Assembly (NCBI GenBank): GCA_010909165.1
Contig: MU008189.1
Location: 186,001 to 250,000 of the forward strand
Length of the DNA stretch: 64,000 nucleotides
Origin: Anthoceros angustus
Lineage: Eukaryota > Plantae > Anthocerotophyta
Direction: 5' to 3'
Of this stretch, positions 1-64,000 are shown in pieces. Numbering within the stretch: position 1 is the first letter of the stretch; each line of letters opens with the position of its first letter. A program made the translations under genes and the position numbers. The notes below the pieces were generated by a model. The model was given only the letters and a program-made list of their open reading frames with translations. It was not told the origin of the DNA and did not search any database.

Positions 1-213
1 GGGCATGCAGAGAAACTGGCGTTGGCTTACGGGCTGCTCAACACCCCACATGGCACAACTTTGCTGGTCACCAAGAACCTGCGCATGTGCATTGACTGCC
101 ATAGTAGCACCAAGATCTTATCACGGCTTGAGAAGCGAGAGATTGTAGTTAGGGATGTTCACCGAGTGCATCGTTTCCTAGATGGTTCTTGTTCATGCGG
201 TGATCGGCATTGA
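1..213 (+). CDS. 3' end of PPR-DYW:KP (DRH-type) RNA-editing factor, truncated by window start
   Basis: Frame from base 1 reads GHAEKLALAYGLLNTP...KNLRMCIDCH...CSCGDRH*. It has the HAE zinc/deaminase motif, CxxC and a DRH terminus, and is a close paralogue of 57170-57385. Confidence 0.93.
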   Translation, partial: GHAEKLALAYGLLNTPHGTTLLVTKNLRMCIDCHSSTKILSRLEKREIVVRDVHRVHRFLDGSCSCGDRH

Positions 214-527
214 TCCAGCTGTACAATGCATCGAACATGACTAACCGTAATTGTGTCTTCGACGTCATGCCTCTTCTCCCCACTTGTTGGTCGACTCGGG
301 ACAATTTCTTCAAGCTTTCTTCACGTTCCAAGCACTTTACTGGGGAAAGGGCCAACGCTACCCCACGTTGAGTATGTCGGACGGAATAACACAAGGATGG
401 AGTCGAACGGACAGCAACAGAAGGGCGCGAGTCTCACACAGCCGGCACTGGTGAAGGGCGGAATAATAAAAAAGAAATAAAATAATAAAAAATATATTTA
501 TAATTGATATCTCACGATATCACAGTT

Positions 528-599
528 GGAGGTATAGCTCAGTGGTAGAGCAATCGGCTGCAGTCCGATAGGTCATCAGTTCAATCCTGGTTGCCTCCT
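528..599 (+). tRNA. tRNA-Cys(GCA)
   Basis: Folds to a cloverleaf: acceptor GGAGGTA/TGCCTCC, D stem GCTC/GAGC, anticodon stem ATCGG/CCGAT with loop CTGCAGT, T stem ATCAG/CTGGT with loop TTCAATC, U discriminator. Confidence 0.88.
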
Positions 600-626
600 G
601 TCAACCTTCTGCTCAATGTAATGGAT

Positions 627-734
627 TTCCTTTTCTCATTTTATAGCCAAAGTATATATATCCCGTCTTCGAAGAGTTGGACTTCCTTTTCTCATTTTAA
701 AGCCAAAGTATATATATCCTGTCTTCGAAGAGTT
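627..734. repeat. 2 x 56-bp tandem repeat
   Basis: ttccttttctcatttta.agccaaagtatatatatcc.gtcttcgaagagtt starts at 627 and again at 683. Confidence 0.85.
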
Positions 735-935
735 AAATAGGGAGGGAGGTACAGCTCAAAGCCAGAGTGTATATCATGTCTTAGAAGTGTTAAATGGGGA
801 GGGAGGTATAGCCATGTCTTAGAAGTGTTAAATGGGGAGGAGGGTATAGCTCAAAGCCAGAGTGTATATCATGTCTTAGAAGTGTTAAATAGGGAGGTCA
901 TCAAAGTGTTAAATAGGAAGGTCTTGGATGTGTTA
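735..935. repeat. Degenerate tandem array including tRNA-Cys 5'-end fragments
   Basis: Repeated tagaagtgttaaat(a/g)ggga units, three followed by ggaggta(c/t)agc, which matches the 5' end of the tRNA at 528. Confidence 0.7.
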
Positions 936-944
936 AATAGGAAT

Positions 945-1213
945 GAATGTAGAGACTTTATGAAAATAACGAGACAGGGAAATTCCATCTACCCCATGGC
1001 GAAAGGGGACAACCCACGACGGGGCACCAAGCCAGGGGAGCGTGCCCCCGCACTAATCTACCTATAACCCCCAACCGCTCCCAAGATGTCGCGGTCCGAG
1101 ATAGGGAAGGGCCTACATACCACAGGTACCGCCGATGCCTCGTCTCCAGCACTCATGATCGTCTTACACATGGTGGTGGCGAACACCCTTTGCAGGGTGA
1201 TGGAAACCAGTTG
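945..1213 (-). mobile_element. 3' terminal fragment of a CRE-like non-LTR retrotransposon
   Basis: Peptide VSITLQRVFATTMCKTIMSAGDEASAVPVVCRPFPISDRDILGAVGGYR aligns with MQRALAKAIFRIVSNAGNIASSAPVVSRPFLIPDYDMLGAVGSFR at 52085-52297, which follows a CCHC/REL-type region. Confidence 0.6.
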
Positions 1214-1251
1214 CGTTAAATAGGGAGGTCCTAGAAGTGTTAAATAGGGAG

Positions 1252-1331
1252 GGAGGTACAGCCTAGTGGTGGAGCAATGAGCTGCAATCCGATAGGTCAT
1301 CAATTTGATGTTTTTAGTCCTGATTGCCTCC
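1252..1331 (+). pseudogene. tRNA-Cys pseudogene
   Basis: ggaggtacagcctagtggtggagcaatgagctgcaatccgataggtcatca...cctgattgcctcc is colinear with 528-599 but has mispaired stems and an enlarged T loop. Confidence 0.75.
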
Positions 1332-1675
1332 ATTTCTTTTATTGCCTCAATTCTTCATTCATTTCTTTTTTATTAATTAATTATTACTTTTCTAGTCTTC
1401 AGCTTAGTGTTTAGTCCTAATTACCTCCTTTTCTTTTATTTCCTCAATTCTTCATCCATTTCTTTTTTGATTAATTAATTACTACTTATCTAGTCTTCCT
1501 CAATCCCATATGCTGTTTTTTATTTTATTAACTTTTACTACCTAATAGTTTAATTTTCTTAATTAGCTACACTGCTGGATAATGAAAGCAAGTCTTGCAC
1601 ATGGCAAACTGGTGTGCCCCTCAACAGGCGGATTCACCCTTTGTGGGGCTTTCTTTTGTGAGACTTAAAGAAAAA

Positions 1676-1828
1676 GAAGAAGAAGAAGCATTTTATTTAA
1701 GTCCACTAAGGACGGATTTCTGTCATGAGACTTGGTACATAACAACTTGTACCATGGTGTGCCTAAGCTATTTGCACCAAGGGCATCCACTCCCTTTAGG
1801 CACCCCATCTAAGTACTGATCTAAGCCA
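1676..1828 (-). repeat. ~150-bp dispersed repeat, copy 1 (possible retroposon 3' tail)
   Basis: Reverse complement of 8784-8933. On the minus strand it ends AATAAA followed by (CTT)n. Confidence 0.75.
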
Positions 1829-1899
1829 TTTGGACACACATTTATTTAAGCTCATTAGACACTCAGCTAGCACTAAATGAAATTAGAATGAAATTAGGT

Positions 1900-4260
1900 T
1901 CGCATTATAAGGTCGTTGAGTCAACTCATGAAGATTTTCTTCGTCCATCCGCACTATAATAGCAAAACACTTGAGCTATGCGGCTATCGGTTAAAATGAG
2001 GAACCAAATATGATGCCTCCTCCTCTCAACCAACGTCTCTTGAGGCTGTCGTGGCAGGTTTGGGGCAATTGATAGAACATTATCCCAGAAAGGGCCTGTC
2101 ATGGAGGATGAAGCGAGAAGCCAAAGCAGGGGGAGAGAGGGCCCAATTGCCCAAGAAAGCTGCCGGGGAAGAGACCTCCAGCGAGAGCAGACCTGTGCCT
2201 TCAAATTGCATGTAGGGACGCCGCCACAGCGATCACCCATGTGGCACTCAAGCCCCCGAGCCTGTGGATGTCCCCAAGAGAATCCATAATCTTCCTATCA
2301 AACCACCGCAGCCGGGACAAAAGGGTCGGGGACGGAGGCAGCGTACGGATGAGGTAACCAAGTCGCCTAGCAAAACAGGAGGAAAGAATTCCAAAGGCCA
2401 TTTGTGTATCCTCCTGCAAAGGGAGGTGCTCGATATGGGAGAGGCTCTTTGCGAGAGCCTGGTCCAGGAAGCTCCCGATGAAGTCAGGGGAACTGAAGGG
2501 GACCCTTAGAATCCGTAGTCCCAAAGCCGAAGCAATCTCCCCAGCAGGAAACTGCAAAGTAGGTAGAATTCTCGACGGAGACCAGACACGGCACTTGGAC
2601 AGCTTGACCTTCAAGCCCACCAAAGAAAGCTCATGAGAGAAGAGCTCAAAGGCCTCCTTGACTTTGTCCCTAGGCCCGAGGATGTGAGAATCGTCTGCCA
2701 GCGAAGGGAAGACAGAATCGCGCGCTGAGAAGGCGGCCCTAGATAGGGCCCTATGTGGAGCAATGACGAATAGAGCATCGCCCAGGGGGTCGCCTTGCCT
2801 GGTACCTGTGGTCGATTCCAAGATGTAGACAAGAATATTGAAGAGACGCTTGGCCGGGTAGCGAGGTTGGAGGACCTCCCAGAAGCACCGACAAAGGTAT
2901 AAGGCTCCCAGACGCCGCCAAGATCCTTAAGCTCCTCAAGATGACGCCTTAGAAATGGTATTGAAGGCGTTCTCGACATCAACTCAGAAGACCACCCACC
3001 TGTGGGTATCAAGGCATGCCTTCACCTAAGCACTCTGCACTACGCCTGAGTGGCAATGCCAAATTGAAGGGGTTGAGGTGCCGGAGAAGGAGCGATCAAT
3101 AATAGTGCGGCTAAGAAGCCGCATGAAGGCTTCCCGACTGCCACCGCAAGAACATGGGAACCGATGAGGCCTCACCCCGAGCCACCGCAGCCGCGAGAAA
3201 AGAGCTCGGGAAGCCACTAGATGGATCTTCGGGAGAAAGGTCCCTAAGGTGTTCAAACACCATTCCCGACAACCCGCGATGAAAGACGGGGTCGAGAGAG
3301 TGCTGAGCAAAAGCCGCCGATCCAGTGGAGAAGGGATCCTCTGGGACATAGTCGGATATGTCCGGGGGATGGCATCCTTGGGTGCTGGATGGAGGGCACG
3401 AAGGGCAACAATGGTCTCTTCATAAGCGGGGGCCAGGGGGAGGGGTCGAAGAGCTCTGGCAGTGCGAGCATATTCACCTGCTTGGCCAAGCAACTTGTAA
3501 CGGCGTAGGTTTGTTGCATTACCCAGAACCTGTTCCAACTGCTGTACGGATTCTGCCCGAGCCTTGGCAGCACGCAAAGCCTCCTCCTGGAGGGATGCCC
3601 AGCACCAGCCCGAAAGCGCCGAAGACGGCTTGCAACTTCCCGATGCCCAGAAGCCCCACCCCTAGTACACTGAAGGCACCACCGGGGAAGAAGCAGGAGA
3701 AGACACCAAGCTAACTCGTCCCGGGGATCGAGCGCAAGGCGACTTGACACCGCAGCAGAGTTGAGCACAGACAGGACACGGAGTGTTCTTGACAGTCACA
3801 GAAGGTGTAGACCGCCCCATTGGGTAGGGTACTAAAAGAGCCTGCAAACGCCAGTCGGAGGGTGATAGGGCCGAGGAGGTACCGGGGACCGGGGACAAAA
3901 CGACCCCAGCCTTTACCAGACATACAGAGTGTGAGCTCCGTATGGCGAACCCCAAGAGGCCGGCCAAAGAGCCTTGCATAGAGGGACTGCAACCCACAGA
4001 ACCACTGCCGACCCACCAAACTAGCGCCCGCACCTACAACTCGCAACCAAAAGCGGGAAACTCTACCACGGAAGAAACTCAACAAAATCCAGGAAAAGTA
4101 AATTCCCACCGCCTGCAAGAACACACGCACCGCCGCACTGCGGTACACCGCGGCGGCACTCGACCGGGTCAGCAGGCCGGCAGCCCCGCCTATGGAGCCG
4201 TAGGCAACCGGGGCCCCCTGCACTATCTGCCCAACTCTGGCCGGTGGTGCACATAGCATG
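1900..4260 (-). mobile_element. CRE-like (RLE-type) non-LTR retrotransposon, frameshifted and truncated
   Basis: Peptides AWCLLLLLPRWCL..RGG..GHREVASRLRRF, YARTARALRPLPLAP....IVALRALHP and RT core GTRQGDPLGDALF...SLADDSHILG. Confidence 0.8.
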
Positions 4261-7200
4261 CAATGTTTCCTAAAGTAATCAAGTCACACATAAAGCATAC
4301 CACAAAGTGGTGCACACAACAAGCAAATATCACAACTTATTCAAATAAAAATTGAACCAGAACTATAAGTATTCTCATATAGATCAGAAGTTTTCTTAGC
4401 CTTCTTTGGACTATGCAGAATTGTTGCCAGTGTATTTCTTCTCGCTTGAGTTCAAACTCCAATATGATTTTCTTCTCGCTTGAGTTCAAACTCCAATATG
4501 ATTTTATTCCTCATGCATATGCTCAATCTTTGCACGTGGAAGGAGGCAACAATGAAAGAAGCAAGTGCGCGATGGCAACCCGACTAAGATGACAACTCCA
4601 AGGCCATGGCAACTCCAAGGCCATGACAACTTTAGTGTGCGATGGCAACTTGCAGGGACAAAGTTTTTATTTTTACACCGGATCCACATTTCCCGCCCTT
4701 CCCTTTGTGCGTATGTATTGCGATACAAAGTTGATTTGGATACCACGGAAAGGACTCGGGACTCGATATCCCCGTCCTTACGACGGTATGTACCGTGCTT
4801 CCCTTTATTAGTCGGTTCCTCACAATACGGGATACCGGATTATGACTCTGTGCAATGTGAGGAGCCCTTCAGAGTCACGAGCCATAGCTTGCATTCAAAA
4901 ACCCTCAGCACTACTACCGGGAAGCGAGTCTGGTCACTTGGCTGTCCAGGGCCCTGCAGGAAGCGTGGCAGACTCATATCTCAGACCGTCCTTTCACGCT
5001 CCCGATTAGGAGGTCCAAGTAGGGAGGGTAGACTGTACTTACTACCTAACTCATTAAACTCTATTGAGGCGTATTATCCCTTAGAGCATAGCTCCTATGC
5101 ATTACAGTTGGCCAACGAATTCACTTCTTTCCAACATCCGTAAAAGCTGGACAAGTACGATACCGCATCACATGGGTTGGACAGACCTGGACACGTTGGA
5201 TCCAGCAGCATATACGTTGCACGGACTGGTAGACGGAGTTGGAAGCGTCAAGCGAGGCTGGACAGGGCTTTCATCTAGGCTGCTCACCGGCACAACATCT
5301 GATGGTTGTCTTTTTTTCGATGTTCAAATTGCAGCTTTGCAGAGTCGATTGGATTGGAGAGAGGAGTTTAAGAACACCGCCGGTTTTGACTCATAGGAAG
5401 ATCCACCCACACTCACCACACAGGACTGATTGTCCACAGGTTACGAAGAGAAGGGGGACAATCTCGAGAGACCTGCGACCCTGCATTACGAGAAAAAATT
5501 GTGCCAAACGGAAGGAGCTTCAATTGTACGGGCAGGATGAGGTTAATACAGAAAAGTGCATCGGAGACTTAAAAACAACCTTACCGGTTGCCCATTATCA
5601 GCAAGCAGTGGATACTAACCTCACAGTGTTGTACAAGAAAGATTACCCATCCTCTGTGTCAGTTGCTCAAAGATTCAACCAGTATCCCCATCAGAAGCGT
5701 CACCCAGCCACAACCCTTGAATCTTTGAGAGAGACAAAAACAACTTTGGTCACAACTCTGAAGTAATATCAGGGGCTGCTGGAGTGGCCATGCTTCAAGT
5801 GAGGTGCTCAGCAACACGGTCACCCAAGATACGGGACTCTGCAGCCAAATTGCCTAATCCTGCGAATAAGCCTCCCCTCAAGCAATCCCATGCTGCAAGG
5901 AGGCTTCCTGAAATGGAATTTGATGGGTTTTGCTGCCATGATGAGGGGGATCCTGCAGCCTGAGCTAATTATTCTCCTGTCTTTCACGCCAAACCTGAAT
6001 GTCGGTAACGTGGGTGCTGACCTGATTTCTGTGAGTGTAACAGTTACCTGCAGCTGGTCACTGTCAACCACATTGGAATCTCCATCTGAGTTTTCTCCTG
6101 TGCTGTCCTGGAAAGGCTCCAAAGCTGGGCTCTGAAGTCGCAGCCTGGGAGAATGCTCAGAACCAGCCAGCCTCAAAGCTGTATCCAGGAAGTCAGGCAC
6201 CGTGGTCTTTCTCTTCAGCATCTGCGCATTGGTATCCAGAGGTGCTTTTTTGGCTTTTGTTATCCTTTTTGGATCGCCTCCTTTGCCTTCCAACAACCAC
6301 CTATTACAAGGTCATGCGGTCAGGAAGATAAGTCGGTGGTCACCTCCATCTGACGTAACAGGGGATTAATAAGGTGGACTGACACAGAATCAAAAGTAAG
6401 TCTCACTTGTCCCAAAGACGCTTCGCCTGCACCTCATGCTTCACCAATGCCTCACAGCACTTTTAACACAAAGAAAAGTAACAAACAAGGACATGTCAGC
6501 TACTGGAATCCTCACATTTCAGCAAAATTAATCGGCAACCTCTGATCTCACCTCCTCCCAAGACATCCAAGCAACGTTTACGCAAATGGAGCGCCAACAA
6601 ACATGGTTTCGTGATAAAAGGTCATGCTCCACCTACAAGTGCAACAAAGAAAGGTAAAAGTCATAGACGAGCCATCGAACTATTGCCACGAAATGTCCAT
6701 CCAGACACCATCCTCTAAAACAACATGTTTAGCTGCCCAGGATAACTTTGCTGTTTGCGTCTATGAAGTCTGCACGACCACCAACTAACTGTTCAATGTG
6801 GATATTAGTACACACTTACTGGGAGTCCAACTCGAACCTTCAGGACACTGTGCGAAGACTGAGCATAGGCTTCGATATAGTTCCTGATAAGACTTGAGAT
6901 GCTGCACACAAGCGCGCCAAGTACGAGCTCAGGCTACAATGTACAACCCTCCTAACAACCAGTAGAAGAGAATCATCCTTGTAGCACTTCAGACAATCCA
7001 CAAAAGAGCAACGGCAACTGTATACAAGTGTCACACCACACTGAACACACACAAGGAAGCACTCTCAATACAAACATCCTTAATGCTCATGGGGTGGGCA
7101 CTCACAGTGATGCCTTTCCATCTAATACCTTGACATGGTAGTGCTCGACATGAGGATCTTGAATGGCTATTTGGGTGTCAAGTGAGGTTCGCATAGACTT

Positions 7201-8783
7201 TACCAGCAGCTATGATCCCATCAATGTCGTCCATTCTCACCTGTCAAAAGTCAAATCTTTGTCCATCAGATCAGGACGGCGACTGATCCCTAGAGCACCA
7301 TACTTTCCACCGTGCCGCAACACGAGAACAATGTGCTGATGCACCTGCTCAATAGTAGAAGCCCTCAAACCGTGTCAATGACAACATTTGTCCACCCTAT
7401 ACAGGAAAAATTACCAAGATCAAGGGAGAAGCGTGAGATACCTGTCCTTCACATTCCGTCTTGAACGACAAAGGAATCCTATCAACATCAGTCAGCCCAG
7501 CCTGCAACGTCGCAGGAGAACGCATTAGGTGGATGCAAGTTCCAGCTTGCAATGTGTGCAGTGATGTCTCTGTATCTTGAAGAACAAAAGAAAGACGTCA
7601 GTCACTCGGTTTTAGCAGGATGAAGTGAGCAGACTATGCGAGACAGGTGAAAACTCCTTAACAGTGATTCACCTACATTCGAGGCTTTCTCACAACACAA
7701 CTTTCACTGTTGAATTTTGCTGAATTTCCACTACTTACTGTCAGGTAGAGCGCCAGAAAGACGGCCTCAACGCACTTGATAGGCTGGGGGCTGTACACAA
7801 TCTAAAGAAAAGGAGGCATTTTCAAGGAACAGCTAAAAAAAAAACCAAGAACTCTCGGTTTCGACAACAGAAGTGTATAAACTGGCCTACCATTCTTGCA
7901 GTGTCCATGATGCGAGACAAGGGCCGCAGCTTGTGGCTGTTAAAGTGCGTCTCCGGTGTTTGCTTGTACTCAAATGACTTAAGGTACTGCAGTACTAAAC
8001 GAGAACATCTTCGAACGTCAGTACACTTGCCCAACCTTACCTGCTTTCGCAAGACAACAGAATGCAGACCTTCTTGCAAGAGAAGCAAGAAACGTCGCGA
8101 GCACCTGAGCGAGTGATTAGAATCACCTGCCTCGCTGCCTTCAGGCGTGCCTTAGTCGGCAGATGAAAGTACTGATCAGGTAGTCTCGGTTTCACAGTCC
8201 GACCAGACGGCTCGCAAGCTGCCGGATCGGCAGCCATTGCACGCTCACTGCCAAGTAAAAATTTTCGGCTCAATTCTCTCGCTATAACTTGGCCACGCCC
8301 AGGAGGCGGCACTTATCTCTGGAGTGAGTGACTTGCTGGTGAAACTGAAGGCTTAGGCCATGGTTGCAACGATCAAGCTTGTGCCGCATTGCAAGCGAGT
8401 CGGTCAAAGGAACCTGTCCAACGACCAAGGTAGAAATCCGTGAGCACGTCCAACATGAAAAAGATAAACCGAAGCGCACAAATCGCAACGACACCGCTGT
8501 CCACAAAGCCTGGCACGCGGACGACGCACGCATCGCGCATTCACAATTCAACCGCCCGTGCGCCACAGCGGGAGCGAGCGCCGTGGAGGCGCTCCAAATG
8601 GCACGGCGAGGGCGAAGCGTCGCAACGGAACGGACGGAACGAGCCTGGCGGGAACGAACCTTGCGGCCTGGTTGTTCCCGCTGCTTTCCGATGAAGTCAC
8701 GCAAGTCCGAAAGCTCTTCACCAGGTTCACCTAGGCCAAATGGACACACATTTATAAGAACGCCGTGATTAAGCATCCTGAGC

Positions 8784-8933
8784 TTGGATCGGTACTCAGA
8801 TGGGGTCCCTACAGGGAATGGATGCCCTTGGTGCAAGTAGCTTAGGCAACCATGGTACAAGTTGTTAAGTACCAAGTCCCATGACGGAAATCCGTCCTTA
8901 GTGGACTTAAATAAAATTTTTCTTCTTCTTCTA
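8784..8933 (+). repeat. ~150-bp dispersed repeat, copy 2
   Basis: Inverted relative to 1676-1828; ends aaataaaatttttcttcttcttct. Confidence 0.75.
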
Positions 8934-8941
8934 GAACCCCT

Positions 8942-9322
8942 GTCCAGTGTGAACCCACCATTTGGTTCGGTCCAAGACCTTGCAACTTACAATCCCTTTG
9001 TCCGGCTCAAATGCAGCGCTCCATACATACAACGAAGTGTGAGCAACTTACAATCCCTTTGTCCGGCTCAAATGCAGCGCACATACAACGAAGTGTGAGC
9101 ACGCTGTAAGCGCTCCAGTCCAGTGTGAACCCACCATTTGGTTCGGTCCAAGACCTTGCAACTTACAATCCCTTTGTCCGGCTCAAATGCAGCGCTCCAT
9201 ACATACAACGAAGTGTGAGCAACTTACAATCCCTTTGTCCGGCTCAAATGCAGCGCACATACAACGAAGTGTGAGCACGCTGTAAGCGCTCCATACATAC
9301 AACGAAGTGTGAGCACGCTGTA
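8942..9322. repeat. Hierarchical tandem repeat (176-bp period, ~60-bp subunits)
   Basis: gtccagtgtgaacccaccatttgg at 8942 and 9118, each containing two aacttacaatccctttgtccggctcaaatgcagcgc subunits. Confidence 0.85.
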
Positions 9323-9349
9323 AGGACGGATTACCGACACAAGCATTTT

Positions 9350-9497
9350 GATCTGGAGTAACCCCGTAGGCCGTTAACAACTGGAGTAATCGCGTGGGGC
9401 ACTTACAACTAGAGTAATCATATAGGGCCCTAACAATTGGAGTAACGTTGAAGGACATTAACAACTAGAGTAATCCCATGTGACACTAACAACTGGG
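9350..9497. repeat. ~28-bp minisatellite with one conserved and one variable half
   Basis: Core (t)aacaactrgagtaa(t) recurs about six times with 12-13 nt variable linkers. Confidence 0.7.
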
Positions 9498-11342
9498 CGC
9501 TCCGCACGCTTCGGGAACAAAGGCTTGTTAGCCCAATAGCCCATGAAGATGGGGGATGGGTGGGACCCCATCCGAGCACTCATTCGTCTCAAGATGTTGG
9601 GCATGTTCTTGAGTTATGATGGACATGGCTGTTTTTTCTTCTTCAAAATCACATGTTCCACACATTTCTAACGAACTTTGGTCAAGGGTGTCACGTCTCA
9701 AGACGTTTCATAAATAATCACTGAGCCAAAACGTTCGCGAATCGACTCAAAACGGAGTGACTCAATCTTTAGGGATAATATGTCAATATTTGCTCATCAA
9801 GTTTGCCTTCCACAACTTTCGGAGATATACCCTCTTAGTCTACATTTCTTTCTTTGGTAGTATGTCTGCCATAAATATTCCTTCAAATGTAATGTCTGTA
9901 TTTGTTCCCAAATTTCGGACATTATTAGGCACACCCTATCATATTGTTGTGGAGTTATTAAATTTTTTTACAATCAAACATGAAATATGTTATTTTTAGA
10001 TTATCGGTCTAATGGCAAAAAGTTCGACAACTTCATTCGGCATAATTTTATTTTCTTACATTTGGTTCGTTAGATGATTCATACATTTTTCACATTTGTT
10101 AATATATTGGAAAGTAGCAAGGTATCTCATAATAATAGCTTTATGTCTTAAACTCTTTTGTGCATTGAGTTAGAAATATGCTTGGATAGATCATGCCATA
10201 CTGCCATTGACATCTAAATGAGCTAGATTTTGTAACAATACAGTATCAAAGTTAATAGTATGATTAATTTTATCCAAAAATGTATCATAACACTTGAGTA
10301 CACCACACTTGATTGCTGCCTTCGTGAACACCTTGGGTGATTAATACAAGATGGATGTTAATGCCTTCCTTGATGAGATTAGATGTGTGAATGAGTATTG
10401 CATAGTCTCGAATACTTGAATTCCAAGTGGTATCGTCTTAGATAACTTCTCTTTCAATTAAAAACCATATTAGATCATGAGTGGTTGGTGAAATGAACTA
10501 AAGTGTGTACAATACTGCACAATTTCACATTAAGCAATTGTAACTGGTGGAATACATCCACAGGAAGGATGGGCTCCCCCCATCATTTTTTCTCCCTTGA
10601 TAAAACCTTCCCATCCACAAGACTCATCAGAGACTGTGGAACGCAAAAGTTTGGGCAACTAGCTTAAATGAGTTCGTTTTGAAACAGGCCCACACTCTTT
10701 TGCTAGAAATGGTTTGGTGAAGACATGCAAGGAAATTTTTGCTCCTTTGAGCGGAGTTGTAGGACCATGTCGGAAGGCAGAGAGGATATGCAGGAAAAGA
10801 AACGGGTCAAAACGACTCCTGAGGAGAAAAGGTAACCTACATGAGTGGTAGGAGGTGTCCTACCACCGTAGGAGAAACTCCTACCATGGTAGACGAGGGT
10901 AGGAGAGATCCTACCACCAGGAGGATGACCGCTAGTGTTTTGATCACCTACTGTAGGAATAGCTCCTACCATGGTAGGAGAGGGTAGGAAGGTATCCCAC
11001 AGAGAAACTCCTACCGTGGTAGGAGAAAGGGAAAACGCCTACCATGGTAGGAGGATGTCCTACCACGGTAGGAGATAGGTTTCTAAGGAAGGTAGCTTAT
11101 GTTTTAGGCGTGATAGGCTTGCTATATATAGAGTCTTTTAGTGGACTAGATAAATAGGCCAAAATAGGTAATTAAGAAATTAGAGGCTAATTTTCAGTAA
11201 TTAGAAATTAGAAAAATAGGGAAATGGTATTTTAGTATAAGGAAATTAGGAAACTAACATCAATGGTGGGGAAAGGGGCCACGTGGCACACATCCAAGGG
11301 GCAGGATAGAATGGTAGTTACTTTTCTAACCCTTGGGTGACT

Positions 11343-11349
11343 TATAAAA
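11343..11349 (+). promoter_or_regulatory. TATA-like box upstream of the LTR-internal ORF
   Basis: TATAAAA, conserved at 37274-37280 in the 3' LTR. Function is inferred. Confidence 0.35.
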
Positions 11350-11899
11350 GTGGTCAGTGCCCGCAGGAGGCCACAACTCGAAACTTGAAGAGACGCCTCC
11401 ACAGAAGGCGCCGCCACACCTCAAGCTGCCCAAGGCCCCATACAGCAACGCCACTGCACACGCGCCTTGAGGAGGAGAAGGAGGGCGCAAGCTCAAGAAG
11501 GAGGCGAAATCCAGCGCCCAAGAGAGGAAGAAGGAGGAAAAGAGAAGAAGAGAAGGGAGAAGAAGGTTGGGGCAACCCAACACTTGCCAAGCTCGTGAGG
11601 GTGCCTAGGAGGGTGGAGCGTGGCAAGATTGCTAGGAAACCGTGCAGGAAGGGCTCCTAAATTGCTGGTGTAAGAGTCCGTGGGGAATTTTGGTGAGCTT
11701 TCTGCAGGAGAAATCGGGGTTTTGGGGACGCCAAGGTGTAAGGGCAGGAAGGAGAGCAAGGGCAAGGACCTTTGAGCTGTGAGCAAGAGCAAATCACGAG
11801 GAGGAGGAGAAACGCTTTGCAAGGATAAGAAGTCAGGAGCCGCAGGAATTGCAGGAGAGGCATCACTTTTCTTCAATTTCGCAAGTACTAACCAAGGAG

Positions 11900-14750
11900 G
11901 CCATGACCAAGCCTACCATGACCAAGGGCAAGGAGGTAGTAGCTAAGGAAGGAGCGTCCACCAAGGGAGGTGGCGCAGGAGGCAAGAGGTCTAAGGCGGA
12001 GGATCGGACCGAGGGTGGAAATTTGACATGCCCTTATTTACGTGCTATGCAGGCCAGCTATCCTCTAGAGACCTTTCGACTTTCGACCTTGGGCAGCAGA
12101 GGAGAATATTCAGCTAGAGTGGGTGTATGGGCGACATTGGTCTACACCAACCTTGAATTGATAGAGAGTGTTTTGCTAATTTGCAGCAGACGGAAGAGGA
12201 ATTGGCCGCCTTACCGGATAGAAACGCACGGACGGATCCACGGTGTTGGACGTAAGGAGCATACGCTGTATATGGCGGATAGCGAGGATAGCGGAATCAC
12301 GTTGATGGAAGGAACGAGGAGGCAAGCGTGCATCAACGGCGGATCTTCCCAAGGGAGCCCTTACACTTATGCAAGGGGCATGAAGGCTAAGTCTAAGAAT
12401 GGTTGGCGACGGACCAAATCTTGGAGCCCAAGTGGAGATTGTTCACAAGAATTGTTTTGGGCTTGGTGAGCAATCCAAGGGTGTCATATTTCAGCACTAC
12501 CTTCCTCCATTTTCTATGGAAGATCACTCAAGGAGCGAAGCCGGATTGGGGCTCATCATGTATGAAGCATACACCTACCACCGGAAAAGTCAAACCCAAC
12601 GCCGGATGAAGATGCACCTGCTTATCTTAGCACTTATCTAGTGCATTTGTGGGAAGTAGAGGGCTACTCACAAGTAAGGAGTTGGATGATTCCAAGCATC
12701 CCTTTAACATTGTGTACTTACTGTGAGAGGGACAGGAGTGCTTGGTGCTTTGCTAAAGGAGGTGCCGCAGACCACCGGGACATTATTGCCGGAAGGAATC
12801 CTCCAAAGATAGGCCGAGGATGTGCGGGAGGACTTGCAAGGAGAAGTTGTAGGGGATTTGAAGTTTGGACCGCGGAGGATGCGGAGATGGAGATGGAAGG
12901 TAGGATAGATCCTACCATGGCGGTGAATCCCGCGAGGGTGGGAGGTGTTCCCACGGTTTGGGACCCCTTCGCCCTCTCATGACAAGGCCTCAGAGAATTA
13001 GTCCTACCACGGTAGGAAGTAGTCCTACTGGAGCACCTCCTACCACGGTAGGAGGGAAAGGAAGTCACGGTTTGGAAGCTCCCAAGAGGAGATAAGAAGG
13101 CAACCGGCCCTGCTAGGTGGGCGAGCGGATGGAGTCACGGTGGGAGGAGTTGCCCCACCAAGTGATGAGCGGGAGCTCATCATAGGGAAGCAAGGGATGT
13201 AAGATCCCATGAGCAAGGCAAAGGCCTTGAGTCTCCGGAGGTAAGAAAGGAGACTTAGACATGTTGGAGGAGATGCTGCATAGGGGAGATGTTCAAGAAG
13301 GTAGATGTAGGAGCCGCCAAGAGGAGAGTTGAATTCTTGAAGACGGAGAAGACAAGGACCTACCAAGCAAGGGAAATTGCGTAGGCGAGCGAAACCCAAG
13401 GTGAGGATGTTATGAGGATGGAAGCTCAAGTGGAGCACTTGGAAAAGAGTCTTGAAACAAGGCTACAGGAGGCAAACAATCATATTCGGAGAACAAGGCT
13501 CTTACCAAGCAATTGGCAGCTCGAGAGGAGAAGGTGGAGCAACTTGCTCACATGGTGCGCACATGGAAAAGAAGGCGAAGACAAGCAAGTGCTGCTAATG
13601 GAGGAAAGGTCAAGACGAGAGCAATCTCTGCAGAATGAGGGCAAAGACAAAGGCAAGTAGGCGCACATGAGCGGTCATAGCCACACAGCCGTGGAAGATT
13701 AGTGACATGGAAAAGGAGCTGGGAGAAACCACGAGGCTGGAATTGAAGGAAGAAGAGCTGGAAGAACGGACACATTTTGTCCAAAGATTGGAAATGGAAC
13801 GAGAAGTCCAAAGAACGGAGAGTGCACAACTCCCTAGGAGGATAGGGGAGTTGGAGGAAGAAATGGCAAAGGAGAAAGGCCGTCATGAGGCGGTGGTGCA
13901 GATATGTTGGCGGTGAGGGAGCGAGATTTCGGCCGATTATGCCCTACAAGAGAGATTGATCCGCCAACCGCAGTAATGAGAGGACGGAGAATGTGGCTCT
14001 CCATGTCAAGACCGGTGAGCTGGCCTTGAGCGAGATGCTTACAAAAGCAAGTGTGAGCATGGAGTATGGCTTGAGGATTACGAAGAATTGGAGATGGCAC
14101 AACAACGATTTGCAGCCCATCTTCACAACAAGGTGCTCAAGGCCACTAACGAGTTGTTGCGACTTGCGAGAGGAGGATGTTGGGACCTCATGACGATGAT
14201 AGGGAGGCCCTCATGCAAGTCCAACCGAAGCCTTAGACTTGGAGAGTGTCCCAAGCAGGGGTGAAGAAACTTCGCACTGTGGAGAAGCAAAAGCGGGGAA
14301 GCTGCATGTGGAGAGAATCACCCTGTGAAGGGGTAAGGAAGAAGAAACGACTGTAGGAACTCCTACTGGTAGGAGGAGTTCCTACCGTAGGAGGGACTCC
14401 TACCGTGGTAGGAGAAGGTCCTACCATGGTAGGAGGGCCGGAAGAAGCTGGATTCAAAGGTCGCTAGCATGGATTTGACGGCAAGGGAGGCGAGTACCTT
14501 GGCCCTTGCAGAAAGAAGGAAGAGGGGTTGATCTTGCAGAATGGAGCAAGAATCACAAGGAGAAGACCAACCTCCCAACATGGGTGCAGCAAGGAGCTCA
14601 CTTGCTCCACAAGTGAGAGGAAGAGGAGAAGTCGAGGATGAGCCGGCTAAGAGAGCCCGGCTATTTTATTGGAGGAAGGAACTCAAGATAGGCATCAAGA
14701 TAAGGAAGGGATTCATAAGAAGTCCTTAAATTAGCTTGAAGACATGGGGC
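11900..14750 (+). pseudogene. Frameshifted LTR-internal ORF, 5' LTR copy
   Basis: The same peptide blocks as 37860-40760 are spread over several + frames. Confidence 0.55.
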
Positions 14751-14998
14751 AAGATGCCACTTGGGAAGACTTTTCTTTAGAGGAGGACAGCATTAATGCT
14801 TGTCACCAAAGAGAGTGTGTTGACTAGCTAGATAGGAATGTTGACAGAGCCATTAAGGCTCACATAGGTGAATTTGCTAGAATAGAATTTTACCCAAGAT
14901 GCTTGGATGTCGAACTTAAAGTCCGACAATAGGATACACTAAAATAAGGAGTAAGGCTGGAGGGCGCGCTGTGGGGAGGCTGTATGTGAGGACCTCCC

Positions 14999-15005
14999 TA
15001 TAAAA
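14999..15005 (+). promoter_or_regulatory. Probable LTR promoter TATA box
   Basis: cctccc-TATAAAA-ggaggg, ~860 bp before the LTR end; conserved at 41042-41048. Confidence 0.55.
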
Positions 15006-15862
15006 GGAGGGAGCTTGTGAAGTAAAATTATCGTGTCTTGCGCCCATCCTCCCGAGTCCTTCACTTTGTGTGAATTTCGTGCCGCAAGCCAACGCAGGTC
15101 CGGTAGAGAGGAGAACGCGCGGTCGGAGTGCCGGGTGGAGGGCTTGCTCTTGCAGCGCCCGCTAGCCGCCTCCTTGTGAATGGTTGTGTGAATTGTTTTG
15201 CTTTGAGTGTGTGGCGATGCTCAAGGAACTCTCGGCTTGAGGGTAGACTGCAGGAAAGACTCGGAGGTTCTCGTCTGTGCAAACCACATAGCAACCGCCC
15301 AAGGAAGAACTCGCACTTCGACGGACCCTGTGCCAGCCGTAAGGGCGAGTTGGAATTAATGAGCCAGAATTGGTGTTAGAGTAGGAGATTGTGGAGGAAG
15401 GAAGGGGTAGATGAGTAGAGAAGAAGAGGGCGTTGTTGATTGAGAGAGTTGTGAGGTGAATTAGAGTGTAGGAAAACTAAGGCCACAGCCTAAGGGACGA
15501 ATCCCAACTGCAAGTAAGAGGGCGCCCCGTGTGGAGAAGAGTGTCTTAGGAGTAGGGACGGTTGCGGTGTGGGTCGGGGTCCCTGGCGCCCGTGATAGAC
15601 ACCTTGTTAAGACGAACTGCAATTGTGTGGTGTCGTTGTAGGTTGAGGTTTGGTGAGTTTACGGCAAGACGGCGCTGTAGAGGGAGCGTGAGAGGGCGCC
15701 TTGCTTGTTTAGAAGGCTGAGGTAGTGTGTAGCTGCAGGTAGTGACGGATTTCTCAAGATTCGACTGTTTCCCAAGTCTCATGGGACGAAACCCAACGTA
15801 CGAAACGACAGTGGGATAAGTGTGGCCGCTAGAGGGTGCATCTCGGGAGGCCTCCTCCCACA

Positions 15863-15882
15863 TTTTGGCGCTGCTGCGGGAC
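15863..15882 (+). promoter_or_regulatory. Primer-binding site, Athila-type (tRNA-Asp-like)
   Basis: ttttggcgctgctgcgggac directly after the LTR-terminal CA resembles TGGCGCCGTTGCCGGGGA. Confidence 0.75.
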
Positions 15883-16139
15883 TTGAAATGAAATTTTGAG
15901 ATTTTCGCTAGCTTGCAGATGAGCCGAGAGGATCTTGTAAGGAGGTGAGCGGGGTCTAGGAAGAGGCCTACACGTCCTGGAACCTGTGCGTTGTGAAGGA
16001 GGAGCTCCACGCCTCCGAATGGTGTGATTTTTGTGTTCCCGCAGCAAGAATGGCGATGGCGGTTGGCTGATTTTTCTTTAACAACCGTGTTTTGGAGGCT
16101 ATGAGGATGCTTGCAGATGACTAGCAGGGAGGGGAGAGG

Positions 16140-18755
16140 AGAAACCATAGGAGGTCACCCCACCACATCGCAAGAGATCTAAGAGCTGCAAGAAGAAATC
16201 AATGGAGGGAGGAAAACGCAGCGGTGGTTGCACGCGGCTCCGGAGGAGGAAGAGCTAAGGGCGCTTGAGGAGGAGGCTTTTTGCCCTTGCCTACAAGGGG
16301 AGCCAAGTGATCCAGAAAACGCTCGGAGAAGGGACGCCGAAATCACCGCAAGTAAAGGAGGTGGTTGAAGAGGAGTTGGTTTGTGAAGAGGAAAGCGAGG
16401 GGAAGCACCATCGAGCGCGATTCAAGTTCAGCTACCAGCACTGGGCCTCCTCAACGCTGGACCTTCAAGTGATGGGTCTAGCTCAACCTCTAGCGAAAAC
16501 AGTGAAGAAGGAAGGGTGAGCGGAGAAATTCAGCCGGTCTCGAGGATCTTGCGGAGCGCCTTGATAGAATCACTGCCCAGCTCACCATCTTGGGACGAAC
16601 GCCTAGGGGAGACGCCATCCCACAGCAGTGCCCAAATTTTTGTGCAGAACACCCTTTCTGCAGAGAACTTTGGTTGGATAACTTACCTGCAGCAAGAGGA
16701 GGGGGCGCAAGTACGTCGAGCTCATCTGGACTAGGGATCATGAGTGGAATCGGTGTAGGAGGGGGCTTGCCACAACCCCACAGTCGCCAGCAGTATGTCA
16801 AGTTTGGGGAAAAGAGGAAGGGCGACGACGCAGAGGCGTTTGTGCGCACTTTTGAGCATGTTTCTCATGCTAATCTGGAGGATACGGTCGCCGATCGACG
16901 CGATCTTCCGGGTTGCTGAGGGGCATGCCCAGGGGTACAATGAACTTACGGGCAAGTGCGCCTGAGATTGGGATTCTTTGAAGGCCGCTCAATCGATTTC
17001 GGGGTCTCGCCACGCCACCACACCGGCAAAATTGAGAACTCCGTAGGAAGAAGAGGGAGTCCTTGTTTGATTATGTTGAGAGGTTCTATGGCTACCTCGA
17101 TCGAGTGCCGGGCGCTCCGTGATGCCCGGAAATCCACCCACATCGTGATACTCACAAGAGCAAGCGTTGGACTGGTTTGTGAGTGGACTATCTCAAAGAT
17201 GGAGGTACATTGCGGGGACTAAGACATTGGCTGGAGCAATCCGATTAGCGGAGGAGTGGGAATCACGAGCTAGGAAGAAGGAGGAAAAAGAGAAGGAGTC
17301 ATAAGAAGAGGAAGGGGTCCAGGAGGTCTAGCTCTTCTTCTTCTTCTTCCTCTTCCAGCTCGTCCCCATCTTCTTCTTCTGCAAGTGAGGAGAGTGGTAC
17401 CCAGGAGAGCTCCACGTCGGATGAAGAATCCGAGAAAGCCTATGAACGACGTATGAGGAAGGACTTGGAGAAGGTTAAGAAGAGGCAGGAGGAAGCTGAA
17501 CGCGCTGGAGAAGGAGAGGAAAGGGAAGACGGTTCGACGGATGGAGAAGGGAGAGACGTCCACTGCAGGAGGAGGGATTGCAGGGCAAGTGGAGGCTTTG
17601 ACGAAAAGATTGACCGAATTGGAGGTCAAGGCTCTGAAAATCAAGCTCCACGGAGGTCACCTCACCGCAAGACATTGGTGTATTGCTCAATTTGTCATCA
17701 AACCGACACACCAACCGGGAATGTATCCGAGCACCGTGGCATGCTGTGAATCACGTGGAATCTGTCATGCCTGGTGATTATTGGTACGTGGATGAGGCTT
17801 ACCAAGTGCAGGCAGTCACTGGAAGTCGCCCGCCTCAATCGATGAGGGCGACTTACCAACCTGCAGCACCGGTTGCTGTGAGGTATGGGTCACGGCCTAC
17901 CTCACCGGGACCATGGAGACCGGAGCCGTCACAAAGGCCAATGGCAATTCCACCTGGGTGCTGTTACAATTGTGGGACACCTGGTCATTATTCGAATGAA
18001 TGCCCAGAACCTCGGAAACAAATGGGTTATGTACCTTTTTGTCAAGTATGCAAGGAGTTGGGGCACAAGGTTGGCGACCCAAGGTGTTCAGGAGTAGCAA
18101 GGGTAGCCTCAAGACGCCTGTGGTGAGGTTCACAGAGCCTGCAGCGGAAGGAACGCCGTCCAATCCCGAAACCGCAATCACGGTGACCACAACGCCGGTT
18201 TTGAAGGTGGAAGCGGAATTCGATTTTCTTGATGAATCCAGCGTGTATTCAGGGATTGTAGAAGAAGGGTATGAAGGAGAGATGAGTGCAGACGAAGGGC
18301 TGTTGGTGGCCAAAGTTACCACCAGATCTGAGCGCCGAGAGAAAGACCGAAAATCCGGAAAGCGTCGTGAACGAGAGGAACGGAAGAAAAGGAAGGTGAG
18401 GGACGACTCACCTTGGCCTCCAGAGACTCGTGGGGGTCGGAATTTGGTAGAGGAGGAGGAAAATGAAGAGGTCCATAAGACGCCTACCGTGGTAGGAGAT
18501 GCTCCTACCATGGTAGGAGGAACGCCTACGGTGGTAGGAGGCGAACCTACCATGGTAGGAGGGGAGGGGAGTGACCCACCCACAAGCGGAAGAGGGGGAG
18601 GAAGGGTGTTTCCCCCTGACATCAGTAAGGAAGTGGCAGAAATGTTGGAGGATGAGCTAAGGAGGCTCACCCAACATGCGAAGATGGAAGAAGAGGCGAG
18701 CTCGAAATTGACAACCACGATCATGGAGTCCCAAATCAAGGGACCAAGAGTGTGA
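16140..18755 (+). pseudogene. gag of the outer element (frameshifted)
   Basis: YVKFGEKRKGDDAEAFVRTFE; zinc knuckle CYNCGTPGHYSNEC at about 17960-18003. Confidence 0.75.
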
Positions 18756-19009
18756 GGAGTTTACCAATAAGGTCGGAGCCGACCAAAGATCGTGGCTGCA
18801 AACGGGAGGAAACATTGCCGACAAGATCTCCGGCCACGATGCATTGCTTGACCGAGAATTTGTGGTCACTTGAGACAATTGTTTATGTGAGTCCAAGATC
18901 CCGCAAAATTGTGAAGGAAGCGATTAGGGGATCCTCGAACCCATGGGGACGAAGGAGGCCGGTGGAGGTAAATGTGGTTGAACTTGTTGATTTGGGAGCG
19001 CCAGATTGA

Positions 19010-22000
19010 AATTGAGATTGCAGTGCTTGGTGCCTAATGTGCCATTAGATTCGGGTTCGAGTCAACTTGATGACGGAGGAGACAGCCATCGCCTTGGTTT
19101 CACCAAGTTTAACCCAATCCGAGTGTTCTTGAGGATGGCGATCAAACAAGGAGGAAACCTTTGGGGTGCCGAAATGTGCCAACCGTGATTGGTGGTCTCA
19201 CATTCCATCTTACCTACATTGTCATGAGGCCGGTCGATCTAGGCTACAAGGTTTTGATAGGCGTGCCTTGGTTGTATGGTACGCTTGTGTCTTTGATTTC
19301 GGCCGCAGGCATTACATTTAAGTCATGTAGGGTAGGGCCGAGGTCGCTTGTGTCATGGAGCAAGGCACCCTATGAAGGGGAGTCCGCGCTTCAATCCGAT
19401 GGGTACACCTCGGTAGTACGGGGTGAGCTCTTCTGGTGACCGAGCTACGAGGACCCCGCTTGAGGTGGCGCAATAAAATCGAGTTGGTGTACACCGCCAC
19501 AAGTAGATGGTGTCAGAGGAGGAGCCGAGGACGAGGCACATAGAGAAGGAGTAGCCTCGAAGGGTAGAGCCTATGATCGCGATTTCCGACGAAGGATCGT
19601 GAATAGTGTGTAGCAACCAAGGGACTTATGTAGATCCGACGCAGAGAGGACTTGGAGCTAGAACCCGAAGGTGGTCAAGATCTCCGCATCTAGGAGTGGT
19701 AGAAAAGAAGAATTTCAGAGGGTCCTTAGAGAATATGTCGATGTGTTTGCCTTCAAGATTATCGACATGACAGAATTCTAAGAATTGGGGATACACCGAA
19801 TCGATTTGAAGGAGGGCAGACTCGTAAGGATCAAGCAATACAGTGAATCCCAAGTATTCTATGGTCGCCAAGGATCACCGACCAATACTTGGAAGCCGGG
19901 TGATTTATCCGGCTTACCAAAGGAGTGGGTCGCCCCATTGTAATTGTACCTAAGAAGCAACAGGAAGGTACGGTGTGTCGTGATTTCGTGAAGCTTAATG
20001 AAGCAACGAAGAAGGACCACCACCTTGCCTTTCATGGCCGGGATACACTGGTCGGCCATGAAATGCAGCTTAGATGGGTACTCGGGTTACAATCGATTTT
20101 CTGAGGAGGGAGGACCAGACAAGACTACGCTCACAACCGATTGGGGCACTTACGCTTATTCCAAGCTACCTTCGCTTGTGCAACGCCTCCGCCACTTTTC
20201 AGGTGGTGAATGCTATCTTCCGAGATTTTCCGGAAGTTCATGGAGGTATTTCGGATGATTTTTGCGTGTTTGGCGGAGGAAGTCGCACCTAGACACCTAA
20301 GACAATGTTTTCGGCGGTGGAGTCCAACATGAAGCTTCATCCGTGGAAGTGTTATTTTGGCATGACGGAAGGTATTTTGTTGGCACATCGAGTTTCAAGA
20401 AGAGGATTGCGTAGATAAGGAGAAGGTGGCGATTATAGAGATGGACGACCCCAAACGGTGAGGCAGTGCCTTTGTAGGACCGGTAGGATATTACAGAGGT
20501 TCATCAAGGATTTTGCTAAGAAGGCAGCCTTGTCGACCCAATTGACCAAGAAGGATACACCTTTCGAATGGACGCACCCCAAACGGTGAGGCAGGCTTTT
20601 CAGCAAGGACAGCCCGTGAGCGCACCCACGCTACCCGCCGATTGGGAGAAACCGTTTCATGTATACGTGGATGTGTCCGCTTATGCCATTGGGACCATCT
20701 TAAGCCGAAGGACGAGAAGAAACGGACCATCCGATTTTCTATGCCAGATGACCACGGATGAGAAGAACTACTCAACCACAGAGCGAGAGGGTCTTGGTAT
20801 CATTTACTCGTAAGAAGTTTAGGCACTATCCGCTTGCTTGCAAAGTGACGCTTCATGTTGACCATTTTATGCTGAAGTACCTTGTGAACAAGCCGATTTG
20901 TCGTGAAGGATTGCCGTGGGTACTCGCTGCAAGAGTTTGATTATGACGAGAAACTAGGTTGTGGAAGCAAGATCGACGTCGATTTCATTTCTCGCCCGAA
21001 ACCGGAGAGCGACTTGAAGCCAGATGACCGATTTCGACGAGGAGTTGGTTGCCACGGCCGGGTCAAGGGGAGGACGTGAGCATGTTGTGGACGGCCTAAG
21101 GATTGATCAGCAAGCCTTGCCAGCAGAGAGGTCAAATGAGCAAGAAGGGGAGTGCAGTGAAAGGCCGCAGCAGGACAACTGGAACCGAGGGATAAAAGGG
21201 CGCCAGTATGGGCGCGAGGAGGAGGCTGGAATGCTCTCAAGGGTGAGCAGTCAGGAGGGCTGCAAGTGGAGGCCAGCCGTTGGCAAAAGAAAGAAGCGAA
21301 ACGGATATGGGAGCGTCGGTTTCAAGAAAGGCGCCCCACTTGGCGAGGTCGGGTTGTGCGCCATGGGGCCAGAGGAGAAGGCCCTAGGGAGGTAGGTGCG
21401 CCAGAGGGCGAGGAAGGAGATGCATCCCATGAAGTTTGAGCAAAACGGCAGGAGAGGAAAATGGCAGATTCATGGGAAATCACTCATGAGGTGGCCATGG
21501 GGGTGCAAACAGGCGAGGAGGTCGCCATGGGAGCACGAGCTGGACCTGGCCATGAGGCTAGACCAGCAGGAAGGGAAGAAATCCGAACGTTGTTGGAGGA
21601 GGAGCATGCAAACGGGCTGCAGGCTCAAAAACTTGCAGCATGGACAAAGCGGGGAGAAACTGGATTTGGGGATGGAACAACGCCGTCTGGGGCTGCTGGT
21701 GGGCGAGCTGGCAGGAGGCGACGAGGTATGCGTGGAAGGAGGAGATTAGAACGTGAGGGGCGTTCATGCCCAAGGTATCTGTTAAATGGTGAGGTAAAAT
21801 TTTCTAGAGCATGGAATCATGCCCGATGGTTTGTCTAGGAGGGCGAGCTGTTTTTCCACAAGACAGCCCCTTATTGCCTACGAGATGGGGTCTTGTACAA
21901 GCTTGGTCCGTATTTAAGATTCGCGATGTCCGGAAATTAGAGAAGTCGCTTTTGGTCACGTGTTTTACATGCGTAAGAGGCTGGTGGTCATTATTCACGC

Positions 22001-22105
22001 AAATCATCGTGGAAAAGGTCTTGGATGCAGGCTCGGTGGGCTACAATGCTCGGGGTCCAAATAAGTGGTATAGGCGCGAATACCTCAAGCCGCCCACACC
22101 TCCAA
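19010..22105 (+). pseudogene. pol of the outer element: protease, RT, RNase H and integrase zinc-binding N-terminus (degraded)
   Basis: PLDSGS and YKVLIGVPWL (AP); LDGYSGYN and DDF (RT); FHVYVDVSAYAIG and KVTLHVDHFMLKYLVNK (RH); AGGHYS..IIVEKVLDAG (INT). Confidence 0.8.
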
Positions 22106-22109
22106 AGAA

Positions 22110-24730
22110 CCTATGAAGAATTAAAACCGCCTGTGAAAGGTTCAGGGGCTTGACGAGGGATACGTGTTGTCCAAGCTTGAAAAGCCGCAGAGAGGAAAGA
22201 AGGAAACCTTGCAGCGATGTGGAGAGGTTTCACACCCACGCGATCAAGTGGCCTCACTGAGTTGCAGTGCAATACGGTGGTTCGCTAAAGGCCCGGGTTC
22301 TAAGATGGGGAGACACGAAGGTTACAAGCGGAGAAGAATTTGGGCAAGGCTATCAAGGCGGCGCTAAACTATGAGGAATCCAACCCGCAAGGGAGGAGGA
22401 AGGCTAAGAAGGAGAAGAAGAAGCCTGATCGAAAAAAGAAGGGATCCTCATCCTCCTAAGGAAGTTCATCGTGAAGAAAGCTCCACGTAAGATTCCACGT
22501 AAAGTTCCTGAGGAGGAAACGAGTGACAGCTGAGGAAGGCCATCGATGAGGAGCGCCAAATGGAAAAAGAAATGAAGGGTCGCACGGACAACAAGGAGTC
22601 GGGCAAGGGCAAAACAGAGGCGATGTACGCAAAGAAGGACGCGAATAAAGGAGGAGGGAGGCCGAGGTAGCACAAGAAAGTAGAACAACAGGGAACAAGA
22701 TGGAGGAGATGATGGCAAAATTCGAAATTCCATCTTAATGCGTCAAGGAACATGAGAGGCGGAGAGTCACGAACCCACGAGCCAACCTCTTCGCTCAACG
22801 TGCAGGACACTCCAAAGCTAATTGTCCGACGACAAGGGTACACCGGGATATGAGGAAGAGGAGGAAGAGGGTCCTGGAAGATACATACCGATCCGTGGAG
22901 GTTCACCAACCCAAGTGTACCCAAAAGACCATGTACCCGCCAACCCACGAATTCCACGGGTAGGCGTCAGAATCAAGGGTAACAATCCAATGGGCACCGC
23001 CTTGTGCTATAATTGTCGCAACCTTGACACTATGCATACCGCCCTTATCCAACTCCAAGGCAATGGAGATTTTGATAAACTATGTCAAGATTGTAGCAGG
23101 GCATTTGGTGAAGTGTGCTCGCCAAAGCCCCGTAAAGACGGTGAGGATCGCAGCCCACCCGAACGGGAGTTCACCAACCCAAGTCCGGTCCGCCATGCAT
23201 GTTGAGGACGCACTTATGGCGGTATGGGAGGATGCCGAGATTGGAACCCCGAGGAGCTTGGAGGGATTAGACGCAGAGGAAGCGATTATTATGGGGAAGC
23301 CTCCGCCATGGTCGTTAGAACAAGGAGCACAAAAGCAAAAGAGAGGCGACGGGGAAAAAGAAGAAAGGAGGCGGATACGACCACGGATCGATGAGGGAGA
23401 GAGTGTCGCCACCACTGGGCGGAAATACCAACACCGGAACGCTACAAAGATTTAGAAAAAACAAGTCCCGCAGTGACTTGGCGGATGGACCATATGTGCA
23501 AAAGAGTGATGCAATGAGACTTGAGTGTTCCAATGCGGAAAGGTGAATGAAGGGTCAGAGGTTGCCGAAGGGGTGGAACCCACCGATTTCAGAAAGTTAC
23601 CGAACCGAGTTAGGGTTTCCACCGACGACGGGCGAAGTCATGGATATGATACAAGAAGAATTGGCAAGGGAGGCTACGGGGAAAAGGCGGGGTGTCGATT
23701 TCCACCACCCTGTGGGAGTCCACCACCCCACCGAAGGGCCACCGCTTCAAGTCATGACGAACCGGGAACCCACACCAACCAAACTCGGATGGTAAGGTCA
23801 TGGCCACCGCTTCTTTCAATCTCGCCGAGGCCATCATGGACCAACATTTCATGATCACATTCGACAACTCCTCCGAGACAATCCGCGGTATAGGCAATGA
23901 TCGAGGGCGTTAAAAGAGGCGCAACCCAAAAGAGGCGCAATGTTCCTATACCCCCAAAGCCGCTGTGAACTTGGTATCCATGGTGGATCAAGGCCCACCA
24001 ACCTGTGGAAATTTCGGATGTGTCATCAAAGGAGTGCCTCTCGACACGGCCTGTGTAAATATTATGACAAGACACGGCTAGGAAATTGGGCTTGGATATT
24101 GAACATACTACCAAGGTTTTGAGGCTAGCCGACATGTCCGTAATGGTGCCGTGGGGAACCGACAGGGTGCTAACGACCATTGGAACCATCCCTACTTGAT
24201 GGATTATGTAGTCATCCAAAGAAAATCGCTGTGGCACGACGTCCTAATTGGCCGAACATGGATGTACGATCGCAATGCACGCCAAGTGGGGAAGGAAGTT
24301 GGTTTTAAACCGCTGGAATGGGATCCCAAGACCAAGGAGGGAAGGATGTGCCTATCGTGGAGTAAGGACATGTATGCGGTGAAACTCCAATCAAATGTAA
24401 GGGTACACTCGGCAGAGGACACGTCCGGGAGATGCAAGAGGAAGATAGGTTCCTGCTCGCACACATCTCATGGTCTCGATGAGGAGCGGACTACCGCAGA
24501 GATATCCCATATACAATTAACCCGAGGGTCGTTACGGGTAACCGCCGAATGCTCCGGAAGGGGTCCGGTGATTCAACAGCAGTGGAGAAAGCCGGAGGAG
24601 GCGCCACGCAGCTCACGCCGGAGGATTTGTTTAGGGAATGGGGCATGAGAGAAGAGGAACCGGAGCCGTAAGAAGGATTCGGGTTAGCACCGCACTGCTG
24701 GAGCGCGAGTGGGTACAGGCTGATGAAGTC
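22110..24730 (+). pseudogene. Second, related gag-protease segment without its own LTR
   Basis: LSKLEKPQRGKKETLQR, ALCYNCRN, a PLDT..VNIM-like protease site and MDYVVIQ...DVLIGRTWMY. Confidence 0.6.
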
Positions 24731-25318
24731 TGTCGTGGCACCAGACTTGTTTTACAAGAATATATATAGTAGCCTAGAGGTAGGCTGGCTATATATGTGA
24801 TTTTGGCCATTAGGAAATAGCTATTAATTAGCTTACCCCATATGAAGCTATTTAACTGACATTATCAGGATAGGTTATTAGGCCATTTAGGTCATTTCTA
24901 GAACCAGGGCTGCAAACCCGGCAGGTGGCTCGTGGGCTACATCATGAAGCCCGCTGCTGCAACGGCCAAAGGATCACGCGAGGTGGTGGCCTCATCACAC
25001 CGAGAGGGAGGTGCTTGCTCATGATGGCGGCCAAGACCTCAAGACTGGCGATGGCAGCTGCAACAACCAGTTGTCAAAGTCCGTGGAAAGGGAATGTTGC
25101 TGAGACTCACGCAAAACCGCGGTGTTGCTGGATTTCTGATTGGAATGCAAGGTTTTGGTGTGCATGTGGCTCAGAACGATTGCAATGTGTGTGGGTGCTG
25201 CGGCAGGTCACGGATTTACCAACTCCAGGCAGCCCGTGTAGGGCAGCCCTTTTGATTCGTATTTGCACCGAGGTGCGCCATAGCACACGTGAGCGCTGTT
25301 GGCTTGTCTACTTCGACA
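24731..25318 (+). repeat. Terminal repeat A1 of the DNMT element
   Basis: Near-identical to 35541-36106; bounded by TGTCG...CGACA. Confidence 0.88.
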
Positions 25319-25465
25319 ACTGCTTTCAATTGCTGGAGCTCACGTGTGAGGCGAGTGAGCTGGTGGAGGCGGTCGTGCAACTCTAGCAAGGCAGCATCCC
25401 CCACACGCCCTGATTGTGCAGCAGAAGCAGCTGCATTTCATCTGCAGCAAGCTGCCCAAGTCTTC

Positions 25466-25834
25466 CAGCGTTCATAGCGATCGCTCCACAGGTCGGTTGC
25501 CGTCGATTTGCATACCAGAGTGTTTGCCTTGTTGAGACGAATCTGTTGGTATCATTTTTGTCTACTTTTGAGTGCAATCCAGGGACTGAATGCCTTGGAG
25601 AGGTTGAGCACTTAGGGTTCAGGTGTGGAAATTGGCTATTTGCAGCCATCAGCGTTCATAGCGATCTCTCCACAAGTCGGTTTCCGCCGATTTGCATACC
25701 AAAGTGTTCGCCTTGTTGAGACAAATCTGTTGGTACCATTTTTGTCTACTTCCGAGTGCAATCCAAGGACTGAATGCCTTGGAAAGGTTGGGCACTTAGG
25801 GTTCAGTTGGGGAAATTGGCTATTTGCAGCCATC
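25466..25834. repeat. 2 x ~184-bp tandem repeat in the leader of the DNMT element
   Basis: cagcgttcatagcgatc...gctatttgcagccatca starts at 25466 and at 25650. Confidence 0.85.
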
Positions 25835-26419
25835 ACTTCCCTTGTTGCAGCATAGGTGCTAGGATAGTGATATTCCAGGTCCCTTTGCTTACTGAGGAGA
25901 AGGATCAGAGTTGCAGCGTTGGTGTGTTCAGGAATTTTGCGTTTCACATTGATTCTGTGGCTGGGGTTTTGCTTTCTCGGAGGCTGCCTTGCAGCACTTG
26001 CTTACCTTGCTGGTGGCTGATCTCTGGTGTGCTGTCTACATGGGCAATGCCCTCTGACGAGGAGGGAGGTAGTCCACGCCATCGACTGAGGACAAGGGAC
26101 GTGCCAGCCAGGGTCTTTGCAAGGAGGAGGCGGCCAGCACAACGGCAACGGCTGTCTCTAGGAGGAGACCCAGCGGGAGCAGATCCTGGTGCTGAGCAGC
26201 TACAACCTGCAGGCACAAGTTGGTCCCTTTGCTAACCAGGCCCCGATCCAGTTGCACCAGATTTTGGTGACTTGAGGCAGGATAGTGGAGGCCAAGGTGC
26301 TGACCATTCATTGGTGATTTCAACAGCACAAGGAGGACAGACTAAAGCTGACCTCTCGGAGGGATCTGATACCATGGAGTCAGGGCCATCAAGTAGGCAC
26401 GAAAAATTCTCAGGCAGGC

Positions 26420-27599
26420 CTGGGACTATGTCTTTGAGAGATTTCCGCCTACGTGTGAGTGAGGCAATCAGCCGGGTGAAGTTCAAGCACGCTGCGTTGT
26501 ACAATCACCTGTACATGTTCGAACAGCTGTCTGCCTACATGGCTGATGAGGCATTGGATTTGTACGAGGCTCACCAAGCAGATTTGACTGCCACGGTGCA
26601 GACCTTGAATCCTTTGCACCAGGGGCGCTGCAGCTAGCCTACAATGCCAAGTTGCAGGCCGCCATTACAGCTCATCAACAGGCCATTGCTAATGGCACTG
26701 TTGCTGCCACCGTGCAGCCTCCTACAGTGGTGAGCCCCTCACCCCAGCGGAGAGGACAACAGCAACGCAGGGGATTGATGAGTTCATCCAGACTCCCAAG
26801 CATGCCAACCCCGTGGAGGAGTTTCTGAAGATTCTGGAAAAGGCCTTCCCCTCAAAACTCCGGAGAAAATCGCTGAGTTGGCTACTTTTGCGAGGAAGAA
26901 AGGGAGACAGTCCAGATGTGCTTCCGTAGGCTGCAAAAGCTACGTGAGGGTACTGGCATGTTGACGGATCAGGAGGCAGCGGAGAAATTCTTAGTTGCCC
27001 TGGAGGGTGATTCTCTTTTCACTTCCAGCTTGTGTCCTCCTTGGTGGACAAATATGGTGATAACTACACCTTGGAGCAAGTGCATGAAGAGGCGGAGAAG
27101 AAGGAGATCGCCACCGGTGTTCTCCTCCAAGCATGCCAAGTCCTTCCATCACTACCAGTCCATGTTCACCAACAAGGGGTCAACCACGCATGGGGAGCTT
27201 CCTCAAGGGCAGGGCCAGCTAAGCCAGCCAAGGCAGGGCAGCAGCTACTACAGCAGCAGCAGCACCGCGCAGCCTTATGCAATTACTGTGGCAGTCCAGA
27301 GCACTTGTCCACTGCATGCAAGTGTCCATCGGAGGGTTTGTTCTGCACTCACTGCCAGAAGAACGGCCATGTTGTCACGGTCTGCTTCCAGAAACATCCG
27401 GAGACGGTATCAGAAGGCAAAGGCAGAGGTTGGTGGGACAGCAGTGGCACCTACAGCTGCTGCAGCTGGAACAGCAGGGCCTTCACGGAGCAAACAGCAA
27501 CGTGACAAGGCCAAGGCCAAGAATACTGCCAATGCTGAGAAGGTCGCAACCTTGGAGGCACAACTGGCAGCATTGGCCACGCAGGTGGCCAATCTCTAG
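26420..27599 (+). pseudogene. gag of the DNMT element (frameshifted in this sequence)
   Basis: Two CCHC knuckles, CNYCGSPEHLSTAC and CTHCQKNGHVVTVC. Confidence 0.8.
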
Positions 27600-28319
27600 T
27601 GCTGAAGGAGCCAAACCGGCTGCAGCAGTAGAACTTGTTGCAGTACCTGAAGGAGAGGACTACGGCCTGCCACATCAGGTCTGCACAGCGGATAAGGCAC
27701 CAAGTGACAGCCAAGAGGGACGTGTTGTGATGCCGACCAGCTGGGTGGGGCATGTGCTCCCAAATACCACGCTGGACATTACATCAGCAGCTACTGGACC
27801 TGTCACTAGGCAACGAGGGGCGAGGGCAGTGATGCCTCAATCCTATGTGCCATTGCCGCCAGGTTCTGCCATTCCGATCAGGGGGCAGAGCCATTCTTCA
27901 TCCAGGTCAGAGCCAAGTGGATCAGCCCCTCAAAGGGGGCAGGGCATATCACGTGCGGAAAAATTGTACTTGCTTCCACAGGCTGTCACTGCTGAACAGG
28001 TGGCTAAGAGGCTCACGGAGATCCCACTCTTCACTCTCCAGGAGCTTGAGTTACACCCAGCCGGCTGCAGCAAATGATGCAGACACTAGAAGTTGTGGCC
28101 ACATGCAATGAGCCCGATCCTGTGGTTGCTCATGCCCGATTGTGGGAACTCCCACCAGACAGATCGTCACGCTGTGACAGCAGCCTTCAGCCCATGGAGC
28201 AGCCACGAATGCATTCCGGCTTGCTGGAAGGAGTCTGCAGTGTACAGGTGGCAGGCCAAGTTGGTGACAGACCACGAGTGCAGCCACCAACAGGCTCAAC
28301 ACCGGGTTAGCAACGCTGT

Positions 28320-28640
28320 TGTTGATAATCGAGCAGGGCACGTGACAGTGAATGGTTACGCACCCAGGGTGGTGCTGCTTGACACAGGTGCACAGCCAGT
28401 CATAATCGGCAAGGTGCTGGCAGCCAGGTTGCATCTGAAGGGTGATGCTCTTCGCACATCACCCTGGAACATCAGGACTGCTTCCAGGGCAATTGAGCCA
28501 GTGTGTGGGAAACCATCCGACCGGTGGATATTACCCTTAACCCGGCACGCCAGATGAGATGACCTTGTCATTGCCCTGTCTTGTGACCACAGCCACCAAC
28601 TACGATGTCTTGTTGGGTCAAGAATTTTGTACCCACCAGG
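28320..28640 (+). pseudogene. Retropepsin aspartic protease domain
   Basis: VTVNGYAPRVVLLDTGAQPVIIG followed by a YDVLLG-type motif. Confidence 0.85.
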
Positions 28641-29058
28641 CATTGGCGTGGACAACTGGACGGAACAAGCCTTTACAGGCCTGATTGGAGACAAGGGGCT
28701 CCGTGTGGCGCATCTGCCACTGGACCTTCATGGTAAAACAGTTGCTGATGTGGCCTCGCTTGTAGCCTGCCAAATGGTTTGTGACATTCAGTCTTGCAAC
28801 CTTGGCGAGCTAGTGAGGGACACTGCCCATGTAGAACGGCAGCTGGAGTCTGCAGCTGATGAGGACTCACCTGGCAGTGGCAGCACTTTGTCTCAAGCCA
28901 TGGCTCATCCAGACTACCCTGCTGAGGTGGCCGCACGTTTGCAGAATGCCAAGGCTCAATTGCAACGTGTCCAGAGCCTTGTGGCTACAGGGTTGGCGCA
29001 TCCCACACAGGACAAGCTGCTGAACTGCACTGTGATCACGTGGGCACCTCTCAGCCTG

Positions 29059-30010
29059 AACTAACGGTGGTAGAGCTATTTGGGGTATCTGCACTGGCCT
29101 GGAGGCTTTGCTATTGACGGGCTCACTATCCGCGCTATGTCTATTGTGACAAGGACCCAATAGCCAGGGACATTGCAGCCTTCAGACTGCTTGGGCTGCA
29201 ACAGCGCTTTCACAGCAACTACCCCCAGAGGCCACTCACAGCGTTTTACGGCCTGGCCACAGGATGTGCAGTACATCCAACAGGCCCACATCCATGCTTT
29301 GGGACCTGTGGACATGGTCATCGCTGGCTGGGAATGCCAGGGGTTTTCCAGGGCAGGCCGTGGCCAAGGCTTAGAAGATGCACGTTCAGGCCTCTTTCGG
29401 GACTTGCACCAGGTGCTCGCATGGGCTCAGCAAGATAATCCACGCTGTGCTTATCTCTTGGAAAACACACCTGCCCAGCTGGACTCACGCCCACATGTGC
29501 AACAGGACATGGTGATTGTGCAGCATTATGTGGGCTCCCATTCCTTATGGATGCTGCCCAGGTGGGTAGCTATGCCCACAGGCTACGCAATTATTGGACA
29601 AACCTTGTCCCTCTTTCGGTTCAGCTAGCCTTACGTGGCACCACCAGGGATCCCCACTTGCAGCTGCAGCTGGTCTTGGAACCACATCATCAGCCCAAGC
29701 CAGTCACTGCTAGTGAGCGTGCACCTTGGTTCCCTACCAATGTGCCAGGGCAGCCGAGACAGACGTTGCCCACGCCGTGAGTTTTCCAGGCTCTTTTGCA
29801 TACAGAGCTCAAGGCAATGGCATGCTCCTTAACACTACCACTCAGCAATGGGAGGAACCTGGAGTAGAGGAGCGAGAGCCTGATGGGTTTTCCAACAGGC
29901 TCTACAGCAGCACCTCAAGTCACTCGACCCCAGCGTGCTGCAGCCATAGGCAGAGCCATGGACCTTCACGCCATTACTTGGCTGGTCAGCCTCTGCCTCG
30001 CCTTTCAATT
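29059..30010 (+). pseudogene. C5-cytosine methyltransferase domain, DNMT3-like, copy 1 (frameshifted)
   Basis: Motif I ELF(G)G, IV IAGWECQGFSRAG, VI LLENT, VIII DAAQVGSYAHRLRNYWTNL, IX/X MGFPTG...AIGRAMD. Confidence 0.88.
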
Positions 30011-31008
30011 GCACGCCAAGTTTGCAGCTGTAGCCCTTCCTAGCTTGCTGGCCAGTATGTGCCCAGCAGATGCTGTCCATTTTCCCTTTCCTGGCTACAC
30101 TCACCTACCCTTTTGGCCAGATGCTGGGGGTGGAGCAGCCTACATGGGGAAACAGGTCTGCTTTTTCCGCATCTGACCACAAGGGAAGTGAGCATGGAGC
30201 ATCAACAAAGGTCACAGCTGATAATTTCCCTTGGAAGATGGGGATGAGCTCACAGACCTGCAGAAGCAGAGGATTCACGTGCTACTGCTGAAGTATCGAG
30301 ACTGCTTCGCCTTCTCAATGAAGGAGCTGAAGAGGTGTAATGTGTTGACCTTTAGGATCAACCTTACCACCTCGGAGCCCATCTACAGGAGAAGGTACCG
30401 CCTCAGCAAGACAGAATGGGACATGGTGGACGCCCGCTGCAGGGAATTGCTGGAAGCAGGGTTGATCAGGCCCTCCAGCAGTGACTATGCTGCTGCCACC
30501 GTGATGCCGCCAAGAAGGACAGCCAAGGGCTGTGGACTGAGAAGAGGATGCGGGACTATCGTCCCATAAATGTAGCAACAGCACAGGATCGGTACCCGAT
30601 GCCGACCCCTGAAGAAATTTTTGACCGCATTGGGCAGTCAGTCTTCTTCTCCACACTTGACCTACGCCAAGGATTCAACCAGGTGCCAGTTGCTGATGTG
30701 GCCTCGCTTGTAGCCTGCCAAATGGTTTGTGACATTCAGTCTTGCAACCTTGGCGAGCTAGTGAGGACACTGCCCATGTAGAACGGCAGCTGGAGTCTGC
30801 AGCTGATGAGGACTCACCTGGCAGTGGCAGCACTTTGTCTCAAGCCATGGCTCATCCAGACTACCCTGCTGAGGTGGCCGCACGTTTGCAGAATGCCAAG
30901 GCTCAATTGCAACGTGTCCAGAGCCTTGTGGCTACAGGGTTGGCGCATCCCACACAGGACAAGCTGCTGAACTGCACTGTGATCACGTGGGCACCCTCTC
31001 AGCCTGAA

Positions 31009-31965
31009 CTAACGGTGGTAGAGCTATTTGGGGGTATCTGCATTGGGCTGGAGGCTTTGCTATTGACGGGGCTCACTATCCGGCGCTATGTCTATTGTGA
31101 CAAGGACCCAATAGCCAGGGACATTGCAGCCTTCAGACTGCTTGGGCTGCAACAGCGCTTTCCACAGCAACTACCCCCAGAGGCCACTCACAGCGTTTTA
31201 CGGCCTGGCCACAGGATGTGCAGTACATCCAACAGGCCCACATCCATGCTTTGGGACCTGTGGACATGGTCATCGCTGGCTGGGAATGCCAGGGGTTTTC
31301 CAGGGCAGGCCGTGGCCAAGGCTTAGAAGATGCACGTTCAGGCCTCTTTCGGGACTTGCACCAGGTGCTCGCATGGGCTCAGCAAGATAATCCACGCTGT
31401 GCTTATCTCTTGGAAAACACACCTGCCCAGCTGGACTCACGCCCACATGTGCAACAGGACATGGTGATTGTGCAGCATTATGTGGGCTCCCATTCCTTAT
31501 GGATGCTGCCCAGGTGGGTAGCTATGCCCACAGGCTACGCAATTATTGGACAAACCTTGTCCCTCTTTCGTGCGGAGCTAGCCTTACGTGGCACCACCAG
31601 GGATCCCCACTTGCAGCTGCAGCTGGTCTTGGAACCACATCATCAGCCCAAGCCAGTCACTGCTAGTGAGCGTGCACCTTGGTTCCCTACCAATGTGCCA
31701 GGGCAGCCGAGACAGACGTTGCCCACGCCGTGAGTTTTCCAGGCTCTTTTGCATACAGAGCTCAAGGCAATGGCATGCTCCTTAACACTACCACTCAGCA
31801 ATGGGAGGAACCTGGAGTAGAGGAGCGAGAGCGCCTGATGGGTTTCAAACAGGCTCTACAGCAGCACCTCAAGTCACTCGACCCCAGCGTGCTGCAGCCA
31901 TAGGCAGAGCCATGGACCTTCACGCCATTACTTGGCTGGTCAGCCTCTGCCTCGCCTTTCAATTG
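31009..31965 (+). pseudogene. C5-cytosine methyltransferase domain, DNMT3-like, copy 2 (fewer frameshifts)
   Basis: LTVVELFGGICIGLEAL, YVYCDKDP, IAGWECQGFS, AYLLENT, ERERLMGF, AIGRAMDLHAI. Confidence 0.9.
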
Positions 31966-32199
31966 CACGCCAAGTTTGCAGCTGTAGCCCTTCCTAGCTT
32001 GCTGGCCAGTATGTGCCCAGCAGATGCTGTCCATTTTCCTTTCCTGGCTACACTCACCTACCCTTTTGGCCAGATGCTGGGGGTGGAGCAGCCTACATGG
32101 GGAAACAGGTCTGCTTTTTCCGCATCTGACCACAAGGGAAGTGAGCATGGAGCATCAACAAAGGTCACAGCTGATAATTTCCCTTGGAAGATGGGGATG

Positions 32200-33520
32200 A
32201 GCTCACAGACCTGCAGAAGCAGAGGATTCACGTGCTACTGCTGAAGTATCGAGACTGCCTTCTCAATGAAGGAGCTGAAGAGGTGTAATGTGTTGACCTT
32301 TAGGATCAACCTTACCACCTCGGAGCCCATCTACAGGAGAAGGTACCGTCTCAGCAAGACAGAATGGGACATGGTGGACGCCCGCTGCAGGGAATTGCTG
32401 GAAGCAGGGTTGATCAGGCCCTCCAGCAGTGACTATGCTGCTGCCACCGTGATGCCGCCAAGAAGGACAGCCAAGGGCTGTGGACTGAGAAGAGGATGCG
32501 GGACTATCGTCCCATAAATGTAGCAACAGCACAGGATCGGTACCCGATGCGACCCCTGAAGAAATTTTTGACCGCATTGGGCAGTCAGTCTTCTTCTCCA
32601 CACTTGACCTACGCCAAGGATTCAACCAGGTGCGGTTGCTGAGGAGGACATCAAGAAGACTGCCTTCCATGGATCTCAGCAGCTGTGGGAGTGGCTGGTG
32701 ATGCCTTTTGGATTTAAAATGCACCAGTCACCTTCCAGAGGATAATGGATCTTGTGCTGGCAGGTGCAGCATATTTGATGTGCTACATTGACGATGTCCT
32801 TGTGCACAGCGAGGATTTTGAGCAGCACTTGGCACATCTAGAGGATCTGTTCCTTAGGTTGCGGAAGGCTGAGCTCACGTGCCACCCTCCAAATGTGAGT
32901 TTGGGATGAGCACTGTAGCATACTTGGGACACAAGATCGTGCCCAATGGAGTCATGCCTCATGCAGCCAAGATCCAGGCCATTCAGCGGGTGAAGGAGCC
33001 CACCAATGTGTCAGCACTACGGGCATTTCTAGGATTGTGCAACTATTACAGGGTGTACATCCAGAATTTCAGCAGGATTGCTAAACCGCTGAACAACCTA
33101 TTGCGCAAGGACGTGGAGTGGCTGTGGGATGAGCATGCTCAACAGTCTTTTGACACCTTGAAAGAGCGGCTCAGCACATCACCCATTATGGCTCGTCCCA
33201 ATTTTGACAAGCCGTTTGTGCTATACAGACTGGAGTAGTCTGGGGCTGGGTGCTGTACTTGCGCAAGAGGATGAGCAGGGAAGGAACGTGTGATTGCCTT
33301 TGCCTCACGCAGCAACAACCGTGCTGAGGCCAATTACAGCAGCTATGAGGGCGAATGCCTCGCCGCTGTTTGGGCAGTCTGCCACTTCAGACCTTACCTC
33401 TATGGGCAGCAGTTTACCCTTGTCACTGACCATCAACCCTTGAAGTGGCTGATGACAAACACAAAGCTCAGCGGAAACTTGCTCGCTGGGCCATGATTTT
33501 GCAGGATTACAACTTCCATG
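32200..33520 (+). pseudogene. RT and RNase H of the DNMT element
   Basis: EAGLIRPSSSDYAA, STLDLRQGFNQ, YIDDV, YLGHKI, FLGLCNYYR, NYSSYEGECLA, FTLVTDHQPLKWL. Confidence 0.92.
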
Positions 33521-33899
33521 TGGAGCACAGGCCGGGGTGTCACATCAGAATGCGGACACCCTCTCCAGGAATCCGGATAGCAGCTGTAGGGATGCCACGG
33601 AGGCTAGGCAGGATGAGGATGATCAGCCACGAGGACAGGCAGATTTTGCTGTAGCTGCCTTGGTGGCCATGACATGCCTTGGACAGCTTGAGGTTGCAGC
33701 AGCTCAACATGTCCCCAAGGACATATGGGAGGACGTGCATACAATTCAGTTTGTGCAAACTGGCCAGCTAGGTGAAGATTGGACAGCAGCAGAATGTGAG
33801 CGGTACAGCAACGTGCTGCTGCCTACTACTGGAGAGATGGGTACCTCATCCGGAGGCAGGCCCATGGTGTGGAGCAGCTGGTTCCACCTCCCGGAGATC

Positions 33900-34900
33900 G
33901 TGCTGATCTCATTCAAGAGTACATGATGACATGGGGCATTTTGGAGTCAAGAGGACCTACAGCTTGCTGGCCCCTCACTTCCACTGGTTTGGCATGCATG
34001 CACAAGTCCGGGAATGTGTCGCTTGCTGTGAGCCATGTGACCGTCAAAACATCCTTCACTATGCAGCACCCAGAGCTGCACCCACTCCCCATCATGGGGC
34101 TCTTCTTCAGGTGGTCCTGCGACCTCAGGAGAGCTGCCCAAGACACCAAGGGGTAACGTGTACATCTTGGTGATGATAGAGCACTTTAGCAAGTGGGTGG
34201 AGGCCGTGGCGTTGCCTGACAAGTCATCCAGGAGCACGTCACAGGCTTTCTTGCAGAACGTGCTGAGCCGCTTTGGCAGTTGCGCGGAGTGTCTCACCGA
34301 CCAAGGTTCAGAATTCCGAGGGGAATTCCAAGACATGTTGGATGTGGCACTAATTGACCACAGGAGGACCAGCAGGGACCACCCTCAGGCCGACGGGTTG
34401 GCTGAGAGGATGGTTCAAACCATCAAAAAGGGCCTTCGCAAGCTCTGTCTGCAGCAGCCGAAGGGGGATTGGGACATCATGCTGCCTTATATATTGATGG
34501 GGTACCGAATGAGCCGACACGCTTCCCTAGCTCATTTCTCACCCTATTTCCTTCTTTTTGGCAGGGAGCCTGTTCCACCTAGCTCCATCGCTAAACAGAT
34601 GCAGGCCGTGGTCTCGATGGATGATCCAGCCACTTGGGCTAGGATGATAGGTGACAGGGCTGCCCTTTTCCGTCGAGTGATGCCGATGGCTATGGAAAAT
34701 TTGCACATTGCACAGCATCGGGACACACTAAGGTACGCCCACACTCGCAGCGGGAGCTTCAGGCCCAAGCTTAAGAAATTCCAGGCTGGGGATTTTGTGT
34801 ATCTTCAACGCCAAACAGCTGACACTCTTGAGACTTCCAGCAGCAGACATGTGCTTAGGATCAGGAGGTCAAGTCCAATGGAGTGTTGGTGCTGCAGGAT
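33900..34900 (+). pseudogene. DDE integrase of the DNMT element
   Basis: GHFGVKRTY...WFGM...CEPC (zinc finger), WSCDL, HFSKWVEAVAL, LTDQGSEF, HPQADGLAERMVQTIK. Confidence 0.93.
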
Positions 34901-35008
34901 CTGATGGCAGGGTCATTTCTGATCACACCAAAATTGTGCCCGTGCCATCTCCCTAACCTTGACCCCACCATTGTAACAGCTGATTGGATCCCGCCAGCGG
35001 ATTACCCA

Positions 35009-35141
35009 TGCCAGATCTGCAGCCGCACGGATGACGAGAGCTCATGCTGCTTTGTGATGGATGCAATGGGGGTTCCACCTTTTCTGCTTGCAGCCACCTT
35101 TGGCTGAGGTTCCTGAGCAACTTTGGTATTGTTCAAAGTGT
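35009..35141 (+). other. PHD finger at the C-terminus of pol
   Basis: [45 protein letters not shown], a C4HC3 pattern read across about two frameshifts. Confidence 0.85.
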
Positions 35142-35430
35142 GCTGAAACTGCTACTCAGGTGTGACTGTTTCAATTCGTTTTCAGTTGTGAAGATGGATG
35201 TGATTGCATTGCAAGGTTTCATGGCTGCTAGTCACAATTGGGTTCATGTGGCATCTGCCATTCTACGTGTGACAGGTGCTATGGCCCCATAGCGTTGCAA
35301 TCGTGCTTGAGCATGGCTGTGATGCTGATGCTGTTTGGGGTTTCCTTATTCTTTCCTTCCAGGTGCTGGATAATTCCAGTTCTCCTTCTTCGCCATGCTG
35401 CCTTTCTTCTAGCCCGTCCATCAGCTGGGG

Positions 35431-36229
35431 GTGTGGCATGGACAGAATTTCCTTTTTTCTTGTTGCAGCTGAAGGTCGGGCCGGACTGGAGCGGGATGCA
35501 CGTACCTTGTGTGCCCAACAGCCGGTGATGCACATACGGCTGTCGTGGCACCAGACTTGTTTCACAAGAATATATATAGTAGCCTAGAGGTAGGCTGGCT
35601 ATATATGTGATTTTGGCCATTAGGAAATAGCTATTAATTAGCTTACCCCATATGAAGCTATTTAACTGACATTATCAGGATAGGTTATTAGGCCATTTAG
35701 GTCATTTCTAGAACCAGGGCTGCAAACCCGGGTGGCTCGTGGGCTACATCATGAAGCCCGCTGCTGCAACGCCAAAGGATCACGCGAGGTGGTGGCCTCA
35801 TCACACCGAGAGGAGGTGCTTGCTCATGATGGCGGCCAAGACCTCAAGACTGGCGATGGCAGCTGCAACAACCAGTTGTCGAAGTCCGTGGAAAGGGAAT
35901 GTTGCTGAGACTCACGCAAAACCGCGGTGTTGCTGGATTTCTGATTGGAATGCAAGGTTTGGTGTGCATGTGGCTCGAACGATTGCAATGTGTGTGGGTG
36001 CTGCAGCAGGTCACGGATTTACCAACTCCAGGCAGCCCGTGTAGGGCAGCCCTTTGATTCAGATTACGAGGTGCGCCACAGACATGTGAGCGCTGCTGGC
36101 TTGTCTTGTGTGGCATGGACAGAATTTCCTTTTTGCCCTGTTTTCTTGTTGTAGCTGAAGGTCGGGCCGGACTGGAGCGCGGGATGCACGTACCTTGTGT
36201 GCCCAACAGCCGGTGATGCACGCACGACA
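35431..36229 (+). repeat. 3' terminal repeat block B1-A2-B2
   Basis: B (gtgtggcatggacag...gatgcac.(t/c)acg.c) occurs on both sides of A2 and is absent from the 5' end; a G5 run precedes B1. Confidence 0.88.
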
Positions 36230-36539
36230 AGATGCTTTAGAAGAAACTCAGCGAATTCAGGAGCTTAGAAAGGATAGGCATGATGGGAAGTTGAGGAAGC
36301 AGGAAGCTATCATGGCCGGGGATTTGGTTCTTCAATATGATAGCCGTTATATGGACTTCCCGGGGAAGCTTAGATTGAGATGGATGGGACCTTATGAGGT
36401 GGTGGCAATGTATGAGAATGGATCCGTGCAACTACGTGTGCTGGATGGGGATTTGCTACCAACTAGAGTGAATGGGTGGGAGGCTAAGAAGTACCTTCAG
36501 CTTGAGGTATCTGTTGTTTGCGAGGACGCAAACAGGTGA
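36230..36539 (+). pseudogene. Integrase C-terminus of the outer element
   Basis: DALEETQRIQELRKDRHD...GDLVLQYDSR...GKLRLRWMGPY...VNGW. Confidence 0.85.
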
Positions 36540-36548
36540 GGAGGGGAG
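36538..36548 (+). promoter_or_regulatory. Polypurine tract
   Basis: gaggaggggag, two bases before the 3' LTR TG. Confidence 0.8.
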
Positions 36549-36550
36549 TA

Positions 36551-39500
36551 TGTGGAACGCAAAAGTTTGGGCAACTAGCTTAAATGAGTTCGCTTTGAAC
36601 AGCCCACACTCTTTGCTAGAATGGTTTGGTGAAGACATGCAAGGAAATTTTTGCTCCTTTTGAGCGGAGTTGTAGGACCATGTCGGAAGGCGAGAGGATA
36701 TGCAGGAAAAGAAACGGGTCAAAACGACCTGCTGGTGAGGAGAAAAGGTAACCTACATGAGTGGTAGGAGGTGTCCTACCACCGTAGGAGAAACTCCTAC
36801 CATGGTAGACGAGGGTAGGAGAGATCCTACCACCGTAGGAGGATGACCCTGCTAGTGTTTTGATCACCTACCAGTGTAGGAATAGCTCCTACCATGGTAG
36901 GAGAGGGTAGGAAGGTATCCTACCGCCGTAGGAGAAACTCCTACCGTGGTAGGAGAAAAGGGAAAACGCCTACCATGGTAGGAGGATGTCCTACCACGGT
37001 AGGAGATAGGTTTCTAAGGAAGGTAGCTTATGTTTTAGGCAGGATAGGCTTGCTATATATAGAGTCTTTTAGTGGACTAGATAAATAGGCCAAAATAGGT
37101 AATTAAGAAATTAGAGGCTAATTTTCAGTAATTAGAAATTAGAAAAATAGGGGAAAATGGTATTTTAGTATAAGGAAATTAGGAAACTAACATCAATGGT
37201 GGGAAGGGGCCACGTGGCACACATCCAAGGGCAGGATAGAATGGTAGTTACTTTTTCTAACCCTTGGGTGACTTATAAAAGTGGTGCAGTGCAGGAGGCC
37301 ACAACTCGTAAACTTGAAGAGACGGCCTCACAGAAGGCGCCGCCACACCTCAAGCTGCCCAAGGCCCCATACAGCAACGCCAAAGGATCACGCGAGGTGG
37401 TGGCCTCATCACACCGAGAGGAGGAGAAGGAGGGCGCAAGCTCAGCAAGGAGGCGAAATCCAGCGCCCAAGAGAGGAAGAAGGAGGAAAAGAGAAGAAGA
37501 GAAGGGAGAAGAAGGTTGGGGCGCAACCCAACACTTGCCAAGCTCGTGAGGGTGCCTAGGAGGGTGGAGCGTGGCAAGATTGCTAGGAAACCGTGCAGGA
37601 AGGGCTCCTAAATTGCTGTGGCAGGTGTAAGAGTCCGTGGGGGAATTTTGGTGAGCTTTCTCTTGCAGGAGAAATCGGGGTTTCTGGAGACGCCAAGGTG
37701 TAAGGGCTGAGGAAGGAGAGCAAGGCCAAGTACCTTTGAGCTGTGAGCAAGAGCAAATCGCTGAGGAGGAGGAGAAACGTTTGCAAGGATAAGAAGCTGG
37801 CAGGAGCTGCAGGAATTGCAGGAGAGGCATCACTTTTCTTCAATTTCGTGCAAGTACTAACCAAGGAGGCCATGACCAAGCCTACCATGACCAAGGGCAA
37901 GGAGGTAGTAGCCAAGGAAGGAGCGTCCACCAAGGGAGGTGGCGCAGGAGCTGCAAGAGGTCTAAGGCGGAGGATCGACCGGAGGGTGGAAATTTGACAT
38001 GCCCTTGTTTACGTGCTATGCAGGCCAGCTATCCTCTAGAGACCTTTCGACTTTCGACCTTGGGCAGAGGAGAATATTCAGCTAGAGTGGGTGTATGGGC
38101 GACATTGGTCTTACACCAACCTTGAATTGATAGAGAGTGTTTTGCTAATTTGCAGCAGACGGAAGAGGAATTGGCCGCCTTACCGGATAGAAACGACGGA
38201 CGGATCCACGGTGTTGGACGTAAGGAGCATACGCTGTATATGGCAGCGGATAGCGAGGATAGCGGAATCACGCTGATGGAAGGAACGAGTGAGGCAAGCG
38301 TGCATCAACGGCGGATCTTCCCAAGGGAGCCCTTACACTTATGCAAGGGGCATGAAGGCTAAGTCCAAGAATGGTTGGCGGACGACCAAATCTTGGAGCC
38401 CAAGTGGAGATTGTTCACAAGAATTGTTTTGGGCTTGGTGAGCAATCCAAGGGTGTCATATTTCAGCACTACCTTCCTCCATTTTCTATGGAAGATCACT
38501 CAAGGAGCGAAGCCGGATTGGGGGCTCATCATGTATGAAGCATACACCTACCACCGGGAGAAGTTGCTGAAACCCAACGCGTCGGATGAAGACAGTCCAA
38601 GGCCGTGCTATCTTAGCACTTATCTAGTGCATTTGTGGGAAGTAGAGGGGCTACTCACAAGTAAGGAGTTGGATGATTCCAAGCATCCCTTTAACATTGT
38701 GTACTTACAGCCAGGAGAGGGACAGGGAGTGCTTGGTGCTTTGCAGCTAAAGGAGGTGCCGGCAGCACCACCTGGGACATTATTGCTGGAAGGAATCCCT
38801 CCGAAAGATAGGCCAGAGGATGTGCAGGAGGACTTGCAAGGAGAAGTTGTAGGGGGATTTGAAGTTTGGACCGCGGAGGATGCGGAGATGGAAGGTAGGA
38901 TAGATCCTACCATGGCGGTGAATCCCGCGAGGGTGGGAGGTGTTCCCACGGTTTGGGACCCCTTCGTCCTCTCATGACAAGGCCTACGGTGGCAGAATTA
39001 GTCCTACCACGGTAGGGAAGTAGTCCTACCATGGTAGGAGCACCTCCTACCACGGTAGGAGGAAAGGAAGTCACGGTTTGGAAGCTCCCAAGCGGGAGAT
39101 AAGAAGGCAACCGGCCCTGCTAGGTGGGCGAGCGGATGGAGTCACGGTGGGAGGAGTTGCCCACCAAGTGATGAGCGGGAGCTCATCATAGGGAAGCAAG
39201 GGATGTAAGATCCCATGAGCAAGGCAAAGGCCTTGAGTCTCCGGAGGTAAGAAAGGAGACTTAGACATGTTGGAGGAGATGCTGCGCAGGGGAGATGTTC
39301 AAGAAGGTAGATGTAGGAGCCGCCAAGAGGAGAGTTGAATTCTTGAAGACGGAGGCGGAGAAGACAAGGACCTACCAAGCAAGGGAAATTGCGGTAGGCG
39401 GCGGAAACCCAGCGGTGGAGGATGTTATGAGGATGGAAGCTCAAGTGGAGCACTTGGAAAAGAGTCTTGAAACAAGGCACAGGAGGCAAACAATCATATT

Positions 39501-41926
39501 CGGAGAACAAGGCTCTTACCAAGCAATTGGCAGCTCGAGAGGAGAAGGTGGAGCAACTTGCTCACATGGTGCGCACATGGAAAAGAAGGCGGAAGACAAG
39601 CAAGTGCTGCTAATGGAGGAAAGGTCAAGACGAGAGCAATCTGCAAAGAAATGAGGGCAAAGACAAAGGCAAGTAGGCGCACATGAGCGGGTCATAGCCA
39701 CACAGCCGTGAAGATTAGTGACATGGAAAAGGAGCTGGGAGAAATCCGGAGGCTGGAATTGAAGGAAGAAGAGCTGGAAGAACGGACACATTTTGTCCAA
39801 AGATTGGAAATGGAACGAGAAGTCCAAAGAACGGAGAATGCACAACTCCCTAGGAGGATAGGGGAGTTGGAGGAAGAAATGGCAAAGGAGAAAGGCCGTC
39901 ATGAGGCGGTGGTGCAAAGATATGTTGGCGGTGAGGGAGCAGAGATTTCGGGCTGATTATGCCCTACAAGAGAGATTGATCCGCCAACTGCAGAATGAGA
40001 GGACGGAGAATGTGGCTCTCCATGTCAAGACTGGTGAGCTGGCCTTGGAGCGAGATGCTTACAAAAGCAAGTGTGAGCATGGAGTATGGCTTGAGGATTA
40101 CGAAGAATTGGAGATGGCACAACAACGATTTGCAGCCCATCTTCACAACAAGGTGCTCAAGGCCACTAACGAGTTGTTGCGACTTGCTGAGAGGAGGATG
40201 TTGGGACCTCATGACGATGATAGGGGAGGCCCTCATGCAAGTCCAACCGGAAGCCTTAGACTTGGAGAGTGTCCCAAGCAGGGTGAAGAAACTTCGCACT
40301 GTGGAGAAGCAAGTGAAGCGGGGAAGCTGCATGTGGAGAGAATCACCCTGTGAAGGGGTAAGGAAGAAGAAACGACTGTAGGAACTCCTACTGGTAGGAG
40401 GAGTTCCTACTGTAGGAGGGACTCCTACCGTGGTAGGAGAAGGTCCTACCATGGTAGGAGGGCCGGAAGAAGCAGGATTCAAAGGTCGCTAGCATGGATT
40501 TGACGGCAAGGGAGGCGAGTACCTTGGCCCTTGCAGGAAAGAAGGAAGAGGGGTTGATCTTGCAGAATGGAGCAAGAATCACAAGGAGAAGACCAACCTC
40601 CTAACATGGGTGCAGGAGCAAGGAGCTCACTTGCTCCACAAGTGAGAGGAAGAGGAGAAGCTGAGGATGAGCCAGTGGCTAAGAGAGCCCGGGCTATTTT
40701 ATTGGAGGAAGGAACTCAAGATAGGCATCAAGATAAGGAAGGGGATTCATAAGAAGTCCTTAAATTAGCTTGAAGACATGGGGCAAGATGCCACTTGGGA
40801 AGACTTTTCTTTAGAGGAGGACAGCATTAATGCTTGTCACCCAAAGAGAGTGTGTTGACTAGCTAGATAGGAATGTTGGAGAGCCATTAAGGCTCACATA
40901 GGTGAATTTGCTAGAATAGAATTTTACCCAAGATGCTTGGATGTCGAACTTAAAGTCACAATAGGATACACTAAAATAAGGAGTAAGGCGGTGAGGGAGC
41001 GTGAGAGGGCGCCTGTGGGAGGTCAGATGTGAGGACCTCCCTATAAAAGGAGGGAGCTTGTGAAGTAAAATTATCGTGTCTTGCGCCCCATCCTCCCGAG
41101 TCCTTCACTTTGTGCAGAATTTCGTGCCGCAAGCCAACGCAGGTCCGTAGAGAGGAGAACGCGCTCGGAGGCCGGGTGGAGGGCTTGCTCTTTGCAGCGC
41201 CCGCTAGCCGCCTCCCTTGTGAATGGTTGTGTGAATTGTTTTGCTTTGAGTGTGTGGCGATGCTCAAGGAACTCTCGGCTTGAGGGTAGACTGCAGGAAA
41301 GACTCGGAGGTTCTCGTCTGCAAACCACATAGCAACCGCCCAAGGAAGAACTCGTTAATTTCCTGACGACCTGTGCAGCCGTAAGGGCGAGTTGGAATTA
41401 ATGAGCCAGCAATTGGTGTTAGAGTAGGAGATTGTGGAGGAAGGAAGGGTAGATGAGTAGAGAAGAAGAGGGCGTTGTTGATTGAGAGAGTTGTGAGGAG
41501 GATTAGAGTGTAGGAAAAGCGGAGGCCACAGGCGAGCCTAAGGGACGAATCCCAACTGCAAGTAAGAGGGCGCCCCTGTGGAGAAGAGTGTCTTAGGAGT
41601 AGGGACGAAGTTGCGGTGTGGGTCGGGGGTCCACAGGCGCCGTGATAGACACCTTGTAAGACGTAACACTGCAATTGTGTGGTGTCGTTGTAGGTTGAGG
41701 TTTGGTGAGTTCTGACGATCGGTGCGTAGGCTGCTGTAGAGGAGCGTGAGAGGCGCCTTGCTTGTTTAGAAGGCTGAGGTAGTGTGTAGCTGCGGTGGTG
41801 ACGGATTTCTCAAGATTCGTAGTTCCCAAGTCTCATGGGACGAAACCCAACGTACGAAACGACAGTGGGATAAGTGTGGCCGCTAGAGGGTGCATCTCGG
41901 GAGTGCCCCGGGATCTGCCTCCCACA
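36551..41926 (+). repeat. 3' LTR (~5.4 kb)
   Basis: Starts tgtggaacgcaaaag after the PPT; ends ctcccaca followed by TSD gagac. Confidence 0.92.
37860..40760 (+). pseudogene. LTR-internal ORF of unknown function (globular block plus coiled coil), frameshifted
   Basis: Successive ORFs 37743, 38150, 38375 (200 aa; WRLFTRIVLGLVSN...CYLSTYLVHLWEVEGLLT), 39295, 39708 and 39901 (heptad/charged). Confidence 0.6.
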
Positions 41927-42609
41927 GAGACATAATGCATGCAACCGAGATTTAGGGCGGAGAAATTCTCTCAACTCTATGGACTTAACGGGGATAATGG
42001 ACATGGACAATACTAGAGCAAGAAGCTCAATGTGGATGCTGGGTGATGAGACTCAGTGAACTGGAAGGCAGGTGCATCCCGAAAGTGAAGTCGATGCTAG
42101 AACTGTCCCCAAGAAGACGTGCAAAGGAGAACACATGATGACTTCAAGGCCAAGATTTTGGCTTGGCAGATATCCCTTGTCACATTGACGCACATAACCT
42201 GCAAACATTTGGCCTCCCTCGAGATGCTTCGACAAAGGGAAGAAGCAATGAAACTCGGCTTCAAACCATGAAAGACGCAAGTATGGATTAATTAGGCGAT
42301 TGTTTCTCCAACAATCAATGGAGCAAAAGATCCAATGTCAGAGACTTGTGAATTTGAGGAAGTGGATCTTAAAGTCAACGAGCCATATTTGAGTACCCGC
42401 CGCAGTTTCTCGTCTAACACATTGCACTTCATTACTTGCCAAGGAAGCTGCTTTCAAAAGCTGACCAAAGTAGAAAAGGGGGAGGAGGGAAGAAGAGAAG
42501 CAGAAAGAGAGATTACGGAGGACGAGGGTGGGGATACACAAGGTTTAATATCCTCCAAAGCTTCATCCCTGGGAGGCAAAGGAGGATCAACATTAAGAGA
42601 GCAACGTGA

Positions 42610-42930
42610 AATCAAGGATTCGCCACAAGAGCTAATGCAGACATATTATCGCAGAAAAGGGGAGTCGGCTCACGCTGTTGATGTCCAAGATCAGTAAGAA
42701 AGGTTTGTTCCCACTTTGCCTCTTTTAAGGCACCTGTTAAACTTTTATATTCCGTTTCTGTAGATGAAAGAGCTATCAATGTTTGCTTCTTGCAGCTCCA
42801 ATTTATGGCAGCAGAAGCCAATAAGAAGCCATAGGTTGACAAGCTACGTCAGGAGTCACTATCTGATGCCCAATTAGCATCAACGAACCCCTCTAAGCTA
42901 AGTCTACGCTGACTTCTGCTTCTTAGAAAA
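42610..42930 (-). mobile_element. Ty1/Copia RT-RNase H fragment
   Basis: GFVDANWASD, AINWSCKKQTLIALSSTETEY, PTPLFCDNMSALALVANP. Confidence 0.9.
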
Positions 42931-43209
42931 TGCCATGATATTAGTATTAGAACATACAGATAGATGTAGTTAGCCACAATGTTAGGAGCCCTGTTAGCCA
43001 GTAAGGCCGTTAGGGCCACACACCTCTTCACGAGGAGTCACACCTCTTCATCATCAGATATGACAATGTATAAGGCTCACCGGCAACCTTCTCTTGAATA
43101 ACAATTCTTCCTTCTCCTCCATCATTTACATGAGATTGATCCTACCTGATTTCATATATGCTATTAGAGCAGGGTTGAGAATGCAGTCCCTACATACCCT
43201 CGCCGGATG

Positions 43210-45393
43210 CTTCACCCGGTGTTCATGTACGCCCCCACTCCAGCCCACAAGTCCATGGATTATTTCAAGCGGGGATTTGTTTGAATTACCTATAAGATTT
43301 GAAGCCCAAGCCTCGACGATCTATCCCACGGCCCAAGGCAACATCTGTTTTCAGTAATCTAATCTATAATCCGCAATCAAGTGGAGAAATTGTGAGATCA
43401 CCGCCATGCCGGTGCCTAAGCCATGGATGCCCCTCTAAAGGATCAATTTACCTCAGAAACTTCCCCAAATTGGAACATCCTCAACGGCGCCCAAGGCGAT
43501 TTCTCTCCACTGGCCGAATTCAAGGGGATTTGTAGTCAACGTTGGCTAGATTTCGCTCTACGCTCCAGGTCGGGGGGGAGGGGCCTCATCGTGGTAGCGG
43601 CCGGGGGCAACTGCCCCTCGCGTCCGCAAGGGACGATACTAACGTGACGCAATTTCTTTCAAAGACCTTGAAATTGCGTCTTCAAGAGACATTATAATTG
43701 GTACCATCAAATTGATGGTACCAATTATAATGTCTCTTGAAGTCGTAAAATTGAGGTCTTTCTCCTCATAGAAGACCTATTTAGCGTTGTGATTGGGACC
43801 GAGCCGAAGTTGGCTACTCCACCTACCACACCGGGTGGAATGGTCTACATGCCCCGACAACCGGTTTTGGAAGTAAGTCTGCATGGAACTCCAAAGACAG
43901 GAAGGCAAGAGCAAATATTATACTCTATATGAAGGACGCTCACTTGAGCGTGGTTCGGCATTTGTCAACCCCCAAGGAGGTCTGGGACGTCTTGAAGAAG
44001 AAGTACTTCTTTGACAACGCTAGGGACAAGGGTTACTTGACACGAGAGTTCTACAACCTTCGTATGTCGGAGATCGAATTGGTTGAACAGTTCGTGAACA
44101 AGTTTATGAACCTCATGGATTCTGTCGAGTTGGTGGGCACCACCGTGTTCGACCATGATGCTTTTGTGTAACTTCTACAGAGTATGCCCCCTTCATGGTC
44201 AACGTTGGTCATGATGCGAACGGCGAATCCAAGGCCGTTGGACGAGACTATCTCGCTGTTGAAGCAAGAGGAGCAGCGGAGGAAGGCAGCCCATACCGTA
44301 GCCCTCGCAGATATTGCTCTCTTCACCCGGTGTTCATGTACGCCCCCACTCCACAAGTCCATGGATTATTTCAAGCGGGATTTGTTTGAATTACCTATAA
44401 GATTTGAAGCCCAAGCCTCGACGATCTATCCCACGGCCCAAGGCAACATCCGCTTTCGAATCTAATCTATAATCCGCAATCAAGTGGAGAAATTGTGAGA
44501 TCACCGCCATGCCGGTGCCTAAGCCATGGATGCCCTCTAAAGGATCAATTTACCTCAAACTTCCCCAAATTGGAACATCCTCAACGGCGCCCAAGGCGAT
44601 TTCTCCACCGAATTCAAGGGGATTTGTAGTCAACGTTGGCTAGATTTCGCCCACGCCCGTCGGGAGGGCCTCATCGTGGTAGCGGCCGGGGCAATCGCCT
44701 CGCGTCCGCAAGGGACGATACTAACGTGACGCAATTTCTTTCAAAGACCTTGAAATTGTTAAGAGATATTATAATTGGTACCATCAAATTGATGGTACCA
44801 ATTATAATGTCTCTTGAAGTCGTAAAATTGAGGTCTTTCTCCTCATAGAAGACCTATTTAGCGTTGTGATTGGGACCGAGCCGAAGTTGGCTACTCCACC
44901 TACCACACCGGGTGGAATGGTCTACATGCCCCGACAACCGGTTTTGGAAGTAAGTCTGCATGGAACTCCAAAGACAGGAAGGCAAGAGCAAATATTATAC
45001 TCTATATGAAGGACGCTCACTTGAGCGTGGTTCGGCATTTGTCAACCCCCAAGGAGGTCTGGGACGTCTTGAAGAAGAAGTACTTCTTTGACAACGCTAG
45101 GACAAGGGTTACTTGACACGAGAGTTCTACAACCTTCGTATGTCGAGATCGAATTGGTTGAGCAGTTCGTGAACAAGTTTATGAACCTCATGGATTCTGC
45201 CGAGTTGGTGGGCAAGTGTTCACCATGATGCTTTGTGTAACTTCTATTATGCCCCTTCATGGTCAACGTTGGTCATGATGCGAACGGCGAATCCAAGGCC
45301 GTTGGACGAGACTATCTCGCTGTTGAAGCAAGAGGAGCAGCGGAGGAAGGCAGCCCATACCGTAGCCCTCGCAGATATTGCTCTCTTCACCCG
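43210..45393. repeat. ~1.1-kb tandem duplication of the Copia gag
   Basis: Copies 43210-44320 and 44321-45384; junction on the cttcacccg microhomology. Confidence 0.88.
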
Positions 45394-45675
45394 CGGTAGG
45401 ACTCGCCCTTATCGAGGGCGATACTCCGGAGGATCCGGCAGGGGCAATCCCCTGGCCACTCACCCCAACGATAAGCGCAAGATAGGGAATTGCTTCTATT
45501 GCTTGCAACCTGGGCATCACCAATGTGATTGCCTCAAGAGATAAGCGAATATGAGGGAGCAACCCTCTACTAGTAGCATCACTCACGGCGCTTGCTTGTT
45601 TCTCACAAGTTCTAACTCGTCGTTGGATTTTTGCCATTGGTTTGTGGATACAGGTGCAACCCACCACATGACAAG

Positions 45676-48600
45676 CTTGTCATAGATCCCACAGCCTTGA
45701 TCTCCTCTAAAGTTGCCTAGATCCCACAGCCTTGATCTCCTCTAAAGTTGCTTGCCTATCAAACTTGGCTCTGAACCTGTCCATGAATTGCTTTTGACCT
45801 CCAAACCCAAAGCAAGAATATGGCTTACCAGCGACGTTTTTCCCCCTCTGCACTGCAGCAATCTTTTGTTGACTGGGTGCAACAACACCATCCAGCTTAT
45901 CTTTCTCCTGGTTCAAGAGAACATCCCAATGCTCCTTCTTCAAGCTCTTGGGCACATACTTATCGCACCCTTTCTTCCCATGTAAGAAGTGCCTAGCCTC
46001 CTTTCTCAAGTTATTCTTCCAATGCCTCGGGCGGGTGCCACTAAGCGAGCTACAATACAATGAAAGCTCCATGGGCTGAAATTGTTTGGCGTAAGGTGCT
46101 TTCAATAAGAAGCACTTCAAAGATCGAGTGTGCCCAAAAATCGATGGGGTTGCACATGTGTCGGATTGTGTAGTGCACCCTATCCTTCAGGGGAAACCAC
46201 GAAGGCGAGTCACGTAGTATGTAACCTGCACATTCAAAAACACATAGACAATTGTGATTTAGAACATTCTGTGCAACATAACCTCATGACTGAAATCCAG
46301 GCCTCAACCCAAAATTAAATGACCATGGAGTTACAAGCCTACTTTTGCAGGAGTGTAACTCCGGGCTGAAATTGTTTGACGAAGGTGCTTTCAATAAGAA
46401 GCACTTCAAAGATCGAGTGTGCCCAAAAATCGATGGGGTTGCACATGTCGGCTGTAAAACCCAACATGTAATCGGCACATAATGTCGACATCGAACTGTA
46501 AAGCAACCATGCATGGATCCTCCCCTCGCAAAGCAACCATGCTCCCCTCATTACATTTTCCTCACAGACGAATACTTACGCTTTCATGCATATGAGCAGC
46601 AGAACCTCATCTTTGGATGTCGAAATTCCTCTTCCGTTTTGGTGCACGCTTGTTGCCCTCGAAGTCAACGTCCATACATGTCATAGGGATTTCGCCATGT
46701 ACCCCAGCATGAGCATCCCCACACTGATGCTCATGATGGGGGTTGACACAGCCCGGTTGTGTGGCGACCCCGACTGTATTGTTCGCATCATCCGCATAAA
46801 TCGGTGGCAAGGGTGTCCTAGAAGCAAATGAATTCACTTCCAGATCACAGGCCTGCCCATTTCCCAGTCTCGCGGCATCTTCCAAAATATCAGCTATCTC
46901 ACGATCCTGGAGGCTATCACAGACCACCACGTCAGAATCGTGCCAATCCTTCATCTTGTCGTGAGCTCACCTTAGAAATTGATTAGTTAGAATTGGCCGT
47001 GTATTCGGCTTGCGAAGGCACCTTCGACTGCAGGCTAGTTCTTTGGTCCCTTTTCGGCAATGGTGTCAGTCTGAATCACACCCTACCGGTCGGTGAACTC
47101 CGCCAACCTCCTCTTCGCCGGCCTTCTCAACGGCCTCCTCAGCATCCTTGGTTAAGGTCGCCTCCTCTTCGTCCTTCCTTGCCTCGAGGTCGGCGGCACT
47201 TGCGGGCGGGGATTCGGCAGGCCGCATGGCATACACCCATGTCGGCATGTGGGCCTTCCCACTCTTGGACAATCAAGCGGATGTCCGAGGTCACCATGCA
47301 AACTTGATCGTGCCAAAACCCTGTTGTGGCACATTTCCCCATAAATTTGTGAGGCCCAGTTTTGTGTTGGAAGGACATCTTCATCGAGGTAAGGCGCGAC
47401 CGGACCTTGTGGAACTTGTCCTCCTCATCTTCGTCGTCGCCTCTTCGTCCTTCCTTGCCTCGAGGTCGGCAAAGACTTGCGGGCGGGGATTCCGGCAGCC
47501 TCGCATGGCATACACCCATGTCGGCATGTGGGCCTTCCCACTCTTGGACAATCCAAGCGGATGTCCGAGGTCACCATGCAAACTTGATCGTGCCAAAACC
47601 CTGTGGCACATTTCCCCATAGGCCGTGAGGCCCAGTTTTGTGTTGGAAGGACATCTTCATCGAGGTAAGGCGCGACCGGACCTTGTGGAACTTGTCCTCC
47701 TCATCTTCGCTGCCGCCTCTTGGACCTCTGACTCCTGAACATGGGCTGAAGCCAAAACCCCGTCAACCCCCAATGCCTCAGGCCGGCATTTGGCTGATCT
47801 GGTTACAGGCCCTTGAGACTCTTGGTTAAACTCCCCTCCATCGTGCTTCAATCCTACTCTCCGACCTCGCGTTGGCCTCCCCAAGCCATCTGCGCCAGCA
47901 CATGAACTTGGTAGCCGCTTGCCTTGCCATTTGTCACCCTTAACTCGGCCACCGCGCTTAGCTCATCCACGATCACCCCCCTTGCTACCTCTTGTCTGCT
48001 GATGTCTTCCAACCGACATGTTCGCTCATCCTCGTCACCATTGGCGTCTTCTTCCAGGCTCGGCCCTCAACTTCTTCACCGCACCCACTTACCTTTTAGG
48101 TGTTGAGGCCCTAAGATCGGGCAAAGATGCGCCAAGTTCTTGTTTTCACAACCATCGGGTCCGCCTCGGCATCTTCCAAAATATCGGCTATCTCACGATC
48201 CCGAGGCTATCACAAACCACCACGCCGAATCGTGCCACTCCTTCATCGCCTTGTCTCGATGTCCGCCTCGGCATGACATTCTATCTTCCGCTTTTGGCAT
48301 CCGCACCATTGCTGGTTGTGAAAACAGAGCTCAGATAATCGGCGAGAAAACAACAACACAAACACATGAATGAAAAGCCCACGGAGAAAGAACAACGCCT
48401 CATGCCGACATACCTTGACCCTAAACTTGCCTTTACCACACTTGCTGAGGTGTCCTTCTTCTTCTACACTGTTTGCGCTCCTCGAGCTGCTGTATAGACG
48501 TGGTATATCCCTGACCACAAGAGAGCGGTGTGCGGACCGCGTTCATAGATGTCTCGGTACTCTCTCCCTTCGTGTCGCAGTGCACTGGCAAAAACAGAGA

Positions 48601-50629
48601 TGACGTGCGGGGCCCTTTCGGTGCTTTTCGACATCTTCGCAAAGACATGTATTTCCCGCGCATTCTCTCGAAGAAGAACACTTCTCCTCCGGTGTCTCGT
48701 GTGAACGGGCTATTTTTCGAGGTTAATTTACATGCATTATTCACCGCATTATTCACGCATTTATAGCCCGCACATTGAGCTTGGTATTTGAATGTTTAAC
48801 CTAACCGTAGTTACGAGCGGGTTTGAAACCCAAGGATAAGTTGAAACGCTATGCTTGTGGGTTTTCCCCATGTCCTTGGGTTTTGGGGTTTGATTTATAA
48901 TATTGGCCATGATTTCATTTTGAGTTCGTGACCATGGGCTATAAATGCTGGAAATGGGTTTTCCCCATTGTCCTTGGGTTTTAGTAGCGGTTAAACTCAA
49001 TGATTTGAGTAGTCCTTGGGTTTGGAAAAATGGTTTAGTGTTAACACTTTGGGGTTTAGGGAACATGGTTTACGGTTCCTTGGGTTCGGGACATGAGTTA
49101 GCTTTTCTCTAGTTTCGGACCATGGTTTAGGGTTCCTTGGGTCTTGGGAGCAGTGCAGTCAAATACATATCATCTCGGTCAAATACATATCCTCTTGGTC
49201 ATAAACTTTGGAGTACTTGGCCATGACCACCGGGTTGATGTTGAGTTTTTCCGACTAGTCATTTTGAACTTGGCTTCCGGACCATGTCTTGACATGCGCG
49301 AATGTACTCGAGGTCCAAGACACTGGCGGCCTCTCATTTGCCTTAGTCGGCAACAAAAGGGTGCATTGCCTTCAAGCCACTTCACTGTTGGTGAGTTCAT
49401 TCTGATCTGGAGATCGTGGTCCGCCGCGATTGAGGTGCGCGACCATGAGTTTTTCCGGTTGTGTGCCGATTTGTAGTGTTGTAGAGGTAGTGTTATAGAT
49501 CTCGCGCTTTGGGGAAAGTTGCATCGAGAACTCGTTTACGGTTGCGTGTGCGCTGCTTATGCGGCCTCAATTCTCATTTCGATCGATTGGGTTCCACCAG
49601 TTTTTGTCTCTTGCACTGGTTGTGGAAGACGGAAGCAAGCTAGCGCTATGGCTTTCAACACCGGTCATGGGAGCGCAATTTTGAGGACGACCGAAGAGCT
49701 CGCCGCTTATCGACAAGCCCGGCCCCTTTCTCACCAATATCCGTGGCGTCGATGCGTGGTGCACAAGCACGTTGACAAGCTAGAGCGTGTGCACGGGGAG
49801 GTGCAGAGGTTTGCCAATCGGATGATGTTCGAAATGGAAGTGCTGAAGCTGAGGATTTTCACGGCTACCACCTCCTTGTGGCCGAATTGGAGAAGGTGGT
49901 TGGCATTGAGAACACCGGAATTGAGCGTGTGGTGGGTGAGGGAGAGGATGCACGCCGCAGACGGGACTGCCGCGTCGCATCCGGTAGATTCGAGTGAGAT
50001 GCGTCGCCATCCCGCTTTGTTGTGCTAATTCTTGGTGTTGATGTTGTGTTTGTTTTGGTGACCGACCCATAGTTTTGGGTGAGCACGTCTCTCAATAAAG
50101 CGCCACCTTTTCATTCGAGTTCTGAACCCTTCCTCAAACCCTATACCATATGCACATGAATGCTCACATACCTTTGATCCTCATTGTAAACCGCGTGTTG
50201 TTGTAAGGTATGTATGTCATTGTAAAAGCCCCGTTGTAAAACTTGACAATGCGTTGTAAACCACTTCCCATTGTAAGTAGACCATGGGCCGTTGTAAAAG
50301 AAAATCGTTGTGAACAGACGTGATGGTGTTTACTACGTGCGTTGTTGTAAACAGCACATTCATTGTTGTAAAGTCATTGCTCGGATCTATGCGTGTTGCA
50401 ACCCAGAAGAGCCCTCGTAGTAAAGTAGCTTTCGTTATGCCACGTCATCAGAATAGCCAGTGGCTAAATACACCCCGTAGTAAAACACTAGAGCTCCTGT
50501 AGTAACACGAATGGCTATACAAGAAAATAATCCATAAACCATGAAGCCCCGTTGTAAATCGACTTGAGCCTGAAATCTCCCCTGTTCTAAAAAACAGCCT
50601 ATAGTAAAAGGCCCGTTTTCCTAGTAGTG
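45676..50629 (-). mobile_element. CACTA/EnSpm DNA transposon, one terminus missing
   Basis: Terminus CACTACTAGGAAAA on the minus strand at 50629, with many gttgtaaa/gtagtaaa subterminal repeats (50170-50610). AAG on both flanks restores the Copia frame HMTSLRD. TnpA-like ORF at 45707-46120. Confidence 0.8.
47164..47715. repeat. 2 x ~276-bp tandem repeat inside the CACTA
   Basis: cctcttcgtccttccttgcctcgaggtcggc starts at 47164 and at 47440. Confidence 0.85.
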
Positions 50630-52084
50630 AAGCCTCCGAGATTCATACATCTCCTTCCAACCCAGCACACTTACCAGCTACATTTCTCTTAGCGACCACT
50701 CCCGTTGTGCCATCCAGCGCTCAGGTACGGTGGTTATCGTTATGCCCAACGGAGTGATAACATCTTTCCCTATCGTGCTTTGCATTCCTCACTTGAGCAA
50801 GAATGTTCTATCCGTCGGTCAAGCCCTTGAGTCCGGCTACACTTTTTCATTTGCCCCGGATCAGTGTACCATTTTTGATTCCTCTCACCACCTTCTTGCC
50901 ACCTGTCCTCGGTCCGGTCGGCTCTTTATTATCGATTCTGCTCTTCCTTCCACTGACATCCCTACTTTCTCCCCTTTCTAGAGTTGTCTGCCGGCCTCGC
51001 CTCGTCCGTTCCAGCCTTCGATTGGCTTCCATTCGAATCCAGAGACGGATTCTGCAGTCGGCGCTCGGGGGGAGATAGCATAAGAGCAAGCACCTCTGCG
51101 CAAGTTAAGTGGCCGGAGCTCGCCGCCCTTGTGATCCTCCTCTTCTCGAGAATGACATACCCGCTCAACTGAGTCTCGCTTTCGTAGTACGGTGAAGTAG
51201 TGCACGCGACAACTCAAATTTGTTGACTTACATGCCGACGATCCGTTTGCTCATCTCAAAAAAATATTATAAAATGATTTAGGTAAGGACGTGGATGCCC
51301 GCCTACCTGCTTGTTCTCAGTCCAAGTTCGCAAATATATTGTGACAAGTGCCCCTTGAGTGAGACAATGCCCGTCCGAAGTAGTCTCTAAATTTAGACTT
51401 TCATTTTGAATATTTTCATGATTATTTTAATTTTAAATTTTAATTTCATGTAGAAGTAATATATTTGTATATCGTGTAAATAAATCAGTCAGTTTGGAGA
51501 AGAAATAAATTAGATAAAATTATTAACGCTATCTGAGGACAAAATAACAATGTTTCATCCGTTTCCAACTAATTTGAGTACCAAACCATGCTTATAACCA
51601 ACGCCACTTTTTAGAAGTCTTCTATAGAGCTGCCCCCGCTTGTAGCAAGCCTCCTTTGGTTCCCATTTTAATGATCGTCCTAGCCCAAGCCTTAACTAAT
51701 GTACATGTTGGCTACCTCTAATGTATTTCTTTTTACAAGCCCTATAGTAAAATTCGAATGAACCTTAATAAATTCTGGGCTATACATGAAAATAATACAT
51801 GGACTTGAAACGTTGCCTTTAATTGGCGTAGTAAATGGGCTACCGTGGTAAACTGTACCCCCCATGTAAAACGTCATTGAGTAAAAGTATACTTTTCATG
51901 GTAGTGATTGTTCAGGAATTGAGACAAGAAACGGGGCATGGATATTATACCATAAAAACTATCGGTGAGAACCGGAGAGCAAGAGCTAGAGACTCAATAC
52001 TCAAGAATATATTAATGTGTGGATACAAAATTGTCTATAATATTATGCATTATCGTGTTCTTTCATATACAACCTAAAACTTGC

Positions 52085-52735
52085 TTAACCTACGTGCGGG
52101 TAGATTATATGTGGGTTATTTAACCCTCCTCGTAACACTAGGCCCCCCAAACAAACGTCTACTCTAAAGCTACCTACCGCTCCCAACATGTCATAGTCTG
52201 GAATAAGGAAGGGCCTACTAACCACCGGAGCTGAAGATGCTATGTTCCCCGCATTCGAAACAATCCTGAAAATTGCTTTTGCCAATGCCCTTTGCAAAGT
52301 AATGGATACTCGTTACCAGAAGAAAGCTACCACACAGGAAAGAGGGAGACCTATCCCGTTCTTGCGGATGTAGCATGCTTTAGCACAAACCTTGATAAAC
52401 CTCGGCTGTAGCGCATTCCTCTATTGCCCAAACCAGAGGGTTGATGATGACATGCTCGCATACGCTATCCCGAGTAGGGTTTGTTACAATCACATATGCA
52501 ATAGAGACTTGGTCCTCCAGGTCAGAAATAAGTCAGCCTTGAGAGAAACGCTGGTAGACAAAGCATAGGCGCTCCTCGAAAGAAAGAATCCGCTCTCTCT
52601 AGCAATGGAGAACATGACATCTCGGACTACGTCATGTGTAGCAATGCGCTGCCTACCTATTGGACAGCAAGCTAAGTGGGTCCCAGAATCGTCGAGAGGG
52701 GCACCACATAGGTCGTGAGAGAATAATTCTTCTTT
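52085..52735 (-). mobile_element. 3' part of a CRE-like non-LTR element (CCHC plus restriction-like endonuclease), degraded
   Basis: Manual translation gives LCGAPLDDSGTHLACCPIGRQRIATHDVVRDVMFSIARESG...KADLFLT, then QRALAKAI. Confidence 0.72.
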
Positions 52736-53166
52736 AATTAGTAATATATATTTATGTCAAGGTATATTATTCTCTAAGATATTGGCAGAGTGTTTCTTTT
52801 TTTTCTATTTCCTCATTTTCTCTTCTTTATTTTCTTTCTAGCTAAGTACCTATTGTACCGCCCGAGCATTTGTGTTGTCTTTCTAGCTAATGATAGAAAT
52901 GTGTTAAGTAGGTATATGAAGGTGTGGACATTTGTTGGAGGACTTTGGGTAAATTTGGTATTGCGTGGAGTCTCATCGGTCGCTGGTCCCCCGCCTCGGC
53001 CTCTCCTCGCTCGTTGCGCTCTATAATTGGGCCGGCGCGGGCCGCCGTGGTGGAGACGAGAAGGCGCCCGTTTGCTTGCCCTCAGGCTGTTGCGGCGCCG
53101 CCACCGTCATCGCCCGCCGCCACTGCCACAAGCCCATTCCAGTGTGTGTTCGCCGCAGCCGGCACC

Positions 53167-53493
53167 ATGACAGGCAAGGCCAAGCCCAAGAAGCACACGG
53201 CCAAGGAAATTGCGGCGAAAGTGGACGCTGCCACCACCAACCGCGGCGGGGGGAAGGCGGGAGTGGAGGATCGCAAGGGCGCGGACAAGGGAGGGCACGC
53301 CAAGCTGGCCTGCCCTATCTGCAAGGCCACGGCGCCGGACACCAAGAGCATGCTCATCCACCACGAGGCCAGGCACCCTAAACTCCCCTTCGAGGAGGAC
53401 AAGCTGCTCAATCTGCACGGCTTGGTCTCCGCCTCCACCTCCGACGTGACCAACAAGCCCAGGCCCGGGGTGCGCGGCAGCCTGAAGAAGTGA
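53167..53493 (+). CDS. MBS1: METHYLENE BLUE SENSITIVITY-like C2H2 zinc-finger protein (108 aa)
   Basis: MTGKAKPKKHTAKEIAAKVDAATTNRGGGKAG...GGHAKLACPICK...IHHEARHPKL...PGVRGSLKK matches the Arabidopsis MBS1/MBS2 pattern; TATA-like ctataa ~145 bp upstream. Confidence 0.9.
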   Translation: MTGKAKPKKHTAKEIAAKVDAATTNRGGGKAGVEDRKGADKGGHAKLACPICKATAPDTKSMLIHHEARHPKLPFEEDKLLNLHGLVSASTSDVTNKPRPGVRGSLKK

Positions 53494-53835
53494 AGAGAAG
53501 CATTCTATGTGCTGCGATGAGCGGCAGCACGAGAAGCATCATCGGGTGTGCTGGCCTGGGCCCAAGCCGGCGGGCGGGGACGGGGTTCCCGGTTTGTTGC
53601 CCGGCCTCGGCCGGAAGAGCGCGCAGGCGGGTGCCAGTTGCGATTGTTGCGCGCAGCTGGCTGCTCTTCATCGACGGCTACCCTCCGTAGGATAGACTGC
53701 ACCGGCACCATCAGGACACCGCCATTCCACAACGTCCTCCATGTCCAGTTTCCTCTCAGGCTGAACAAACTTAGTGCTATGTTCTTACTAAGCCGGACGG
53801 AAGATGTCTGCACATGTACTCTTTCGCTGATTGTT

Positions 53836-54178
53836 GATGTGTTTGTTATCCGACTTCTATCAGGTGCAGTAAATTTGAAGGAGGGACCGGCTTTGTGTTT
53901 TCCTCTTAGACTTTGCCACTCTCCATCATCCCTGTGTGCCATCGCCAGCCTTGGTATCGCTATCGTATTTCCCCTGGCCTGGTATGTGGCCTTCCTTCAA
54001 GGTTTTGCTGCTCATTCCTCGAGGAGGCTCTTTGATGTGTTTGTCATCCGACTTCTATCAGGTGCAGTAAATATGAGGGAGGGACCGTCTCTGTGTTCTC
54101 CTCTTAGACTTTTCTCACTCACCATCATCCCTGTGTGCCATCGCCAGCCTTGGTATCGCTATCGTATTTCTCCTGGAT
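53836..54178. repeat. Two ~140-bp direct repeats at ~200-bp spacing
   Basis: gatgtgtttgt.atccgacttctatcaggtgcagtaaat...cgctatcgtattt occurs twice. Confidence 0.8.
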
Positions 54179-54847
54179 TGGTTTGTGGCCTCATTTTAAG
54201 GTTTTGCCCATATTCCTGAGGGGGCCATTCGATTATTGCGGCAGCTCTCTTATGCATCACGCAGTGGAATGCAACCTGTCCGGACACCTTGTCCACATAG
54301 AAAGGAGATCTCCATCGTATGCTCGGGATGGAGATGATGCGTGCACAGAATGGGATGCCATGTATGAATACAGAGTGATTGGACGAAGGAAGACGGTGAA
54401 TTCTGTAGCTTTGTAAATCGTGGATGGTGTTATAAGCAGGCCCTGGCACACGACGATGTTTGTTGTTGTGTATTAGATGTCAGGTGTAAAGATACATTGC
54501 GCATTCACGCGGTTGCAATGGTGCACGACGCAAGTGCCACAGGATGTAGCTTCTCGCGCACACGTTTGAGCTCCTCATCCAACATGTCCTATCAAAGTCC
54601 GGAAGATGATTTTTCATTGGCACCGTGAAAGTTAGGAAGCCAAATGGATCCACGATCGCTCGGCATCTGCGAGACCAGAATTCCGGAACATGGGTTCCCC
54701 TTGCGCGTCACGTTTCTATTCTTCTGAGCTCCTTTTGACAAGGTTCCGCTGGAGGGCTCGGGCCTATCCTTGAGGATTTCGGCGTTGGAAGAGAGTATCT
54801 ACATTGCGGATGACATTCAGGAATGGTGGGTTCGATGATGCCATGTG

Positions 54848-57385
54848 ATGTTTCGATTGGAACAGGCTTGTGTAGTGGATATGGCGATGCCATGGCTGCT
54901 TCCGCTGCCGAATGCGGCTCCTGCCGATTCGCGTTTGATTAGCAGACCAAGGCCAGAGCTCTCTCACACGTTCGGCACGTTGTCAGTGAAGCTAGGGTGT
55001 AGCATTAACACTTGTGCTGGAGGGACATACCTTGAGACATGTAGCTCACAAGGAATTACGCAGAAGAAGGAGCGACAGGAGCTCCTGTGGCAGTATTTCT
55101 TCCAGGATCCTACGCAATGGTGGGACAACAGGGGGGATAAGAAAAGCCCTCGCCATCCTGACTTCAGGCACAAGACATCCAAGGAGGGCTTGTGGCTCAA
55201 TGCACCACACAAGCCGGATTGGGTGGGTTCGCAGCTAGCTAGGTGGGACCAGGAGGACTCGGTGGTTGAGAGCCTGAGAAGGCTCTGTGACCAAGGCGAG
55301 CTGGGAGAGATTGTCGACGCCTTGGAACTCCTAGTGCAGGAAGGATGTCATGTTGGCGAGTCTCTCCTGTATCGTGTGTTGAAGAGATGCATGGCAGAAG
55401 AGAATCTCATTTTGGGTCAGCGCGTGCATGCTGCTGCGGTTGTATGTGGCTTGGAGTCGAACGCATTCTTGGCCACCCATTTCGTTCGCATGTATGCCGG
55501 TCATAGGAAGCTGGGGGACGCAGTGCAGGTCTTCAGCAAGGTGACTGTGCCTGACGCCCATCTGTGGGCTACGGTTATCTTGGAGCATGCTCGACATGGG
55601 GAGGCTGTGGAAGCTATAACCCTGTACAGGCGGATGCGGGATTCAGCTGTGAAGCCAGACAACCATATATTTGTGGCAGTCCTCAAGGCATGTGCCACAG
55701 CAGAGGACTTGGTTGCGGGCAAGGAGGTCCATGCTGACCTTCTGAGAAGTTCTGTTAGAGGCAATGTGTTTGTTGGCAACAGCCTGGTGAGCATGTATGC
55801 CAAATGCGGGAGCTTAGAAGATGCCCGCAGAGTGTTTAACAGCTTGCCGAGAAAGGATGTGGTGACATGGAATGCTATGATTGCAGGATTTACGAAGCAA
55901 GGGCATGGTCGAGATGCTCTGGCTCTATATGCAGCTATGCAACAGAAAGGCATCCATCTAGCAGATCCTGTTACCTTTGTGTGCCTCCTGAAAGCATGTG
56001 GTAGCGTGGGAGATCTGGATCAGGGGAAGCAGCTGCATGCACAGATCCGGCGAGGAGGATTGGAAGCCAATACACTTGTCGGCAACTGCTTGGTGGATAT
56101 GTATGCGAAATGCGGGAGCTTAGAGGATGCTCGCAGTGTATTCGACGCACTGCCCAATAGAGATGTTGTCACATGGAACTCTATGATCACAGGTTATACC
56201 CAGCAGGGGCAGGGTCGAGAATCCCTTGCTCTCTATGCCAGTATGCAACGTCAGGGCATGTCCCCAGCTGATAATGTCACGTTGGTGTGCCTCCTGAAAG
56301 CATGTGCGATTGTAGGAGCACTACATCAAGGAAAGCAGCTTCACGCGCAGATTCGTGAAAAGGGCCTGGAATCTCATGTGTCCGTTGGCAGCAGCCTTGT
56401 GGACATGTATGCAAAATGCGGGAGCTTGGAAGTTGCTCGACAGCTGTTTGAAAGACTGCACACAAAAGACGTGGTGACATGGAATGCTTTGCTCAATGGC
56501 TATGCAGAGCATGGTGATTCTAGGATGGCCATGCAGTGTTTCAGCGAGATGCTCCAGCAGGGTGCTAAGCCAGATGGGACTTCTTATAGTTGCCTTCTTG
56601 TGGCATGCAGTCATGCAGGCCTGGTGGATGAAGGTCAGCGGTACTTCAATATGATGCAGGAGGTCCATGGCATTGTGCCCAGTGACTACCATTATACTTG
56701 CATGGTTGATCTCCTTGGCCGGGCTGGCCAACTGGATGAAGCTGAAGACATGCTGAAAAGTATGTGTTTTGAAAATGATATTGTGGGCTGGAAGGCCTTG
56801 CTGAGTGCTTGCAGGATCCATGGTGACCTTGAGCGTGGAAGGCGATGCTTTGACCATCTTTCAGAACGGGAACCAGAGAATGCGAGCTCATACGTCCTCC
56901 TGGCACACATATATGCAAAGGCTGGCAGATGGAAGGATGTAGATGATATAGAGAGCTTGAGAAAGAGTTCTGGTGCTTGGAAAAAGCCTGCAAAGGCTTG
57001 CATTGAAATCGACAGTAGGGTGCATGAGTTCAGAGTAGGAGAAGAGAGGTCCGATATATCGTCAAAACTGCAGAGCATGAGTGCGAAGTTGAAGGATGAA
57101 GGAGGCCATGTGCCAAACACTCAGTTGGTGCTAAAAGCAGTGTCTGAACAGGAGAAGGAGGATGCCTTGTGTGGACATGCAGAGAAACTGGCCTTGGCAT
57201 ATGGTTTGATGAACACTCCAGATGGCACAACTTTGCTGGTTACCAAAAATCTTCGCATGTGCAACGACTGCCACAGCAGCACCAAGATTATGTCACGTCT
57301 CGAGAAGCGAGAGATAATCGTCCGAGATGCTCACCAAGTACACCATTTTCTGGATGGGTCTTGTTCATGTGGGGATCGTCACTGA
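54848..57385 (+). CDS. PLS-class PPR protein with OSB-type PDF motif and DYW:KP (DRH) domain; candidate organellar U-to-C editing factor
   Basis: Uninterrupted ~845-aa ORF with a transit-peptide-like N-terminus, P-L-S triplets, WKKPAKACIE, HAEKLA, CNDC and GDRH*. Start is ATG 54848 or 54881. Confidence 0.95.
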   Translation: MFRLEQACVVDMAMPWLLPLPNAAPADSRLISRPRPELSHTFGTLSVKLGCSINTCAGGTYLETCSSQGITQKKERQELLWQYFFQDPTQWWDNRGDKKSPRHPDFRHKTSKEGLWLNAPHKPDWVGSQLARWDQEDSVVESLRRLCDQGELGEIVDALELLVQEGCHVGESLLYRVLKRCMAEENLILGQRVHAAAVVCGLESNAFLATHFVRMYAGHRKLGDAVQVFSKVTVPDAHLWATVILEHARHGEAVEAITLYRRMRDSAVKPDNHIFVAVLKACATAEDLVAGKEVHADLLRSSVRGNVFVGNSLVSMYAKCGSLEDARRVFNSLPRKDVVTWNAMIAGFTKQGHGRDALALYAAMQQKGIHLADPVTFVCLLKACGSVGDLDQGKQLHAQIRRGGLEANTLVGNCLVDMYAKCGSLEDARSVFDALPNRDVVTWNSMITGYTQQGQGRESLALYASMQRQGMSPADNVTLVCLLKACAIVGALHQGKQLHAQIREKGLESHVSVGSSLVDMYAKCGSLEVARQLFERLHTKDVVTWNALLNGYAEHGDSRMAMQCFSEMLQQGAKPDGTSYSCLLVACSHAGLVDEGQRYFNMMQEVHGIVPSDYHYTCMVDLLGRAGQLDEAEDMLKSMCFENDIVGWKALLSACRIHGDLERGRRCFDHLSEREPENASSYVLLAHIYAKAGRWKDVDDIESLRKSSGAWKKPAKACIEIDSRVHEFRVGEERSDISSKLQSMSAKLKDEGGHVPNTQLVLKAVSEQEKEDALCGHAEKLALAYGLMNTPDGTTLLVTKNLRMCNDCHSSTKIMSRLEKREIIVRDAHQVHHFLDGSCSCGDRH

Positions 57386-57873
57386 TACAACGTAGTGAGT
57401 GGTTGTGGCCGCTTCTGCCAAAACAAAGGCGGGTGTTTTAAAACCTGTGCCAAAGCATTCTGAAATCGCCATGCCAATCCGGAATTGTCGGGATAATGGG
57501 CTATACCTTCACTCGTCAGTGGAGCCTACCATACCTCACGGGCAACTGTCGGACGTCTCATATCAACTGCCTAGCTTCGCTCCAGTCTGCTATTTTCTCT
57601 CACCGTGCGCACCAGGGATTGGGAGGAGCTAGCTCTGTTCTGGCTCCGCTCGTCATCAAGCACAAGTTTGGTTTACTACTCTGGCATCCGAGTGTGAAAG
57701 AATTTTTGCAGAAATGTTATTGAGAGCCTCAAAAGTTTCAGTTAAAAAGATACTTAATAGTTAATAGTAGCTTAAAATGTAAAGGCTCATAGTAGCTTAA
57801 TTTGTCTATGATCTGAGTTATCATAAATCAAAACTGAATACGTAGAATCGTAGATTATAATAAAAATATATAA

Positions 57874-59013
57874 TTATATATTTACTGCATTTTTGTGCTT
57901 AACAAATACCAAAGCATCGTAACTTGACCAATGACATATACTTGTGGTTCCCGGTTTACCTCCTAAAACTTTGAAAGCAACATGATTGGGATCCCATGTA
58001 CTTGTATTTGTGTGACACAAAACTGTAACTTCCAATTTAGTATGTCCTATTGGTACTGATTCAAGAGAAACGGAAAAGATTTTGGTTTTGGGAATGTAAT
58101 GACATACATAAACTTGATATAGAAATATAGCAGAATGACACGATATGTATTTTGATTTGGTATTACCCTTGGCTTCCACTTTCACTATTTTCCAATCTTC
58201 GTTGTCGATATTCTTAAGAGGTGTTCGCCGTGATATCCCACTCAATACTTCCACATACTCAAATTCACCATTAGGACCTAACCTTTGTTTGATGAGATCC
58301 ACCAAATCTTCTACAGACTGAATGCAAAATTTGATTTCTCCTATTGTACCTTCTTCCTCACAAAGTGCAGCTGTTTCGTTCATGAGCTTGGCCAATATAG
58401 ACGTATTAGAGACATTAAAAGCTTCAACAAGAGAGGTAGCACTACGTGAAGTCAAGTTTCCAAATGCAGCGGCAAGAGTACGAGGGAGAAATGACCTTTG
58501 AATTGCTTTGCTTTCGACGTCAAATAACTTTTTGGGATACACTTTCGTGATATTCAAAAACATATCTTTTTCATAAAACCATGAAAGTTTTTCTAACTCA
58601 ATTAAATGAGAATTTATTGCCGGAGTTGAAGCAGTACTAATATATGCTTTATAATAAAATATCCTGAAAATACCAAGGGCAATAATTTCCAGTTTCCGAT
58701 CATCCAAGCTTTCACATAACAAATTTGCGGATGTACAGAATGTGCTTGTAAGTTTATGGTTTGAAAAAAACAAGTGTTTCTCAATCATCTTTTGATACTC
58801 ATTCACAGATAGAGTTGAAAGGGGTGATATCATATCTCTTAAGACGGATGGCATAACAATGCCTTCCAATGTTTTGTTCCAATAATCTAGGGCCTTGATG
58901 CTTTGCAAGCTTCTATACATTGTTCGTGGTTTCAATTCTTGTTCTTCAACAACTGAAAATTTGGAATTGTTCTTTGCATCTGAAGTGTCTTTTCTCGCAA
59001 CTCCTGATTGAAC
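57874..59013 (-). CDS. BURP-domain protein, last exon (upstream exon or exons not located)
   Basis: CH-x10-CH-x27-CH-x25-CH spacing; open frame back to a ttgtAG acceptor at 59014-59015. Confidence 0.88.
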   Translation of the reverse strand, partial: VQSGVARKDTSDAKNNSKFSVVEEQELKPRTMYRSLQSIKALDYWNKTLEGIVMPSVLRDMISPLSTLSVNEYQKMIEKHLFFSNHKLTSTFCTSANLLCESLDDRKLEIIALGIFRIFYYKAYISTASTPAINSHLIELEKLSWFYEKDMFLNITKVYPKKLFDVESKAIQRSFLPRTLAAAFGNLTSRSATSLVEAFNVSNTSILAKLMNETAALCEEEGTIGEIKFCIQSVEDLVDLIKQRLGPNGEFEYVEVLSGISRRTPLKNIDNEDWKIVKVEAKGNTKSKYISCHSAIFLYQVYVCHYIPKTKIFSVSLESVPIGHTKLEVTVLCHTNTSTWDPNHVAFKVLGGKPGTTSICHWSSYDALVFVKHKNAVNI

Positions 59014-59517
59014 CTACAATTTCACTGTCATAAGTACAGACATTTCATTGAATACAATGCGCAATGCCATTATCAAGTGCAATAGCCATATTACTTACTA
59101 ATAAAATTAAAATAAAAAATGTTCTTATGTTTTTCATGATTGTAAGGTGGGGTCACTTCGTCTCTCGAGAGTTCTTCAGCGCAAGAAAATTCTAATAAAC
59201 TTGAACTTAAACTTGAACTCTCTCCGATAGATTTCAAATTGTTAAGAGTTTTTGATTTTTGAGAACTTATGCACCCCAAATTGATAATATTCTTCGATTT
59301 TTAAGAAATTATACATCCCAAATCGATAATATTCTTGAGTTTTGAAAACTTATTTGCCTCCAACAATCGTTTGGTTCATGAATAATTTAGGAACATGAAG
59401 CTGCAATATAAACAAGTAGAGTAAAATATCAATAGACTTTTAGACTTAAAATCAACTTTTTAAAGAAAAATCTAATGTCACCTTGATATGCAACACATTC
59501 GACATAAACGATTCTTC

Positions 59518-59660
59518 AAAAGAAATGTATCAGACTTCGATCTAACGTCTTTTTAAAAGAAATGTATCAGACCTCGATCTAATGTCTTTTTAAAAGAAAT
59601 GTATCAGACCTCGATCTAACGTCTTTCCAAAACAAATGTATTAGTCCTCGATCTAACATC
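59518..59660. repeat. 37-bp tandem repeat, about 4 copies
   Basis: Unit aaaagaaatgtatcagac(c/t)tcgatctaa(c/t)gtcttttt. Confidence 0.88.
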
Positions 59661-60429
59661 TTCTTGACCATCACTATATATGTTAATATCTCATAAGATG
59701 AAAAAGGATGTAAGTAGAACATCCTCACATTATTCAACACAATATGCATAAGCTTTAAATTGCCTTGTTTGTTCAACCCAATGTGCCTCAAGTGAAAGTA
59801 AGCAACGAAATCCAATTAAAAATAAATTGATGAAATATGCAAAATTTATGGGTGGAAACAAGTGTGAATAATGATAGAAGAACGTTGTTTGCTAAAGTCT
59901 ACAGCAGATGTCCGACAATGCAGAGGAAGAACTACCTTTGTGACTTGATAAAATCAGCTGAAGAAGTACAAGTTTCCAGAGAGTGTCAAGCATGCAGCAG
60001 AAGAACTACCTTTATGATTTTGATGCAATCAATTTAAGGGTGCATTTAATGAGGAATAAGTGTTTATCCAAGTTTGATTCACACAATAATTTTAATAAGA
60101 AGTATTATCAAATCATATGATTTTTGATATTAATAGTATACCATTGTGTAATTAAGTCATGCGTGTTATATTGATTTTCTCTGTCTTCTATCTTTGTTAT
60201 ATTAATCGTTAAAACTTAATGACTTTATAAACTGTTGTGATTAAAATATTATATAGAATATTTAAATTGTACATATACTTTATGGATAAATTATTCTGCG
60301 GATAGTATTGTATGGGTTCCTTTGCCATTGAAGAATATTACTCCAATAATCTAGAAATGCATTTTCTAGAATAAAATATGGAATAAATGGGCATTCGTTG
60401 GCAACACTCGCACCCAGAAACCCTTGGGA

Positions 60430-60640
60430 TGTCCCTCACCAGTCTTGACAGAGTTTGTAATTGCATGTTTGGGCGGGATGGCCAACTGGACGAGGTCAAA
60501 AATTCGCTGGAAACTGGGTGTTTCGAGATTAATGCCTGGCTGGAAGATGCGAGCTCAGATGCGTTTCTGGGTGACGTGTGTACGCAAAGGTCGCGCATGG
60601 AAGTACATACTGTATGTACAGAGATGGTGTAAAGGTGACT
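60430..60640 (+). pseudogene. PPR gene remnant
   Basis: CNCMFGRDGQLDEVKNSLETGCFEINAW resembles YTCMVDLLGRAGQLDEAEDMLKSMCFENDIVGW of the neighbouring PPR. Confidence 0.55.
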
Positions 60641-61452
60641 GGAAGGAACCTGCAGAGACACTGGATTGAAATTAACAGCAGGTTGCACGACATCAGCTTG
60701 AGACAGAGGGTAAGGACAACGTCCGTGAAAATTCCCACAAAGTCATAAGCAAGCCTAGTGGCAGTATGCACGCAAATGCAGTTACTGATACACGGACACC
60801 TAATGAGATAGGATTCTCTTGGCCCTTGAGATAGGCGGCGGTTCCACCATTTTCAAACATGGACAGATGTACTTCCGATGACAGGAACATCCGCAACACC
60901 CAAACCAAGAAAGTTTGCAGGTTCTCCTCACCAGTATCCACACAGATTGCAATGGTTAGGTCTTGTCAGATTACCCTGGGCCGATTACAGAGATGCAGTC
61001 CCCTTCCAATCAACGTGATGTGTTCCTCATCGAAGTGCTGGAGCAAGTGCAGACTCTTCCTCGGTTGTCGAGAAGAGCAGACCGATGACTTAGGCAGTCA
61101 CTTGGCATGGTGATGTACTAATAGTGCTCTTCACTGGGTGCTCCGCAGGTACGCTTGCATGATAACACAGTTAAAGAGATTTGCCATCTTGCTTGTCACA
61201 AAACGTAGATATCCTGCTGCTAGCAAATATTTGTTCACCTCAACGATGAGGGCTATCCTGACGAGTTCCCTCGAATACTTGAAAGCCTGGACAACCGAAA
61301 AGGGATTTGGTCAGTTACATGGCTGAGCATCTACGGTACTGACTCTACAGCCACCACAAGACCTCACACTTACAAAGCAAGGCGAGAAGAAACTGCCAGC
61401 CATAGCTGCCACTTGTGGGCTCGTGAGACTTGTGTGCAAAATGAGCCAACTG

Positions 61453-63897
61453 TCAATGGTGATCGCCACAGGAACATAATCCATCCTTGAAGCGGTGAAC
61501 ACGATGCCCATCTCGCACGATGATTTCTCGCCTCTCAATTCGGGAAAGTACTTTTGTCCCCTTGTGGCAGTCATTGCACATCCGGAGGTTCTTTATGAGT
61601 CGCAAAGTAGTTCCTTCCTGGGTGTTTAGCAGGCCAGAGGCAACAGCTAGCTTCTCGGCATGTCCACACAGAGCATCTTCCTTCTCTTCCTTCAAGAGCA
61701 CATGGGCTTTGTGTTCGCCAGCCTGCTTGATAACGTTTCCCATATCCTGTTTCATCTGTGTGCTGAGACTCCTTAGCTTGGCCACTGCATCATCCATGCT
61801 TTCACCAACAGTAAATGCCTGCACCTTGTTGTTCACTTCAATCAGGGCATTTGCAGGCTTCTTCTCAGCGCCAGCACATACTCTCCGCTTCTCAATGCAA
61901 TCCACGTCCTCCCACCTGCCAGTCTCAGCATACATGCTTGACATAAGGACATAACCCGATGCATGTTGAGGCACATTTTGAATGAGCCAATTGTAGCCCA
62001 CCTCGGCTAAATTCATGTCGCCATGCATCTTGCAGCCAGCCAGGAAAGCATTCCAGCCAACACTGTTTTTTTCATGGGGCATAGTTTCCAGCAACTTTCT
62101 GGCTTCATCCAGATGTCCAAACCTGCACAAGATATCAACCATGCAGTTGTAGTGCTCAAGAGTCGGCACGACTGCATGCTCACGTTCCATGGATGTGAAG
62201 TAGCGCCAGCCCTCATTTACTAATCCAACATGACTGCATGCTGTCAGGAGGCAGGAAAATGTTGCCGAATCCGGCTTCACTCCATTGCGTTGCATCTCCT
62301 CAAAACATCGCACTGCCATGTGATAATTATTATGCTGGCCATACCCTTTCATAAGGGCATTCCACGTCACTACATTTTTGCATGCCAGTCCCTTGAACAC
62401 TCTGCAAGCATCTTCCAGGCTTCCGCATTTAGCATACATGTCCACCAGAGAAGTCCCGACACAAACATCTGCTCCAAGTCCTCTATCCAGGATATGTTCA
62501 TGAATTCTTTTACCCTCCTGCAACGCACCAGTGGCACCACAAGCGGTCAGGAGGCTCACGAATGTTACGCTATTGCCCAGGATATTATCCTCCTGCATCC
62601 TTTCATACAACATGAGGGCTTCCTGACCAAAACCCTGCTGAGCGTATGCTGAAATCATGGCACTCCAGGTCACCACGTTTCTACTCTTCAATCGGTCAAA
62701 CACCCAACCAGCATCTGCTAAACTCCCACATTTCGCATACATGTCCACCAAAGCACTTCCAACAAGCATACCTGCGTCCAGCCCTTGTTGACAGATGTGA
62801 GCATGAATTCGCCTACCTTCTTCCAAAGCTCCTAGGCCGGAACACACTTTCAGCATGCTCATAAATGTAGTTTGGTCTGGCTTCATTCCGAGCTCTTCCA
62901 TGCTGATGTAAACTTGAAGGGCTTCCGCATCAAGGCCATGCTGAGCACATCCTGCAATCATGGCATTACATGTAACTACATTCCTGTTCGGCAATCTGAG
63001 AAAAACGTTGCAAGCATCCTCCAGGCTTGAGCATTTCACATACATGTCCACCAACATGCTTCCAACACGTACATGAGCTTCAAGTCCATATTGGAGGACT
63101 TGGGTATGGATAAGCCTGCCCTCTTGTATTCTTCCTGCGCTTACACAAGCTTTCAGAATGCACACGAATGTAACATTGTCCGGTACAAGACAGCTGCGTA
63201 GCATGTGCACATACAGCTGGACAGCCTCCTCCACAAGTCCACGCTGGGAGTATCCTGCAATCATAACATTCCAGGTGACAACATCTTTGCTTGGCATACT
63301 CTCAAATACTCTAAGAGCATCCTCCACACTCCCACATTTGAAAAACATGTCCAACAGGCTGTTTCCAACAAAAACGTTGGACTCAAACCCACAACCCACA
63401 ACATCGGCATGGACAAGTTTGCCAGCCGCCAAATCAGCAGCACTCCCACAAGCTTTAAGGACTGATACAAATATGTAGTCATTTGGTTCGACAGAGGTTT
63501 GACGCATCTGCTGATACAGATATACAGCTAACTCTGCTTGTCCACGTTCACCGTAAGCTGATATTATAGACTCCCACATAAAAGTGTCGGGTGCAGGAAG
63601 TTTCTTGAAAGCCTCCATTGCTTCCAACAGATCCCCATTGAAAGCATACATCCGCACTACATGGTTGGCTAAAAATTTGTTCGGCTCGTACCCAATGTCC
63701 ACGATAAGGGCATGAACTTGCCTACCCACAAGCACATCTTTTCTAACAGTGCACTCCTTCAGAAGATGATACAGCAAGTCCGTTGGGACATACCATCCTC
63801 CCTTCCCCAAGCGGTCCACCACCTGAAGTTCGTCATGTATTTGAGCCTTTGCAGCACAATCACTCCTCTTCACCCTGCATGAATCCACTCGTGTCAC
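61453..63897 (-). CDS. PLS-class PPR protein with DYW:KP domain ending DHH; 5' start uncertain
   Basis: 814-codon open frame with PLS repeats, EKKPANALIE, HAEKLA, CNDC and CGDHH*. No in-frame ATG ahead of the PPR tract. Confidence 0.92.
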   Translation of the reverse strand: MTRVDSCRVKRSDCAAKAQIHDELQVVDRLGKGGWYVPTDLLYHLLKECTVRKDVLVGRQVHALIVDIGYEPNKFLANHVVRMYAFNGDLLEAMEAFKKLPAPDTFMWESIISAYGERGQAELAVYLYQQMRQTSVEPNDYIFVSVLKACGSAADLAAGKLVHADVVGCGFESNVFVGNSLLDMFFKCGSVEDALRVFESMPSKDVVTWNVMIAGYSQRGLVEEAVQLYVHMLRSCLVPDNVTFVCILKACVSAGRIQEGRLIHTQVLQYGLEAHVRVGSMLVDMYVKCSSLEDACNVFLRLPNRNVVTCNAMIAGCAQHGLDAEALQVYISMEELGMKPDQTTFMSMLKVCSGLGALEEGRRIHAHICQQGLDAGMLVGSALVDMYAKCGSLADAGWVFDRLKSRNVVTWSAMISAYAQQGFGQEALMLYERMQEDNILGNSVTFVSLLTACGATGALQEGKRIHEHILDRGLGADVCVGTSLVDMYAKCGSLEDACRVFKGLACKNVVTWNALMKGYGQHNNYHMAVRCFEEMQRNGVKPDSATFSCLLTACSHVGLVNEGWRYFTSMEREHAVVPTLEHYNCMVDILCRFGHLDEARKLLETMPHEKNSVGWNAFLAGCKMHGDMNLAEVGYNWLIQNVPQHASGYVLMSSMYAETGRWEDVDCIEKRRVCAGAEKKPANALIEVNNKVQAFTVGESMDDAVAKLRSLSTQMKQDMGNVIKQAGEHKAHVLLKEEKEDALCGHAEKLAVASGLLNTQEGTTLRLIKNLRMCNDCHKGTKVLSRIERREIIVRDGHRVHRFKDGLCSCGDHH

Positions 63898-64000
63898 CGA
63901 TGTGTCAACGGTTGAAGCAACGGGCTGGTCTTGGGCAAGCAGCAGCCACGAGATTCCATAAAGATGGCAAGGTTTTAGTCATCGCTCATGCAGTACCTGC

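Follow-up and report, generated by a model that had tools for sequence, protein, structure and literature searches.

Known retroelements with DNMT3-type methyltransferases

KnitGypsy-Dnmt3 of the alga Klebsormidium nitens carries an intronless DNMT3-type domain in a gypsy-type Pol reading frame, and its repeats follow an A-coding region-B-A-B layout that is stated to be identical to that of SymbioDIRS-Dnmt3 of Symbiodinium (PMC5890265). The latter also encodes its DNMT3-type domain in pol, and its domains have been shown to methylate CG in DNA de novo; it has, however, a tyrosine recombinase instead of a DDE integrase and an RT of a different lineage, and is considered to have acquired its methylase independently (PMC5890265). 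The only published assay for the Gypsy-DNMT3 family was performed with the KnitGypsy-Dnmt3 domain, which gave no methylation in yeast, a result that the authors termed inconclusive; among the Klebsormidium copies Ka/Ks lies below 0.2 (PMC5890265). A further green-lineage gypsy element, Gypsy-7a_cRei of Chlamydomonas, resembles the element described here in having a PHD finger in pol, although its published domain list includes no methylase and its PHD finger precedes the integrase (PMC9940879). Our literature search found no paper with such elements in land plants, the reports coming only from green algal relatives and dinoflagellates.

The window analysed here, 64,000 nucleotides of a contig from the hornwort Anthoceros angustus, contains at 24730-36221 on the + strand what we consider, with a probability of about 75%, to be a fairly young insertion of a Ty3/gypsy-type, multi-copy “Gypsy-DNMT3” retrotransposon in a land-plant nuclear genome, in which pol is one polyprotein and the methylase was inherited with the lineage. 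Compared by description, it shares with KnitGypsy-Dnmt3 the intronless DNMT3-type domain in a gypsy-type Pol, the A-coding-B-A-B repeats, the multi-copy state and a streptophyte host, but here the host is a land plant and a PHD finger follows the integrase, whereas the text of PMC5890265 mentions none. The Gypsy-DNMT3 kind is already known from algae; what appears, from the literature searched, to be new is its occurrence in a land plant.

Structure of the element

The domains follow the order gag (CCHC), protease, C5 cytosine methyltransferase, RT, RNase H, DDE integrase and PHD finger within this single retroelement. The original prediction of a Ty3/gypsy element with a methylase inside pol agrees with both the order of the Pfam matches and the collinearity with intact polyproteins, but the interval it gave, 28320-35165, is too small, as the element also includes terminal repeats, a leader and gag. 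The terminal repeats are split, in the layout A ... B-A-B and not as two plain LTRs: A1 (24730..25309) and A2 (35540..36106) are 96% identical and differ by some 8-9 substitutions, the remainder being 1-nt indels, while B1 (35431..35533) and B2 (36108..36221), which forms the 3′ end of the element, are 89% identical. No target-site duplication was seen at 24729/24730 and 36221/36222. Adjoining A1, positions 25310..25325 may serve as a self-priming primer-binding site, being complementary to 25065-25080 within A1 (16 nt, 88%); on our reading of the sequence, the A2 counterpart of 25065-25080 would pair with this candidate site over 13 nt free of mismatches. The leader includes two tandem 184-bp units (25466..25835, 92% identity).

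The gag region (26877..28074) contains a probable CCHC zinc knuckle at ~27278-27322 (PF00098, E 9e-4; at 19.6 bits just below the curated cut-off of 20.8), and its collinear counterparts are the gag of P0165 and that of L005 ORF1, two of the related polyproteins from Closterium and metagenome assemblies discussed below. It is followed by a retropepsin-type aspartic protease with the sequence VLLDTGA (28342..28491, PF13650 E 3.6e-6, in the ORF at 28093-28557). Downstream of the methylase lie the reverse transcriptase (32245..33240, PF00078 E 5e-8, with YIDD within 32718-32906), which is collinear by tblastn with P0165, P0163 and L005, and the RNase H (33162..33540, PF17917 E 3e-24 at 33275-33493, PF17919 E 4e-15). 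The integrase (33803..34901) comprises an H2C2 zinc-binding part, which aligns with the Integrase_H2C2 regions of P0165 and P0163, a DDE core (PF00665 E 1e-11, core at 34041-34901) and a C-terminal part, and is 50-63% identical to the integrases of P0165, P0163 and L005 ORF2. At its C-terminus a PHD finger is spread over three frames (34862..35153); it matches piecewise, at 54-75% identity per piece, the PHD fingers of L005 ORF2 and P0165, both of which have PF00628 on record. All features lie on the + strand, and the LLDTG and YIDD landmarks flank the methylase just as had been predicted.

Thus the pol order of protease, RT, RNase H and integrase on one strand is given both by Pfam matches and by tblastn collinearity with intact polyproteins, and the collinearity with P0165 (2358 aa), as well as with P0163 and L005, extends from gag to PHD. 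A DIRS-like element was rejected as a classification, as the element has an rve integrase in place of a tyrosine recombinase and its pol is collinear with gypsy polyproteins over its full length.

Frame breaks, duplication and copy number

The assembled copy departs from a simple polyprotein in two ways. First, the single methylase of the original prediction is present but doubled, by a tandem duplication that had been overlooked: copy A (28739..30686) comprises the protease-methylase linker, a methylase at ~29047-30011 and the RT N-terminus, and copy B (30687..32633) is 98.7% identical to it, the two differing nearly exclusively by 1-nt indels. The junction of this 1.95-kb duplication is without support in the contigs of runs X1 and X2. 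Second, the methylase is indeed intronless and on the same strand as its neighbours, but the “near-continuous frames” said to join them are interrupted by five breaks within its 970 bp, each a 1-2 nt indel, such that copy B (30994..31965) is read in six pieces (30994-31185, 31194-31490, 31490-31570, 31578-31727, 31730-31831 and 31849-31965); pol as a whole has about one break per 150-250 bp.

A 7.75-kb contig from X2, which lacks the duplication, has extra bases at 31195, 31488, 31570, 31728 and 31845, of sizes that fit each frame shift. Extra bases in public-run contigs at all five of the methylase frame breaks make it almost certain that the frameshifts arose as errors of assembly. That the element is intact is thereby deduced from the contigs of other runs, and these possibly derive from other copies. 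The element recurs in two organisms, across four runs that belong to three studies, with 108 element contigs in X1, 275 in X3 and 220 in X4, and it is multi-copy in both organisms. CpG observed/expected is 0.38-0.42 in the retroelement versus 0.58-0.81 in the surrounding element.

The frame breaks and the internal duplication of the assembled copy could also be taken to mean that the methylase is decayed or rides along without catalytic function, in which case the element, or at least its methylase, would have ceased to work and only recent copying would have preserved the domain. The predominance of C>T and G>A among the changes in the copies of organism B fits this reading, as do the inactivity of the Klebsormidium domain in yeast and the replacement of Pro by Glu beside the catalytic Cys (see below). 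It is nevertheless distinctly unlikely, given that every methylase frame break is offset by extra bases in the contigs of other runs, that 41 of the 45 conserved columns, those of the catalytic residues among them, are retained, that the AGWECQG hallmark of motif IV is kept across ~100 diverged elements, which points to selection and not decay, and that Ka/Ks is low in Klebsormidium.

The methyltransferase domain

The methylase was recognised by PF00145 (E 9e-7 and 4e-6, both over the curated cut-off), by a family profile and by conserved columns. All the motifs that had been listed were located, namely I (ELFGGI), IV (GWECQGFS), VI (ENT), VIII (DAAQVGSYAHRLRNYWTNL) and IX/X (ERERLMGF ... AIGRAMD), motif I being readable in the second methylase copy only. 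Motifs I, IV, VI, VIII, IX and X are unpermuted, and of the 45 family columns with a conservation of 90% or more, 41 are kept in the window, including the catalytic Cys, the ENV Glu, Arg-x-Arg, the motif I glycines and AGWECQG. When the family profile, built from 25 relatives, was run against solved structures, it favoured DNMT3A (E 3e-25), DNMT3B (2e-23) and DNMT3C (8e-23) over DRM (7e-14) and HhaI (1e-11). The fold comparison was made on the relative P0165, and not on the frame-broken copy of the window; for its domain model (pLDDT 94) the best 50 Foldseek matches were all DNMT3A/B/C, at TM 0.82-0.85 by target length. Profile and modelled fold thus agree with the predicted DNMT3-like identity, and on these grounds we class the window methylase as DNMT3-type.

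Animal DNMT3A/3B/3C share with it the catalytic fold (TM ~0.83 by target length, for the P0165 model) and the wording of motifs VIII and X, and combine the methylase with a zinc finger that reads histones (ADD), where the window element combines it with a PHD finger. The window methylase differs, however, in being parasite-encoded, in having neither PWWP nor ADD, and in carrying ~60 extra residues and a Glu for Pro before the catalytic Cys. Motif IV accordingly reads Glu-Cys (GWECQG), with no Pro-Cys dipeptide, and does so family-wide: in the family alignment, whose consensus is GWECQG, W113 is nearly invariant and C115 and Q116 are invariant. This change from Pro to Glu, common to all relatives, merits biochemical attention.

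Relatives and origin

At E<1e-3, 1012 proteins match the middle piece of the methylase (motifs IV-VI), and gypsy polyproteins are numerous among them. In a methylase tree computed without canonical DNMT3, DRM or DNMT1 outgroups, two clades are separated with 100% SH-aLRT; the window's methylase belongs to the clade that contains Closterium, with P0182 as its nearest neighbour (98%), and in 16 of 16 members of this clade the methylase lies upstream of RT. The polyproteins from Closterium and metagenome assemblies (P0165, P0163, P0182/L005, P0021), which are unpublished or unnamed, have the same domain order from gag to integrase, the same methylase clade and AGWECQG, and P0165 and L005 also share the PHD finger; they are, however, only 36-56% identical in the methylase and 45-63% in RT plus integrase. 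In L004, as in the window element, an extra partial repeat lies beyond the 3′ repeat. The sister methylase clade belongs to a second green-algal architecture, RT-RNaseH-DNMT-integrase-PHD (Monoraphidium MNEG_11595, P0073), which has a related DNMT3-like domain, AGWECQG, a gypsy backbone and a PHD finger, but in which the methylase lies between RNase H and integrase. The PHD finger is frequent in both architectures, which together are represented in Closterium, Monoraphidium and many metagenome assemblies. Judged by these comparisons, the methylase is an inherited pol module of a large clade of green- and streptophyte-algal retroelements, and the window element belongs to a subclade with the domain between protease and RT. 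The proposed kinship with the elements that de Mendoza et al. (2018) described from streptophyte algae is borne out to the extent that architecture, repeat layout and Closterium relatives support it, and it is on these that the link to KnitGypsy-Dnmt3 rests.

Two of the possibilities that the original prediction had itself raised against its reading can be set aside. A one-off capture of a host DNMT3/DRM gene is at odds with a domain that bears the family hallmark AGWECQG and groups with retroelement domains. An algal or contaminant contig is excluded by linkage: the element is nested inside another LTR element and shares its contig with two intact DYW-PPR genes, because of which we regard the contig as land-plant nuclear DNA, and it recurs across the four runs and three studies. 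A hornwort as host, as had been proposed, agrees with these findings. An artefact of either kind, for which one could cite the noisy assembly and the mostly algal or metagenomic relatives, is therefore very improbable and already largely refuted.

Placing the element in a land plant does not say how it got there. The same element may have reached the plant lineage horizontally, with a green alga, a streptophyte alga or some other organism as donor, instead of persisting by vertical descent, and several observations are in line with this: the literature searched reports the element from no other land plant, protein identity to the nearest relatives, which stem from metagenome assemblies, is only 45-63%, and the named relatives, Closterium and Monoraphidium, are algae. 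We nonetheless consider horizontal arrival rather unlikely. A near-identical algal sequence was not found, and the proteins P0004 and P0005 (50-55% identical) both stem from one other sequencing project, which suggests long residence. In addition, the presence of Closterium in the clade of the window's methylase matches what vertical descent predicts, the Zygnematophyceae being the algal sisters of land plants.

Possible functions of the methylase

With somewhat less than even confidence, we suggest that the methylase marks the element's own new DNA and so limits its dosage. The enzyme would be produced alongside RT and integrase, within the particle or the pre-integration complex, and would place 5mC, chiefly at CG, on freshly made cDNA or on a new insertion. 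The copy would then arrive in the genome with the host's heterochromatin mark already on it, which would keep its dosage and the damage it does in check. Histone H3 tails may be read by the PHD finger, which would thereby steer integration or methylation.

An active methylase might instead work on something other than the element's own DNA: RNA (genomic RNA or primer), host chromatin at the target site in concert with the PHD finger, or, by interference, the methylation pathways of the host. RNA methylation has been raised for retroelement DNMTs that are inactive on DNA (PMC5890265), the altered motif IV could imply altered substrate use, and action directed at chromatin is suggested by the PHD finger that the polyprotein also carries. 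We think such a role improbable, however, since the fold and all the DNA-methylase motifs fit DNMT3 and not DNMT2, and CG methylation of DNA is known for the related SymbioDIRS-Dnmt3 domains. We also rate as improbable the full proposal that a still-active Gypsy-DNMT3-PHD lineage has passed from algal ancestors to hornworts and writes 5mC on its own new DNA.

Implications

Cytosine methylation is the main route by which plants silence transposons, and for this reason a transposon that encodes a methylation writer is a paradox. To our knowledge, work on this paradox has been confined to dinoflagellates and a single charophyte alga, and the gypsy type is without demonstrated activity. The retroelement-borne DNMT3-like family, with its two architectures, is wider than published. 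A copy that is young, multi-copy and perhaps transcribed, in a land plant with a small genome, would offer an experimental setting with methylome and RNA data and possibly genetics, and may allow a test of why a parasite encodes the very mark that normally silences it. If an active self-methylating lineage does exist, it would be a parasite-encoded de novo methyltransferase that contributes to the CG/CHG methylation of hornwort transposons, in a plant amenable to growth and transformation.

Anatomy of the element

ORF listing, three-frame translation and Pfam searches place one retroelement on the plus strand of the window, in which a gag-like region, whose CCHC knuckle (around 27278-27322) is weak, is followed in order by a retropepsin (PF13650, VLLDTGA), a C5 cytosine methyltransferase (PF00145), a reverse transcriptase (RT; PF00078, YIDD), an RNase H (PF17917, E 3e-24) and a DDE integrase (PF00665, E 1e-11). 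The original prediction had set the methylase between the protease and the RT, and this is the order and strand that we observed; all five methylase motifs that it listed were located in the window, and the PF00145 check that it proposed gave E-values of 9e-7 and 4e-6, above the Pfam cut-off, with uncorrected pieces. Short methylase pieces and the split pieces of the PHD finger had no match in Pfam and were judged by homology to intact relatives; the PHD finger is spread over three frames and matches piecewise the PHD of L005, a metagenome contig, and of P0165, a family protein.

The interval first proposed for the element, 28320-35165, was too short, since self-comparison revealed terminal repeats at 24730-25309 (A1), 35431-35533 (B1), 35540-36106 (A2) and 36108-36221 (B2), an arrangement of the form A ... 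B-A-B and not two plain LTRs. Exactly this layout is found in KnitGypsy-Dnmt3 of Klebsormidium, a gypsy element whose Pol ORF contains Dnmt3-related domains free of introns and which combines gypsy domains with a DIRS repeat structure, defined there as 'A-coding region-B-A-B' (PMC5890265). In L004, a contig holding a relative, a 5′ and a 3′ repeat are likewise present, with a further partial repeat directly behind the latter. A search for a target-site duplication at the element ends found none. Positions 25310-25325, directly 3′ of A1, are complementary to 25065-25080 inside repeat A, and by our own reading the A2 counterpart (about 35870-35885) pairs with them over 13 nt with no mismatch, making this stretch a candidate site for self-priming that would replace a tRNA primer-binding site. 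The untranslated leader also contains two tandem 184-bp units (25466-25835) that are 92% identical.

The methylase is of the DNMT3 type

When the middle piece of the methylase (99 aa, motifs IV-VI) was searched against 1.84 billion representatives, 1012 proteins matched at E<1e-3, of which 75 reached E<1e-10, and from these matches 25 full domains were aligned, with the consensus ELFGG, AGWECQG, LENV, LDAA.FGS.AHRLR.YWTNL and ERERAMG...LG.AMD. Against solved structures, the resulting profile matched DNMT3A (3e-25), DNMT3B (2e-23) and DNMT3C (8e-23), followed by DRM (7e-14), M.HhaI (1e-11) and DNMT2 (3e-7). An affinity with HhaI had been suggested by the middle piece alone, which put HhaI slightly over DNMT3A; the family profile clearly reversed that order, and its alignment makes visible the DNMT3 wording of motifs VIII and X that had been read from the sequence. 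The methylase domain of P0165, which is the closest of the intact polyproteins, was modelled with AlphaFold at a pLDDT of 94.4; DNMT3A, DNMT3B and DNMT3C account for all of the model's best 50 Foldseek matches in the PDB (TM 0.82-0.85 by target length). An atlas search returned as its sole result a generic Streptophyta-labelled PF00145 cluster.

Of the 45 columns with at least 90% conservation across the family, the window methylase retains 41; the four mismatches are an X at a frame break, an Ile to Val change and two gaps, which arise because the pieces omit RLMGF, where G305 is kept and A303 is Leu. The family profile, the fold of P0165 and these retained columns together establish the methylase as DNMT3-type. 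Before the catalytic Cys the family has Glu instead of Pro, a change that is conserved across its members and is therefore not decay; we know of no active enzyme with a Glu-Cys motif IV.

Frame breaks and an internal duplication

A head-to-tail repeat that had gone unremarked lies within pol, where 28739-30686 recurs as 30687-32633 at 98.7% identity, so that the methylase and the RT N-terminus appear twice in the window. This 1.95-kb duplication rejoins the RT N-terminus to the protease-methylase linker, where the homology at the join is short and imperfect (CAGTTGCTGATG / CGGTTGCTGAGG). Nearly all differences between the two copies are 1-base indels, mostly within short mononucleotide runs, a pattern typical of long-read sequencing noise. 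Because of the broken frames, pieces were searched one by one or concatenated with an X marking each break.

Logan contigs from four public runs (X1-X4, of which X3 and X4 come from a second organism) were aligned to 30400-35400. A single 7751-nt X2 contig spans 30687-35361. At its left loose end it runs into the sequence preceding 28739, as does an X1 contig at its own left end, so these contigs contain one copy of the duplicated segment. Within the methylase, the X2 contig has extra bases at 31195 (+1), 31488 (+1), 31570 (+2), 31728 (+1) and 31845 (+1), shared in part by contigs of the other runs; these sites are the five methylase frame changes, and the size fits the needed shift each time. 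More extra bases occur at 32037, 32256 (+5), 32632, 33222, 34041 and 34896, in the post-methylase linker, RT, RNase H and integrase. Neither the frame breaks nor the duplication is a property of the family, and the latter is an artefact of assembly or else confined to this copy. X2 is putatively an RNA run; both ends of its contig fall at repeat boundaries, and the contig thus carries no information on transcript ends.

Relatives and the element lineage

Many of the middle-piece matches are long polyproteins, such as P0021 (CCHC - protease - methylase - RT - RNase H - integrase) and P0073 (RT - RNase H - methylase - integrase - PHD). When all retrieved proteins were compared with the element by tblastn, P0165 and P0163 ranked first, both collinear with 27125-35156 from gag through the C-terminal PHD finger. 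A homologue search with the family alignment returned family fragments only, with no canonical DNMT3 or DRM to serve as outgroup, and the maximum-likelihood tree of 104 domains is consequently unrooted; it has two clades, with 100% SH-aLRT. The window falls in the first, next to P0182 (98%; 56% identity), which is encoded on L005, an 8.4-kb contig with the same gene order as the element. This clade includes P0163 to P0165, the P0021 group and the Closterium proteins P0019 and P0091, and the methylase precedes the RT in each of its 16 RT-containing proteins. The other clade, which includes Monoraphidium, mostly has the order RT - RNase H - methylase - integrase.

That the methylase was captured once from a host gene, as the original prediction had allowed, is largely refuted by the polyprotein relatives, the collinearity and the clade; the domain is an inherited pol module of an element lineage with multiple members. 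Among the family matches that were named or looked up, none was a Klebsormidium protein; architecture and the streptophyte (Closterium) relatives point to membership in the KnitGypsy-Dnmt3 family.

Several relatives are unusual in their own right. The contig L003 (1-18357), which encodes P0165, consists of a perfect head-to-tail repeat whose period is 8262 bp (2.2 units), and may reflect a tandem array, a circular molecule read round or an artefact of assembly. A 123-aa candidate cargo ORF on L003 lacks any detectable counterpart in the window, L005 and L002. Two long metagenome proteins, P0046 and P0054, join the family C5 methylase to a Dam-type adenine methylase domain and are similar to the dual-methylase 'EpiLTR' elements described in a 2026 preprint (10.64898/2026.05.21.726589). 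On L001 (run SRR33208241), P0004 (846-2003) is a methylase-only family fragment without a downstream RT, about 6 kb from a JmjN-ARID-PHD-JmjC gene, and may be a stand-alone gene or a copy that has been truncated.

Genomic setting

Another LTR element (10635-24729 and 36222 to about 41900) encloses the DNMT element; its long LTRs start at about 10635 and 36551 and are 92.8% identical (36551-37500 versus 10635-11551). This surrounding element has a gag with a CCHC motif at 17683-18126 and, at about 24100-24500, a stretch resembling a protease; it lacks RT, RNase H and the integrase core at the site of the DNMT element, and resumes at an integrase C-terminal piece (36195-36539); given these missing parts of pol, the nesting is not a simple insertion. 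Its LTR contains five copies of a 46-nt unit (36775-37014 and 39025-39070) built on the short palindrome CCTACC..GGTAGG.

On the same contig, at 54845-57385 on the plus strand and 61453-63897 on the minus strand, are two DYW-type PPR genes (846 and 814 aa), both of them uninterrupted. Their named homologues (36-49% identity) come from lycophytes, ferns, gymnosperms, liverworts and mosses, which marks the contig as land-plant DNA and singles out no lineage within it. Both proteins have KPA.A motifs and end in DRH and DHH instead of DYW, features of the PPR type that is associated with U-to-C editing of RNA in hornworts, lycophytes and ferns. In GC content and noise the window fits a Nanopore-based hornwort assembly such as that of PMC7027989 (119 Mb, 49.6% GC), and a hornwort is the likely host. 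An algal or contaminant origin of the contig had been raised at the outset, and algal contamination is excluded by the nesting in an LTR element and by these PPR genes.

Copy number, age and methylation footprints

On the 5-kb stretch 30400-35400, X1 yielded 108 contigs in several identity classes; X3 yielded 275 and X4 220, with identities from 85 to over 99%. Over 567 bp, A1 and A2 are separated by about 8-9 substitutions. Between the X3/X4 copies and the window, C>T or G>A changes make up 61% of all base differences; in the small sample of 19 listed sites, three of which (32213, 32798, 32996) are present only in the X2 contig, 6 are in CG and 8 in CHG, against a background of 11% CG and 25% CHG. 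This enrichment fits deamination of methylated CG and CHG, the contexts reported for methylation of hornwort transposons. The element has a CpG observed/expected ratio of 0.38-0.42, compared with 0.58-0.81 for the surrounding element and about 0.7 for the rest of the window. Both footprints show the element lineage to be under methylation, whoever its writer.

A proposed role and its significance

From the anatomy, which is observed, we infer what the methylase and the PHD finger may do. In the most likely reading, that of PMC5890265, the methylase would travel together with the RT and integrase and put methyl marks on newly made element DNA, so that the insertion would enter the genome in a marked state. 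The PHD finger probably serves in targeting, by reading histone H3 tails. Caution against over-confidence in this function comes from the unusual motif IV and from Klebsormidium, whose methylase domain was inactive in yeast, although human DNMT3B was inactive there as well (PMC5890265).

In full-text literature searches, DNMT-bearing retroelements turned up only in Symbiodiniaceae, in streptophyte algae and as the 'EpiLTRs' of Cymbomonas and Euglena, and none in a land plant, in keeping with the original prediction, by which no such elements were known from embryophytes. Green-algal gypsy elements with PHD fingers were already known. The element thus belongs to a known kind, in a host group that is new and experimentally useful, and the protein searches reveal a family much wider than published and largely undescribed.
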